Below, one piece after another: positions 1 through 64,000 of a stretch of 64,000 nt of DNA. The notes under the pieces are model-generated. The model worked only from the letters and a program-made list of their open reading frames with translations, had not been told where the DNA came from and did not search any database. Origin of the DNA: Waterburya sp. (GTDB lineage: Bacteria > Cyanobacteriota > Cyanobacteriia > Cyanobacteriales > Xenococcaceae). The stretch is taken from positions 4,704,001 to 4,768,000 of the forward strand of contig CBDCJV010000002.1 in NCBI GenBank assembly GCA_965217895.1, read 5' to 3'. The first letter of the stretch is position 1. Each line of letters opens with the position of its first letter. The translations under genes and the position numbers were made by a program.

Positions 1-142
1 GTTTTTTTGCGGGGTATTAAACAGACAATCAATTATGAGTAAATAAAATTTTGCTCTGGCAATTATGAAAAATATAGCCTCTGACAAATCAGCATCAGCA
101 AAAATAAAACCCTTACCTAATAATCTATTTATTCACAGATTG

Positions 143-185
143 ACGGGTGGAAACGCTCCCTAAACTGGAGCTTGTTCCACGCCCG
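143..185. repeat. GC-rich hairpin with CTAAAC (GTTTAG) loop; small dispersed palindromic repeat
   Basis: acgggtggaa-acgctcc-ctaaact-ggagc-ttg-ttccacgcccgt folds into an imperfect stem; the same loop occurs at ~14627-14646 and ~55840-55860. Confidence 0.5.
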
Positions 186-828
186 TGTTGATTAGTGCGT
201 AACATTAAGTTGAATAATTATATGGAATCCAAGAAAGAATGATACAAATAAACATTCACCCAGTCATCCAGTCACGCAAATAATCATGATTTAGCAAACA
301 TTTAGGTATTTCATATTAGCTTGGGACAATTTAAAACCTGTAATAACACCGAGATATTAGAAAGCAAATTGTTACACGATGGTAGTAAGTAAAAATATTT
401 GGTGTTTGGAGGCTATAAAAATTGTGTCTACTAATTTGGTTGGAATTATTAATCGCTTGCTTACAAGTGTAATGCTGGTTGTTTTGCTAATTTCCTGTCA
501 AGATATGCCTAAAAACAGTGGTCATCTCGGCATTATTCAGTTGGAACGTCCAGTAAATTAACCATAAAAACTAGTCAGGAAAATTTTTAATTTTATTTTG
601 TTAAGTTACTTTGGCTTGTTCTAGCTCAACTAGTGTCGCTTCATCAAACTATAAAAAACTTGATTAATTATGAAAAAATTAAAAGTTCAAAATAGAAGCT
701 AAAATCCACGAAACTAATTCGCTTCAGACAAAAGTTATTAAATGCAGATAAAGGGTATACCGTTATAAGGTGCAAGAGACTATACAATTAATCGCTAGCA
801 GTATAAGTTAGGCGAAAGACAGAGTATT

Positions 829-3800
829 ATGCCCCGTCGTAGCGATATCCATAAAATTTTACTTCTTGGTTCAGGTCCCATTGTTATCGGACAAGCCTGT
901 GAATTTGACTATTCTGGAACCCAAGCTTGTAAAGCCTTGAGAGAAGAAGGCTATGAAGTAGTTTTGGTCAACTCCAATCCTGCTTCGATTATGACCGATC
1001 CAGAAATGGCAAACCGTACCTACATTGAACCATTGACTCCTGATATGGTTGAAAAGGTAATTGCCAAAGAAAAACCAGACGCTTTATTACCGACAATGGG
1101 AGGGCAAACAGCTTTAAACGTAGCAGTATCTTTGGCAAAGAGTGGAGTATTAGATAAATACAATGTCGAACTAATTGGGGCAAAACTACCTGCCATTGAA
1201 AAAGCCGAAGATCGCTTGCTGTTTAAAGAGGCGATGGCAAAGATTGGTGTGCCAATGTGTCCTTCAGGCATTGCCAATAATTTAGCAGAAGCCAAAGCGA
1301 TCGCCATAGAAATAGGCAGCTATCCTTTGATTATTCGTCCTGCCTTTACTTTGGGCGGAACAGGAGGCGGTATAGCCTACAACCAGGAGGAGTACGAGCA
1401 AATTTCCGCTTCAGGTCTTGATGCTTCGCCAATGAGTCAAATTCTAGTAGACAAGTCTCTTCTTGGTTGGAAGGAGTATGAACTAGAAGTGATGCGGGAT
1501 TTGGCAGATAACGTGGTAATTATCTGTTCGATTGAAAATATCGATCCGATGGGGGTACATACAGGAGACTCGATTACCGTTGCCCCTGCCCAAACCTTGA
1601 CTGACAAAGAATATCAGCGTTTGCGGGATTACTCTCTGGCAATTATTCGCGAAATTGGCGTAGAAACAGGAGGCTCTAATATTCAGTTTGCGATCAATCC
1701 CCTTAATGGAGAAGTGATTGTAATTGAAATGAATCCTCGCGTATCTCGTTCTTCGGCATTAGCCTCTAAGGCAACGGGTTTTCCGATCGCCAAATTTGCT
1801 GCCAAGCTAGCGGTAGGCTATACCCTAGACGAAATTTCTAACGATATTACTCAAAAAACTCCTGCATCATTTGAACCGACTATCGATTATGTAGTTACCA
1901 AAATTCCTCGCTTTGCCTTTGAAAAATTTCCTGGTACAGAACCAATTTTAACCACGCAAATGAAGTCTGTAGGGGAAGCGATGGCAATTGGCAGAACCTT
2001 TAATGAATCCTTTCAAAAAGCCCTGAGATCATTAGAAACTGGTCGCTATGGTTTTGGTTGCGATCGCCAAGAAACTCTTCCTTCTATTCCTCAAGTACGC
2101 TCAAGTCTACGTACTCCCAATCCAGAGAGAATTTTTAGCATTTATCATGGCTTCAAGCTGGGGATGACGACCGAAGAAATCCATCAGCTTACTGCTATTG
2201 ATATGTGGTTCTTGGATAAGATGCAGGAACTAATGCTAAGCGAAAAGTTTCTTAAAGGGACTTCCCTCAAAAAAATAGACTCAGAACAGATGCGCTTTGT
2301 TAAGCAGCAGGGATATAGCGATCGCCAAATTGCCTTTGCAACCAAAACTACTGAAGACGAAGTGCGAGAATATAGGAAAAAACTAGGTATTATTCCCGTG
2401 TATAAGCTAGTGGATACCTGTGCAGCAGAATTTGAGGCTTATACACCCTATTACTACTCTACTTACGAAGCGGGAGAGTCAGAAGTTACTCCTTCAGATA
2501 AATCTAAGGTAATGATCCTCGGAGGTGGCCCTAACCGCATTGGACAGGGAATTGAATTTGACTACTGCTGTTGCCATGCAGCCTATTCCCTCTCAGAAGC
2601 AGGATACGAAACCATTATGGTCAACTCCAACCCTGAGACAGTTTCTACCGACTACGATACCAGCGATCGCCTGTATTTTGAACCTTTAACCAAAGAAGAC
2701 GTACTTAATATTATCGAAGCCGAAAATCCCACGGGAATCATCGTGCAGTTCGGTGGACAGACTCCCCTTAAGTTGGCTATTCCCTTACAAAATTATTTAG
2801 AAGACGCAGCCAATCAGGCTTCCAACACTAAGATTTGGGGTACATCTCCTGATTCTATTGATGCAGCTGAAGATCGCGAACGATTTGAGCAAATATTGCG
2901 AGAACTAGATATTAAGCAGCCTCCTAATGGAATTGCTCGCAGTTACGAAGAATCCCTAAGAATTGCTAATCGGATTTCCTATCCTGTGGTGGTACGTCCT
3001 TCCTATGTCTTGGGCGGTAGGGCAATGGAAATTGTCTATTCCGATGCCGATCTCAAGCACTATATGACCTATGCGGTACAGGTAGAACCCGATCATCCAA
3101 TTTTGATTGATAAATTTTTAGAAAATGCGATCGAAGTTGATGTAGATGCTTTGTGCGACCATGGTGGCAAAGTAGTAATCGGCGGCATTATGGAACACAT
3201 TGAACAGGCTGGCATCCACTCAGGAGACTCAGCCTGTTCTATTCCCTATAACTCTTTACCTGAGTCGGCTGTAGCTACAATTCGCGACTGGACGACAAAA
3301 CTAGCCAACGCCTTAAAAGTAGTTGGGTTAATGAACATTCAGTATGCGGTCCAGGGAGAACAGGTATTTATTATTGAAGCCAATCCCCGCGCCTCCCGTA
3401 CTGTCCCCTTTGTATCTAAAGCCACGGGTGTTCCCTTGGCTAAAATTGCATCCCTAGTTATGTCTGGCAAAAGTTTAGAGTCTTTAGGTGTCACCAAAGA
3501 GACTATCCTTAAGCATATTGCGGTAAAAGAAGCTGTTTTGCCCTTTAATAAATTCTCTAATACGGATACTCTCTTAGGACCTGAAATGCGTTCAACGGGA
3601 GAAGTCATGGGCATCGATAAAGATTTTGGTAAAGCCTTTGCCAAAGCTGAAATTGGTGCAGGGGTTGATTTAGCCCTAACTGGTACGGTATTTGTTTCGA
3701 TGAATGAAAGAGACAAAAAAGCGATCATTCCTGTAGTCAAAGACTTGATCGATTTAGGCTTTAAGATACTTGCCACTGCGGGAACACAAAAATCACTGCA

Positions 3801-4077
3801 AGCCAATGGCATTGAGAATGTAGAACTAGTTTTAAAACTCCATGAAGGTCGCCCTCATGTCGTAGATTCGATTAAAAATAATCAAATTCAATTGATTATC
3901 AATACTCCCACAGGAGAAGAATCTCAAACAGATGCTCAATTAATTAGAAGGATGGCACTAGATTACAAACTACCAATTATTACAACCATTGCAGGGGCAA
4001 AAGCTACCGTAGCTGCTATTCATTCCCTAAAGTCTGAACCACTAGAGGTTAAAGCACTACAAGAATATCTGCAATAG
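829..4077 (+). CDS. carB: Carbamoyl-phosphate synthase large subunit
   Basis: 1082 aa; [18 protein letters not shown]-terminus, duplicated ATP-grasp halves ([16 protein letters not shown]), C-terminal MGS domain. Confidence 0.99.
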
Positions 4078-4264
4078 CTGTTTTATTTAAGTAGCTAGGA
4101 CAAATTAATTAGAAGATAGTCTCAGCAATGAGTAATAATATAAAAAAAATAGATCGTAATATCTTGCTTACACTTGTTTTACATTTAATTCCACCCACCT
4201 ACTTATACCAAGTTGTGTTCAACTATGTAACTTTACTATCTGCGCTTTCTTTTGCGTCTTTGCT

Positions 4265-4309
4265 AGGTCAGCATTCCCTTGCGCCTAACGGCGACGCGGG
4301 GTCTGACCT
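4265..4309. repeat. Small GC-rich dispersed repeat with AGGTCAG/CTGACCT ends
   Basis: Core gcattcccttgcgcctaacggcgacgcggggtc recurs, interrupted, at 14608-14791. Confidence 0.65.
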
Positions 4310-4332
4310 CTTTGCGCGAGATAATATTGTTT

Positions 4333-6696
4333 CTATGAGCGCAACTTAGTATTATTTCGTAAGTAACGGGCTAATGCAGGTAAAACAGGACAGGGTTTCT
4401 TTGGCTGTAGATTTGGTTTATCTACGCTAAAAACACTCCAGCGAAATGGACCTAAGTCGGCTGCGGACATCCATAAAAGGCGTTTTGCTCTGGTTATTGC
4501 CACATATAACAGTCGATATTCTTCTGCTTGTTTAAGCTTGACAGCTTCTTGCCAAGCTGACATCGGTTGGGGTATAGTTTGGGGCTTATCTGGGGCTATA
4601 TATTGATGATGTACCAAAGAGCGAATTTGCGCGCGAGCAACTTCAGAAAGGGTAAAGCTGCCTAAAAATTTACCTGCGTTGGGTATCCAAGGTTGTCCAG
4701 GTATAGTATCTTGGTGAAGAAAAGGGATAAATACATAGTCCCAATCTAGCCCTTTTGCCTTGTGCATGGTGATGATGGTAATTTGTCCTGGACGGGTATA
4801 GCGATCGCCATCGTCTTCTTCTACTGCCTCAAAATTTTCGGAATTGACAATCTCTTCTAAAGCTTCAATAGCTGCTTTGAGGGAACTACGTCCCGTAATT
4901 TGCTGACTAACCTTTTCTGAAAGCTTTTGCACCGTGGCTAATTCTGAACCAGTGTAGGTAAGCGTCATGCCCAAAAAGGGAATCAATTGGTAGTGGGGCA
5001 ATTCCATGCGGGCGCGCAGCAGGTTACAACAGTAGCGACGGGCTGTGATTACCTGGGGTTTTTGTTCTGGATGCAAAAGGGTAGGATAAAGAAACTGTTC
5101 GGGAGAGGTGGCAAGGGCATTAAGATCTTGAGTCGGAATAAGACTCCTTTGCTCAAGTACTTCTAAAGCAGCTTTAAGATTGTCTGGAGAATGAGGGCGA
5201 TCGATAAACTTAAGTAGTTTGAGAATTTCCCCTGGTATTTGCGAATATCTTTCACTTTCTCCTACTTCATAGATATTTATCTGGTGTTTTCTTTGTAGAT
5301 AAGCCAATTCCTCTGCCAAGAAACGCGCCTGTCGATTTTCGCGCACCAAAATTGCAGCACTGCGATCGGGATGATCCTTAAATAAAGCGATCGCCTGTTT
5401 GCCAATCAATTCTGCCGTCTGATAAACATCGTCAGGGTGAGTAATAACTACGCCACTGCCTTCTGGCTGAGGATTGGCATCTGGTTGCGGATCGTTAGGC
5501 TCAACTTCAACGATATTTTGAGGGCGAAAAGGTAATAATGGCTGATTCTCTTCTGGCTTATTATCCAACCACAGTTGATTTACCCAATGCACCACAAAAT
5601 TTGCGCTATCAATAATTATCTTGCTGCTGCGCCCCGCCTGATTCATAGTTGTCAGGCTGTTTTGCTGCTTACAGGTTTCGCAAAACCAGTTGAAGTAAAT
5701 TGGATCGGCAGGAGTAAAGGTGGAGTTGATGGCTTGATTGGGATCTCCAACCCGCACCAAATTAGGGGAGGAATTAGGTTCACCAGCATTATCAGCCAAG
5801 ATGGAAATTAGCTTTGACTGGAGGGGACTAGAATCTTGCGCCTCATCTTCAAATACGCCATAAACCTGATTTTGCCAAAGTAGCTGCATAGGCGGATATT
5901 CCAGCACCTTTAACGCTGCCAAGATTAGATCGTCATAGTCAATTAGATCTTGCGATCGCATTAGCTGCTGATATTCTTTGTATAGTCCTGCTGCAATAGT
6001 TAAAATACCATACTCGTCAGTAGCTTCCTGACTCAATTCTAATAACTGTTCTGGCAACAAACCCGAACTCTTTGCCTCCCTTACAACCGTATGAGTCAAA
6101 CTAGGCAATACCTCTGTTCGCAATACCGACTGACGACGCAATCTTTCCGTTTCTTCCCCATCAAACTGCACCCCTTCCAACAGCCTTTGATATTCAACGG
6201 GATGATTGGCGATCCATCTTTCTACCGCCCCGCGAATAATTCGATGTCCCGTATTTGGCACAACAATAGTTACGTTATCTAGATTTAGTCCCGATAGTTC
6301 TTTTCTAGAGTTAGCAATATTGAGAGCTAAACCGTGGAGAGTATGCACCGCAAAGCCTCCAGGAGGAAGCTTTAAATCTTTCAGGCGATCGCGAATCTTG
6401 CTTTTAATATTGGCTGCTGCCGAGCGAGTGTAGGTAACAACTATTAGCTGTCTTCTGCTGTGGAGCTGGTTTTGGGCTATAGCTACTGCTGCCGCCACAG
6501 ACAAACTATGAGACTTACCCGCCCCTGGTACAGCCGAAACTGCCATTTCTCCTCCTTGCCAGCTTGCTAAACCCTGTTGTCCAGTTCGCAAACTACTCCG
6601 CAATAGCTGAAGTTGCTGTTCTAACCATGGCGATCGCGCTGCTGCTTGATTAGGAATTGAGGAGTTATCAACGCTTTGCTGCTGGGAAGATAGCAT
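4333..6696 (-). CDS. UvrD/REP-family ATP-dependent helicase
   Basis: AVPGAGKS (Walker A), DEAQD, VGDPNQAI, TMHKAKGLDWD, EEYRLLYVAITRAK motifs. Confidence 0.93.
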   Translation of the reverse strand: MLSSQQQSVDNSSIPNQAAARSPWLEQQLQLLRSSLRTGQQGLASWQGGEMAVSAVPGAGKSHSLSVAAAVAIAQNQLHSRRQLIVVTYTRSAAANIKSKIRDRLKDLKLPPGGFAVHTLHGLALNIANSRKELSGLNLDNVTIVVPNTGHRIIRGAVERWIANHPVEYQRLLEGVQFDGEETERLRRQSVLRTEVLPSLTHTVVREAKSSGLLPEQLLELSQEATDEYGILTIAAGLYKEYQQLMRSQDLIDYDDLILAALKVLEYPPMQLLWQNQVYGVFEDEAQDSSPLQSKLISILADNAGEPNSSPNLVRVGDPNQAINSTFTPADPIYFNWFCETCKQQNSLTTMNQAGRSSKIIIDSANFVVHWVNQLWLDNKPEENQPLLPFRPQNIVEVEPNDPQPDANPQPEGSGVVITHPDDVYQTAELIGKQAIALFKDHPDRSAAILVRENRQARFLAEELAYLQRKHQINIYEVGESERYSQIPGEILKLLKFIDRPHSPDNLKAALEVLEQRSLIPTQDLNALATSPEQFLYPTLLHPEQKPQVITARRYCCNLLRARMELPHYQLIPFLGMTLTYTGSELATVQKLSEKVSQQITGRSSLKAAIEALEEIVNSENFEAVEEDDGDRYTRPGQITIITMHKAKGLDWDYVFIPFLHQDTIPGQPWIPNAGKFLGSFTLSEVARAQIRSLVHHQYIAPDKPQTIPQPMSAWQEAVKLKQAEEYRLLYVAITRAKRLLWMSAADLGPFRWSVFSVDKPNLQPKKPCPVLPALARYLRNNTKLRS

Positions 6697-6763
6697 TTAT
6701 TATCTCAGGAAAAGTGTAGGTTAATTTTAGCAATATTAGTATTTAAATACTGATATTGCTTTT

Positions 6764-6828
6764 CACGATCGCAGTTAATATTTAGTTACAAGTCTATTGT
6801 ATTGTTTCAATTTTGTAGATGCGATCGC
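6764..6828. repeat. Direct repeat copy 1 (52-bp near-identical core at 6777-6828, ends in HIP1)
   Basis: aatatttagttacaagtctattgtattgtttcaattttgtagatgcgatcgc matches 8982-9033 with 2 mismatches; both copies are preceded by cacgatc. Confidence 0.9.
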
Positions 6829-6878
6829 CTGAACAGAAAGCAATTAAACTATTATTTAGAGCTTTAACAAGATTTGCT

Positions 6879-7220
6879 ATGTTTTCCACAATTAAGCTAG
6901 AAGATTATTTCGAGTTTTATACTGCTAATGATATTCGTATTAAAGGACATCGTATTGGTATCCAAGATGTGCTTAATTACTATTTAGAGGGTTATACCCC
7001 AGAAGAAATTAATCTCGATTTACCTACTTTAAATCTAGAAAAAATCCACGCTACAATAACTTTCTATTTGCACAACAAATTGCAGATTGATAAATATCTT
7101 GAACGTTTAGAAAAAGATAGACGAGAAAGCTATCAAAGATTTATCACTAATCCACCTGCTGTAGCTAAGAAGGTGCAAGCTGAAAAAGCTAGGCGTAATG
7201 CCAGAAAAAGCGCACAATAA
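6879..7220 (+). CDS. DUF433-family protein, putative antitoxin
   Basis: DIRIKGHRIGIQDVL...GYTPEEI...LPTLNLEKIHATITFY pattern; stop overlaps next start (TAATG); ATG at 6879 preferred over the track start 6819. Confidence 0.85.
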   Translation: MFSTIKLEDYFEFYTANDIRIKGHRIGIQDVLNYYLEGYTPEEINLDLPTLNLEKIHATITFYLHNKLQIDKYLERLEKDRRESYQRFITNPPAVAKKVQAEKARRNARKSAQ

Positions 7221-7579
7221 TGAAACCATGCTTTCTGCTGGATGAAAATCTGTCGCCCCGCCTCAAGCTAGCAATATTACGTCTCAACTCTAAAATAGAC
7301 ATTTTGCGTGTAGGAGATTCAGGCGCACCAGATTCGGGTACTTTAGATCCAGATATATTAATTTATTTACAGCAGTCGCAACGTATACTGTTGACGGATA
7401 ATCGTAAAAGTATGCCAGAGCATTTGAACGATCATTGGGCTAAGAATCAATACATCTGGGGCTTGTTTTAGCTTAAGCCCAAAGCAACAGTTAGAGAATT
7501 AGCAGAAGAAGTAGTATTAATTTGGGAAACAACAGAAGCAGAAGAATGGAAAGATCGGCTTGTCTGGATTCCACTATAA
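7220..7579 (+). pseudogene. DUF5615 PIN-like toxin with premature TAG at 7469-7471
   Basis: FLLDENLSP...GTLDPDIL...ILLTDNRKSM; the frame continues after TAG as LKPKATVRELAEEVVLIWETTEAEEWKDRLVWIPL* to TAA at 7577-7579 (119 codons); the TAG probably derives from TGG. Confidence 0.85.
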
Positions 7580-7581
7580 AA

Positions 7582-7610
7582 GCGATGCCTTCGGCTAGCT
7601 TCGCAACCGC
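7582..7610. mobile_element. HIP1 site split by a 21-nt insertion (SDR5-like)
   Basis: GCGAT-[gccttcggctagcttcgcaac]-CGC; removing 7587-7607 restores GCGATCGC. Confidence 0.6.
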
Positions 7611-7812
7611 TTTTCTTTTCGGCATTGCGATCGCAACACCACCAATCAACATCGCCATAACACAAAACAATATTTCACAAAATTGTCTAAAAGGCGATCG
7701 CTCTCTTTAATATAATAGCTTTGAAAAAGTGCGATCGCATCACCAATAGATTGCACTTGAGAACAACTAAAAAGATTAAACTAGAACGTGTCGGCTACAG
7801 TGAAACGATTAT

Positions 7813-8019
7813 ATGAATACTCAGCTTGTCGAATCTATATATCAGGTTATTCAATCTCTTTCAGACGAAGAGCGATCGCTTTTAGAAGAAAAACTGTATA
7901 CAGATCTGCCTTATCCTTCTCAACAGGAAATGATTGCTTTGGCTGAAGCGAGTAATGTCTTTAATTTTCTTCGCGATGAACCAGACCTTTATAGTTTAGA
8001 GGATGGAGAACCTGTTTAA
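7813..8019 (+). CDS. Small acidic putative antitoxin
   Basis: 68 aa ending FNFLRDEPDLYSLEDGEPV; coupled by TAATG overlap to a PemK-like toxin. Confidence 0.75.
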   Translation: MNTQLVESIYQVIQSLSDEERSLLEEKLYTDLPYPSQQEMIALAEASNVFNFLRDEPDLYSLEDGEPV

Positions 8020-8366
8020 TGGTTCTGAGCAAAAGCGACATTGTATTAGTTCAATTTCCATTCAGCGATCTCAGTCAAACAAAACTGCGTCCAGCTTTAA
8101 TATTGGCAGTCAGTTCGAGCATTGATGAAATTACGTTATGTTTTATTTCTTCTCAAAAAGTTCAAAGATTAAGTCCTGACGAATTTGCAATTTTTAAATC
8201 TGATGATGAATTTTTACAAACAGGATTAAAAACAAATTCAAAAGTTAGAGTTACTAGAATTATTACTCTCGAACGTAAGTTGATAATTAGAAAAATTGGT
8301 AAGTTAGGCGAAAAGCAGATCGACAATCTAAATCAGACTTTAATAGAAGCGTTTAATTTAAATTAA
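8019..8366 (+). CDS. PemK/MazF-family toxin
   Basis: DIVLVQFPFSDLSQTKLRPALIL...TGLKTNSKVRVTRIITL...KIGKL. Confidence 0.9.
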   Translation: MVLSKSDIVLVQFPFSDLSQTKLRPALILAVSSSIDEITLCFISSQKVQRLSPDEFAIFKSDDEFLQTGLKTNSKVRVTRIITLERKLIIRKIGKLGEKQIDNLNQTLIEAFNLN

Positions 8367-8425
8367 AACGATCGCTTTCCTTTAGCCTCTTTGAAAAAAG
8401 GCGATCGCAATAATGTTTATAAATC

Positions 8426-8560
8426 GGCGTTGCACAACTAGAATATGATTTAGGCGATGATTACTTTTTCCTGAATTTTAAAAAGCTTAAAGCCTATAGC
8501 TTAGAGCTTATAGCTACGAACCGTAACACTGGATATGTCATCCTTTAAATTAGCAACGCC
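8426..8560. mobile_element. MITE, 135 bp, GGCGTTGC/GCAACGCC termini, 8-bp target duplication TATAAATC
   Basis: TATAAATC at 8418-8425 and 8561-8568 flank the inverted termini; internal heptamer repeats (tatagct-like). Confidence 0.85.
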
Positions 8561-8754
8561 TATAAATCAATTGCGTCAGATACTTGTTTGGCTATTTTAG
8601 GATGCAGTATTTTTCCAGAGTAAAAAGGAATCACAACTCTAATCTCATCTTTACGATATATTCATTGACTCCCCTTACTGCGAATCAATGAAAAACCTGC
8701 ATCAAGTAACAGCTTTTCAGCTTCTTTGGCTGTCAACCTCGGTAATTTAGGCAA
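8560..8754 (-). pseudogene. hicA: HicA-family toxin, nonsense-inactivated
   Basis: TTG start overlapping the hicB stop; reads MPKLPRLTAKEAEKLLLDAGFSLIRSKGSQ*IYRKDEIRVVIPFYSGKILHPKIAKQVSDAIDL*; TGA at 8662-8664 and GSH changed to GSQ; absent from the ORF track. Confidence 0.85.
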
Positions 8755-8971
8755 CTGATACCTCTAAAGTCATTGTTGTCACCTTTTTCAGAAGAAGTTC
8801 TCGTTTTTCACTTGCCGATAAAGTTTCTAGATACAGTTCGACTGCTTCTTGAATATTATTTTGTACTTCCTCCAGGGTGTCTCCCTGACTCTGACATCCT
8901 TTTAATTCTGGACAATAGGCATAAAAACCGTCTTCGTCTTCTTCGATGATGATATTTAGTTTGTAGGACAC
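8747..8971 (-). CDS. hicB: HicB-family antitoxin
   Basis: IIEEDEDGFYAYCPELKGCQSQGDTLEEVQNNIQEAVELYLE; GTG start. Confidence 0.9.
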   Translation of the reverse strand: MSYKLNIIIEEDEDGFYAYCPELKGCQSQGDTLEEVQNNIQEAVELYLETLSASEKRELLLKKVTTMTLEVSVA

Positions 8972-9033
8972 GATCTCTTTAAATATTTAGTTACAAATTT
9001 ATTGTATTGTTTCAATTTTGTAGATGCGATCGC
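8969..9033. repeat. Direct repeat copy 2 (hicB upstream region, ends in HIP1)
   Basis: Matches 6764-6828. Confidence 0.9.
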
Positions 9034-9063
9034 TTTTATTCACAAATCTTCTAATTTATTAAA

Positions 9064-10156
9064 TTATTTAATATAAAAAGATTTCCAATTACCGTGTTGA
9101 ATTTGATCGTATCCTCTGCTTTTGATGAATTCATCAAATTTATTATTACCAACTGAAGGAAATTCTAACTGAATTTGTTCTCTAATATTTTCTAATAAAT
9201 CGTTTCCTAGTAAGAGATGATGTTTTCCTGTTAAAGCTCTATTATACCAATCTGATAATTCTTCGATGGTAATTATACTTTGAATCCGCGATCGCCATCC
9301 TATCTGAGTTAATAAGGAACTGATAATCTTTGCTTCAGCATTTTTACAAATAATTACAATTTTGTTAGCTGTAATTGTTGTGGCTATTCCTTCTGCCATT
9401 TCTTCAGATAAATTTAGATGTTTGACTTGTACTACAGCACCAAAGTTAGCGACAATATCTAATCCGCGATCGGCAGCATTAGTAACTCCTACCCGATGAA
9501 AATGCGCGTTGAAACTTAATTTTTTGCTTTTATCATTAAGTCCGATTACTTTTTTAGCAAACTCAGAAAATTCAACAAGAATTTGATTTGGATCGTCAGC
9601 GATTATTTCAACTTTGATTCCTGCATTAGCGACAATAGTTTCAAATAGTGCATATACGACAATCTCTAATATTTTATCAATCGATCTTTTTAATCCTGGT
9701 TCATTCCAAACAAAATAAACCAATAAATTCACCTAATTTAAAAGAATTGGGTTGAGAATCAAGGCAATAAATTAAAGCATTATCTAATTGAGAATACTTA
9801 TCCGAAAATGATTTGTAAATATGAGCTTCAACAATACCGTTTTCTTGCTTGTTAAAATTACCTAATATTGCTAGTAATGGTGGAGGCATAGCATTGACTT
9901 CAAACAAATTGTCTTGAAATCTCGCACTCGAAGTACAAATTCTTCCGAGAAATTTCTGAGTGATTTTATCTCTCCATTTTTTGGAGATATTTCTATAATC
10001 CTCTAATTGTTCTAAATCAATTTTTTCTTGAATTCTATGCTTACATAAAATTTCCGCAATTTGAATCGGTTTGTAAAAATGTACTCTAGATTTTGTGATT
10101 ATTAAATTAAGAGCATTTTGCGCATGGTTTATATTGTTGGAGAAACCGGTTTCCAT
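9064..10156 (-). pseudogene. HaeII-family type II restriction endonuclease, frameshifted
   Basis: SRVHFYKPIQIAEIL...TSSARFQD in ORF 9701-10156 and EPGLKRSIDKI...GVTNAADRGLDI...VQVKHL in ORF 9064-9732; removing one CAAA copy at 9707-9714 fuses them (…GLFWNEPG…, 362 aa). Confidence 0.85.
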
Positions 10157-11100
10157 AATTTATTTTGTCTATATTCGGACGCAGCAGGAGATTGAAATTC
10201 GATACTATCAATCATTTGTTGAGCAACAGCTTTTATTACAGGTACAGTAACGCTATTGCCTGTTTGTTTCCGAATTTGGGTATAAGGTACAACAATTTTA
10301 AAGTTATCGGGGAAACCTTGAAGACGAAGTAATTCTTTTGGGGTTAGCCTTCTAGTTCCATTTGCTAGAAGATAATTGTAAGATGCTCCTGCCCTCAATG
10401 CACAAGAATACTCAAGAGCAGAAATATTACCGCTTTTATTTTCATGCCAAATAGAAGGAATTGGATAGTTCGGTTTAACTTTTAACAGTCTTTTTTTCCT
10501 TATTTCTGGAGAAACAAAATATTTAGGATCAACTTTACCGTCATCTTCTAATACTGTTGATAGATTTGGTTTTATAGCAATTGGTTGGGGAAAAGTGAAT
10601 TTAATATTATCTTTAAATCCGACAATAATAGTCCGTTCTCTTTTTTGAGGAATTCCAAAATCCAGAGAGTTTAAAATTGTATAATGAACAAAATAACCTA
10701 TATTTTCTAAATGCTTAATGATAGTTTCAAATGTTCTTCCTTGATCGTGAGATTTTAAATTTTTTACATTTTCTAGTAGAAAAGCATAAGGCTTTTGAAT
10801 CTTGAGAATTTCTTCGATATTAAAAAATAAAGTTCCTCTTGTATCTGAAAAACCTTGTTGGTCGCCACAAATGCTAAATGCTTGACAAGGAAATCCTGCT
10901 AGCAAAATATCATGTTCTGGGATTGTTTCAGGTTTTATTTGAGTAATATCACCTTGAGGACGTTCGCCAAAATTAGCTTCATAGGTATCTTGAGCATATT
11001 TATCCCATTCTGATGAAAAAACGCATTCTCCGCCAACACTCTCAAAACCCAATCTAATTCCACCAATACCAGCAAATAGATCTATAAATCGAAACTTCAT
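10129..11100 (-). CDS. C5 DNA cytosine methyltransferase (M.HaeII-like)
   Basis: FAGIGG, GFPCQ, ENV, QKRER, RLQGFP, GNSV motifs; overlaps the endonuclease start. Confidence 0.95.
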   Translation of the reverse strand: MKFRFIDLFAGIGGIRLGFESVGGECVFSSEWDKYAQDTYEANFGERPQGDITQIKPETIPEHDILLAGFPCQAFSICGDQQGFSDTRGTLFFNIEEILKIQKPYAFLLENVKNLKSHDQGRTFETIIKHLENIGYFVHYTILNSLDFGIPQKRERTIIVGFKDNIKFTFPQPIAIKPNLSTVLEDDGKVDPKYFVSPEIRKKRLLKVKPNYPIPSIWHENKSGNISALEYSCALRAGASYNYLLANGTRRLTPKELLRLQGFPDNFKIVVPYTQIRKQTGNSVTVPVIKAVAQQMIDSIEFQSPAASEYRQNKLWKPVSPTI

Positions 11101-11269
11101 TAATTAACTTTTAAATTACCTGAGTCGTACTCATTTAGAACATTTGCAATTATACTGAATTCGATTTGCTATTGCACCCCCTAGCCTTTAAAAACAACTA
11201 ATTAGCAAGAGTGACGGCAATGAATATACAATAAGAAATTGCTAAAAACCCAACTCCACTGCTAGTCAA

Positions 11270-14002
11270 ATGACCGCAACTGACACCAATCTCTCTACTC
11301 AATACGATCCCAAGCAAACCGAAGCTAAATGGCAGCAATACTGGGCGGACAAGGAAGTATTCAAAGCCAATCCCAATGCTGAGGGCGAACCCTATTGCAT
11401 TGTCATTCCCCCGCCCAACGTTACGGGGAGTTTGCACATGGGACACGCTTTTGAGAGTGCGCTAATCGATACTTTAATTCGTTACCATCGCATGATTGGG
11501 CGCAATACCTTGTGGTTGCCTGGAACGGATCACGCGAGTATTGCGGTGAGTACGATTGTAGATAAGCAAATTAAAGACGAAGGTAAAAGCCGTGAAGATT
11601 TAGGACGAGAAGAGTATTTAAAACGGGCTTGGGCTTGGAAAGAGGAATCTGGGACGACGATTATTAATCAGTTGAAGAGTCTAGGGGTTTCTGCCGACTG
11701 GACAAGAGAAAGGTTTACGATGGATGAGGGTTTGTCTGATGCCGTAAAGACAGCCTTTGTTAAACTCTACAAAGAAGGTTTGATTTATCGCGGTAATTAT
11801 TTGGTTAACTGGTGTCCTGCATCCCTTTCGGCGGTATCGGATTTAGAAGCGGAGAATCAGGAGGTTGATGGGCATCTGTGGCATTTTCGTTATCCTCTGA
11901 CTGATGGAAGTGGTCATTTAGAAGTGGCAACTACTCGCCCTGAGACGATGTTGGGGGATACGGGAGTTGCGGTTAATCCGAACGATGAAAGGTATAAAGA
12001 TTATATTGGTAAAACAGTTACTTTACCGATAGTTGGACGCGAGATTCCGATTATTGGCGATGAATTTGTGGACATGGACTTTGGGACAGGATGCGTTAAA
12101 GTAACACCCGCACACGATCTTAATGACTTTGAGATGGGTAAACGCCATAACCTGCCGATGATTAACATCATGAATAAGGATGGTAGTCTCAATGAGAATG
12201 CAGGAGAGTTTCAGGGACTCGATCGCTTTGTTGCCCGCAAGAATGTGGTTAAAAAGCTAGAAGAGCTAGGTAATTTAGTAAAAATAGAAGACTATCGCCA
12301 TAGCGTTCCCTATAGCGATCGCGGTAAAGTACCTATAGAACCTTTATTATCAACTCAGTGGTTTGTCAAAATTGAACCGTTGTCGAGTAAAGCTTTAGCT
12401 TCTCTGGATAACGATAATTCTCCTAACTATGTCCCCGATAGATGGAAGAAGGTATATCGGGACTGGTTAGTTAAACTCAAAGACTGGTGTATCTCTCGTC
12501 AGCTATGGTGGGGTCATCAAATTCCTGCTTGGTATGTAGTGTCAGAAACAGGCAACGAAATTGCCGATCATACTCCGTATATTGTAGCTTACGATGAAAC
12601 GGAGGCAGAAACCAAAGCAAAAGAGAAGTACGGGAACAATATCAAGCTAGAACAAGATCCTGATGTCTTAGATACTTGGTTTTCTTCTGGTTTGTGGCCC
12701 TTTTCCACTATGGGCTGGCCCGAAAATACTGCGGACTTGGAGAAATATTATCCGACTTCTACTTTAGTTACAGGCTTTGATATCATCTTCTTTTGGGTGG
12801 CACGCATGACTATGATGGCGGGACACTTTACCGACAAGATGCCCTTTGATGATGTTTATATTCACGGCTTGGTTTTAGATGAAAACGGACAAAAAATGTC
12901 CAAGTCAAAAAATAACGGCATCGATCCTTTATTAATGATCGATAAATATGGTGCAGATGCGTTGCGTTACACCCTAATTACTAAAGTTGTAGGCGCGGGA
13001 CAAAATATTAGCTTTGATTATGACCGCAAAAAACAAGAATCATCTTCAGTTGAGGCTTCTCGTAACTTTGCCAACAAACTGTGGAATGCTTCGCGGTTTG
13101 TGATGATGAATCTAAAAAGGAAAACTCCCCAAGAATTAGTACAGCCAGACACCGCCTCTTTAGAATTGGTAGATAAATGGTTGCTGTCTCGTTTTTATCA
13201 AACCGTCAAACAAACCAAAGCTAATATTGAATCATACAGTTTGGGTGAAGCAGCTAAAGGTTTATATGAATTTATTTGGAATGATTTTTGTGACTGGTAT
13301 ATTGAATTAGTTAAAACCCGCCTTTGGCAAGACGATGCTTCAAAATCTCGCTTAGTAGCGCAGCAAACATTAGGTTATGTCCTTGAAGGAATACTTAAGC
13401 TGCTTCATCCCTTTATGCCTCATATTACCGAAGAAATCTGGCAAACTCTGACTCAAGCTGATGGTACACAAACCTTGGCACTACAAACTTATCCTCAAGT
13501 TGCCGAGAATTTGATTGATGCTGAATTAGAGCAAAACTTTGATTTACTTTTTAATACCATTGGCACTATTCGCAATTTACGTGCAGAATCGGTAATTAAG
13601 CCTGGAGATAAAATTAAGGTTATTCTCCAAACAGAAAACCAAAAAGAAAGTAATATTCTAAAATTAACCCAAAGTTATATCCAAGATATTGCTAAAGTCG
13701 GCGAGCTTATTATTACCTCCACTCTAACTGAAGATCCAGGACAGGTAATTGCAGGAGTAACAGGGACAGTGCAAATTTTGATTCCTCTTACTGGCTTGGT
13801 AGATGTAGCTGCACTAGAGGCTAAATTGCAGAAGAAATTAGATAAGGTAGAAAAAGATATCAAATCTCTTACTGGACGCTTAAATAATCCTGGTTTTGTC
13901 AATAAAGCACCCGAAGAGGTTATTGAAGGTGCAAAAGCAGATTTGGCAGAGGCACAAAAACAAGCAGAAATATTACGGGAGCGTTTAGATCGTTTAAAGT
14001 AA
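11270..14002 (+). CDS. valS: Valine--tRNA ligase
   Basis: [31 protein letters not shown]-terminal coiled coil. Confidence 0.99.
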
Positions 14003-14057
14003 AAGTATCATTGAATGAGCTAACCAACTACATCCATGTTCAAGACTCTTAAAAGCC

Positions 14058-14504
14058 ATGTTATACCTAGCTCAAGTTGAAATTAACCCTGATTTGGGAG
14101 AAATACAGCTACAGGTACTTGCTCGCCAAGAATCGGAATATGTCTGGGAAGTGGATAATTCTGAAACTTTACTTTTAACTAAAGAAAGTTCCTTGTGTGC
14201 GGGAGTGTTGGTATTGGTAGAAATAGGTCAAGATCAACAGATAATTAGCATTCAAGAGGCTAAAGACTGGATTTTGAGCATTTTACAGCAGCATTTGACT
14301 AAAAATGCCATTAATCCTCAGTTTATCAAAACAGAACAAAGTAAAGTCGAATCATGGCGACAGGAAATCACCGCTCAAAATCTTGAGCTAAATCGCCGTG
14401 CGCTAGAAATAGAAACCCGTCGCGAACAATTACAAGAATTGGAACAAGAGTTGAAGCGCGATAAGGAAGAGTTGGATAGGTTAAAGGAGCAATTAAGTAA
14501 GTAA
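14058..14504 (+). CDS. Hypothetical protein with C-terminal coiled coil
   Basis: 148 aa, MLYLAQV start, ESWRQEIT...RRALEIETRREQLQELE. Confidence 0.75.
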   Translation: MLYLAQVEINPDLGEIQLQVLARQESEYVWEVDNSETLLLTKESSLCAGVLVLVEIGQDQQIISIQEAKDWILSILQQHLTKNAINPQFIKTEQSKVESWRQEITAQNLELNRRALEIETRREQLQELEQELKRDKEELDRLKEQLSK

Positions 14505-14527
14505 TAAGTAACAAGTAATAAGTAAAT

Positions 14528-14831
14528 AGGACTTACGCAGTTTAACGAGTTTTGCCCCCCTAGCCCCCCAAGTTTGGGGGAACAAGAATTAAAAGTCCCC
14601 CTCTCGCGCATTCCCAAGTCCGCGTGGCTTCCCGTTTAGGGATGCCCTCGTGTCGGACGCTTGCGCCTGACGGCGACGCGGTGAAGCAGTTGCGGTGGTG
14701 AGACACTTGCGTTGCGGAGGTATCCTCCGTTGAGCAAAGTGTCGAAAGGGTTCCCTGGCATAAGCAAACTGCTGAACCATGCGCGGGGGTCGCTCGCCTT
14801 GGGGGATTTAGGGGGCAAGTGCGTAAGTCCT
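14528..14831. mobile_element. Composite MITE with nested small repeats
   Basis: Perfect 12-bp termini AGGACTTACGCA/TGCGTAAGTCCT; flanking 7-bp direct repeat AGTAAAT (14521-14527, 14832-14838); GC-rich nested palindromes inside. Confidence 0.85.
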
Positions 14832-14910
14832 AGTAAATTGATAGGCTTGAGAGGAAAGTGTAAATAGTAATTAAATTATCTTAATAATTGCCATAACATA
14901 GATATTAATT

Positions 14911-15213
14911 ATGAATAACGAAGAAATAAAACAAATTATCTCAACTATACTTCAAGGTCAAAAAGAAATACAAATTGCTCAAGTTAATCTGGCACAGAGA
15001 ATCAATGAAACTAATGAAACAGTAAATAATTTAGCAACTACTATTAATTCGTTGGCTCAAGTAACTCAAAGTCATCAAGTAACCATTCAAAGAATTACTG
15101 GTGAAGGATTAATTAGAGATGCTGATTTGAGTCTTAATAATCAACGTTTTATTCGCATTGAACAACGATTAGAAAGGATAGAAAATTTATTGAGAGGTAG
15201 AGACAATAATTAA
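14911..15213 (+). CDS. Hypothetical coiled-coil protein
   Basis: 100-aa AT-rich ORF, Q/N/I-rich heptads. Confidence 0.6.
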   Translation: MNNEEIKQIISTILQGQKEIQIAQVNLAQRINETNETVNNLATTINSLAQVTQSHQVTIQRITGEGLIRDADLSLNNQRFIRIEQRLERIENLLRGRDNN

Positions 15214-15300
15214 TCTTGCTCGGTATAGTAAATAAAATTAAGCCAGGAAAAACTTACAAAGTAAGGAGATTATTTACCTAATTTATTACTTAAACAAACA

Positions 15301-16434
15301 ATGCTTAACTTCGCTAAACCCTTTTATCCTTTACTACTTTCTTCTGTCAAAAGCGATCCTGAGACAGCTCATCGCCAGATGCTCAAGGCGTTGAATAACC
15401 TGGAATTAAATCGTCATTCTATCTGGGGTAGTTTGGCTATTAAACAGTTAGAAAAGTCTTTTTGTGTCCAAGATACTCGTCTGCAACAAACCCTTTGGGG
15501 ACTAAATTTTAACAATCCTTTTGGTTTAGCAGCAGGGTTTGATAAAGATGGCACGGCAGCAGGAATGTGGAGTAGTTTTGGCTTTGGTTTTGCAGAATTA
15601 GGTGCAGTTACCTTACATTCTCAGTCAGGAAACCCTCGTCCGCGGATGTTTCGCCTCCCTGAAGATAAAGCAGCACTTAATCGCATGGGTGCAAATAATT
15701 TGGGTGCAGCAGTAATGGCAGATACCCTAGCTCAAACTTGGAAACGACAACCCCGTAAGATTCCTATTGGCATCAATTTGTGTAAATCGAAAATTGCTTC
15801 TTTAGAAGACGCAGCAGCAGATTACGTAGGCAGCTTTAAATATCTAAAGAATGTGGCAGATTACTTTGTAATTAATGTAAGTTCACCCAATACCCCAGGA
15901 TTGCGATCGCTCCAGGCTGGGGAACAATTAGAACCTATCTTATCAGCTTTACAGACAGCAAATACTCAAGGTAAACCTATTTTAATTAAAATCGCTCCCG
16001 ATCTCGAATGGCAAGATATTAAAGAAATTCTAAATTTAGCAACTAGCTACAATCTTTCTGGCATTATCGCCACTAACACTACTATTCGCCGTGATGGTTT
16101 GAATACAAATGTTTTAAAAGAGACAGGCAACAGTATTAAAGACGAAGCAGGAGGAATTAGCGGTTTACCTGTGAAGCAACGCTCTACTGAAGTAATTAGA
16201 TTTATTTATCAGGAAACAAACGGTAATTTACCAATTATTGGCGTTGGCGGAATTTTTGATGCCGATGATGCTTGGTCAAAGATAATTGCTGGGGCAAGTA
16301 TACTGCAAGTATATACTGGCTGGGTTTATGAAGGACCTTGGATGGTCAAGAATGTGTTATCTGGCTTGTTAGCTAAATTAGATGAACAAGGATTAGATAA
16401 CATTAAAAATGCGGTAGGTTTAGAGCATTTATAA
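15301..16434 (+). CDS. pyrD: Dihydroorotate dehydrogenase (quinone)
   Basis: [40 protein letters not shown]. Confidence 0.97.
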
Positions 16435-16441
16435 GTACGTT

Positions 16442-16924
16442 ATGGAAGAAATATTAGAGTTAAAAGACTGTTTACTTAATCAACAATACGATCGCGCCTT
16501 TGCCATAGTAGAAGAATTAGAAATGATGGGGAGACAAGATAAGATTAATAACTTAGAGTCTTTTCTAGTAATCTTATCGATCCATTTAATTAAGATTCAA
16601 GTGGAAGGAAGGGTAACAAGAAGTTGGAAAAATTCTCTTAGTAACAGCCTTCTTGCAATTCAAAAACGGAATAGACTTGGCAAAAAATCTTACTATGTTA
16701 AGCAAGATGACTGGGATGAATATATATTAGATTGTCAATTTGAAGCGGTTTTAGGTGCTGCAAAAGAAATTTTTGAGGGGATTAATTATCAAGAATTAGA
16801 AAAGTTAGTTGATTTAGAGCAATTGATGATAGTTAGCAATGAATTATTGGCTTTAACTTATAGCAAGAGTTCAAGAGAAATAATGGAAGCGATTGATTTT
16901 AAGTTTCCAGTTAAATATCATTAA
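16442..16924 (+). CDS. DUF29-like protein
   Basis: MEEILELK...VEELEMMGRQDKINNLESFL...HLIK...TRSWKNS. Confidence 0.75.
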   Translation: MEEILELKDCLLNQQYDRAFAIVEELEMMGRQDKINNLESFLVILSIHLIKIQVEGRVTRSWKNSLSNSLLAIQKRNRLGKKSYYVKQDDWDEYILDCQFEAVLGAAKEIFEGINYQELEKLVDLEQLMIVSNELLALTYSKSSREIMEAIDFKFPVKYH

Positions 16925-17052
16925 ATTAGCGATCGCCTGACTATAATTATGATAGTGCGATCGCTTTTTAGATTCAACTTTGCTTAGTTTAGAGTTTATT
17001 TAAGAAAATGTTATTGTAAACTAGATTTTGCTCATGATGTGAGAGGGGAACA

Positions 17053-17454
17053 ATGGAGATAGAATATCCAGAAGATTTAAAATATCTAGATAGCCACGAA
17101 TATGTCCGTTTTGATGGTGAAGTTGCCACAATTGGAGTTAGTGCTTTTGCACTCGATCAGTTGGGAGATGTGGTTTTTTTGGAACTTCCAGAAGTGGGTG
17201 ATGCTGTAGAGGTAGGAGAAACTCTGGGAACAATTGAATCTGTCAAGGCGGTAGAAGATTTATATCCACCAGTTTCGGGGACGGTAATCGAGCGCAACGA
17301 AACTGCTATTGATGCACCAGAGACTTTGGCTGTAGATCCTTACGGAGAAGGCTGGTTAATTAAGGTAAAAGTCGATAACCCTGATGATGAGCTAGAAGAT
17401 GCTCTTACTGCTGCGGAATATCGCGCTCAGGTAGAAGGAATGGAGCAGGATTAA
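17053..17454 (+). CDS. gcvH: Glycine cleavage system H protein
   Basis: Lipoyl motif [28 protein letters not shown]. Confidence 0.97.
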
Positions 17455-17657
17455 AGAAAGTTGGTTTGGTTGATTTGAGAAAAGTTAGTCGTTTTTGCTT
17501 ACCGAGTAGAATAATTCGGTAAATTCCTGGTAGACAAACTTCTTTTAATAGGTAAAACTTGTTAATATTTATTACAAATCGCTAATAAAAGTGGTTACGC
17601 CAATCAACTGGCGTTTTGCCACTATTTTTTTACCTAAAAATAGTATTTTTCATTGAT

Positions 17658-20585
17658 ATGGTTAATTTAAACTTTGCTTTGGAATCCCGAACTTCAGAAT
17701 TTCCGCCAGGCAATAGCAATAAATCTTCTAGTCAAAAAACTAGTTCCTTTGATACTAGACACATTGGAGTAAACCCGCAGCAAATTCAACAGATGTTGCA
17801 GGTGCTAGGGATTGAAAGCTTAGAGCAATTAATCGATCAAACTGTCCCCGCAGCAATTCGTCTTAATAAGCCATTACAGCTACCCGTAGCCAAAAGCGAG
17901 TCGGCTGCCTTAGCTAGATTAAAAGCGATCGCCTCAAATAACCAAGTATATCGCTCTTTTATCGGCATGGGTTATTACAATTGCCTGACTCCTCCAGTAA
18001 TTTTGCGTAATGTCTTAGAAAATCCTGGCTGGTATACTTCCTACACTCCTTATCAGGCAGAAATTGCCCAGGGAAGATTAGAAGCATTGCTCAATTTCCA
18101 AACTATGATTATCGATCTAACGGGTTTAGAAATTGCCAATTCTTCTCTTTTGGATGAAGGTACGGCAGCAGCAGAAGCGATGGCTATGAGTTATGGACTG
18201 TGTAAAACTAAAGCCAACGCTTTTTTTGTAGATGCAGGTTGTCATCCCCAAACCATAGAAGTAATTAAAACTCGTGCTTTGCCTTTAGGTATTGAGGTAA
18301 TTATTGACGACTATGCCAAGTTTGATTTCTCTACCCCAATTTTTGGTGCGTTGTTACAGTATCCCGCTACTGACGGCACGATTAAAGATTATCGCTCTTT
18401 TATCGAACAGGTACACGAAGCCAAGGCGTTAGCTACTGTAGCAGCAGATATTCTTAGCTTAACCTTGTTAACTCCTCCTGGAGAATTTGGGGCGGATATT
18501 GCGGTGGGAAGTACCCAAAGATTTGGTGTTCCCTTGGGTTACGGTGGCCCTCATGCAGCTTATTTTGCTACTAAAGAAAAATATCAAAGACAAGTACCAG
18601 GACGTATTGTCGGGGTTTCTAAAGATGTCCACGGTAAACCTGCCTTACGTTTGGCATTACAAACCAGAGAGCAGCATATTCGCCGTGAAAAAGCCACCAG
18701 CAATATTTGCACTGCACAGGTTTTGTTGGCGGTAATTGCGTCAATGTACGGAGTGTATCATGGTGCAGCAGGAATCAAGGCGATCGCCCTAAGAGTTCAT
18801 CAGCTTACAGTTGCTTTAGCAGCAGGATTACAGCAGCTTGGTTATGAGATTCAAACTAAAAGTTTCTTTGATACTATTTGCGTCAGTACAGGAGGCAGAA
18901 ACGCTGCGGATATTATTAAAATTGCTGCGGATAAGCAAATGAATCTTCGCTGGCTAGATGACAAGGCAGTAGGCATATCTTTTGATGAAACCACTACCGA
19001 ACAAGATTTGATCGACCTGTGGCAAATCTTTGTAGGGAAAACAGAATTACCGTTTAGCTTCGATCAATTACTCGATCATCAAAGCTCAACCATCAAAGAG
19101 CAACAGCTACGCACAACTCCTTACTTAACAGAGTCAGTATTTAACCGTTATCACTCGGAAACCGAACTGCTACGCTATCTTCATCAGCTAGAAACCAAGG
19201 ACTTATCTTTAACTACTTCGATGATTCCTTTAGGCTCTTGTACCATGAAACTTAACGCCACAGCAGAAATGATTCCTGTTACCTGGGCAGAATTTGGTAA
19301 CATCCATCCTTTCGCACCTTTAGAACAAGCTCAGGGCTATCAGCAGCTATTTGCTGAATTGGAACAGTGGCTAGCTGAAATTACAGGCTTTGCGGGTATT
19401 TCCTTACAGCCAAATGCTGGTTCACAAGGAGAATATGCGGGGTTGCAGGTAATCCGTAAATATCATCAAGATCGAGGGGAAGAACATCGCCATATCTGTT
19501 TGATTCCTGAGTCGGCACACGGTACAAACCCCGCGAGTGCGGTCATGTGTGGCATGAAAGTAGTAGCAGTAAAATGCGATCGCGATGGTAATATTGATGT
19601 CAAAGATCTACAAACCAAAGCAGAAAAGCACAAGGAAAACTTAGCAGCTTTGATGGTTACTTATCCTTCAACTCACGGGGTGTTTGAGGCGGAAATAAAA
19701 AGTATCTGTGCCGTGGTTCATCAACACGGTGGACAGGTATACATGGATGGGGCAAACATGAATGCCCAAGTAGGCTTGTGTCGCCCTGGAGATTTCGGAG
19801 CGGATGTCTGTCACCTCAACTTACACAAAACCTTCTGTATTCCTCATGGTGGTGGTGGCCCTGGAGTTGGCCCGATTGGCGTAATGTCTCATTTAGTGCC
19901 TTTTTTACCTGCTACTCCCAAAACCAACGAAGATTCCAAACCTATCGGTGCGATCTCGGCTGCGCCTTGGGGAAGTGCCAGTATTTTAACTATTTCCTGG
20001 ATGTATATCGCCATGATGGGAGAAGCTGGCTTAACTCAGGCAACTAAAGTGGCAATTCTTAATGCTAACTATATGGCAAAGCGTCTCGAACCATATTATT
20101 CAGTGCTATTCAAGGGAGAAGCTGGCTTTGTAGCTCACGAATGTATTATTGATTTGCGTCCCCTTAAAAAACGCGCTCAGGTTGAAGTAGATGATGTAGC
20201 CAAAAGACTAATGGACTTTGGTTTTCATGCGCCTACCGTATCTTGGCCCGTAATTGGCACGGTAATGATCGAACCAACTGAAAGTGAATCCAAAGAGCAG
20301 TTAGACCGTTATTGTGATGCCATGATTGCCATCTATCAAGAGGCAGAAGCGATCGCTAATGGGTCAATAGATCCAGCCAATAACCCTTTGAAAAATGCTC
20401 CTCATACTGCCCAATCTTTAATTTGCGGTGAATGGTCACATCCCTATAGTCGAGAGGAGGCAGCCTACCCTGCACCCTGGACAAAAGAACATAAATATTG
20501 GACTCCTGTTGGCAGAATTAATAATGCCTATGGCGATCGCAATTTGGTATGTTCCTGTGAGGGAATGGAGGCATATAAGGAATAA
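17658..20585 (+). CDS. gcvP: Glycine dehydrogenase (decarboxylating), P protein
   Basis: [47 protein letters not shown] 17658 preferred over TTG 17616. Confidence 0.98.
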
Positions 20586-20693
20586 ATATTTATTCCAGAA
20601 ATTTACTCAGTTTTTAGTAATAGCTTCCTGAATACATCATAAATCCGTACTTTTGTTTTCTAGGAAGCATTATTAAACTAGTAAAGCTAAAAT

Positions 20694-21161
20694 ATGAGCG
20701 TGGATTCCACTTTCTCAAAGATCCCTTTTTCTTTGCCTCCAGTTTTAGTCGTAGAGTCAAAAAATTTAATTACTAATTTTAATCATTTGGCAGAAAATTT
20801 GCTGCTAGAAATCGCCATACTCTTTAAAATAGTTATTGAATCTATTGCCTTACTTATACTCGCTTTGGCAATTGTCAGAGCAGTAAAAAGATTGCTTTGG
20901 CACAGTCATAAAATCGAGCGAGAAGAAAAACTCAGCCAAGTCAGACTAGATTTAGGCAAAGCACTAGCATTATCTTTAGAATTTTTATTAGCAGCCGACA
21001 TTGTGGCTACAGCAGTATCTCCAAGCTGGAATGCGGTGGGTAAATTAGCAGCAATTTCGGCTATAAGAACTTTTCTCAACTTTTTCTTGGAAAGAGAAGT
21101 TAGATTATTAGCCAAAGAAAAACCGATCAAGTCACCAAAGATAAAAAAGCCAGATTATTAA
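20694..21161 (+). CDS. DUF1622 membrane protein
   Basis: RLDLGKALALSLEFLLAADIVATAVSPSW...IRTFLNFFLERE. Confidence 0.85.
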   Translation: MSVDSTFSKIPFSLPPVLVVESKNLITNFNHLAENLLLEIAILFKIVIESIALLILALAIVRAVKRLLWHSHKIEREEKLSQVRLDLGKALALSLEFLLAADIVATAVSPSWNAVGKLAAISAIRTFLNFFLEREVRLLAKEKPIKSPKIKKPDY

Positions 21162-21177
21162 TCTACAAACATTAAAA

Positions 21178-21206
21178 AGAGACGCTCTCGAATCAAGAAC
21201 GTCTCT
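21178..21206. terminator. Probable bidirectional terminator hairpin between convergent genes
   Basis: agagacg…cgtctct inverted repeat preceded by an A-run. Confidence 0.55.
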
Positions 21207-21226
21207 AACCAATTTTAATTACCTGC

Positions 21227-21550
<324 letters not shown>

Positions 21551-21917
21551 TTAATTCGTGCTTAGTTGGGAAGTTCTACTTATTTTGTTAATAATTTAAT
21601 TAAAATAAGTTTTTTCCTCGTTCAAAAAGCCTCATGTTTGATACTAAGGGAAAAATACTAATTATTGTGCGTGCATTAGCAATGAGATTTGTTATTTATC
21701 GTAAAATAAGTTTTTCTTATCTATGAAGCTGCGGTGAGAATACTTTGAGTTGAAAATTTTCAATGACCCCAAAACTACCAAATAGCAATCATTCTTTCGG
21801 CATAAAATCTAGGAAAAAGAATCTTAATTTTCCCTGAAAATAACTATTAATTATAGTTATACCTGTGATTGATGATTTGTACTTACAGTATAAGTAAAAT
21901 AAGCTCATATTGTTTTT

Positions 21918-22907
21918 ATGTATACAGAAGTATTTCCACCCTTAAAAGTTGGCATAGTTGGTACTGGATACGCTGCCAGAAAAAGAGCCGAGGCATTAAT
22001 AGCTGACAAGCGCACCGAACTAGTAGCTGTGACAGGAAATACCCCTGAAAGGTTAAAAGAGTTTTGCCAATCTTTTGCTGTAGAAGCAATAGATTCTTGG
22101 ACAAGATTAATTGATTTGCCTGAACTAGATCTGATTATCGTTTGTACGATCAATCGGGATTGCGGAGTGATCGCTAAAGGAGCTATATTAGCAGGAAAGC
22201 ACGTAGTCGTAGAATATCCTTTGGTTTTAGATGCCAAAGAAGCTCAAGAGATTATAGAACTTGCTGAATCTCGTCGAAAGTTACTCCACGTTGAGCATAT
22301 AGAAATCATTGGCGGACTGCATCAAGCTGTCAAACAATGTTTGCCACAAATAGGCAAAGTTTTTTACGCTCGTTACTCGACAATTCGCGCCGAACATCCT
22401 GTTAGCCGTAGCTGGAAATATCACCGAGCCATGTTTGGTTTTCCTTTAGCAGCAGCATTATCGAGGATTCATCGCCTGACAGATTTGTTTGGCACAGTGG
22501 AAGCGGTAGCTTGTCAAAACCGTTATTGGGATATACCAGGTTCAGACTACTTTACTGCTTGTCTGTGTAATGCTCAGTTAAATTTTCATAGCGGTATCGT
22601 GGCAGAAATTGTCTATGGTAAAGGGGATGTTTTTTGGCAAAGCGATCGCCTTTTAGAAATTTATGGCGAAAACGGATCTATCGTTTTTACAGGGGAAAAA
22701 GGAACGTTAACCGTGGAGGGAAATAAAACAGCAATTCCCGTTACTCCTCGCCGTGGTTTATTTGCCCAAGATACAGATATGGTTTTAAATTGCCTGTTAA
22801 ATCAGCAACCTTTATATATTCAACCCCAAGCTAGTCTTTATGCTTTGCAAGTGGCGAACGCTGCTTTAAAATCTTCCCGTCTACACCAAACAGTTCATCT
22901 TAATTAA
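21918..22907 (+). CDS. bvdR: Gfo/Idh/MocA oxidoreductase, probable biliverdin reductase
   Basis: VGIVGTGYAA, GKHVVVEYP, LHVEHIE, FGFPLAAALSRIHRL. Confidence 0.75.
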   Translation: MYTEVFPPLKVGIVGTGYAARKRAEALIADKRTELVAVTGNTPERLKEFCQSFAVEAIDSWTRLIDLPELDLIIVCTINRDCGVIAKGAILAGKHVVVEYPLVLDAKEAQEIIELAESRRKLLHVEHIEIIGGLHQAVKQCLPQIGKVFYARYSTIRAEHPVSRSWKYHRAMFGFPLAAALSRIHRLTDLFGTVEAVACQNRYWDIPGSDYFTACLCNAQLNFHSGIVAEIVYGKGDVFWQSDRLLEIYGENGSIVFTGEKGTLTVEGNKTAIPVTPRRGLFAQDTDMVLNCLLNQQPLYIQPQASLYALQVANAALKSSRLHQTVHLN

Positions 22908-22931
22908 GTTATAAGAAAGCAAAAATAAAGA

Positions 22932-23375
22932 TCAACGATTTAAGTAATTTACTAAAGCCTGCAACCCTAAACGATAGCTATCTGCACCAAAACCGCTGAT
23001 TTGACCGACTACAACAGGTGCAAGGTAAGAATAATGCCTAAACTCTTCTCTGGTGTAAATATTGCTTAAATGCACTTCTACAGTTGGTATCTGCACAGCG
23101 GCGATCGCATCTCGAATAGCCACGCTGGTGTGAGTGTAAGCTCCTGCATTAATGACAATTCCCTGACGTGTTAATCTGGCATCATGTATCGCATCTACCA
23201 GTACACCTTCATGATTAGACTGCAAGCAGTCAATACTAACCTGCAGTTTTTGAGCGTCTAAATCCAGAGCTTGATTAATCTGCTCTATGGTGGTCGAGCC
23301 GTATATTCCAGGTTCGCGAAGTCCTAATAAATTTAAGTTAGGACCATGCAGAACTAGTACGCTTATTTCAGGCAC
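22932..23375 (-). CDS. aroQ: Type II 3-dehydroquinate dehydratase
   Basis: [38 protein letters not shown]. Confidence 0.97.
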
Positions 23376-23407
23376 AGCTTGTTACATAATTAAGCTTGAA
23401 CAGTTAA

Positions 23408-23551
23408 TTAACGATAACGATGACGTTGACGATCATCAACTGGAACAGGAATCGCTTCTCTTTCATGCTCAGCTTCTGGTCCTAGCAACATTTCAATTAA
23501 CTTTTGAGCTATGTCTCTTAATTTGTCAAGTAATTGTTCTATATAGTCCAT
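23408..23551 (-). CDS. Small protein, 47 aa (not in ORF track)
   Basis: MDYIEQLLDKLRDIAQKLIEMLLGPEAEHEREAIPVPVDDRQRHRYR*; AGGAG RBS upstream; co-oriented just upstream of aroQ. Confidence 0.75.
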   Translation of the reverse strand: MDYIEQLLDKLRDIAQKLIEMLLGPEAEHEREAIPVPVDDRQRHRYR

Positions 23552-23888
23552 CGGATAAACAGCTCCTTCAGGAAAACCTTAAATACTACTTATTTTTTCA
23601 TCTTTGCCCAGAGGCAATGAAGCCTCTACCGTTTTGCATACCACAAACGGGCTATAGGCTTTAACTTTTACATTCTAACAAATTCCTTAACGATTCATTT
23701 TATACGCAGGAAATGAAGTTTTAAAAAAGTTACTAGATCAAGGTTAACACAAGCTGAGGTTATGAGTATATATTCTCACCTTAAATCAATGCCTTCTTAA
23801 GATTCTCATAATTATTGCTTACCTCGATCTTGAGTAAAATTAGCAAACTCAAAACAACGTCAGTTTAGGTTAAGACAATTCTATTAAT

Positions 23889-24794
23889 CTATTCGTAACC
23901 CAACTGACGAGCGATGGTTATAACATCAGGAATAAAACCCTTTTTATCTTGACGCCAGTCCAAAGGGCCATCTAAAGACCCTGTAGATGCTCTGGGTCTG
24001 GACTTAAAAATAGGCGAGTGGAGAAAATTAGGATCGTTACCTAATGGTGCGCCATAAGGACCCAAACAAGCATAGGGAGAATTCTGTGGTTGCAGCATAC
24101 ACTCTAAAGATGCTTCATCATTATCCCATCCCATCCACTCTGATATCTCCTTAAAGTACAGTTTAGGATTTTCCATGATGTCTTCTCCTTGCAAATGCTT
24201 TTTTCTTGACTCTGGAATTGTTTTGAGAAACTCTAAAATAGTTCGTTGAATTTTTACCCACGCATATTGAGGATCTAATGTTGGCGGATCTGTGGAGTAG
24301 TCAATAGCATTAAATAGAATCGTCATTTTTCCATCAGCAATTTTCATCATCGAATTGCCTTGGGCTCTAGGATGACGAGTAATATACAAAAAGCGTGATT
24401 CAGGAAATGTCTGATTCATACGTTCGAGGGCATTGTAGTTAAATGAATAAGCTGGACTCTTATCGACCACCTGTTGCGGAAAAACTTGGCGACAAAGCTC
24501 AGTATAAAAATCTCCTGAATATGAGTCTTGATGCTCAATGTAAAAACGTTTGGCAGTAATAATCGAATCTAGAGTTTGCTCCCCAGTATAGAGCTGAGCA
24601 ATAGTTCTCATAATACCGTGCAGTTGAAACGAAGAACTACCTGTTCTAGATCGGACAAATTCCCCCAATGTATCAGCTAGAAAGAGGTTGAGTTCAGGAA
24701 CCCCGTAGGCTTGAGGATGTTGCCCAATCATGGCACACAATAGTGACGTAAATGAGCGAGGAGCAGCCAAAATGAAGAGAGGATGTCTAATCAT
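23889..24794 (-). CDS. PAPS-dependent sulfotransferase
   Basis: 5'-PSB loop APRSFTSLL, VDKSP, 3'-PB motif TRHPRAQGNS. Confidence 0.9.
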   Translation of the reverse strand: MIRHPLFILAAPRSFTSLLCAMIGQHPQAYGVPELNLFLADTLGEFVRSRTGSSSFQLHGIMRTIAQLYTGEQTLDSIITAKRFYIEHQDSYSGDFYTELCRQVFPQQVVDKSPAYSFNYNALERMNQTFPESRFLYITRHPRAQGNSMMKIADGKMTILFNAIDYSTDPPTLDPQYAWVKIQRTILEFLKTIPESRKKHLQGEDIMENPKLYFKEISEWMGWDNDEASLECMLQPQNSPYACLGPYGAPLGNDPNFLHSPIFKSRPRASTGSLDGPLDWRQDKKGFIPDVITIARQLGYE

Positions 24795-24814
24795 ACGTTA
24801 TTAACAAGGGAAAC

Positions 24815-26188
24815 TTAGGGAATCCATGACCAAACTTCTACTTGAAAAAATCTGACGAGAGGTCTTGTGAAAACAACAATTGCAGGCATTCTTTCACCCT
24901 CAATCTTAGCATGACCTGTCATACCTGTTTTTAAGAGCCTATCTAAATTTGGTAGTTCGACTATCACATTGACATAACGATTATTTAATTCTTCTGTAGT
25001 TGTTGGTTCTATAGAAATAACCTTTCCTTTTATTTTTTGGTCGGGATAAGCTAGCAACTTAACGGTGACGGTTTCGTTAATGTCAAATTGCCCAACATCG
25101 GTTTCGGCAATCCGCATCTGGGCGCGAGCATTGCGATCGTCTTCGCTCGTTGCAAAAGTATTTCCTTGTTCAATATAAGTGCCAACTTTTTGGTCTAGAA
25201 ACGGCGTGATTATACGACCATCAAAAGGCATATTCAAAGTATCAAGTACAAGCTGCTTTTTAGTACTCTCAAGGTCTGTCTTAGTTTCTCGCAGTTTTGA
25301 TTCGGCAATTTCTACAGTATGACGAGCGGACTGTATTTCATCAGGATGAGGACCGCTTAAAGTCAGACTAAGCATAGAATTTTTTTCCATTACTGCCTTT
25401 TCTTGAGTTTTGACATTTAGTCTTGCCTCCTCTACTTTTTCCTTCATAACTTTAACATCTGAAGCTGCTTCGGCAACTTTGTCCTGGGCAACTTGGGCTT
25501 CTCTTTGGGCATCGTCATAATCCTGCGCAGAAACTACCCCCTCGTCAGCAAGTTCTTTCTGGCGCAAAGCTTCCTTTGATTTAAATTTTTCTGATGAGAC
25601 TTCAACTTGAAGCGTTTTCTCGGCTAAATCTACTTCTCTTTGACTAACTTTAAGTTTTTGCTTGGCAACTTCGAGATCATCTTCTGCTTCTGTTAATTGC
25701 GCTTGAGAAACATCTACTTCTTCTTTTCTAGGAGTTGATAATAATTTATTTAAATTGGACTTTTCTTTGGCTAAATTTGCTTCTTGGCTCTCAATATTTT
25801 CTTGAATAATAGAGAGATCATCTTTGATAGGCGTAGCTGGATTAAGTTGGTGTGAAGGCTCAATTTTAGCAATTACAGTACCCTTCTTAATCCAGGCACC
25901 ATCTCCGCCGACAGTAGAAACTTCAGTAATTCTGCCAGATATGTCTGCCTGAATTTCTTTCTGTTTCGGTGGCAAAAGCTCAATTTTACCGCCAGGATTA
26001 TATTTGTAAGGTATTATACAAACAACAGCAAACCCAAGAGCAAACCACAAAATATTATAATTAAATTTTTTTAGCTGCTTGGTTTGAGGCGAATAGACGA
26101 TATCTCCTTTGACTCTTGGTGGAGATAGATTGGAATTGCTTGGAGTTGTCAACGAATTTTTTTTGCCGTTTTCATTTTGAGGATTCAT
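24815..26188 (-). CDS. HlyD-family / periplasmic adaptor (membrane fusion) protein
   Basis: Single N-terminal TM, lipoyl-like halves (ADISGRIT...; MPFDGRI), long coiled coil, LKTGMTGHAKI. Confidence 0.9.
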   Translation of the reverse strand: MNPQNENGKKNSLTTPSNSNLSPPRVKGDIVYSPQTKQLKKFNYNILWFALGFAVVCIIPYKYNPGGKIELLPPKQKEIQADISGRITEVSTVGGDGAWIKKGTVIAKIEPSHQLNPATPIKDDLSIIQENIESQEANLAKEKSNLNKLLSTPRKEEVDVSQAQLTEAEDDLEVAKQKLKVSQREVDLAEKTLQVEVSSEKFKSKEALRQKELADEGVVSAQDYDDAQREAQVAQDKVAEAASDVKVMKEKVEEARLNVKTQEKAVMEKNSMLSLTLSGPHPDEIQSARHTVEIAESKLRETKTDLESTKKQLVLDTLNMPFDGRIITPFLDQKVGTYIEQGNTFATSEDDRNARAQMRIAETDVGQFDINETVTVKLLAYPDQKIKGKVISIEPTTTEELNNRYVNVIVELPNLDRLLKTGMTGHAKIEGERMPAIVVFTRPLVRFFQVEVWSWIP

Positions 26189-27464
26189 GACGATACCATC
26201 TTAAAATAAGGGCTAATAGCAAACAGAACAAAACAACACCTGTACCTTGAAATTGCTTTTCCAATAGGGTGGCGATAGGAATAGCAAGACTAATGATTAT
26301 TGAAGTTATTAATAAGACAAATAATATGACGTAGGAGTATAGTACAATTTTTTCTCGTCCCAATAATTTTTTGGGTAATGGGCGACGTGCCAATGTCATA
26401 GCTCCAACCTGCATTGCACGGTCATAAAGCCGATATATATTGAAATATGTTGTTAACCACAGATAGCCATTAGAGGATTTCCAAAAGGGACTTAGATCGA
26501 TGAGCAAGCCAATCATTGCAGATTGTGAGAACGTTAATACTAAAGTCGTTAAACCACTCTGAGTAGCTCTGGTGAGAAACCAAGTTAAAATACAAAGGCT
26601 GAATAAACTCAAGCGGTAGAAAATAGGAGCAGAAAATATGCTTAGCTTTGCTGTCCTGCTTAATTTTTTAATTCCTTGTTTATTGATATAAAACAAAGGA
26701 AAAAATCCAAACTCTAATTTACAGCCAAAATCACCAACTTTTCCTCCATGAAATATTATTGTTACTCCCTGTACAACCTTACTACTCATGTTGACCAAAA
26801 GTAAACTCAGGGTCAATCTTTGAAAAAAAGGTAGATTTTTAATGAAAAAATTAAGGTCAAGTATAAAATCTGAAGAGTTATATAGTAGGGTTAATATTGA
26901 GAGAATAAATACGGGAAGAAATAACCAGATAGACAGCAGCAAGTAAAATGGTTGAGAAACAATCAACAGCGTCTTAAATAAAGGATCTGGATTAAAAAGT
27001 GAAAACTTATACTGTTCGTTTTTCTTTTGTTCCTGATTATTGCTGTGCTGATTTTCAAATTTAGAGACAAGGCTGTTGGCATAATTTTGATAAGTTTTGC
27101 TCGGTTCGTCGTCAATCTTGTCTGTCGAAAATTGGGTAGAACCATGATTGTCCTGAACAGCACTCAAAACAGGTTCTCGGTGATAAGTTTCTAATAAGTC
27201 TGATTCATCTAGAAAAGTCGAAAAGAACTTAAATTCTGATGATTCTAATCGATAGTTGAACTTTTCTTCAAACCTGCTTATTATTTCTGTTGGTGTTAGA
27301 TTACCATTCATCAATAGACAAATATAAATTTCTTCAGGAACAAACTCAAATATTTGTTTGGATGATGGATTTTTAACGAAATAGCTAATGGCATCATTTC
27401 CTGCATCCGTATTCAATACAACAGTAAGATCTTGTCGAAAACGGTTATAGTTTGGTCTATACAT
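26172..27464 (-). CDS. Polytopic membrane protein: PqqD-like N-terminus plus M50-like domain lacking HExxH
   Basis: YFVKNPSSKQIFEF...MNGNLTPTEIISRFEEKF; GGKVGDFG...FGFFPLFY; DLSPFWKSSNGYLWL; the zinc-motif position reads NMSSKVVQG. Confidence 0.7.
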   Translation of the reverse strand: MYRPNYNRFRQDLTVVLNTDAGNDAISYFVKNPSSKQIFEFVPEEIYICLLMNGNLTPTEIISRFEEKFNYRLESSEFKFFSTFLDESDLLETYHREPVLSAVQDNHGSTQFSTDKIDDEPSKTYQNYANSLVSKFENQHSNNQEQKKNEQYKFSLFNPDPLFKTLLIVSQPFYLLLSIWLFLPVFILSILTLLYNSSDFILDLNFFIKNLPFFQRLTLSLLLVNMSSKVVQGVTIIFHGGKVGDFGCKLEFGFFPLFYINKQGIKKLSRTAKLSIFSAPIFYRLSLFSLCILTWFLTRATQSGLTTLVLTFSQSAMIGLLIDLSPFWKSSNGYLWLTTYFNIYRLYDRAMQVGAMTLARRPLPKKLLGREKIVLYSYVILFVLLITSIIISLAIPIATLLEKQFQGTGVVLFCLLLALILRWYRHESSK

Positions 27465-27498
27465 TTAATTCATCTTCAGAACAAGTAATTATCAAAGA

Positions 27499-30400
27499 CT
27501 AATTTGAATCAATGGTGGATAGAATAGGCGGATTACAAAATCCAAATATTTCGCCATTTTCATTACAGCCAAAACTAATCGCGGGCATATTAGTAATTTC
27601 TTCGATTTGCGGGCAACGAGCATAGATCGTTCCTGCCGAAGTCGAGAGAATTTCAATATCAACAGGAGCAAGAGCAAGTTGAAAATATTTCTCTGCCCAC
27701 TCGCGGATTCCATCTTTGACTGTAATAATTCCTAGAAGCCAATTTACCTGCTCAAGACCTTTATCTGGCAGCTGATACCAGTAATCTCTTTCGGCAGTAT
27801 TAAGAATTAGATGAGCTAATACTCTTTTCCAAATTCCCCAAGAGTCATTCAAAAACCTTTCGGAAAAAGGTTCAATTCGGCGACAAACATATCCTGATTT
27901 ACTCGAAGCACAAGAATTAGACAGATATGCAGTTGTAGGATGTAATCGACATTCATAGTAGCGAAGAGGAACTCGATAATATCGGTCTTGCCAACCTGAT
28001 AAACGAGCAATTACCTGACCATCTTGGTCAAAAAAGTCAAAATTTGCTGTTGTCTGTGAATCGCTCACAAATTCGATAAATCCTCTACAGATAACAACGC
28101 TTCCAGCAGCTAAAGGAGGTCGATACTGCTGAAAAGCAGTTACTCTAAAAGGAAATACATTAAAATCTGGCTCAGACTGTTCTAATACCCAATAACCTAC
28201 CAATTGCCCAGCAGCATCCAGTAAGCCAGGGTCAATTTGGAAAATAGGCGGAGGTGATGTTTGAAAAAAATCATCAATCTCGATAACCTTCAACTCAGCT
28301 TCAATTTCTTGTTTATTCCAGCCTCTTATGTGTGTTACTCCTTGAAAACGAGGACCATGGAACATACCCGTTTGATATAGTTGGCTATCAGACCAACGAG
28401 AGGCTGTCCAAGAATCATAGGTAAACGCCATCGGTGAAGGTGGATTTGGAAACTGAACTGCCAAGTTAACCGTACCTTCAAACACCAAATGGCGATCGAC
28501 AACATCGTTATTGGTATATTGAAAGAATTTGACCTGGACTTTAGAGCTGTGGGATTCTTGTTCAGAGAGTCTTTGAGCCTCAATACCTAACAGTAAGGCA
28601 TCGCGATCTAGACTTAACCAACGATATCCCCGCATATTTTCCATGCCGATTACTACATACTGATTATCTGTTAAGTAAACCGCTGCTTCGGCTATTACTT
28701 CCAAACTTACCGTAAATGGTATGACTGGTAAAGGATTTAGCTCAGGATGGAAATTAGATAATTTTCCACCTATGGTGTGATCGTAGAGAAAAATATCTTC
28801 TTCTAGGGTGAATAATCTTTCACTATAAAAAAATCCGTCACCCTGCTGTCGAATCTGACCTATGAGAGGAAAAGGATTTACTCTATTACTATGCTCGATG
28901 TTTGTGCTAGTTGACTTTTCACTTGCGCGATCTTCAATTGAATTATCTGGCTGGCTAAATATATGGTTGTCAAAGAGCTGACTAGAAATGCGGCTATGAC
29001 TGTCTAGAAAAGTACGCATTAAGTCAAAGTGCTGATGAATAAAAGACAGTTGACCTGCATCTGAAACACTTAGATCGGGATTTGATACTTCAAAACTTGA
29101 TAAGCTGCCAGATTCAAGACTAGATAAAGGAGCTGATTGGGGCGATCGCAAATCCGTCTCTAAATCTGCCTCTAAATAATTGCCACTAGGAAGTGGATTA
29201 TCAATCAATTGTTCTTTAGGCTGAGATGAATTTGACAGAGAATTGAGTGGAATAGGTGCAGAAGAATTTGAAATAACTTCTCTTCGTCCTAATACTTTAG
29301 CCCGAACCTCTTCTACGAATTCTGGAGAGAGACTCATGACTGGCATAGTTAAATCAAGAATGCAACTATTAGGCTGCTTCTTATCTAGCTTTGCCGATTT
29401 TGAGAGTTCCCAATCTAAGTAATTTAAATTCCGATGTTGGTAGAGGGGACTAAAATTTAATGATGCTCCATGAACAAACAAAGATGCTAGTAAGTTTTGT
29501 AATTGAGCCAAACCAGACTTGCGTTGATGATTACTTGATAGTGCTAGATATTCTTGTTTGCGTAGAACATCATTGACAAAGCCCGTTAGATTGCTGCTTG
29601 GACCGACCTCGACAAAAGTGCGAATACCTTCATTATGGAAAAGGGTTTCAATTGTCTGAGAAAATCTTACGCAATTAGACCATTGTTGAGCTGCTAATGC
29701 TCTAATTTCTGCTGGCTCCTCGGAAAAATAATCAGCTTTGACACAAGAATAAAGACGAATATTACCTGAACCAACTTTAATAGCATCATAAAAAGATTGG
29801 AATGCTTGGCTGACATTTTTAAACAAAGGAGTATGATAAGCTCGATCAAAAGGCAAAAGACTACATATTCCGCCGACTGCTTTAACCTTGTCTATTGTCA
29901 ACTCAATATCAGCTTGACTACCAAAAATAATAGCTTGGTTGGGACAATTGTGCATAGCTAAGTGTATGCGTCCTGAAAATTCTCCTAGAAGTTGCTGCAA
30001 AAACTCAGAAGAAACTGCTCCAACAGAAAGTAACGCACCTTTGGGAATAGCATCTTCGCCTGCTAGATTTTGATAAATCTGATTAAGGTGCTGCATCATG
30101 GTGCTTAGCTCTTCTTTGTTCTCCAACTTAATGGTGTTCGAGGCCACTAATGCAGTACTTTCTCCCGTGCTATGACCTACGGCAATTTTTCCCTTAACAC
30201 CCAATGAAGTTAAAAGTTCATGGAGTGCAAGGCTGGCAATAAAAACTGTTTCTGAGGCCAAATCCATGCTGAATAGTTTTTGCTGAGCTTGTAGTTGTTC
30301 CTCCGATGTCAAATTGATCGATGGAGGGGGAAAAATAAAACTGCTAGGGGGTGAATCTCTTTGTTCACCAAAGGTTCGATCTAGAAAATCAAACCAAGCG

Positions 30401-32226
30401 CGAACTTGAGGAAAATATAGACAAAGATCTGCCAACATATTCGGATACTGAGAACCTTCTCCTGGGAATAATAAAGCTGTCTTTTCCGAGTTTGCCAGAG
30501 AGCTTCCTTGGGCAAAATATATACTGCCACGGGTTTTAAGAGGTTGCCGACTATGATCTGCTAATTTACTTAGTATTTGCTTGATTTTCTTTTGGCAATC
30601 TTCTTGGTCGCTAACCACTAGAGCAAGGCGATACTGACCTCGATCTGAAATATTAGTAGCTAAAGTATAGGCAAGGTCGGCCAAGGAAAAATCTAGCTGG
30701 TTAAGCATAAATTCTTGTAGCTTCTCCACTTGGGAATGAAGAGATTCTAGGTCTTGAGCTTGAAACATCAGTAGCTCTGAAGTCCAAGTTTTATGCAGCT
30801 GTTCTAAAGGCTTAGATTTAGTGCCAGTATATTCTTCGACTATAGCGTGGGTATTTACTCCTCCAAATCCGAAGGAGTTAACGCCAGCTCTTCTTGGTGA
30901 GTCGGTCTTTCCATGAATCCAAGGACGAGTCTCAGTATTGATGTAGAAGGGAGTTTTATGAATCTCTAGTTCTGGATTGATCTCCTCACACAAAGTCGGA
31001 GGTAAAACTTTATGATATAGAGCTAAAACAACCTTAATTAAACTTGCAGAGCCTGCTGCGGGAATACAGTGTCCGATCATAGATTTGACTGAACCTACAG
31101 CACAGGTTGGTAATGGACTAGTGCGCGAGCCAAATAATTGGCTTAGTGATTTAAATTCAGTTTGATCTCCTAAAGGAATTCCCGTTCCATGAGCCTCAAT
31201 TAGCCCCACTGACTTTGGATCTACTTTGCTGCTAGTATAAGCTCGCTCTAAAGCAATGACTTCTCCCTCCATGCGTGGTGCCAAAAGTCCTAGAGCTTTG
31301 CCGTCACTTGATGAACCTACGCCCTTTAATAAAGCGTATATTCTATCGTTGTCCCGTTCAGCATCTGCCAAGCGTTTTAAAACTAAAATTCCCATTCCTT
31401 CCCCTAGCAAAGTGCCATCTCCATTACTGCTAAAAGGTCTTAGCTTGCCATGGGATAATGCTTTAAGCATACAAAAGACCATGTTGATTTGAGGCGGAGT
31501 CGAGGCATGAACTCCACCTGTCAACATCAAATCACAGCGATCGCTTTGCAGTTCTCTGATCGCTGCATCTACTGCTACTAAAGACGAGGAACAGGCTGCA
31601 TCAACAATATAGTTAGGGCCTTTAAAATCTAAACGATTGGCAATACGTCCAGTAATAACGTTAGGCACAAATCCTGGAGCTACTTCAGCGGTAAAGGGAG
31701 GCAAAGAAGATTTGAGATGACTGCGAATTTGTCCTAATAGATTCCGATCTAGCTCTGGCAGAAGCTGATGCAATATATCTAAGGTTTGATCGACAATTTG
31801 TCCATGCTGTAGCAAATTATCATAGCCACGATTGACGTATGTTCCTCGCCCCAGAATAATTCCTGTCCGCTCTCGGTTAAAATCTTTGTCTAAGTAACCT
31901 GCATCTTGGAGAGCTTGGGAAGCCAAGCGGAGAGCTAAAAAGTGATCTGGCTCACCTCCATCTATAGAGTTTGGCATAATACCAAAGTCTAAGGGATTGA
32001 ATTCTGCTAATTCTCCCAAAAATCCTCCCAAGCGAGTATAAATTCTGTCATTCTCTGTAGACTGAGGATCGCAAAAAGATAACGCCCAATTATCTGGTGC
32101 TTTGGTAATTGCATCTACTTTATTGAGAATGTTTTGCCAATAAACCTGTAGATTTTCGGCTTGGGGAAACAATGCAGACATACCGACAATTGCAATATCG
32201 CTAGAAGCAGAAACAGAATTCATCAT
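27499..32226 (-). CDS. Type I PKS: KS-AT-DH plus degenerate PPTase-like tail, no ACP
   Basis: KS DAACSSSL/EAHGTG/GHCIPAAG; AT GHSTGE/RAYHT; DH LYDHTIGG…P and DPGLLD; tail ERDYW…WLLGIITVKDG. Confidence 0.93.
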   Translation of the reverse strand: MMNSVSASSDIAIVGMSALFPQAENLQVYWQNILNKVDAITKAPDNWALSFCDPQSTENDRIYTRLGGFLGELAEFNPLDFGIMPNSIDGGEPDHFLALRLASQALQDAGYLDKDFNRERTGIILGRGTYVNRGYDNLLQHGQIVDQTLDILHQLLPELDRNLLGQIRSHLKSSLPPFTAEVAPGFVPNVITGRIANRLDFKGPNYIVDAACSSSLVAVDAAIRELQSDRCDLMLTGGVHASTPPQINMVFCMLKALSHGKLRPFSSNGDGTLLGEGMGILVLKRLADAERDNDRIYALLKGVGSSSDGKALGLLAPRMEGEVIALERAYTSSKVDPKSVGLIEAHGTGIPLGDQTEFKSLSQLFGSRTSPLPTCAVGSVKSMIGHCIPAAGSASLIKVVLALYHKVLPPTLCEEINPELEIHKTPFYINTETRPWIHGKTDSPRRAGVNSFGFGGVNTHAIVEEYTGTKSKPLEQLHKTWTSELLMFQAQDLESLHSQVEKLQEFMLNQLDFSLADLAYTLATNISDRGQYRLALVVSDQEDCQKKIKQILSKLADHSRQPLKTRGSIYFAQGSSLANSEKTALLFPGEGSQYPNMLADLCLYFPQVRAWFDFLDRTFGEQRDSPPSSFIFPPPSINLTSEEQLQAQQKLFSMDLASETVFIASLALHELLTSLGVKGKIAVGHSTGESTALVASNTIKLENKEELSTMMQHLNQIYQNLAGEDAIPKGALLSVGAVSSEFLQQLLGEFSGRIHLAMHNCPNQAIIFGSQADIELTIDKVKAVGGICSLLPFDRAYHTPLFKNVSQAFQSFYDAIKVGSGNIRLYSCVKADYFSEEPAEIRALAAQQWSNCVRFSQTIETLFHNEGIRTFVEVGPSSNLTGFVNDVLRKQEYLALSSNHQRKSGLAQLQNLLASLFVHGASLNFSPLYQHRNLNYLDWELSKSAKLDKKQPNSCILDLTMPVMSLSPEFVEEVRAKVLGRREVISNSSAPIPLNSLSNSSQPKEQLIDNPLPSGNYLEADLETDLRSPQSAPLSSLESGSLSSFEVSNPDLSVSDAGQLSFIHQHFDLMRTFLDSHSRISSQLFDNHIFSQPDNSIEDRASEKSTSTNIEHSNRVNPFPLIGQIRQQGDGFFYSERLFTLEEDIFLYDHTIGGKLSNFHPELNPLPVIPFTVSLEVIAEAAVYLTDNQYVVIGMENMRGYRWLSLDRDALLLGIEAQRLSEQESHSSKVQVKFFQYTNNDVVDRHLVFEGTVNLAVQFPNPPSPMAFTYDSWTASRWSDSQLYQTGMFHGPRFQGVTHIRGWNKQEIEAELKVIEIDDFFQTSPPPIFQIDPGLLDAAGQLVGYWVLEQSEPDFNVFPFRVTAFQQYRPPLAAGSVVICRGFIEFVSDSQTTANFDFFDQDGQVIARLSGWQDRYYRVPLRYYECRLHPTTAYLSNSCASSKSGYVCRRIEPFSERFLNDSWGIWKRVLAHLILNTAERDYWYQLPDKGLEQVNWLLGIITVKDGIREWAEKYFQLALAPVDIEILSTSAGTIYARCPQIEEITNMPAISFGCNENGEIFGFCNPPILSTIDSN

Positions 32227-32246
32227 TGATTTGCTGAGGGAGTAGA

Positions 32247-35200
32247 TTAACTATTACAGGGACTGACAATATTTTCTAAATGAAAATGAACATTATTTTG
32301 TCGGTCAAAAAAGACTACATCATAGGTCAGAGTAGTTTGCTCAACTTGAGTTATGCGCAGAGCAGCATTTAGAGTAGCCATAACAGTAGGCTGATAATAA
32401 CGAGTTACAGTTTTAAAATAAGCTGCTGGCAAAATCTTTAGATTTTGCTGTTCTTTTCCCCAAATAGTAGCTAGCTGGGATGCCGTATCAATTAATCCAG
32501 GATCGAACAACCAACGCGGTTTCGGCAATTTTAAAGAATTAAGCCAGCCTTGAGGATTGCTCAGGTTTACTTGAGCATCAAGCCCTTGATTATTGAGGTA
32601 ATTAACTTGATTAATTAGTTGAAGGCGTTGCTTTTTGGATAAGTGCTGCTGATAGATAGTATGTGCATCGAGATTATTTCCCTGCTTCAAAGCAGTAAAT
32701 GGTACTTGGGAAGTCTCTGCTAATTGAGGGCGTAATAAAACTGAGGCGCGATAGTAAGAAATATTTTCTTGTGTATTGACAAGTTCGACGGGAACAGAAA
32801 GTGAGCTTGAATCAGCGTGAGTCGAAGCACGAGCTTTAATGCTAATGAGTTTGCTTGACTGGGGTTCAATCGTCAATGTCTGGAGAACTTTTAAATCTCT
32901 GACTTCGACTATTGCCCAGTCTGACCAAGCCTTCTGGACAAATTCGGCGATCCACTCTAGAGCAACTACAGGGCTTAATTCCAGCAGACCACCTATTTGA
33001 TAATCCAAAAGGTAAGGATCGCTAGCTACTGTCAAAGCATGATCTAGAATAACGCTGCCATTTGGCTTGAGTTGCAGCTCAGAACGTATCAGTGGATAGT
33101 TTGAAATTGAATCGTCCTTGGCTTTTGATATCTTGTTTTTGCTATTTTCGTTTGCCAGTGCTGCTTCAGATATTTCCCAGGGTCCCTCTCCAGCAATCAC
33201 TTCCGCTGAGTTTAAACAGCCATGTAATATTTCTTGAAGAAAAAACTGTCGCCCTGAAGCTAAGGGGATAGGAATAATTTGTTGCTGGCGAAATTGACGC
33301 TTCACTTCAGCAGAAGCCATTCCAGTAGTATCCCAAGGACCCCAATTAATTGCTACAACTCGCGTAGAAGACCACTGATGATTAAGTTGCCAGGCAAAAC
33401 GATTAATAACTTCGTTGACCGAGCCATAGTCTGATTGACCTCGATTACCATAACGACCAGCTACAGAGCTAAAAATCACCAGTAATTTGAGCGTCTCTGG
33501 TCGCAGATGTCGCGCCAAGATATAAAGACTATCTGCCTTAGTATCAAAAACACGCTCAAATGATTCTGGAGTTTTATCAACAATTAGCTTGTCTTCGATT
33601 ACTCCTGCTCCATGAATTACTGCATCTAAACGCCCATAGCGTTGATAAATTTCCTCGATGATTGTTTTTAATTCGTTTTCTTGGCGAACATCGGCACTTA
33701 GATATTTGATTTGCGCCCCACTATTACCCAGGCGTTTAATGTTAAGCAAAATTTCTCTGTTTCTGAGAATTTGACGAATTGTAGATTCAATCTGGGCTGG
33801 AGTAACTTTAATTTGTTGCTCAATGGCTTGCTTAATCAGTATGCGTTTTAGGGTGGCAGAGTCGTCAATTCCCTGCGTTACTGGTGATTCACTAGCAGGT
33901 TGGGGAGAACGTCCGACCAAGATTAAGGTCATTTTTGCCTGAGCGATCGCCTCTGCCACTTCCGCAGTTATGCCTCTTGCGCCACCAGTTACTAAGATCA
34001 CCCAGTCAGATTTTGGGGTTAAAATTGGATTGCTAGCTGTGCTTAGTGGTGCCAGAACAGTTTTAAAAATAGTGCGCTGATTTTGGGGATAACCAACTTC
34101 CAGGCGATCGCCTATTAGAAGTTCCTGAACGACGAAATTACTTAAGGTTTGAGCGTCGCTGTGAGGCTCAAAATCTACCGCGATCGCCTGTACTCCAGCC
34201 CATTCTTTGACTAAGGTTTTAAGAATTCCTACCGCTCCGCCAGTGGTTGGTAAGCCCACTTTTGAGTGAGAACGCCCAAAGGCTCCGCCTAAGGTTGATG
34301 CAGAGAGTATATATGCCTCTTGGTTTTTACCTGCTGTCTGGAGGTCTTGAGAACATAGCTGTAGAAGATAATAAAAATTCTTGACCTGAACAGTTGCTGA
34401 GTTTCGCCACTCAGACAAACTTTCAGGAAGATCGGCTGTGGTTATTCCCGCCAAATGAACGATACCTTTTATCGAACCGTGACGTTGACGAAGCCGATCG
34501 ACAGATGCTTTAATGCTTTGTCGATTAAGCAAAGTTGTGCGAGGCAAAATAGCACAGATTGCCCCTTTACTTTGTAGTTGCTCTGCCACAATAGAAGCAC
34601 AATCACAAGAATCTTCAGTAATCAGAAAAAGTCCTTGAAGACATAGTGCTTCTCTAGAAGGCAAGTCTTCCTGAACTGCCTGCATCAGGTAGCGAGGAGT
34701 CTGTTCGATTAAATTTGTCAGAGTTAAAGTAGAACTAGAATTTGTTCCCACACCACCTCCGACTCTAGGCTTTCCCAGGCGAAAATCCCCCTCAATTGAC
34801 GCTAGCAATTGTTCGATGAGTGCATTGAGAGACTTAACTGCTGTCAAGCTTTCCATCTGCTGATTTAACCTGTCGGCGTGCTGGGCGGGAAGACTTTTTA
34901 GCAATGAACCGACTATTTCCACTCGCTTAATAGAATCGATACCTAATTCTGCTTCTAGATCTTGGTTTAGCCCTAGCATATCTGCAGGATAACCAGTAAG
35001 TTCACTGACTAACTTCAGTAACTGTTCGGTCAAGCTAGCTCGATCAAAAGCTGGGAGAGAAATCAAAGCGGATGATGCACCAGAATTATTCCCCAAAACT
35101 AGTGAATTATTCTCAGTCTCAAAAGAGCTAGGAGAAAGTACAGCTAATAATTGCTCGATGAGTGCATTAAGAGACTTAACGCTAGTTAAGTTTTCCATTT

Positions 35201-38200
35201 GCCGATTTAACCTGTCGGCTTGCTGGGCGGGAAGACTTTTTAATAATGAACCGACTATTTCCACTCGCTTAATAGAATCGATTCCTAATTCTGCTTCTAG
35301 ATCTTGGTTTAGCCCTAGCATATCTGAAGGATAACCAGTAAGATCACTGACTAAGCTTAGCAACTGGGTAGTTAGACTAGCACGATCAAACGAGGCAGGA
35401 TTTCTTGAAGAAGCAGATTTTCCTGAACTATTCCCAGGAGTTAAGATTGTTGGTGCTTGAGTAGAAAAGGGAACAGAAACAGAATTAATATTTGGTAGTG
35501 TTGTGGTGGGCGAACTACTACTCCGCCCATTTGATTTTTGTGACCCCATCATGGGAATATTTGAGGAAGCAGCAGCTACGGGCTGAAATTGGTTTTGGGT
35601 AATAGATGCTCTCGTCTCTGGAGATTGAGCAGAAGAGAATAATGAGCTTGCGCCATTGGAAACAGGAGCAGAATAAATTATCGGTGGCGCGGACATTGAT
35701 GGGATTTTTCTGCCATTGAAATTAGGCTCAGATGTTTGGGGAAGACTCAAAGGAGAATCAGCTATTGACTGGCTTCTAAGAGACTGAGAAGTTGAATTTG
35801 GCTGTCCTTGAATGCTAGCTAAAAACTGCCGCATTACCTGCTCTTGTACTGAAAGAAACTGGCGCATAGTTTCTTGATAAGCTTGATATGCCTCTAAAGC
35901 TATGGATTTTTCTTGGGTCATAGTGAGATTAGGACGATTAGCCTGGTGGGATAAATTTTGCTTGAAAGAATGCTTAGTTAAAGGGAGTTTTGAATGGGAG
36001 AAACCATTGTCAACTGGACTAGATCCTGACTGAACATGAATAGGTGATTGAAAACTGCTTGGTCTGACGGCAACTTGCTGGGGTATTCGCCCTCTATCTT
36101 CTTTGAGCGAAGTCAAAAGATGAGGTTGGGAATTTGGCGCAAATTTAGCTTGAATAGGTTGTGATTTGGTTGTTTGCTCCTGGGTTTGCTGAAATGTTTC
36201 ATAATTTAGATGAGGACGCTGACCTGGATGACCAACTGCTTCTGTGTGTGGTCTGGCAGTTCCGCCATTGACCAACCAAGCAGTTCTGGGGAGTGGAGGC
36301 TTGCTGGTTGTCGCCACCAAACGAGATAAATCTAGGACATTTACATCGCGTTCTGCAAATAAAGCAGATAAATTAAGTTTCACGCCTAAAATCGCTAACT
36401 GACCCAAAGATTGTAAAAGCCCATTCAGACCTCCGCCATTGCCATCCAAGGAAACACTGAGATGCTCTTTACCTTCCATAATCATGGTGGTCAATTTGGT
36501 TAATACGCTCTTCGGTCCAATCTCAATAAAAACACGAGCTCCATCGGCATACATCTGTTCAATTTGCTGAACAAATTCTACTGGAGCGAGCATATGCTGA
36601 GCTAGCTGCTCCTTGATAGCGGAGGGTTTAGAATCGTACGCCCTAGCGGTTACATTGCTGTAAACAGGTATTTGCGGAACGTTGATGGCAGTTTGCTTAA
36701 TGGCGATCGCTAATTGTTCGGCGGCTGATGTCATAAATGGCGTGTGAAAAGCTCCTGTAATGTCTAACATTTTGACTTGAAGCCCTTCATTTCTCATAGA
36801 ATTGACGACCTGCTCAACGCCCAGCCGCTTACCAGAAATAATCACCTGTAGAGGCGCATTATGGTTTGCTAGGCGTACCTCATTGACGTTTTCTAGGCGT
36901 TTGAGAATCTCTTCTCTCGAAAGTCTGGCTGCTGCCATAGCGCCTTCTGACTCAGCAAAAGCTTGAGCGCAGATGTGTCCCCTTAAAGCAGAAAGGCTGA
37001 TGTAGTCTTTTGCTGCCAAGCATCCTGCTGCCATAAGCGCGGTATATTCACCATAGCTGTGTCCCGCTACCATATCGGCTTTTAACTCCAGCCTTTTAGT
37101 GAAAGCCAGTAGACCAGTTTCTAAAGCACAAAGGGCGGGCTGTGCAACTTGGGTTGCCCGCAAATCCTTAATTTGTTTTGCTTCGTCTGCTGAGGAATAA
37201 GTACCTGGGGGATAAATATACTGGCTGATTAATTTAGGCAGTGTTCCCTGTATCTTGGCATCAACTACCTCAATCGCTTTTCTTACTTCTGGTAAATATA
37301 AGGCTGCTTCTCTTCCCATTTGTGGATACTGACATCCCTGTCCAGGAAACAGAAAAGCTACTTTTCCTGAGGCCAGAGCCTCATTTCTGGTAATAATTTT
37401 AATAAAGGGGGGTAGAGGGACGGTTCTACTTCCCCTAAGAGAATCTAAAGCAATAGCTAGAGCAGATTTTAACGCTTCTAATCCATCGGTGACGATGCTT
37501 AACCCTATTTTTAAATCGCACCGCTCAAATTCTAAAGCGTAAGTGTACGCTAAATCCCTTAGTCTAGGAGCAGCTCCTGCTTCTAAGGCAGCTAATAAAG
37601 TTTGTGCCTGATGCTGTAAGTCGTTTTGATCCGCAGCCGATAATAAAATTAATTCGTGGCTCCAAGCATCTCCTCCTGGAATTTCAGGGCTTAAGCTATG
37701 GCTATATTCTTCTAGTACCGCATGAAAATTTGTACCACCAAATCCAAACGCACTCACCGCGCCTCTACGGGGATAATTGGGAGAAGCAATCCAAGGTCGA
37801 GCATCTTTAATTAGATAAACGGGGCTATTCTCATCCTGAATCGGCTCTAAAGGATTTTCGACATTGCGATGAGGAGGCATAACTCGATGGTGCAGAGAGA
37901 GTGCCACCTTGATTAGAGCTGCTGCTCCAGCCGAGCTTTTGGTATGACCAATCATCGTTTTGACTGAACCAATAGCGCAAGACTTACTGGTTGCCTGATG
38001 ATCTTGAAGAGCCTGCAATAAAGTCTCTAATTCTGCACTGTCCCCTACGGAAGTTCCCGTGCCGTGAGCCTCATATAGATCGATAGTGCTGGGGGAGAAT
38101 CCTGCTTGGCTATAGGCTCTTTGGAAAGCTCTTTGTTGACCAGCAGGCAGAGGTGCGGTTAGTCCCAAGGCTTTTCCATCGCTGGAGCTAGAAACTGCCT

Positions 38201-41117
38201 TGATCACAGCATAAATGCGATCGCCATCTCTCTTTGCATCTGCTAAACGCTTTAAGACAACTATGCCAGTACCTTCACTAATAGCGATTCCGTCCGCATC
38301 TTGATCGAAACTGTGGCATTTTCCTCTAGGAGACAAGGCTTGGGTTTTGCTAAAGGCAGAAAAGGCAAATGGACTCTGAACGGTATCGACTCCGCCTGCA
38401 ATGGCGACATTGGCTTGCCCAGTCACAAGTTCCTTAGCTGCCAAGTCAATAGCTGCCAAAGAGGATGCACAGGCTGCATCAACCGTAAAATTAGAGCCAC
38501 CAAGATCGAAGCGACTAGCTATTCGACCCGCAACTACATTCAACAACATTCCAGGGAAAGAATCTTCCGTCCATTCTGGTAAACGTTCCCAGGATTCTGC
38601 TGAAGTCGAACCAATGATTCGCGGAATTTCTGAACGAGCTGCATATTGTTGACCCAAATCGCCCACACCACCACCACAGCCAAGAATCACGCAGGTATTT
38701 TCTCGATCAAAATTTCCATCTTCATAACCAGCATCAATCAATGCCAGGCGAACAGCTTCTAACGTAATTAGCTGCATCGGCTCAATAAATTTTAGAGACT
38801 TGGGCGGAATCCCAAAGCGCAGCGGATCGAAGACGACATCATCGAGAAACCCACCCCACTTGGAATAAATCTTATCTTTGGCATGGCGATCTTCATCATA
38901 GTAGATACGCCAATCCCATCTTGACTGAGGAATTTCGGTGATTGCATCCACTTTGTTAAGTATATTTTCCCAATACTGCTGTGGATTGTTCGCTTTGGGC
39001 AATAATGTTGCTATGCCTACAATGGCAATATCTGCCTGCTTGCTAGAGCTAAAGTTCGCTGAACTTGAGGTCAGTTGGGATAAATAATCTGTTCCAGTTA
39101 CGCAGACATCTTCATGTAGTTTTTGAACACTATATAGCTCGTCTCTTAGAGTTGCTACCTGACCAATCATATACATACCATCTGCGACCTGTCGCTCTTC
39201 TTCGACAGTTACTATGTCACCTGTGGCATCCCGCTGCAGACCTTTGGATGCAACACGCAGACGACCTAAAGTCAGATCTTCTAAAGCTTCTTTGATTCGT
39301 TCTGTAGATTCTCCTGCCGCCGTCATAAGGCGACGGGTTTCATAAAACTCTAAAGCAAATGGTGTAACTGCACAGCGACTAGCGTGTCCAGGTCCAGTTT
39401 CCAAGTTCACAGTTTTTTTACAGGCTAAAACTTCAGTCTGAAATTTTGGGACGATCGCTCCATGTTGAACTGCTTCATTAGTCAAGGTGTAGGCTGTACC
39501 CATCAGCACTCCAATCCGAAATCCTCTCTCGGCTAAAGGGGCTGCCATACAAGAAATCATTGCTGCGGAGCGACCATCGTGAATGCCCCCTGCAAAGAAA
39601 ACGTGAACTTCAGACTCTGTGCCCGATGGCGTATGTTGCAGTAAAGCATCAATCATACTTTCCCAAAGCACGAAACTGCTCAAGGGACCTACATGACCGC
39701 CACATTCTCGCCCTTCAAAAATGAATCTTCTTGCTCCTGCCTCTAAAAATATCTTGAGCAAGGTTGGTGTCGGCACGTGAAGATAGGTAGCAATCCCTTC
39801 TGCTTCAAGCTTTGTAGCCTGATCGGGGCGACCTCCAGCTATGATAGCAAAAGGAGGTTTGATAGCGCGGATAACCTCTAGCTGCTTTTCGCGTAAAGCA
39901 TGAGGAACAAAGCCCAAAATCCCCACCCCCCAGGAACGTCCTGCCATTAATTTCTGAGCTTGGGTGAGTAATGTTTGTACCTGGGATTGACGCATCATCG
40001 CTAAAGCTAGCATCGGTAAACCTCCACCCTGAGCGATCGCCTGGGCAAATTCAGCCACGTCACTAACTCTGGTCATGGGACCTTGCATGATCGGAAACTT
40101 GGTTTTGTGGGAAACTGCTAATGGCGAATCAGGCTGGAGTGGGCGCAGTTCTTTTGCCTTTTGAATGTGTTCTTCGCTGGCTTTAAGCAAAGCCTGGATT
40201 AAGCGCCCGGTAGTTTTATATAGACCCGCAAACTTGGCTGCTAATCCTACAGCTTGCCCCATGGGACAAGCAACGGTACGAGGATCTCCCCAGCCTATAA
40301 GAGCCTCGGCTTGCTGTCGCCAAACTCTCGTTCTGGTTGGAGAATCTCCCTGTTGGACTTCTAATTCTTCAGCCAGAGATTGAAGTACTTCAACTTGGCG
40401 AAAACCAGGACGGGAAAGAACTCGATAAGATTGCCCCAAACGTTCTCCTACAATAATTGCTTCCTGCCCGTTGAGATTTTTTAGATAACCGCGCATTTGA
40501 ACCGTCAGCGGTGATTCTGGCATTAACCATAGTTGGTCATCGAGAAATACTCCCGCAGCTCCCGCAGCTCGACAAGCTGCTGCTGTATGTATGCCAATCC
40601 CGCCCTGGACATAAATAGGCGTAGATCCTGCTTGGCACAGTTGTTGAGTCAAAATAAAGGCTGAGGTATCGCTACCCCAGCCTCCTGCTTCATGTCCCTT
40701 TGCTACTAGTCCTGAAACCTGAATCCCATTAGACTCCAGTTTTATCGCTTCTTCTAGGCTAAAAACTTCGAGGAGTATTTGCCGATTAGGTAATTCAGGT
40801 AAAGCTGCCAAACATGATGGCAATGAATCAATTGACCAGTCGCAAATCACTAACCAGTGCGACCTTTTAGCAAAATCACTCAGTAAAGTTTTGTAGTGAG
40901 CAACTTGATTTTCCTTGAGGCGCAAGCCAATCTCTTCCTCAGGCTTGGTAAAGTTCAGCAACTGCTGCCAATTACTTAGAACTAATTCTTGTTCATTTTT
41001 GTGACTAAATTCCAAATCTAATAACCCTACTCCTCCAGCCCTGGCAGCAGCGATCGCCACTTTGGCATGAGTTAATCCAGCCGGTATCAAGGCAAAGCAG
41101 CGGAATAGATTCATCAT
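32247..41117 (-). CDS. Iterative type I PKS: tandem FMN (FabK/NMO-like) ER barrels-KS-AT-ACP-ACP-KR-DH-like
   Basis: KGHEAGG and EGRECGGH barrels; KS DAACASS/EAHGTGT/GHTK; AT GHSYG/GAFH; two GIDSIKRVEI ACPs; KR TGGARGIT…QSDYGSVN; C-terminal hot-dog domain with DPGLID. Confidence 0.95.
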   Translation of the reverse strand: MMNLFRCFALIPAGLTHAKVAIAAARAGGVGLLDLEFSHKNEQELVLSNWQQLLNFTKPEEEIGLRLKENQVAHYKTLLSDFAKRSHWLVICDWSIDSLPSCLAALPELPNRQILLEVFSLEEAIKLESNGIQVSGLVAKGHEAGGWGSDTSAFILTQQLCQAGSTPIYVQGGIGIHTAAACRAAGAAGVFLDDQLWLMPESPLTVQMRGYLKNLNGQEAIIVGERLGQSYRVLSRPGFRQVEVLQSLAEELEVQQGDSPTRTRVWRQQAEALIGWGDPRTVACPMGQAVGLAAKFAGLYKTTGRLIQALLKASEEHIQKAKELRPLQPDSPLAVSHKTKFPIMQGPMTRVSDVAEFAQAIAQGGGLPMLALAMMRQSQVQTLLTQAQKLMAGRSWGVGILGFVPHALREKQLEVIRAIKPPFAIIAGGRPDQATKLEAEGIATYLHVPTPTLLKIFLEAGARRFIFEGRECGGHVGPLSSFVLWESMIDALLQHTPSGTESEVHVFFAGGIHDGRSAAMISCMAAPLAERGFRIGVLMGTAYTLTNEAVQHGAIVPKFQTEVLACKKTVNLETGPGHASRCAVTPFALEFYETRRLMTAAGESTERIKEALEDLTLGRLRVASKGLQRDATGDIVTVEEERQVADGMYMIGQVATLRDELYSVQKLHEDVCVTGTDYLSQLTSSSANFSSSKQADIAIVGIATLLPKANNPQQYWENILNKVDAITEIPQSRWDWRIYYDEDRHAKDKIYSKWGGFLDDVVFDPLRFGIPPKSLKFIEPMQLITLEAVRLALIDAGYEDGNFDRENTCVILGCGGGVGDLGQQYAARSEIPRIIGSTSAESWERLPEWTEDSFPGMLLNVVAGRIASRFDLGGSNFTVDAACASSLAAIDLAAKELVTGQANVAIAGGVDTVQSPFAFSAFSKTQALSPRGKCHSFDQDADGIAISEGTGIVVLKRLADAKRDGDRIYAVIKAVSSSSDGKALGLTAPLPAGQQRAFQRAYSQAGFSPSTIDLYEAHGTGTSVGDSAELETLLQALQDHQATSKSCAIGSVKTMIGHTKSSAGAAALIKVALSLHHRVMPPHRNVENPLEPIQDENSPVYLIKDARPWIASPNYPRRGAVSAFGFGGTNFHAVLEEYSHSLSPEIPGGDAWSHELILLSAADQNDLQHQAQTLLAALEAGAAPRLRDLAYTYALEFERCDLKIGLSIVTDGLEALKSALAIALDSLRGSRTVPLPPFIKIITRNEALASGKVAFLFPGQGCQYPQMGREAALYLPEVRKAIEVVDAKIQGTLPKLISQYIYPPGTYSSADEAKQIKDLRATQVAQPALCALETGLLAFTKRLELKADMVAGHSYGEYTALMAAGCLAAKDYISLSALRGHICAQAFAESEGAMAAARLSREEILKRLENVNEVRLANHNAPLQVIISGKRLGVEQVVNSMRNEGLQVKMLDITGAFHTPFMTSAAEQLAIAIKQTAINVPQIPVYSNVTARAYDSKPSAIKEQLAQHMLAPVEFVQQIEQMYADGARVFIEIGPKSVLTKLTTMIMEGKEHLSVSLDGNGGGLNGLLQSLGQLAILGVKLNLSALFAERDVNVLDLSRLVATTSKPPLPRTAWLVNGGTARPHTEAVGHPGQRPHLNYETFQQTQEQTTKSQPIQAKFAPNSQPHLLTSLKEDRGRIPQQVAVRPSSFQSPIHVQSGSSPVDNGFSHSKLPLTKHSFKQNLSHQANRPNLTMTQEKSIALEAYQAYQETMRQFLSVQEQVMRQFLASIQGQPNSTSQSLRSQSIADSPLSLPQTSEPNFNGRKIPSMSAPPIIYSAPVSNGASSLFSSAQSPETRASITQNQFQPVAAASSNIPMMGSQKSNGRSSSSPTTTLPNINSVSVPFSTQAPTILTPGNSSGKSASSRNPASFDRASLTTQLLSLVSDLTGYPSDMLGLNQDLEAELGIDSIKRVEIVGSLLKSLPAQQADRLNRQMENLTSVKSLNALIEQLLAVLSPSSFETENNSLVLGNNSGASSALISLPAFDRASLTEQLLKLVSELTGYPADMLGLNQDLEAELGIDSIKRVEIVGSLLKSLPAQHADRLNQQMESLTAVKSLNALIEQLLASIEGDFRLGKPRVGGGVGTNSSSTLTLTNLIEQTPRYLMQAVQEDLPSREALCLQGLFLITEDSCDCASIVAEQLQSKGAICAILPRTTLLNRQSIKASVDRLRQRHGSIKGIVHLAGITTADLPESLSEWRNSATVQVKNFYYLLQLCSQDLQTAGKNQEAYILSASTLGGAFGRSHSKVGLPTTGGAVGILKTLVKEWAGVQAIAVDFEPHSDAQTLSNFVVQELLIGDRLEVGYPQNQRTIFKTVLAPLSTASNPILTPKSDWVILVTGGARGITAEVAEAIAQAKMTLILVGRSPQPASESPVTQGIDDSATLKRILIKQAIEQQIKVTPAQIESTIRQILRNREILLNIKRLGNSGAQIKYLSADVRQENELKTIIEEIYQRYGRLDAVIHGAGVIEDKLIVDKTPESFERVFDTKADSLYILARHLRPETLKLLVIFSSVAGRYGNRGQSDYGSVNEVINRFAWQLNHQWSSTRVVAINWGPWDTTGMASAEVKRQFRQQQIIPIPLASGRQFFLQEILHGCLNSAEVIAGEGPWEISEAALANENSKNKISKAKDDSISNYPLIRSELQLKPNGSVILDHALTVASDPYLLDYQIGGLLELSPVVALEWIAEFVQKAWSDWAIVEVRDLKVLQTLTIEPQSSKLISIKARASTHADSSSLSVPVELVNTQENISYYRASVLLRPQLAETSQVPFTALKQGNNLDAHTIYQQHLSKKQRLQLINQVNYLNNQGLDAQVNLSNPQGWLNSLKLPKPRWLFDPGLIDTASQLATIWGKEQQNLKILPAAYFKTVTRYYQPTVMATLNAALRITQVEQTTLTYDVVFFDRQNNVHFHLENIVSPCNS
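34801..35390 (-). repeat. Tandem ACP-coding duplication (34801-35048 and 35143-35390)
   Basis: Two ~248-bp copies offset by 342 bp with long identical nucleotide runs. Confidence 0.9.
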
Positions 41118-41236
41118 TAAATACTTCTCAAAGTTTTGTTAGCACTACATTTACGGTCATCAGTTGCGTTACAGCATAATTACTTGCGTAGATGTACTGA
41201 GCTACCTGTACTTATACATCACTTTTCTTAAATAAT

Positions 41237-41250
41237 GTAATTCAAATTAC
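41237..41250. promoter_or_regulatory. Possible NtcA-type site GTA-N8-TAC in the divergent promoter region
   Basis: tGTAattcaaatTACt; the region is very AT-rich, so a chance match is possible. Confidence 0.3.
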
Positions 41251-41755
41251 TAATTTAAATTTTGAAACATATAATTATTTCTCATTAATTACAAGGTAAC
41301 AAAATGTAACTTTATAATCGATCAATAGCATTGATAATAAAGCTGTTTGCTAATAATAATATTTAGTAAATCAAAGATGCAAAAGACCCAGTATGTATCA
41401 AAAAATACAGAAAAACCAGAATAATTAACTTTATATCGATAAGCGCGGAAAAAATTTTTCCTAGTTTTAAATTTCAAATTGATGATAACGTGAGACTGTA
41501 AATTTAAAATAATTTTTAGATTTACCCTCAATTTCACGTCTAAAGTTTTCTAATAGTTGAGCTACCAAATTGGCAATTTAGTCGTGCATTCTACGTAATT
41601 TCTGCTAGAGTTCAACCACTGTCTTAACTAGAAACATTCAGCAGCGGGCATAACAATTTTTTAACCTAGCTCAATACTCTTCTACTTGTATGTAGTTCCC
41701 ATCATAAACAGATGATTTTGCACAACCCTTCATTTTTAACGGAGAAAATTAAATC

Positions 41756-42931
41756 ATGAGGCTAGTTACTGGTAAAGGATTTTTTCGGATTAGATGGACT
41801 GCGCTATATATTCTCTCTAAGCTCAAGTTTCTCCACGGTTTCTTATCCAAAGATACTAGGGACAGATTACCAGTTGGTTGGAACAATAAGATGTTCTGGC
41901 TTACTTTTAAGACCAATGGCAGAGAAGTATTTGGTGATTACTATGTTCCTTTGCGGGAACCAAATTCATACCAACCAAAGGTAAAGGTCGCCGAAGAATA
42001 TCACTTTACAGAAGAAGAAATCCGTAATTTTTACGACAAAGGTTTTATCGGACCTTTTACGTTGATGTCTCCAGAGGAAGCCGAGACGTTGAAACAGCAC
42101 GCAATTGAAATTGCCGAAAGTCCTTCAAAAATCTATTCTTATGAAGATGGCGATTACGAAATCGGTTTGACTCAAGAGGAAAACGTCAATAATAATTCTG
42201 GAGATGCCATCCTCAGTAACAGAGAGATGGGTCAAAAGAAAATGAACTGGCGCGATCGCCATTTAGAAGATGACGCTCTGCTTTCCTTATTTAAAAGTCC
42301 AGAGGTTACAGAAAGATGTGCGCAGCTTCTAGGGCCTGATTTAGTCTTGTGGAGGACTCAGTTTTTTCCCAAATCGAAGTCAATGTGTGGTACTCCTTGG
42401 CATCAGGCAACAACCTACCTATTTGACAATATGGCAGAGAATGTAGTGCAACCCCAAGACCCGTCGCAACTATTTCAGTTGACCGTTTGGATTGCCCTTA
42501 CTGATACTCCACGAGATAAAGCTCCTATGGCTTTGGTAAGAGGGAGTCATCGCGATATCTATCCTGTTATGGGTGGGCAAGAATTTAAGGCAGATCCCAA
42601 TGCCAAAAGAGAAGCAAATCGCCTCGGAACTATGTCTGTTACCCTCAAACACGAAATCAAACCCGAAGATGTTAATGTCGTGGAGATGAAAGCAGGTCAA
42701 TTTTTCATTTTTAGCGAGCGCGCACTCCATAGTTCCCTGGATAATCAACAAGAAGAATGGCGTTGGGCGATAAACGGTCGGATTGTTCCCACTCATACTC
42801 GTGTATATACGGACAAGATGTTGAATGAGGGTCATCTTTACCGAACTAATAATATCGTTAATCTTACTCTGGATAAGTGGAAAGGCATCTTGATTAGAGG
42901 CAAAGACCGTTTTGGATTGAACAGAATTTAA
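41756..42931 (+). CDS. Fe(II)/2-oxoglutarate-dependent halogenase (SyrB2/BarB/CmaB-like, PhyH fold)
   Basis: FYDKGFIGPF, DRHL, FFPK...TPWHQA (H-x-A instead of H-x-D/E), LTVWIALTD, MKAGQFFIF...LHSS, RWAINGRIVP. Confidence 0.8.
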   Translation: MRLVTGKGFFRIRWTALYILSKLKFLHGFLSKDTRDRLPVGWNNKMFWLTFKTNGREVFGDYYVPLREPNSYQPKVKVAEEYHFTEEEIRNFYDKGFIGPFTLMSPEEAETLKQHAIEIAESPSKIYSYEDGDYEIGLTQEENVNNNSGDAILSNREMGQKKMNWRDRHLEDDALLSLFKSPEVTERCAQLLGPDLVLWRTQFFPKSKSMCGTPWHQATTYLFDNMAENVVQPQDPSQLFQLTVWIALTDTPRDKAPMALVRGSHRDIYPVMGGQEFKADPNAKREANRLGTMSVTLKHEIKPEDVNVVEMKAGQFFIFSERALHSSLDNQQEEWRWAINGRIVPTHTRVYTDKMLNEGHLYRTNNIVNLTLDKWKGILIRGKDRFGLNRI

Positions 42932-42966
42932 GCTTCAAGCTTTGTCAATCGGATTTAGTATAACTA

Positions 42967-44262
42967 TTGTTTAAGAACTTTCGTTCTCTTTCTTTAGAGA
43001 CTAAGCAAATTCTCAGAATATTATTTATTTCTGGTCTGCTGTTTTGGTCAAGCTTGGCCTGTATGTTTCCTACCTTACCTTTGTACCTAGAAGATATTGG
43101 TCTAGAGCCATTTCAGTTAGGAATTGTCATTGCTAGTTTTGGTATTGGTGTTTTGCTTTCCCGCCCCGTCTTAGGCAAGCTGTCAGACTTACATAGTCGC
43201 AAGCTGGCTCTTATAATTGGTATGTCAGCAATGGCGATCGCACCAGTCGGATATTTAATCCCGCCAACGATGCCAATTATGATTGTAGTCAGAATTGTTC
43301 ATGGCGTTAGTCTGGCTGGATTTGCCTCTGCTTACCTGACATTTGTTGCCGACTTAGTTCCAGTGGCAAACCGAGGTGAAATCATGGGATATATGAGCTT
43401 GCAGCAACCCCTGGGACTTGCTTTCGGACCTATTATTGGCGGAGGATTGCTAGAGCTAACAAATCAGTATGCAATCTCCTTTGTGGCAGCTTCAGCTTTA
43501 GGAATCGGAGCAGTGCTGACTGCTTGCTGTTTACCAAAGCGATCGCCTCTGGAGCAACCGAAGAAAAGTCATCGCCTATTTTGGCACATATTTACTAAAC
43601 CCTATCTGCGTATACCTTCAGTAGTTATGACATTAGTTGGTATCTCAGTTGGTGGACTGCAAACCTATGTTTCGCCTTATATACGCTCAATGGCGGTTAA
43701 CTTAAGTCCTGGTTGGTTTTTTACCGTCATGGCAATATTTACTTTTTTGATCCGCTGTTTAGCTGGTTCTCGATCTGACCATTGGGGACGAGGGATTTTT
43801 ATTACCTATAGCTTAGTCTTCTCTTTGAGTGCGATGATTTTACTGTACAAAGCTCACAACGCTTTAACGTTAATCTTTGCAGCTATGCTACAGGGATCTG
43901 GATATGGAATTTTGGTGCCAATGATCGCCGCTTTGATAGCCGATCGCTCCGCCACCAGGGAGCGAGGAAGATCTTTTAGCCTCTGTATGATGGGCTTCGA
44001 TCTGGGTCTAATTTTGGGTGGACCGATGCTGATCAATGCTGCTGCAATTGTAATTTCAGGTGAAGTTGAGACAAATCTGAGGCTCTACCGCTATCTCTTT
44101 TGTCTGGCTGGAGGATCGATTACCCTAAGTTTGTTATTATTTTTGGCTTATGGCGGGGGGAGTTTTTCTCAATCAATTAAATTTGCCATTGGTCGGGGTC
44201 AAGATATTTACAGCCTAAATCTTCATCAACAGAATCATACTAAAGATCGCTCTGTCATTTAA
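42967..44262 (+). CDS. MFS transporter
   Basis: About 12 hydrophobic segments; motif A GKLSDLHSRK; RIVHG; TTG start. Confidence 0.9.
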   Translation: MFKNFRSLSLETKQILRILFISGLLFWSSLACMFPTLPLYLEDIGLEPFQLGIVIASFGIGVLLSRPVLGKLSDLHSRKLALIIGMSAMAIAPVGYLIPPTMPIMIVVRIVHGVSLAGFASAYLTFVADLVPVANRGEIMGYMSLQQPLGLAFGPIIGGGLLELTNQYAISFVAASALGIGAVLTACCLPKRSPLEQPKKSHRLFWHIFTKPYLRIPSVVMTLVGISVGGLQTYVSPYIRSMAVNLSPGWFFTVMAIFTFLIRCLAGSRSDHWGRGIFITYSLVFSLSAMILLYKAHNALTLIFAAMLQGSGYGILVPMIAALIADRSATRERGRSFSLCMMGFDLGLILGGPMLINAAAIVISGEVETNLRLYRYLFCLAGGSITLSLLLFLAYGGGSFSQSIKFAIGRGQDIYSLNLHQQNHTKDRSVI

Positions 44263-44359
44263 AGTCAAAAGTCACGAAGAACTTGTCTGCACGTAGTCAG
44301 AAGTTTAAAACTAATATTGAGAAAATGTATTCATGTAAGAGATCTAATTAACAAAACTA

Positions 44360-46036
44360 ATGAAAATAGCGATCGCCCAACTTAACCCCACCATCGGCGA
44401 TATAACCAATAACGCCCAACAAATAATTGCTGCTGCTAATACCGCTGCTAAACAAAACGTACGTTTGTTACTTACTCCTGAATTATCGCTGTGTGGCTAT
44501 CCACCCAGAGACTTGTTGCTTTATTCTGACTTTGTGGAGTCGATGGCGCAAGAGCTGAAGGCGATCGCCAGGAAATTACCAGATAAGATTGCTGTCTTGG
44601 TTGGCACTGTAGAAAGAAATCCTCATGCAAACTCCAAAGGACAAAAACCTTTATACAACAGCATGGCTTTATTGGCTGAGGGAGAAATAAAGCAGATTTT
44701 TCATAAGCGTTTGTTGCCTACCTATGATGTATTTGATGAAGATCGTTATTTTGAACCTGGATATGAAGCCAATTATTTTACCTTGGACGATCTAAAGGTC
44801 GGCGTGAGCATCTGTGAAGACCTGTGGAATGATGAACAGTTTTGGGGGAAACGCAGCTATGAAATTAATCCTATTGAAGAATTGGCACAGTTAGGGGTAG
44901 ATATAATTGTTAACCTGTCAGCTTCTCCCTATAGCGTCGGTAAACAGAAGTTAAGAGAAGCGATGCTATATCATGCAGCTACAGCTTATCAGAAGCCCAT
45001 TTTGTACGCTAATCAGGTTGGGGGTAATGACGATCTGATTTTCGATGGTAATAGCGTGATGTTTAATCGTGCAGGGGAATTAGTCAGTCATGCTCAAAGT
45101 TTTGATACAGACTTGGTGGTAGTGGAGTTCGATCGGTTGCTGTCTTCTTCTATGGGAAACTGGGTGACAAAGAGACTGAGTGATAAAGATAGTAATGAAG
45201 AGATATTTTCCGCGTTGGTGCTGGGAGTCAAAGATTATGCCAGGAAATGTGGTTTTAGTCAGGCTATTTTAGGCTTGAGTGGGGGCATAGATTCAGCTTT
45301 GGTAGCCGCGATCGCTTCTTCGGCTTTGGGTGCAGAAAATGTATTCGGGGTACTAATGCCGTCTCCCTATAGTTCAGATCATTCCGTTAGCGATGCGATG
45401 GATTTGGTTAATAGTTTGGGGATAAAAAGCCAGCAGTTAGCCATCAAGCCAGGGATGGACGCTTATGATACTATTCTCGATCCTTTGTTTACGGGAACAG
45501 AATTTGGCATTGCCGAAGAAAATATCCAGTCGCGGATACGGGGTAATTTGCTAATGGCGATCGCCAACAAGTTTGGTTATTTGCTGCTTTCTACGGGTAA
45601 CAAGTCAGAAATGGCTGTCGGTTACTGCACTCTTTATGGCGACATGAATGGTGGCTTGGCGGTAATTGCTGATGTGCCAAAGACGAGGGTATTTGAACTG
45701 TGTCGCTGGCTCAATCGCCAACAAGAAGTAATCCCCGTTAATATTATTACTAAGCCTCCCAGTGCCGAATTAAAGCCAGAACAAAAAGACTCTGATTCTT
45801 TGCCACCTTATGAAATACTAGACGATATACTCGAGCGCATTATTTGTCTACATCAATCAACCGCCGACATCGTTAAGGCTGGACACGACACAGAAACTGT
45901 AGCTAAAGTAATGAAATTAGTTATCCGTGCAGAGTTTAAACGCCGTCAAGCCCCTCCAGGAATCAAGATTACCGATCGCGCCTTCGGTACTGGCTGGCGG
46001 ATGCCTATTGCTAAGAGGTTGTCGGCAGTAAAATAA
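44360..46036 (+). CDS. nadE: Glutamine-dependent NAD+ synthetase
   Basis: Nitrilase domain (PELSLCGYPP, ICEDLW) plus GLSGGIDS, ENIQSRIRG, TGNKSE, PPSAEL. Confidence 0.96.
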   Translation: MKIAIAQLNPTIGDITNNAQQIIAAANTAAKQNVRLLLTPELSLCGYPPRDLLLYSDFVESMAQELKAIARKLPDKIAVLVGTVERNPHANSKGQKPLYNSMALLAEGEIKQIFHKRLLPTYDVFDEDRYFEPGYEANYFTLDDLKVGVSICEDLWNDEQFWGKRSYEINPIEELAQLGVDIIVNLSASPYSVGKQKLREAMLYHAATAYQKPILYANQVGGNDDLIFDGNSVMFNRAGELVSHAQSFDTDLVVVEFDRLLSSSMGNWVTKRLSDKDSNEEIFSALVLGVKDYARKCGFSQAILGLSGGIDSALVAAIASSALGAENVFGVLMPSPYSSDHSVSDAMDLVNSLGIKSQQLAIKPGMDAYDTILDPLFTGTEFGIAEENIQSRIRGNLLMAIANKFGYLLLSTGNKSEMAVGYCTLYGDMNGGLAVIADVPKTRVFELCRWLNRQQEVIPVNIITKPPSAELKPEQKDSDSLPPYEILDDILERIICLHQSTADIVKAGHDTETVAKVMKLVIRAEFKRRQAPPGIKITDRAFGTGWRMPIAKRLSAVK

Positions 46037-46052
46037 CTTCTTCCAAGTTGAT

Positions 46053-46146
46053 TATAGTCATTCTAATTAATTTCAGAGATGGTAATTTTGTATTGAAAAA
46101 AAGTCTAATACAACTTCTTACTCCCTACTTCCTACTTCCTACTTTC
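46053..46146. repeat. Partial MITE-like element with heptamer repeats (tacttcc)n
   Basis: tatagtcattctaattaatttc…atggtaattttgtattg resembles 63613-63655. Confidence 0.6.
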
Positions 46147-46152
46147 TGATTT

Positions 46153-47031
46153 ATGAACCTGCAAAAATCACTGATTAAGCAACAAAAGCTAACTCCATAC
46201 CTGTTTTTGCTACCGGCGATCGCTTTACTAGGATTAACGGTATTTTTACCTGCAATGTTAGCTTTTGCCCTCAGCTTTACTCAGATGTACGATCTGACTC
46301 AATTTCCTGAGTGGATTGGTTTAGCTAATTTTCGGAAACTGTGGCAAGACAAAGTGTTTTGGCAAATTGCTATTAATACATTGCTATATCTAATAGGAGT
46401 AGTACCAATTTTGGTAATTGCACCTTTAGGATTAGCAATTCTGGTCAATCAAAAATTGCGAGGCATAAATTGGTTTCGCACGGCTTTTTATGCTCCTGTA
46501 GTAATTTCGATGATTGTTGCTGGAATCGCTTGGAAAGCTCTTTATACGCAAAATGGATTACTCAATCAGTTGCTTCAGCAGCTAGGCTTGGCAGAAGGTA
46601 TTCCTTGGCTAACCGATCCCAAATTAGCCCTCTGGAGCGTTATGGTAGTAACTATTTGGAAAGGATTAGGTTACTACATGGTGATTTATTTGGCTGGATT
46701 ACAGTCAATTTCACAAGAACTATATGAAGCAGCAGCGATCGACGGTTCAGATAGCTGGAAAAAGCACTTAGATATTACCATTCCCTTAATGCGTCCTTAT
46801 TTATTCTTAGTAGCGGTAATCTCAGCCATTTCAGCTACCAAAGTATTTGAAGAAATTTATGTCATGACCAAAGGTGGTCCAGGAAATAGCTCTAAAACCG
46901 TAGTCTATTATTTATACGATAAGGCATTTGGATATGACTATGATATTAGCTACGCTAATACAATTGGTTTAGTGTTGTTTTTAAGTATTTTAGGTTTATC
47001 TATAATTAATCTCAAGCTGACAAATAATTAA
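46153..47031 (+). CDS. Carbohydrate ABC transporter permease
   Basis: EAA loop ELYEAAAIDG; IWKGLGYYMVIYLAGLQ. Confidence 0.93.
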   Translation: MNLQKSLIKQQKLTPYLFLLPAIALLGLTVFLPAMLAFALSFTQMYDLTQFPEWIGLANFRKLWQDKVFWQIAINTLLYLIGVVPILVIAPLGLAILVNQKLRGINWFRTAFYAPVVISMIVAGIAWKALYTQNGLLNQLLQQLGLAEGIPWLTDPKLALWSVMVVTIWKGLGYYMVIYLAGLQSISQELYEAAAIDGSDSWKKHLDITIPLMRPYLFLVAVISAISATKVFEEIYVMTKGGPGNSSKTVVYYLYDKAFGYDYDISYANTIGLVLFLSILGLSIINLKLTNN

Positions 47032-47035
47032 TTAC

Positions 47036-47185
47036 TAGACCTCTTGCATGAATAATAGATTAATTATTCTTGCTCCGTCCCTATGCTTGAGGAGACCTCA
47101 AGCGGTGCGGTGCGCTTTTTCCCTTTCTCCTTTCCCCTTTTACCTCTTGGTAAAGTAGTTGATAACGATTTGTGCGAGAAGTCTA
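47036..47185. mobile_element. MITE with TAGACCTCTTGCA/TGCGAGAAGTCTA termini
   Basis: Imperfect 13-bp terminal inverted repeats beginning and ending in TA; internal hairpin gcttgagg…cctcaagc. Confidence 0.7.
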
Positions 47186-47240
47186 CTGATTATTGATTAT
47201 CTCGTACAGTTTTAACAATTTAGCTTTTGAGGCAAAAATT

Positions 47241-48260
47241 ATGAAAGCAGTTGGTTTAACCCAATACTTACCGATTGAAGACGATCGTAGTCTGCAAGAT
47301 GTTGACATTGATCGACCTGTAGCTAAGGAATATGACTTACTTATAGAAGTCAAAGCGATTTCAGTTAACCCTGTTGACACTAAAGTTCGCAGTCCAAAAG
47401 ATAAAGTCGAAGATCGACCGCGAATTCTGGGTTGGGATGCAGCAGGTATAGTAGCCGAAGTAGGAGAAAAAGTAACAGAGTTTCAACCTGGTGATGAGGT
47501 CTATTATGCAGGGGATATTACCCGTCCTGGCAGCAACAGTAAATTTCAGTTGGTGGATGAGCGGATTGTCGGCTATAAACCCAAGAATCTAGAGTTTGCG
47601 ACTTCAGCAGCTTTACCATTAACCAGTATTACTGCTTGGGAAGCTCTATTTGAAAGGTTGAACATTAGCAAAAATGGTGCAGATGCAGGCAAATCGATCT
47701 TAATCATCAATGGTGCTGGGGGTGTAGGTTCTATTGCCATTCAGCTAGCTAAAAGACTAGCCAAGCTGAACGTCATTGCTACTGCCTCGCGTCCAGAAAC
47801 GATCGCCTGGTGTCAGAAACTGGGCGCAAATGCGATCGCTAATCATCGTCATAATCTGGCAGAAGAAATTGCGAAAATAGGCTATGAAACTGTCGATTAT
47901 ATTTTGTGCTTAAACGATACTGATGGGCATTGGCAAGCGATCGCTCAAGCAATTAAACCCCAAGGCATCATCTGTAGCATCGTTGAAAATAAAAAACCAC
48001 TGCAAATGGATGTCTTGAAAAATAAGAGTGCAGGTTTAGTTTGGGAGTTGATGTTTACCCGTTCTATGTATCAGACTGATGATATGGCAGAACAAGGTAA
48101 ATTACTTAACAAAATTAGCCAGCTTATCGAAGCTGGGGTAATTGTCACAACCTGCAACGACATAGTTAAGCCAATTAATGCCAAAAATCTGAGAAATGTT
48201 CATCAGCGTATTGAAAAAGGCAGTGCAATTGGCAAGATAGTGCTTGCTGATTGGAATTAA
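47241..48260 (+). CDS. Zinc-binding alcohol dehydrogenase-like / quinone oxidoreductase (MDR family)
   Basis: ISVNPVDTKVR, LGWDAAG, LPLTSITAWEAL, NGAGGVGS, WELMFTRS; ATG 47241 preferred. Confidence 0.92.
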   Translation: MKAVGLTQYLPIEDDRSLQDVDIDRPVAKEYDLLIEVKAISVNPVDTKVRSPKDKVEDRPRILGWDAAGIVAEVGEKVTEFQPGDEVYYAGDITRPGSNSKFQLVDERIVGYKPKNLEFATSAALPLTSITAWEALFERLNISKNGADAGKSILIINGAGGVGSIAIQLAKRLAKLNVIATASRPETIAWCQKLGANAIANHRHNLAEEIAKIGYETVDYILCLNDTDGHWQAIAQAIKPQGIICSIVENKKPLQMDVLKNKSAGLVWELMFTRSMYQTDDMAEQGKLLNKISQLIEAGVIVTTCNDIVKPINAKNLRNVHQRIEKGSAIGKIVLADWN

Positions 48261-48413
48261 AAAAATTAAGCCAGTTAGACGATCGCTTTACTTCTAGTTT
48301 CTTAAACACAAAAAGCATCCGAGTTCTTAGATTAGCTGCTTGATGTTCAATGCTTAATGTAAAATGCTTTAAATCATTGTTTTAAGCTAATCAATTAACA
48401 TTCGGAGGATTTC

Positions 48414-48923
48414 ATGGACTTATCTCTTATCCCAGCACAGCCTGAACCTGGCGTAATTAACGTTTTAATCGAAATTGCTGGCGGTAGCAAAAACAAATAC
48501 GAATTTGATAAAGACATGAACGCCTTTGCCTTAGATCGCGTTCTTTTCGCCTCGGTAAAATATCCTTATGACTATGGTTTTGTGCCTAATACCCTAGCTG
48601 ATGATGGCGATCCTTTAGATGGAATGGTAATTATGGATGAGCCTACTTTCCCAGGCTGTGTCATTGCTGCGCGACCCATTGGTATGCTAGAAATGATCGA
48701 TGGTGGCGATCGCGATGAAAAAATTCTTTGTGTACCAGCCGAAGATCCTCGTTATAAAGAGGTCAAGTCTCTTAAAGATATTGCTCCTCACCGTTTAGAA
48801 GAGATTGCCGAGTTTTTTAGAACTTACAAAAACCTAGAAAAAAAAGCTACTGAAATCCAAGGTTGGAAAGATGTAGATGCAGTTAAACCTTTAGTAGAAG
48901 AGTGCATTAAAGCTTATAAGTAA
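48414..48923 (+). CDS. ppa: Inorganic pyrophosphatase
   Basis: [32 protein letters not shown]. Confidence 0.97.
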
Positions 48924-49007
48924 TTAGCATAATTATATTTGGTAGGTTATGACATTTTGCTTGCCTACCAAAAATTACGATCAAATAATCTCTAAAAAAA
49001 TATTAAT

Positions 49008-49364
49008 ATGCTTGTCAAATCAACTACCCGCCACGTTCGTATTTACAGTGCAGAAGTCCAAAACAATGAATTAATTCCCAGCGACAATGTTCTCACTTTG
49101 GATATCGATCCAGATAATGAGTTTAAATGGAGCGAAGATACTCTGCAAAAAGTTTATCGTCAATTTGATGACCTAGTAGAACAAAGTAATGGCGAAGATT
49201 TGAGTGAATACAATCTTCGTCGTATTGGTTCAGATCTAGAACACTTTATTCGTTCTTTGCTACAGAAGGGAGAAATTAGCTATAACTTGGGTGCGAGAGT
49301 ACGCAACTATAGTATGGGCTTACCCCGTATGGATAGTCCTGATACGGTCGGAAAATATCGTTAG
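49008..49364 (+). CDS. ndhM: NDH-1 subunit M
   Basis: MLVKSTTRHVRIY…LTLDIDPDNEF…EYNLRRIGSDLEHFIR…NYSMGLPR. Confidence 0.95.
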   Translation: MLVKSTTRHVRIYSAEVQNNELIPSDNVLTLDIDPDNEFKWSEDTLQKVYRQFDDLVEQSNGEDLSEYNLRRIGSDLEHFIRSLLQKGEISYNLGARVRNYSMGLPRMDSPDTVGKYR

Positions 49365-49431
49365 ATTAATTCAAAAGCTTTAAGCTTTAGGCTCTAAGCT
49401 TTTGACTTCTGCTTTGTCTGAACTATAAGCC

Positions 49432-50349
49432 ATGATTTCAGTTATTTATTCCCCAGAATTTTTAGAACACAATACAGGTTACGGGCATCCTGAAAAAGCT
49501 AAACGGCTGACAGCGATCGCCCAAGCTCTACGAAAAGTTGCTTGGCACGAACAAATAGACTGGCAGTTACCTACTCCTCCAGAACAAAAAAAGGTACTGT
49601 CATACATTCAAAAAATTCACACCCCAGAACACATCAATCGTATTCAGACAGTAGCAGCAGCAGGAGGGGGGTATTTAGATGGAGATACACCAATTTCTGC
49701 CCGTAGCTATGATGTTGCCTTGCTGGCGGTTAGTGCTTGGCTAGATGGGGTAGATCGGGTGTTAAATCGGCAACAAACTACTTTTGTCTTATCTCGTCCC
49801 CCAGGACACCATGCCACCAGAGATAGGGCAATGGGGTTTTGTCTGTTTTCTAATGCAGCGATCGCCGCTGAATATGCCTTGACCAAGCCAGGAGTCGAGC
49901 GTGTAGGAATTTTAGACTGGGATGTGCATCATGGTAACGGTACAGAGGCGATCGTCCGCGACAATCCTCACCTAGCATATTGTTCTCTTCATCAGCACCC
50001 TTGTTATCCAGGTACAGGCAGTAATCAAAGCGATCGTGGTCAACATCAAAATATTCTCAATTTGCCGATGATGGCGGGCAGCAAAATTACGGATTATCAA
50101 CTAGCTTTTGAAACCAAAATAGTTCCCTTTTGGCAAAATTGGCAGCCCGATATTTTAATAGTTAGTGCTGGCTATGATGCCAATCATCAAGACCCTTTAG
50201 CAGGAATTTCTTTAGAACCCGCTGATTACAATTTGTTAACCAAATATGTTCTAAAAATTGCAAAGACCCCTTTATTTGGTTTAGAAGGAGGTTATCATTT
50301 AGATACTTTAGCTCAATCTGTAGTTGCCACTTTAAGTAATTGTCTGTAA
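49432..50349 (+). CDS. Histone deacetylase-family protein
   Basis: HPE, RPPGHHA, GFCLFSN, DWDVHHGNGT, SAGYDA, LEGGY. Confidence 0.95.
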   Translation: MISVIYSPEFLEHNTGYGHPEKAKRLTAIAQALRKVAWHEQIDWQLPTPPEQKKVLSYIQKIHTPEHINRIQTVAAAGGGYLDGDTPISARSYDVALLAVSAWLDGVDRVLNRQQTTFVLSRPPGHHATRDRAMGFCLFSNAAIAAEYALTKPGVERVGILDWDVHHGNGTEAIVRDNPHLAYCSLHQHPCYPGTGSNQSDRGQHQNILNLPMMAGSKITDYQLAFETKIVPFWQNWQPDILIVSAGYDANHQDPLAGISLEPADYNLLTKYVLKIAKTPLFGLEGGYHLDTLAQSVVATLSNCL

Positions 50350-50468
50350 TAGTTGTTAATTATTTCTCATTAATCTTACTGAAAAATATTTCTTATTTAG
50401 AAACGTAAATTTATATCGTCTTCTTAATCCGTATTTTTACTAGATACAATATCGCGACTATTATAAAT

Positions 50469-51860
50469 ATGAATATTGCTACTTCAGAATCATCTTTGTA
50501 TCAGTTAATTCAGGACTTAGATGAGCCTCCAGTTAACATTGCTACTGGCGCAGAAACCCTCAAATCCTATGTTAGCTCTATTATCGATCTATTAATAGAA
50601 AAGCAAATTTCGACAACGGTTTGGGTAAAACTACCTCAAACTAAAAGCTGGCTAAAGCAAGTACAAAAATTACAGAAAGAAGGTAATGTTAAGCAAATTT
50701 ACTTATGCAGTAGCAAACAAAACAATCCTGCTCTAACTCTATTAGAAAGAAATTTGGAGCTGACTCCAGTTATCCCCGTTAATCTAAATAAAAATTCTAT
50801 TCTACAAAGAGAATCTTTTTTAATTGTTGTATCGACTGATTTTTGTAGTTTAGTATTAGCTCAGTGGCAGAAAAGCCAAATCAAAATTGAGTCTTCAGGA
50901 AAAAGATTGCAGCAACCATATCTAAAGATGGTTTCCAGTTTCGAGCCTCAAATAATTGCTGCTATATTGACAGGTGTTAGACAAAATATAGCTTCTGAAG
51001 ATAGTTCCTTAACAGGAAAAGATTTTAAAGTTGAGTTTAATTCAAATCCTCACCATGAGCTATTAAACAATCTCATGCTCAAACAGATTAGCTATAGTGA
51101 ATCTATTCAAAACAAGTTAGATTCTATAGCTAAAATTAGTCATATTCCTGAAAAAAGCTCAACTGTACTGGGATTACAAGAAGATTTTCTGAATAATTTG
51201 GTTCAAGAATTGCGCTCGCCTATTACCCACATGAAAACTGCTCTCAGTTTATTAGAATCAAAACAAATAAAAGGAGAACAGCGTCAACGTTACTTAAAGG
51301 TAGTCAGCGACGAATGCGATCGCCAAAATTCTTTGGTAGGTGGCTTACTAGAACTATTACAGCTTGATACTCCTGCCGAAGCCGAATACTTATACTTAGA
51401 TGATATTGTCCCAGGAATCGTCAGCACCTATCAGCCTTTAGCCGAAGAAAAAGAGATATTGCTGGGATATACTATTCCTGCCGATCTTCCGCCTATTTCT
51501 TGTCCTAATGCTTGGTTTAGACAGATCATTATTAATTTACTCAATAATAGTCTTCAATTTACTCCTCCTAAAGGCAGGGTGTTTGTCCAGGCAGCTCTTA
51601 AAAACGACGATGAAGATATAGAAATCTTAGTCATTGATACAGGAGTAGGTATTGCCACCCCAGAAATTAGTAAAATTTTTGATGGTTTTTATCGTACTAA
51701 ACCAACTACCAATAAGAAGGTTACGGGTGCAGGTTTGGGCTTAACTTTGGTGCAACAGCTAATTCAACGCTGCGGAGGTTCTATTTCTGTCACCAGCAAA
51801 GTCGGCAAAGGCACAACTTTTAAAGTATTAATGCCAGCCGTCCCTTTGGAGCTTATTTAA
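50469..51860 (+). CDS. Sensor histidine kinase-like protein (DICT-like N-terminus; H-box His replaced by Gln)
   Basis: VQELRSPITHMK; N box NLLNNSLQFT; G1 DTGVGI; G2 GAGLGL. Confidence 0.85.
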   Translation: MNIATSESSLYQLIQDLDEPPVNIATGAETLKSYVSSIIDLLIEKQISTTVWVKLPQTKSWLKQVQKLQKEGNVKQIYLCSSKQNNPALTLLERNLELTPVIPVNLNKNSILQRESFLIVVSTDFCSLVLAQWQKSQIKIESSGKRLQQPYLKMVSSFEPQIIAAILTGVRQNIASEDSSLTGKDFKVEFNSNPHHELLNNLMLKQISYSESIQNKLDSIAKISHIPEKSSTVLGLQEDFLNNLVQELRSPITHMKTALSLLESKQIKGEQRQRYLKVVSDECDRQNSLVGGLLELLQLDTPAEAEYLYLDDIVPGIVSTYQPLAEEKEILLGYTIPADLPPISCPNAWFRQIIINLLNNSLQFTPPKGRVFVQAALKNDDEDIEILVIDTGVGIATPEISKIFDGFYRTKPTTNKKVTGAGLGLTLVQQLIQRCGGSISVTSKVGKGTTFKVLMPAVPLELI

Positions 51861-51968
51861 CGCTACATTTCGAGTTAAGACAATTAAACGGTTGAAGTAG
51901 CAAGTAGCAAGTAGCAAGTGCAGATAACAGTTTGAAAAATGTCCTAACGTTCTTGCGTATTGCCATAT
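51861..51968. repeat. Degenerate MITE-like element with (aagtagc)3
   Basis: gttaagacaatt…aatgtcctaac imperfect inverted repeat around a heptamer tract. Confidence 0.5.
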
Positions 51969-52062
51969 ATCATTATTTTGAAGGTTTTGTTTGTTATCAT
52001 AACTTGGCAGCTTGTTGAGCTTATGTTCATCAGCGATAATTTTTTATAACATTTTACATAGT

Positions 52063-52428
52063 ATGGGTTTAAGAGAATTTGGCTATCTTTTTTTGTCGAT
52101 TTTATTTAGCGTTGCTGGACAAATATTCTTAAAATTGGGTGCAGTTAAATTAGCCAAAATATCCGCTTCAAGTATTGTTGGTAGGATCATAGAAATATTC
52201 TTAACCCCAGAACTTATTATTGGTTTAGGTTGCTATGGGTTAGGCGCGATCGCCTATATTTTACTATTAACTAAAGTAGACTTGAGTATGGCTGCTCCCG
52301 CGGTTTCTTTGGTGTATGTGTTTTCAGTTTTATTAGGTTATTTTTTGTTTAAAGAAACTATTCCTATATCTAGAGGTTTGGGTTTAGGTTTTATTATTTT
52401 TGGCGTAATTTTAGTAACCTGGAGATGA
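52063..52428 (+). CDS. EamA/SMR-like small membrane protein (ArnE/F-like)
   Basis: Four hydrophobic helices; GQIFLK, DLSMAAP, FKETI; ATG 52063 preferred. Confidence 0.8.
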   Translation: MGLREFGYLFLSILFSVAGQIFLKLGAVKLAKISASSIVGRIIEIFLTPELIIGLGCYGLGAIAYILLLTKVDLSMAAPAVSLVYVFSVLLGYFLFKETIPISRGLGLGFIIFGVILVTWR

Positions 52429-52532
52429 TATAGCATTTCTCGTATCAATGAGGTACACCTCGGTTCTGTTTGGTTAAGGGGGAAAGGGAAAAAGGGAAAG
52501 TACCGTACTTTATAAGTTTGAGAACCAGCTAT
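52429..52532. mobile_element. MITE-like element with TATAGC/GCTATA ends
   Basis: tatagcatttctc…ggtac / gtacc…gagaaccagctata; internal gggaaa(a) repeats. Confidence 0.55.
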
Positions 52533-52676
52533 AAATAAAAGTATTTTGTACGCCACCTCGTTACTCAAATCAGCAACACGCCTCAAAAACAGTTTAATTG
52601 ATAAACTGGTTACAGAAAGAGTGCTGACGCTGTTTAACCTCAGTTGTAAAGTGAAGTTCGGATAGGTTTTGCTCAA

Positions 52677-53840
52677 ATGTCTCAACGACCCATATATCTT
52701 GATGCCCAGGCAACTACACCCATGGATGAAAGAGTGTTGACAGCGATGTTGCCCTACTTTACCGAGCATTTTGGCAACCCTTCGACAAATACTCATCTTT
52801 ATGGCTGGGAGGCTAACGCAGCAGTAAAAAGTGCCAGAGAAGCGATCGCTGCTATAATCAACGCTACCCCCGAAGAAATCGTCTTTACTAGTGGCGCAAC
52901 CGAAGCCAACAACCTGGCAATCAAAGGGGTTGCCGAGGCTTATTTTAGTCAGGGTAAGCATATTATTACTGTAGCGACAGAACATCGCGCCGTATTAGAT
53001 CCCTGTGCTTATCTAGAAACTTTAGGCTTTGAAGTTACTTACCTTCCTGTGCAGCCTGATGGTTTGTTAGATATAAAACAGCTAGAAGCAGCAATTCGCG
53101 AGGATACTATTTTGGTATCGGTGATGGCAGCCAACAACGAAATTGGTGTATTGCAACCATTAACCAAAATTGGCGAGATCTGTCATGGTCACGGGGTACT
53201 GTTTCATACTGATGCAGCACAAGCGATCGCTAAAGTACCTTTAGACGTGGCAGCAATGAATATTGATTTGATGTCTCTGACTGCTCACAAAGTATATGGA
53301 CCAAAAGGAATTGGTGCTTTGTATGTGCGTCGCCGTGACCCCAGAGTCAAGCTGGCTTCACAGATCCAAGGCGGAGGACAAGAAAGAGGCAGGCGTTCAG
53401 GCACACTGTATACACCGCAGATAGTCGGCTTTGCTCAAGCCTTGAAAATCGCTATGGAGTCTAGGGAATCTGAGTCAGTCCGTTTACTACAGTTGAAAAA
53501 GCAGCTTTGGTCGATGTTTGAAACCATGGAGGGTATTCATCTTAACGGCAGCTTTACCAATAGTCTGACTGGTAATCTAAATTTGAGTATTGAGGGAGTT
53601 GATGGTTCAGCTTTATTATTAGGAATACAATCAGCGATCGCTGTATCTTCTGGTTCGGCTTGTTCTTCTACTTCCACTGCACCTTCCCATGTTTTAACTG
53701 CTATAGGACGGGATGAAAAACTTGCCCATGCCTCCTTGCGCTTTGGTATTGGTAGGTTTAATACGACCGAAGAAATTAAGACCGCAGGAGAAATTGCGAT
53801 CGCCACAATTAAATCTCTGCGTCAGGCTAATAAAACTTAA
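52677..53840 (+). CDS. iscS: IscS/NifS-type cysteine desulfurase
   Basis: YLDAQATTP, FTSGATE, HTDAAQ, TAHKVYGPKG, SSGSACS. Confidence 0.9.
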   Translation: MSQRPIYLDAQATTPMDERVLTAMLPYFTEHFGNPSTNTHLYGWEANAAVKSAREAIAAIINATPEEIVFTSGATEANNLAIKGVAEAYFSQGKHIITVATEHRAVLDPCAYLETLGFEVTYLPVQPDGLLDIKQLEAAIREDTILVSVMAANNEIGVLQPLTKIGEICHGHGVLFHTDAAQAIAKVPLDVAAMNIDLMSLTAHKVYGPKGIGALYVRRRDPRVKLASQIQGGGQERGRRSGTLYTPQIVGFAQALKIAMESRESESVRLLQLKKQLWSMFETMEGIHLNGSFTNSLTGNLNLSIEGVDGSALLLGIQSAIAVSSGSACSSTSTAPSHVLTAIGRDEKLAHASLRFGIGRFNTTEEIKTAGEIAIATIKSLRQANKT

Positions 53841-53859
53841 GGCATTGCTAGTTTAGAGT

Positions 53860-54732
53860 ATGAAACCGATAGTGATACTATTTATAGCTATAAGTTTATT
53901 ATCTTTATCTTTTAGTTGCGATCGCGCTAATTCTCTCAATAACCTAGCAGAAAATGCGGAATCTTATCTGTTACCAATTGTTAGAGGTAATTGGTACAAG
54001 CCTCCTGTTTTCGCCTCCTGGCAATGGCAATTGCAGGGACAAGTTAATACAGCTTATGATGTCAACCTGTATGATATAGACCTTTTTGATTCATCAACAA
54101 CTTTAATTAGGCAGCTTCAGGAAAAAGATAAAAAGGTTATTTGTTATTTTTCGGCTGGTTCTTATGAACAATGGCGATCTGATGCTGCTCAATTTACTGC
54201 TAAAAATCTAGGTAATTCTCTTGATGGCTGGGCTAAAGAACAGTGGCTTGATATTCGCTCAGACAGTGTTCGTTCAATTATCAAAAGTCGCCTTGATTTA
54301 GCTGTAGAAAAGGGATGTGATGGAGTAGAGCCAGATAATATGGATGGCTATCTCAATAATTCTGGTTTTAATTTAAGCTTTGCAGATCAGCTTACATTTA
54401 ATCGTTGGGTTGCTAATCAAGCACATTTGAGAAATTTGGCAGTTGGTTTAAAAAATGATCTTGAGCAAATTGACGAGTTAGAAGCATATTATGATTTCGC
54501 TGTTAATGAACAATGTTTTGAATATTTTGAATGCAATTCTCTTACTCCTTTTATCCATAACAACAAGCCAGTTTTAAATGCTGAATATGAACAAAAATAT
54601 CTTCATAATTCTATGGCTAGAAATAACTTATGCGTTAAATCTCTTAGTCTGAAATTTAGTACATTAATTTTGCCTTTAAAATTAGATGATGAATTTCGCT
54701 ATAGCTGTTTATTCAATAGCTCTAAGTTTTAG
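53860..54732 (+). CDS. Endo-alpha-1,4-polygalactosaminidase (GH114-like), exported or lipoprotein
   Basis: Signal peptide …LSFSC; WQWQL, VICYFSAGS, GCDGVEPDN, GLKND, AVNEQC. Confidence 0.85.
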   Translation: MKPIVILFIAISLLSLSFSCDRANSLNNLAENAESYLLPIVRGNWYKPPVFASWQWQLQGQVNTAYDVNLYDIDLFDSSTTLIRQLQEKDKKVICYFSAGSYEQWRSDAAQFTAKNLGNSLDGWAKEQWLDIRSDSVRSIIKSRLDLAVEKGCDGVEPDNMDGYLNNSGFNLSFADQLTFNRWVANQAHLRNLAVGLKNDLEQIDELEAYYDFAVNEQCFEYFECNSLTPFIHNNKPVLNAEYEQKYLHNSMARNNLCVKSLSLKFSTLILPLKLDDEFRYSCLFNSSKF

Positions 54733-54855
54733 GCTGTAAGCTATAAGCTTTTTTAAATAACTTATAGGGTTCGCCAAACAAAATAAAAAAAAAGTTTAAT
54801 TGAGGTATAAGGCGATCGCTAATATCTAAACAACATCAGTTTTTTTTGACCAGCA

Positions 54856-56103
54856 TTAACATACAGTGCTTTTTCTTTGTTGAAATAGATTTATTATTTC
54901 TTGAGAAATATTAGAAGGCATTTTCTTGATTTTAGAGTTAACGTTGATTATGTAATGAGGAGGCTTTTCTATTTCTAGAAATTCTAGAACCTGATTTGTT
55001 TGCGATTCTGCATCTTCGACTATATCTTCGTAGACCAATATTAAAGGTTCTACATTGTTATCTGCTAATATCTTTTTTAAACGAGCTTCTTGATGATTAA
55101 TAAAATCAATTTTTTGTTCGACATTTTTGAGTAGGGAATCATTAATATTAATATCTTTTAGTTTTGCTTGATAGTTAATATTATTGGCGACATCGCGAAT
55201 ATGCCAGATCTCGGTTTGTTGAGCTAAAACTAATGATACTGCTTGTGCCAGCTTATCTCTTCTAGTCAGAAAAATAAATTTATCTAAAGAACTAAATATC
55301 TGCTGAAAATCAAATCTAGTTTGTTTTAACTCAAATAAAAAATGCGATATTAACTTAGTACCAAAAACTCCATTATCTGTAGTACGGTACTGTAATAAGT
55401 TATGCAGCAATCTTAAATAATCAAAATCACAGTATCGTGCTAACTCTTGAGCAGCAAGCCTCAAATGTTCTATTGGATAGCCAGCAATTCCTGTAGATTC
55501 TAGTAGATCGCAAAAGTAGGTTGAACCAGAGCGAGGAGTTGTTACAATTGCGTAAGTTACTTTGGGCTTAATAATCTGTTCAGACGAAGGTTGTAATAGT
55601 TGTCTTTTGCAAACGAGGTTGATAAAGACATCTGCAAAAAGTCGTAATGGAGTTGCCTTTATTTTAAGTTCAATCGCTTTTTGCTTTACTCGCTTAAACA
55701 CAGCAGCTTCATCTTTAAAAGATGCCACAATAATTGCTTGATATTTACCAACGGTCACAGCAGCGCGAAAAGCCGTTGCGGGGGTTCCCCCCGTTGAGGC
55801 TATTGAGCAAGAAGGCTCCGTCCGTTTAGAAGTCCCCGTGCTGTTCCGTTTAGGAACAGCTTCATGCGGGACGTGGCGGAGTAATCTGTGACCTACTTCA
55901 GTTTCTTGGGTAAATATGTCATCTAAGTTCCCAATAGATAGATCGTAGTAATAGTTATTATCAACCTGCTGATCTTTTTGAAAAAACTCTTGAAGATACT
56001 GCAAAATCTCAGTCTCGCCCACAAAAAACAATCGATTTTGAGATGACAATTGTTTTAAAAACTGTGTTTCTTCTATAGCTTGAAATGTTTGAGCTAATTT
56101 CAT
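54856..56103 (-). CDS. Stf0-family sulfotransferase carrying an in-frame repeat insertion
   Basis: TTPRSGSTYFCDLL, NGVFGTK, RRDKLAQAVS, YED. Confidence 0.88.
   Translation of the reverse strand: MKLAQTFQAIEETQFLKQLSSQNRLFFVGETEILQYLQEFFQKDQQVDNNYYYDLSIGNLDDIFTQETEVGHRLLRHVPHEAVPKRNSTGTSKRTEPSCSIASTGGTPATAFRAAVTVGKYQAIIVASFKDEAAVFKRVKQKAIELKIKATPLRLFADVFINLVCKRQLLQPSSEQIIKPKVTYAIVTTPRSGSTYFCDLLESTGIAGYPIEHLRLAAQELARYCDFDYLRLLHNLLQYRTTDNGVFGTKLISHFLFELKQTRFDFQQIFSSLDKFIFLTRRDKLAQAVSLVLAQQTEIWHIRDVANNINYQAKLKDININDSLLKNVEQKIDFINHQEARLKKILADNNVEPLILVYEDIVEDAESQTNQVLEFLEIEKPPHYIINVNSKIKKMPSNISQEIINLFQQRKSTVC
55753..55893. mobile_element. 141-bp GC-rich composite repeat inserted in frame
   Basis: GGTCACAG/CTGTGACC termini; nested hairpins gcgggggttccccccgt and gctgttcc-gttta-ggaacagc. 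Confidence 0.8.
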
Positions 56104-56299
56104 ATCAATTTCATTATGGTATCTAACTAATGTTCAGGTTAAATCTGATCGACACTATTACTTGTCTAGCGATTTTGCGTTTCATCAAGTTAACTTATTT
56201 TTAGTTGATTTGCTAACGTTAGCCAATTTTCAAGATAATCGACAATGGTATAGGTTACAATCTGCTGCAAGATGCAATTAACAACGCTTTAAACTTCTA

Positions 56300-56650
56300 C
56301 GTTTGGTTATCTAGTTTTTTTAACAATCTACGTAGGGTTGTATGCCCTTATTGCCTTGGGCTTAAATTTGCAGTGGGGGGATATGCAGGGCTAATCTATT
56401 TCAAGAATATATCTTAATTAGTGTTTTGAATTGCTTAGGAGCTTTTGCTACTTGGCAACTGTGGCGTGGTTTGCGATCGCTCTATTGGCAGGAACATTTT
56501 ATGATTGGCAGCTTACAACTATCTACCCGACTAATTTTGAAACTTTAGTGACCTTTAATATCTAGACAGACGATGGTAGTTTTAGGTGGTGCAGGTAAAA
56601 ATCCTGAGGAAATTTTAGTCAGGAAAGAAGAGTTGACTTTAGGAAAATAA
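56300..56650 (+). pseudogene. Remnant of branched-chain/neutral amino acid ABC permease (NatC/LivM-like)
   Basis: Fragments YALIALGLNLQWG/YAGLI, AIALLAGTFYDWQLTTIYPTNFETLVTFNI*, MVVLGGAG, RKEELTLGK* with frameshifts and large deletions; start approximate. Confidence 0.75.
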
Positions 56651-56798
56651 ATTTCTAACAAGCGTAGCAGCACTAGGATTGTTATTTGCTGATGTTACGC
56701 ACTCATTAATCTGTGAGGATAGAGAAAAGGATTAAAGGATAGATTGTTCTTTTTTATTTCCTATTGAAACTAGCAATCTTTGTTTTGCGTAACGTCAG

Positions 56799-57101
56799 TT
56801 ATTTATTACTATTAGACGCAAGACTGCGAACTAAATTTCTACAGCCAGCACAGTCACAACCATAAAGCTGGATTGCCTTATCTCCTTCACGATCGAGTTC
56901 GGCTGCTGTTCCACTATCAGATTGATCGCAGCTACAGTCTACAAAAGGATAGTCAGTTTTTCTTTCAGGAATATCGGCAACCTCGCTATCTGTTTCAGGA
57001 GCAGTAAAAACATACTCTTTGGCACTGGCAGAGTTAGCCGAAAGTAAACTTAAAGCTACAGAGCCAGAACAACCAAGAGCAGTCAGTAATCTTTTATTCA
57101 T
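56799..57101 (-). CDS. Small secreted Cys-containing hypothetical protein
   Basis: Signal peptide ending ASA-K; CSC and GCDCAGC motifs. Confidence 0.75.
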   Translation of the reverse strand: MNKRLLTALGCSGSVALSLLSANSASAKEYVFTAPETDSEVADIPERKTDYPFVDCSCDQSDSGTAAELDREGDKAIQLYGCDCAGCRNLVRSLASNSNK

Positions 57102-57399
57102 AATGAGAAAAGCCTGAAGGGTTTACGCGCATCTTTAATCACCTTGTTGAAATAGGATCATAGCTGAAAAAACATTGTACGTCTAGTGTAAATTTAAAAA
57201 CTTTCAAATGCCTTTGTTGGATGTTAGTCTAACATCTAAAATATGTTGGCAAGATTATTCTTTTCTTTATTAAGATATAGCTTATAATTTCTAAGTGATG
57301 TTGCTTAATCAGGATATAGAAAAACAAACATTAAATATATTTGATTCTGAAATCAACACGTTAGAAATCAGCAACGATCTAAAAAATAAAGTTTGGGTT

Positions 57400-58998
57400 A
57401 TGGAAAATTCAAAAGACCGCATCATTATTTTCGACACCACTTTAAGAGACGGAGAACAATCTCCTGGCGCAACCCTCAACGTTGAAGAAAAGCTGGAAAT
57501 TGCCCATTCTCTCTCACGACTTGGGGTTGATGTAATTGAAGCGGGGTTTGCTTTTGCCAGCCCTGGAGACTTTGAAGCGGTACAAAAAATTGCGGCACAG
57601 GTGGGAACAGAAAATGGCCCTGTAATCTGTAGCTTAGCCAGAGCAATTAAAGCTGATATTAAGGCTGCCGCCGAAGCTTTAGAACCCGCTGCCAATGCCA
57701 GAATTCATACTTTTATTTCTACTTCTGATATTCACTTGGAGTATCAGTTAAAGAAATCTCGGGCTGAAGTCTTGGATATAGCTCAAGAAATGGTAGCTTA
57801 CGCCAAGTCCTTTATGGATGACGTGGAGTTTTCGCCCATGGACGCAGTGCGAACTGATTCAGAATATTTATATCAGGTATTAGAAGCGGCGATCGCAGCA
57901 GGGGCAACTACTGTTAATATTCCTGATACAGTAGGATATACTACCCCCACTGAATTTGGCGCATTGATCAAAGGCATCTGTGATAACGTGCCAAATATCG
58001 ACCAGGCAATAGTTTCAGTTCATGGTCACAATGATTTGGGTTTAGCAGTGGCTAACTTCTTAGAAGCGATTAAGAATGGTGCAAGACAGCTAGAATGTAC
58101 CATTAATGGCATCGGTGAGCGAGCTGGTAACGCAGCCCTAGAAGAGTTAGTGATGGCACTTCATGTACGCCGTCAATACTTTAATCCTTTCTTGGGTAGA
58201 TCGGTCGAATCAACTGAACCACTAACAAATATTGATACTCAGCAGATATATAAAACTTCTCGCTTGGTATCTAATCGTACAGGCGTAATTGTTCAGCCAA
58301 ATAAAGCCATTGTCGGCGCGAATGCTTTTGCTCATGAGTCGGGTATTCACCAAGATGGGATGCTTAAAAATAAGCGAACCTACGAAATTATGGACGCACA
58401 GTCTATTGGCTTGACTGATAACCAGCAGATTATTTTAGGTAAACATTCTGGTCGCAATGCCTTTCGGACTCGCTTAACAGAATTAGGCTTTGAACTATCG
58501 GAAACAGACTTAAATAAAGCCTTTGTGCGCTTTAAAGAAGTTGCCGACAAGAAAAAAGAAATCACTGACTGGGATATCCAAGCAATTGTCAGTGATGAAA
58601 TTAGACAGCCTCCTGAGTTGTTCCGTTTAGAACTAGTGCAAATATCCTGTGGCGATCGCTCTCAACCCACAGCTACGGTTACTCTGCGCACTCCTAACGG
58701 CGAGGAATTAACCGATGCTGCCATTGGTACAGGACCAGTTGATGCAATTTACAAGGCGATTAATCGAGTGACTAATATTCCTAATGAGCTGATTGAATTT
58801 TCGGTACAGTCAGTCACAGCAGGAATAGACGCGATCGGGGAGGTAACAATTCGCCTGCGCCATAATGACAGAATATACTCTGGTCGCGCTGCGAATACCG
58901 ATATTATTGTTGCTTCTGCTAAGGCTTATGTCAAAGCCTTAAATCGCCTTTATGCTGCGCTGCAAGAGAAAAAAGTAGAATCTCAAGTCGGCGTTTAA
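57400..58998 (+). CDS. leuA: 2-isopropylmalate synthase
   Basis: [38 protein letters not shown], regulatory domain; ATG 57400 preferred. Confidence 0.97.
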
Positions 58999-59091
58999 TT
59001 TGAGGAGCAATTTTTAAAAAAGCGATCGCCGTGATAGCTCAATTTTTATGGCGATCGAGAATTTTATTTTAAATTAAGGCATCGCACCAAA

Positions 59092-59188
59092 GTAATTAAG
59101 TAGGTGTGCAAAATTAATTTCCTAGTTGAGATCGGGAAAAGGGAAAAGAAAAAGTTAAATGTGTAATTAATTTTGTTTAGGTAATTAC
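59092..59188. repeat. Degenerate MITE-like inverted repeat with gggaaaa repeats
   Basis: gtaatta…caaaattaatt / aattaattttg…taattac. Confidence 0.4.
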
Positions 59189-59295
59189 CAATAATTTTGC
59201 CATCTATCTATAAGATCGGCAGCAACAGGCAGCTTGCCTTCTTATTGTTTCGCTTTAAACTTTCAGCCAAGAGTGCTTTATCAATCGGATTTAGT

Positions 59296-59853
59296 ATGAA
59301 AAAAACCGAGCGAGAAAAAATGCTAAATAACGAGTTGTATTTGGCAGCAGATGAAGAACTAACTGCAATGCGCTTCCACGCTCGTCAATTGCTTTATGAC
59401 TTCAACTTTTCACTGCCTGACAAAGCAGATCGCCGTAAAAATATTGTTTCTAGTTTGTTTGGCAATATTGGTTCAAATTTCACCGTAGAACCTCCTTTTT
59501 ATGGCGATTATGGTTGTCATATTTTTGCTGGAGATAATTTATACATTAATTATGACTGCACAATTCTTGACTGCAATACGGTGCATTTAGGCAATGATGT
59601 TTTACTCGCACCAAAGGTTCAAATCTATACAGCATATCATCCCACCAATCCCGAATTGAGATTATCAGGGAAGGAATTAGCAGCATCAGTTGTAATTGGC
59701 GATAATGTTTGGCTTGGCGGTGGGGTAATTGTTTGTCCTGGCGTTGCTATTGGCTCGAATGTAACTGTCGGTGCGGGTAGTGTTGTAACTAAAGATATAC
59801 CAAGCAATGTTGTAGCAGCAGGTAATCCCTGTCGAATTCTCAAAAGAGTTTGA
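59296..59853 (+). CDS. Maltose/galactoside O-acetyltransferase (hexapeptide family)
   Basis: EPPFYGDYG, IYTAYHP, IGDNVWLGG, GAGSVVTKD, AGNPCR; ATG 59296 preferred. Confidence 0.92.
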   Translation: MKKTEREKMLNNELYLAADEELTAMRFHARQLLYDFNFSLPDKADRRKNIVSSLFGNIGSNFTVEPPFYGDYGCHIFAGDNLYINYDCTILDCNTVHLGNDVLLAPKVQIYTAYHPTNPELRLSGKELAASVVIGDNVWLGGGVIVCPGVAIGSNVTVGAGSVVTKDIPSNVVAAGNPCRILKRV

Positions 59854-59913
59854 TATCATTTAAAAAGCTGATTTTTTTTGCTTCTTTTCCTATAAGTCCA
59901 GTTAGAAGAAATT

Positions 59914-60942
59914 ATGAATCTTAGTAGACGAGATGTATTTAAGTTAGCTTCTGCATCAGGTTTAGTTGCTGCGGGTTTAGCAGCCAAGAAGCCCATTGTT
60001 AAACCTCTATTGGCACAATCAGATACTGGAGTTAAGTCAGGGGAAATGCTCTATCGTTCACTAGGACGCACTGGAGAAAAAGTATCCGTAATAGGTTTGG
60101 GCGGTCATCATATTGGCAGACCTAAAGATGAACAATTCGCGATCGCGCTTATTCAGACAGCAATTGATCGCGGCATCAATTTTATGGACAATTGCTGGGA
60201 TTATCACAATGGCGGTAGCGAACTGAGAATGGGCAAAGCCCTCCAAAATGGTTATCGCGATCGCGTATTTTTGATGACTAAAATTGATGGTCGAACTAAA
60301 AAAGCTGCTGCCAAACAGATCGAGCAGTCCCTTCAACGCTTACAAACCGATCGCATTGATTTGTTACAACACCATGAAATTATTCGCCTGGAAGACCCCG
60401 ATCGCGTTTTTGCGCCTGGTGGCTCGATGGAAGCAGTACTGGAAGCTCAAAAAGCTGGTAAAGTTCGTTATATTGGCTTTACTGGTCATAAAGATCCCTT
60501 AGTTCACCTCAGAATGTTACAAGTTGCCAAACAAAACAACTTCCGTTTTGATGCGGTGCAAATGCCTTTAAATGTAATGGACGCTCATTTTAGAAGTTTT
60601 GAACGCCAAGTTTTACCCGTTCTTGTCAAGAACGAAATCGGCGTATTAGGAATGAAATCAATGGGCGATCCCTACATTCTCAAGAGTAAAACTGTTACTC
60701 CGATTGAATGCCTTCATTACACAATGAATTTGCCCACTTCGACCGTAATTACGGGCATTGAAAAAATGCCTATCTTAGACCAAGCATTTGAAGCAGTCAA
60801 GACTTTTGAACCCATGAGCGAAGAACAGGTCAATGCACTGCTCGATCGCACTCGCCAAGCGGCAGCAAATGGTCAGTATGAACTATTTAAAACGACTAGC
60901 AAATTTGACGGTACGGCTGAAAATCCTCAGTGGCTGGGATAA
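59914..60942 (+). CDS. Aldo/keto reductase with twin-arginine signal
   Basis: SRRDVFK; YRSLGRTG, DNCWDY, SLQRLQTDRIDL, GKVRYIGFTGH. Confidence 0.9.
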   Translation: MNLSRRDVFKLASASGLVAAGLAAKKPIVKPLLAQSDTGVKSGEMLYRSLGRTGEKVSVIGLGGHHIGRPKDEQFAIALIQTAIDRGINFMDNCWDYHNGGSELRMGKALQNGYRDRVFLMTKIDGRTKKAAAKQIEQSLQRLQTDRIDLLQHHEIIRLEDPDRVFAPGGSMEAVLEAQKAGKVRYIGFTGHKDPLVHLRMLQVAKQNNFRFDAVQMPLNVMDAHFRSFERQVLPVLVKNEIGVLGMKSMGDPYILKSKTVTPIECLHYTMNLPTSTVITGIEKMPILDQAFEAVKTFEPMSEEQVNALLDRTRQAAANGQYELFKTTSKFDGTAENPQWLG

Positions 60943-61182
60943 AAAATTTGACCGAGAGGGATGCCCTAAAGGATTCATACTCTAAATTAATTTTTGACGA
61001 TAACCACTTGCTTAGTCAACGTACTGCGATAAGTTTAAATATAATCGTCAATTTGTTCGGATTCTGACTGATAAGCGTCAAGTAATTTCAATAAAATAAA
61101 ATAGAATCGCAAAATCAAAGAAAGCAGGTTAACCTAAAGACCAAATTTATATCCACCATCCTTCTCCAAGGAGATATTTAAG

Positions 61183-62274
61183 GTGAATTTCGGCACTTGG
61201 ATCGGTCTAATTGTTTTTTTCATTTCTTTATATGTTTTATGGCAGATTAAGCAGCTATTACTATTGCTATTTACCGCAATTGTTTTGGCTACCTCGCTTA
61301 ATATTCTGGTCAAAAGCTTTCAAAAACGCGGTATCAAAAGAAGAAATGCAGTTTTGTTGTCTATCCTTTTTTTGATTTTTGTGGCTGCTGGCTGTATCTG
61401 GATTGTTGTTCCTCCTTTTATCGATCAGTTTCAGGCTTTAGGAAACTTAATACCCAAGGGAATAGAAAAATTAGATACCTGGATCAACTTACTATCAGAG
61501 CGACTTGACCCCAGAATAATTAATTTTTTACCAAATACAGAAGAATTAAATAAACAAATACAGCCTCTGATTCGGCAATTCTTGGGTGGTGGATTGACTA
61601 TTTTTTATAGTTCTTTGGGAGTTTTGCTAGGTATTTTACTGCTGCTAGCAATTACTCTAATGCTGCTGAGCGATCCAAATTCTTATCGTCAAGGATTTAT
61701 TAGGCTTTTTCCCTCTTTTTATCGTCGGCGGGTTGGGGAAATTTTGGATCTTTGCACCAAAGGTTTAGAAGGTTGGCTAGTGGGAATTCTCTTTAATATG
61801 GTAGTCATTGCTGTCTTCAGTTTTATCGGCTTGTTAGTGCTGGGCATTCCCCTCGCTTTATCCCAAGCAATGTTAGCAGGGGTGATGACCTTTATACCTA
61901 ATATTGGTCCTACTTTAAGCGTAATGTCACCGATGGCGATCGCCTTGATTGAAGCACCCTGGAAATCTTTAGCAGTCTTGATTCTGTATATAATTATTCA
62001 ACAGCTAGAAAGTAATGTCTTGACCCCAATTGTCATGGCACAACAGGTATCTCTTTTACCTGCTGTTACTTTAATATCTCAAGTATTTTTTGCCACCTTT
62101 TTTGGTTTTTTAGGCTTATTTCTCTCGTTACCTCTAACGGTTGTTGGTCAAATCTGGTTTAAAGAAGTAATCATCAAAGATGTATTAGATAATTGGAATT
62201 ATTCATTTGTAGGACATAGAAGAATAAAAGAGCAATCAAAAATCGAACCAACTACAGTAAATGAGGAAGAATAA
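61183..62274 (+). CDS. AI-2E family transporter
   Basis: FIPNIGP, QQLESNVLTP, FGFLGLFLSLPL; GTG start with AAGGAG RBS. Confidence 0.9.
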   Translation: MNFGTWIGLIVFFISLYVLWQIKQLLLLLFTAIVLATSLNILVKSFQKRGIKRRNAVLLSILFLIFVAAGCIWIVVPPFIDQFQALGNLIPKGIEKLDTWINLLSERLDPRIINFLPNTEELNKQIQPLIRQFLGGGLTIFYSSLGVLLGILLLLAITLMLLSDPNSYRQGFIRLFPSFYRRRVGEILDLCTKGLEGWLVGILFNMVVIAVFSFIGLLVLGIPLALSQAMLAGVMTFIPNIGPTLSVMSPMAIALIEAPWKSLAVLILYIIIQQLESNVLTPIVMAQQVSLLPAVTLISQVFFATFFGFLGLFLSLPLTVVGQIWFKEVIIKDVLDNWNYSFVGHRRIKEQSKIEPTTVNEEE

Positions 62275-62314
62275 TCGGTGATTATTAATACGAATGATAA
62301 ATGTTTAATGATAA

Positions 62315-63526
62315 ATGATCATGCGGACAATCGCCGAAATTAACGACAAAATTAGCCGTGGTCAAGTTGTTGCTTGGACAGTAGAAGAAGTTAAAGCCAA
62401 AGTAGCCAAGCTTGGAGTCAGCAAGGTCTTTAAACAGGTTGATGTTGTCACCACAGGGACATTTGAGCCGATGGAGTCATCTGGAGCAATTATCAACCTG
62501 GGGCATACCGATCCGCCAATCAAGATCCGTCAGTGTTGGCTAGATAATATATCTGCTTATGCTGGCTTCGGGGCAGTAGATCTCTATTTAGGGGCTACGG
62601 CAATGGCTGACTACAACCTGAATGAGACTGATCCTGATTTGCGTGAAGGAGCAGGCTGGGAAAGAGGCGGTGGTCATGTAATTGAGGATTTAATTGCAGG
62701 TAAATCAATTCAGCTAAAGGCGATCGGGCAAAAGACTGATTGCTATCCTCGGGCAGTTTGGGAAAATACAATTACCAAGGATAGTATTAATCAGTTTTAT
62801 CTATTTAATCCCCGCAATCTCTATCAAAACTTTATTGTGGGGGTTAACGGTGGCGATCGCACTTTATATACTTATTTAGGATCGTTACAGCCCAGGTTAG
62901 GTAATGCGGTATATTCTAATCCTGGGGCAATTTCTCCCTTACTAAACGATCCAGATCTAAATTTAGTCGGTATCGGTAGCAAAATCTTTCTGGGGGGTGG
63001 AATTGGCTATATAGCCTGGGAGGGTACGCAACATTTCCCTTTACAAAAGCGACTTGCCAACCGTACTCCCATAGGCCCTGCTGCAACTGTGGCATTAATT
63101 GGCGATGCTAAACAAATGAATGCTAACTGGGTCAGGGGCTGCTATTTTAAAAACTATGGTTCTTCTTTGATGCTAGGAGTAGGAGTAGCATTACCAGTAA
63201 TCAAAGAAGAAGTGATCCAAAACTGCGCTGTAGGGGAGCAAGACGTTGTTGCCCCAGTAATTGATTTCTCTATCCCTCGCCGAGTTCGACCTACCTTTGG
63301 TTTAGTTAGCTATGAGCAACTACAAAAAGGTCATTTGACCATTGAGGGCAAATTAGTTAGAGTTGCCCCTCTGGCTAGCAAATATCGATCGCGCCAGGTA
63401 GCCTTAGAATTAAAGCAGTGGATCGAAACAGGCAAGTTTACCCTAACCGAGCCTGTTGCATCTTTGCCAAGCGATCGTACTCTTGTACCTCAAGACACTA
63501 ATAGATCGATTATCTCCTTGGAATAG
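62315..63526 (+). CDS. Homocysteine biosynthesis protein family (DUF39)
   Basis: MRTIAEINDKI, VDVVTTGTFEPMESSGA, GGGHVIEDL, NPRNLYQN. Confidence 0.85.
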   Translation: MIMRTIAEINDKISRGQVVAWTVEEVKAKVAKLGVSKVFKQVDVVTTGTFEPMESSGAIINLGHTDPPIKIRQCWLDNISAYAGFGAVDLYLGATAMADYNLNETDPDLREGAGWERGGGHVIEDLIAGKSIQLKAIGQKTDCYPRAVWENTITKDSINQFYLFNPRNLYQNFIVGVNGGDRTLYTYLGSLQPRLGNAVYSNPGAISPLLNDPDLNLVGIGSKIFLGGGIGYIAWEGTQHFPLQKRLANRTPIGPAATVALIGDAKQMNANWVRGCYFKNYGSSLMLGVGVALPVIKEEVIQNCAVGEQDVVAPVIDFSIPRRVRPTFGLVSYEQLQKGHLTIEGKLVRVAPLASKYRSRQVALELKQWIETGKFTLTEPVASLPSDRTLVPQDTNRSIISLE

Positions 63527-63612
63527 TAATCTTAATAGAGGAGAAGTGTAAAGTTAATTTATCCTTACTCAATGTGCATTCCCTAAGTACCTACCCTCGA
63601 GTCTTTACAAGT

Positions 63613-63743
63613 TATAGTCATTCCAATTAATTTCCTTATGGTAGTTTTGTATTGATTGTCAGGTTGAATATTATTTGCTACTTGCTATTTGCTACTTGCT
63701 ACTTTCTTCAAAGATAATCTGGTTGCTATTTAAAATGACTATA
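63613..63743. mobile_element. MITE-like element, TATAGTCATT/AATGACTATA termini, (ttgctac)n inside
   Basis: Perfect 10-bp terminal inverted repeat; left end shared with 46053. Confidence 0.7.
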
Positions 63744-63744
63744 A

Positions 63745-64000
63745 TTAGTGCATAACGTTAGTGTCCAAAGAATGTTCGGGGTTCAACTCTTCTAAAATTA
63801 CAAAGCGTATATGATTTAAAGCCAACGCGCCGATTGATACCTTTTCCTTTTCTACTTTCACTCCTTCACTGGTAATCATTTCAAAAGTAGTATCTTTTGC
63901 CATCTCTGCGTGATACCAAGCTAATCCCATAAAAAAGCGGGTGGGATAAGGGCCTCCTTCAAAAAGGTCGTCAGGATTAGATTCCATTGGTAGCCAGCCA
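63745..64000 (-). CDS. C-terminus of a gene running off the window, possibly transglutaminase-like
   Basis: Frame is open to the window edge: GWLPMESNPDD…PYPTRFFMGLAWYH. Confidence 0.55.
   Translation of the reverse strand, partial: GWLPMESNPDDLFEGGPYPTRFFMGLAWYHAEMAKDTTFEMITSEGVKVEKEKVSIGALALNHIRFVILEELNPEHSLDTNVMH

Follow-up and report, generated by a model that had tools for sequence, protein, structure and literature searches.

In enzymes of the SyrB2 family, iron is bound by two histidines, 2-oxoglutarate and chloride, and reaction with O2 yields a chloro-ferryl species that abstracts a hydrogen from the substrate and transfers chlorine to it. The SyrB2-type enzymes discussed in one review all require a carrier-bound substrate (PMC8407142). 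WelO5, BesD, AspX and BtnX have the same type of 2-His-1-Ala/Gly iron site and occupy carrier-free neighbourhoods, according to that review and a 2026 halogenase atlas (PMC13489965, PMC8407142). HctB is the sole fatty-acid halogenase of the non-heme iron family named in a further paper (PMC13519999). Its iron ligands are His111 and His227, with Glu223, Asn243 and Arg245 in the second sphere, and its description states that, of the reported halogenases, only HctB has Glu223 (PMC6218459). The atlas predicts 946 halogenases and places SyrB2, BarB1 and CytC3 together in cluster 1 of a 30%-identity network (PMC13489965).

The window analysed here, a 64,000-nucleotide stretch of a Waterburya sp. genome (GCA_965217895.1, contig CBDCJV010000002.1, positions 4,704,001 to 4,768,000 of the forward strand), encodes a 391-residue protein with an iron site of this type next to two polyketide synthase (PKS) genes (Table 1). 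Its gene starts with ATG, with GGAG upstream at 41741-41744. As the initial annotation held, the protein is PhyH-like (PF05721, residues 93-336, E 4.6e-19, 70 bits against a cutoff of 22), and its H216-Q-A218 and H325 codons, read directly, are as claimed, that of H325 being CAT at 42728-42730 on the forward strand. Pfam finds no further domain, and neither ACBP nor ACP is fused to it. Of the proteins with solved structures, SyrB2 (E 7.8e-29) and CytC3 (2.1e-27) match its sequence best, the next best reaching 2.3e-6, and in an ungapped alignment of query residues 166-268 H216 and A218 fall on the HQA of both. The AlphaFold model (pLDDT 93, pTM 0.92, built from a 47-sequence alignment) shows the double-stranded beta-helix of PhyH-type proteins and has SyrB2 as its top-ranked Foldseek match, and VIA-align superposes the two with Z 32.5 and an rmsd of 2.0 Å over 272 residues, compared with Z 23.6 for the best non-halogenase. 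The CurA halogenase is a distant profile match only (E 3e-4), and WelO5, BesD, AspX and BtnX are absent from the sequence and fold matches listed. A homodimer prediction with iron scored 0.01 against a mark of 0.42 and is not evidence either way.

Table 1. Features of the halogenase-like gene and its surroundings, in window coordinates.
Feature	Position	Strand	Basis or remark
Core gene at island border	22932..23375	-	neighbours chlB in 6/10 congeners
Sulfotransferase (Sulfotransfer_3), final gene of PKS operon	23889..24794	-	domain search
HlyD-family membrane-fusion protein	24815..26188	-	domain search
Membrane protein, weakly like intramembrane metalloproteases	26172..27464	-	fused to HlyD in other cluster copies
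PKS2: KS, AT, DH	27499..32226	-	domain search
PfaA-like PKS1: FabK/NMO-type ER, KS, AT, two ACPs, KR, DH-like	32247..41117	-	divergent from halogenase-like gene
Long-form SyrB2-like Fe(II)/2-oxoglutarate enzyme (P0001), predicted radical halogenase	41756..42931	+	391 aa; motif, fold
N-terminal extension, residues 1-77	41756..41986	+	model, fold alignment, conservation
H216-Q217-A218 (CAT-CAG-GCA): first iron ligand; Ala replaces Asp/Glu ligand	42401..42409	+	codons read directly
T243, matches Thr of SyrB2 TVW motif	42482..42484	+	alignment, covariation
E321-R322-x-x-H325: near-invariant Glu at second His ligand minus 4	42716..42730	+	HctB Glu223/His227 spacing
R336 ... N340-G-R342: predicted 2-oxoglutarate-binding Arg and second-sphere Asn-x-Arg	42761..42781	+	alignment, conservation
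MFS transporter, candidate exporter	42967..44262	+	35 bp downstream of halogenase-like gene

With SyrB2, CytC3, CmaB and BarB1 the protein has in common the fold of residues 77-391, the HQA...H motif, the Thr before it, the TxW strand and both arginines, R336 and R342 aligning to the two of SyrB2 and each being kept in 118 of 120 homologues. H216 is present in all 120 and H325 in 117, and position 218 holds Ala in 95, Asn in eight, Ser in seven, Glu in five, Thr in three and Gly and Val in one each; the pair A218-T243 covaries most strongly of all (z 9.5, Neff 134). Unlike that group, the protein has a helical N-terminal extension of about 77 residues, a Glu-Arg before the second His where SyrB2 and CytC3 have Ser-Thr/Asn, and a Gln in place of the Glu of their WRxE motif. 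Motif, closest structures and conserved pocket residues together give the earlier halogenase reading good support, and net halogenase activity, as predicted from sequence and model, seems to us quite probable.

The WRxE Glu of SyrB2-type enzymes binds the amine of the amino-acid substrate, a role for which our literature search returned no paper. SyrB2, CytC3, CmaB and four canonical chlorinating enzymes all have it; here it is replaced by Q202, and only two of the 120 homologues have Glu at this position. The protein also scores 135.2 bits with TIGR01762, under the cutoff of 226.3. Of the comparison with SyrB2, BarB and HctB that the initial annotation proposed, the alignment with SyrB2 shows a matching motif, and a quick tree (85 selected rows, SH-aLRT only; SyrB2, BarB and HctB themselves absent, HctB-like proteins standing for HctB) separates the long forms from CmaB-type and HctB-like proteins. 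There the protein belongs to a 37-row long-form clade (support 98) and within it to a nine-member subclade (98); CmaB and the four annotated chlorinating enzymes group apart (97-100), and the HctB-like stand-ins, genomic proteins that combine a halogenase with ACBP and in one case also with ACP, form a clade of their own (100), the base of the tree being unresolved. Among 400 genomes sampled from the order, 22 contain long forms, which also occur on non-cyanobacterial contigs. In the atlas, relatives fall in the same 30%-identity cluster as the SyrB2 group: its cluster 1 rows include a 402-residue Spirulina protein (NEO87508.1; P0040 in our set) and a 396-residue Hyella protein, and two family members passed a 3D filter for the absence of a nearby coordinating residue (PMC13489965). 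Relatives are thus already catalogued as predicted halogenases; in the open literature searched, the extension is undescribed and the extended subfamily appears without an assay.

We next looked at the genes within 6.5 kb of the long forms, at 25 loci whose flanks extend 6 kb or more in both directions, with small home-made HMMs (ACP, AMP, sulfotransferase, desaturase, KS) that divergent members may escape; L006 and L136, two long-form loci that are broken or mis-called, were binned as short and lie outside the count. A carrier or adenylation domain occurs at six of the 25 loci and is missing from 19, a sulfotransferase occurs at 12, a KS at nine and a desaturase at six. At canonical chlorinating-enzyme loci, in contrast, a carrier or adenylation gene adjoins in all five examined, so that the long forms differ from the TIGR01762 group both in clade and in usually having no such gene beside them. 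Three settings recur. In one, a type I and a type III PKS accompany an ICMT-family methyltransferase; in another, KAS III is grouped with a desaturase, an SDR and a sulfotransferase; the third consists of enzymes for amines or amino acids, for instance TauD/GBBH beside a gene resembling asparagine synthase. Decarboxylases and a saccharopine dehydrogenase are found as well. The clades nearest to the 391-residue protein sit in type III PKS clusters or in KAS III/desaturase/sulfotransferase clusters. Because these neighbourhoods are so varied and mostly carrier-free, the subfamily gives the impression, from gene context, of a mobile tailoring enzyme, in many cases far from any carrier gene, and its substrate may be free.

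Several of these loci deserve description in their own right. A type I and a type III PKS, a long SyrB2-like gene, an ICMT-family methyltransferase and sulfotransferases occur together in L132-L134, L009, L130 and L051. In L133 and L134 a flavin halogenase-like gene is present as well, together with two proteins of about 450 residues that we take to be CylC-like (in L132, with a weak match to AurF); L133 and L134 thus possibly hold three halogenase classes within one cluster. Damaged or shortened long-form copies (L136:8934-10121, L177:9164-9847) occur in two other genomes, with an SDR and a sulfotransferase alongside.

In the PKS pair of the window, PKS1 retains the KS cysteine, the AT serine and the serine motif of each of its two ACPs, and it scores 1146 bits with the PfaA model TIGR02813 (cutoff 1010). 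Like the Pfa/Hgl-type synthases (Shulse and Allen, 2011), PKS1 combines KS-AT, tandem ACPs and KR with an ER. The cluster differs from theirs in the N-terminal position of the ER in PKS1, the second KS-AT-DH gene, the sulfotransferases, the HlyD unit and two SyrB2-like genes; the term 'sulfo' is absent from the main text of that study. In 18 of the 400 genomes of the order we find the pair (ER-KS-AT-ACP2-KR-DH plus KS-AT-DH; window 27499-41117, and L157-L191), its companions being sulfotransferase, sulfatase-like, phosphodiesterase-like and HlyD genes; the literature searched names no product for it. The C-terminal region of PKS2 (27499-27950, reverse strand) is a separate ORF in two other genomes (G464, G504) and resembles a degenerate phosphopantetheinyl-transferase domain, for which Pfam gives no match there. 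The core gene at the island border we take to be dehydroquinate dehydratase-like (aroQ). GC content and GC3 do not set the halogenase-like gene apart from its neighbours, and a promoter and terminator scan (15 promoter-like sites versus 8.5 ± 3.5) gave nothing decisive.

At a distance of about 1.08 Mb lies a second locus (G000:C2:3,660,029-3,669,809; L139:2029-11810) that appears to belong with this cluster. Its products are a 476-residue protein, a fusion of ACP and sulfotransferase, two hydrolases, a TPR protein, a TauD protein and a SyrB2-like paralogue of 288 residues, with HQT...QR..H and no extension; none of five congeners searched holds the locus. Homologues of its genes adjoin the PKS in 11 of 13 other cluster copies, and chlB, which borders this half-cluster here, is the neighbour of the core gene at the window's island border in six of ten congeners. 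For these reasons the simplest reading, an inference from gene order, is that the gene, the PKS and the extra MFS gene formed one accessory island, with both SyrB2-like genes inside, that was later split. Among 38 congeners there is no close orthologue of the gene, the PKS or the extra MFS, the best matches being 52% for the gene and 38-40% for PKS2 along its whole length; the MFS is an additional paralogue, with an identity of 41% to the other copy in the genome and of 37-42% to those of congeners. In the three closest congeners both island ends are arranged differently, and comparison with close congeners shows rearrangement on the nadE side as well; halogenase and MFS could therefore have been inserted separately. 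Most relatives of the short paralogue (P0152-P0190) carry HQA or HRA, and they seemingly occur three to a contig, judging from a tandem triple in L122:1-2548 and from equal lengths of the longest contigs, an arrangement that would suit polychlorination.

The reading that we favour, though at somewhat short of even confidence, is that the enzyme is a radical chlorinase that acts on the alkyl chain made by the neighbouring PfaA-like PKS, with a chlorinated, sulfated lipid as the likely outcome. The identification of the protein as a halogenase is in itself routine, and the link to its substrate is circumstantial. A weaker contender, which we regard as somewhat unlikely, is that the substrate is unrelated to the PKS, either a free small molecule or another lipid, and that halogenase and MFS are an independent cassette at the island edge. 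The gene is transcribed away from the PKS and, given the 35-bp gap, probably together with the MFS, and the subfamily is found in many dissimilar neighbourhoods, several of which hold amino-acid or amine enzymes and not lipid genes; at none of 81 subfamily loci did we find an orthologue of PKS1 or PKS2 (best match 41.5% over 424 residues). Conversely, the PKS mostly occurs without the halogenase gene: no SyrB2-like gene lies in the fetched flanks of any of 13 other PKS copies, and 15 of 19 other PKS-bearing genomes have no SyrB2-like match anywhere. The closest homologues of all, P0002-P0007 (61-79% identity), lie on contigs of up to 19 kb; the closest relative with known context stands alone. 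It is found in G644, at 57% identity, on a different contig from the PKS and among housekeeping genes, and that genome (81% complete) yielded no match to the window sulfotransferase. Yet G644 is also the sole carrier of the gene, and of the PKS, among 17 genomes of its family, so that two lineages combine the subclade and the rare PKS (18 of 400) in one genome. Across the order the 22 genomes with the gene and the 18 with the PKS overlap in three, where about one is expected (hypergeometric P 0.07, with kin not independent), and two of the three have genes of other subclades, in other contexts, and fragmented PKS genes. Also against an unrelated substrate are the presence of a SyrB2-like gene in both halves of the split cluster and the borders of the reconstructed island, which enclose the gene.

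We regard the Pfa-like PKS as a plausible source of the halogenase substrate and, since most copies of this PKS lack the halogenase gene, the enzyme as at most an optional decoration of its pathway. The initial annotation had named the ACP-bound chain of the PKS as the substrate. The PKS product as such is favoured by the island setting and by a single independent case of co-occurrence; the 19 of 25 carrier-free loci and the 15 of 19 PKS genomes without a match speak against the proposal, and because no carrier or adenylation domain lies within 6.5 kb at those 19 loci, a released lipid appears at least as likely a substrate as the ACP-bound chain, perhaps by a slight lead.

It was noted at the outset that a second carboxylate completing the iron site would count against halogenation. 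A carboxylate, E321, does lie near the predicted metal site, but its spacing matches that of HctB Glu223, and its presence does not refute halogenation. E321, H325, N340 and R342 are spaced as Glu223, His227, Asn243 and Arg245 in the HctB description, a correspondence by spacing and not by direct alignment (PMC6218459). The likeness to HctB, also a cyanobacterial enzyme, extends to the acyl-type substrate predicted here, with the difference that in HctB the halogenase is fused to ACBP and ACP and acts on a hexanoyl chain tethered to the protein itself, and the 391-residue protein has neither ACBP nor ACP. We consider it improbable that the open position at the iron is taken by E321, or by water that E321 holds, and that the enzyme is in consequence a hydroxylase, desaturase or mixed oxidase with little halogenation. 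The Glu is kept in 116 of 120 homologues and is Ser in SyrB2 and CytC3; 24 of the 120 have N, S, E, T or V at position 218, the clade drifting away from HxA/G; the TIGR01762 score lies below its cutoff; and HctB itself yields vinyl chloride and ketone besides dichlorination (PMC6218459). That same enzyme nevertheless halogenates with a Glu at the E321 spacing, two family members pass the atlas filter, and the equivalent Glu also occurs in four HQD relatives and one HQE member that already have a third ligand, which suggests that E321 is a second-sphere residue kept from an ancestor and does not stand in for the missing ligand. HctB and the HxD relatives argue for a second-sphere role of E321. 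Separately, the lineage of P0046, a long form with HQE, is a 60-member cluster that includes Dolichospermum, Nodularia, Aphanizomenon and Cylindrospermopsis (L007:936-2066, L033) and resembles a natural return to a hydroxylase-type triad, the HQE having been read in the representative only.

The earlier statement that no NRPS is present holds for the window, where none of 39 ORFs scanned has NRPS domains and the two ACPs inside PKS1 are the sole carriers, but not for the genome, which has 13 AMP-binding and 16 PP-binding matches. We nonetheless regard it as very unlikely that the enzyme, like SyrB2, chlorinates an amino acid on an NRPS carrier, in this case in trans on one from another part of the genome. 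SyrB2 is the closest solved fold, and several NRPS-type genes are present (one of them an 877-residue ORF that combines adenylation and carrier domains), but the WRxE motif has lost its Glu, canonical members form a clade apart (support 100), and an adjacent carrier or adenylation gene marks five of five canonical loci and only six of 25 of the subfamily.

Since SyrB2 aligns only from model residue 77-78 onward, residues 1-77 are a true extension, which the initial annotation had put at about 80 residues and called basic and aromatic, correctly (residues 1-55 are aromatic, with a net charge of +9 and a family median of +7), and also unusual, which is so relative to SyrB2 only, as 115 of 120 homologues carry it. 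In the model it forms helices at 7-22, 24-29, 32-37 and 44-52 and a strand at 57-59 (pLDDT 92-98 past residue 10). Its L38-P39-x-x-W42, M46 and D61 are conserved, with W42 kept in 112, P39 in 111, M46 in 119 and D61 in 110 of the 120 homologues, and this strong conservation suggests a structural or substrate-facing role; docking to membrane or ACP, as the initial annotation proposed, is a putative one. Covariation with the core (Neff 134) is weak and does not place the cap, the strongest long-range pair being E57-P270 with z 6.4. Modelled alone from single sequence, the extension reached pLDDT 60, too poor for a fold search, and the Atlas hits for it alone all scored below 0.9. A transmembrane anchor in the 391-residue protein is ruled out by hydropathy, the best 19-residue Kyte-Doolittle mean in residues 1-55 being 0.83; values above 1.6 occur in the N-termini of 26 of 114 homologues.

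We suggest that the basic, aromatic helices may seat the enzyme on the membrane or cap a lipid-binding site, and if so the chain that it takes is, by a narrow preference, probably the released one and not that on the ACP. The chloro-ferryl would then abstract a hydrogen from the long alkyl chain made by the PfaA-like PKS and give it chlorine, with E321, N340 and R342 in second-sphere roles like those of their HctB counterparts; the sulfotransferases of both island halves would add sulfate, and the adjacent MFS or the HlyD unit might export the product. A broader proposal, to which we assign a low probability, is that the long-form clade is a membrane-associated, carrier-independent SyrB2 branch that chlorinates finished lipids and, with the short paralogue, turns the product of PKS and sulfotransferase into a chlorosulfolipid. 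It would, if true, supply a genetically defined bacterial route to chlorosulfolipids, comparable to those of algae, and a chlorinase for free long alkyl chains. The clade, with well over 100 sequences, a conserved cap and mostly carrier-free loci, could become a source of site-selective chlorinases for free lipids and would point to undescribed chlorinated, sulfated cyanobacterial metabolites. Its natural series of A, G, S, T, N and E at position 218 in a constant E-R..H background offers a test set for halogenation versus hydroxylation.

Two further observations concern other parts of the window. A HaeII-family restriction endonuclease beside a C5 methylase (9064-11100) is divided into two overlapping ORFs (9701-10156 and 9064-9732) by an apparent frameshift, and a Stf0-family sulfotransferase (54856-56103, reverse strand) has an N-terminal stretch of about 45 residues and odd composition that looks like an in-frame inserted repeat.
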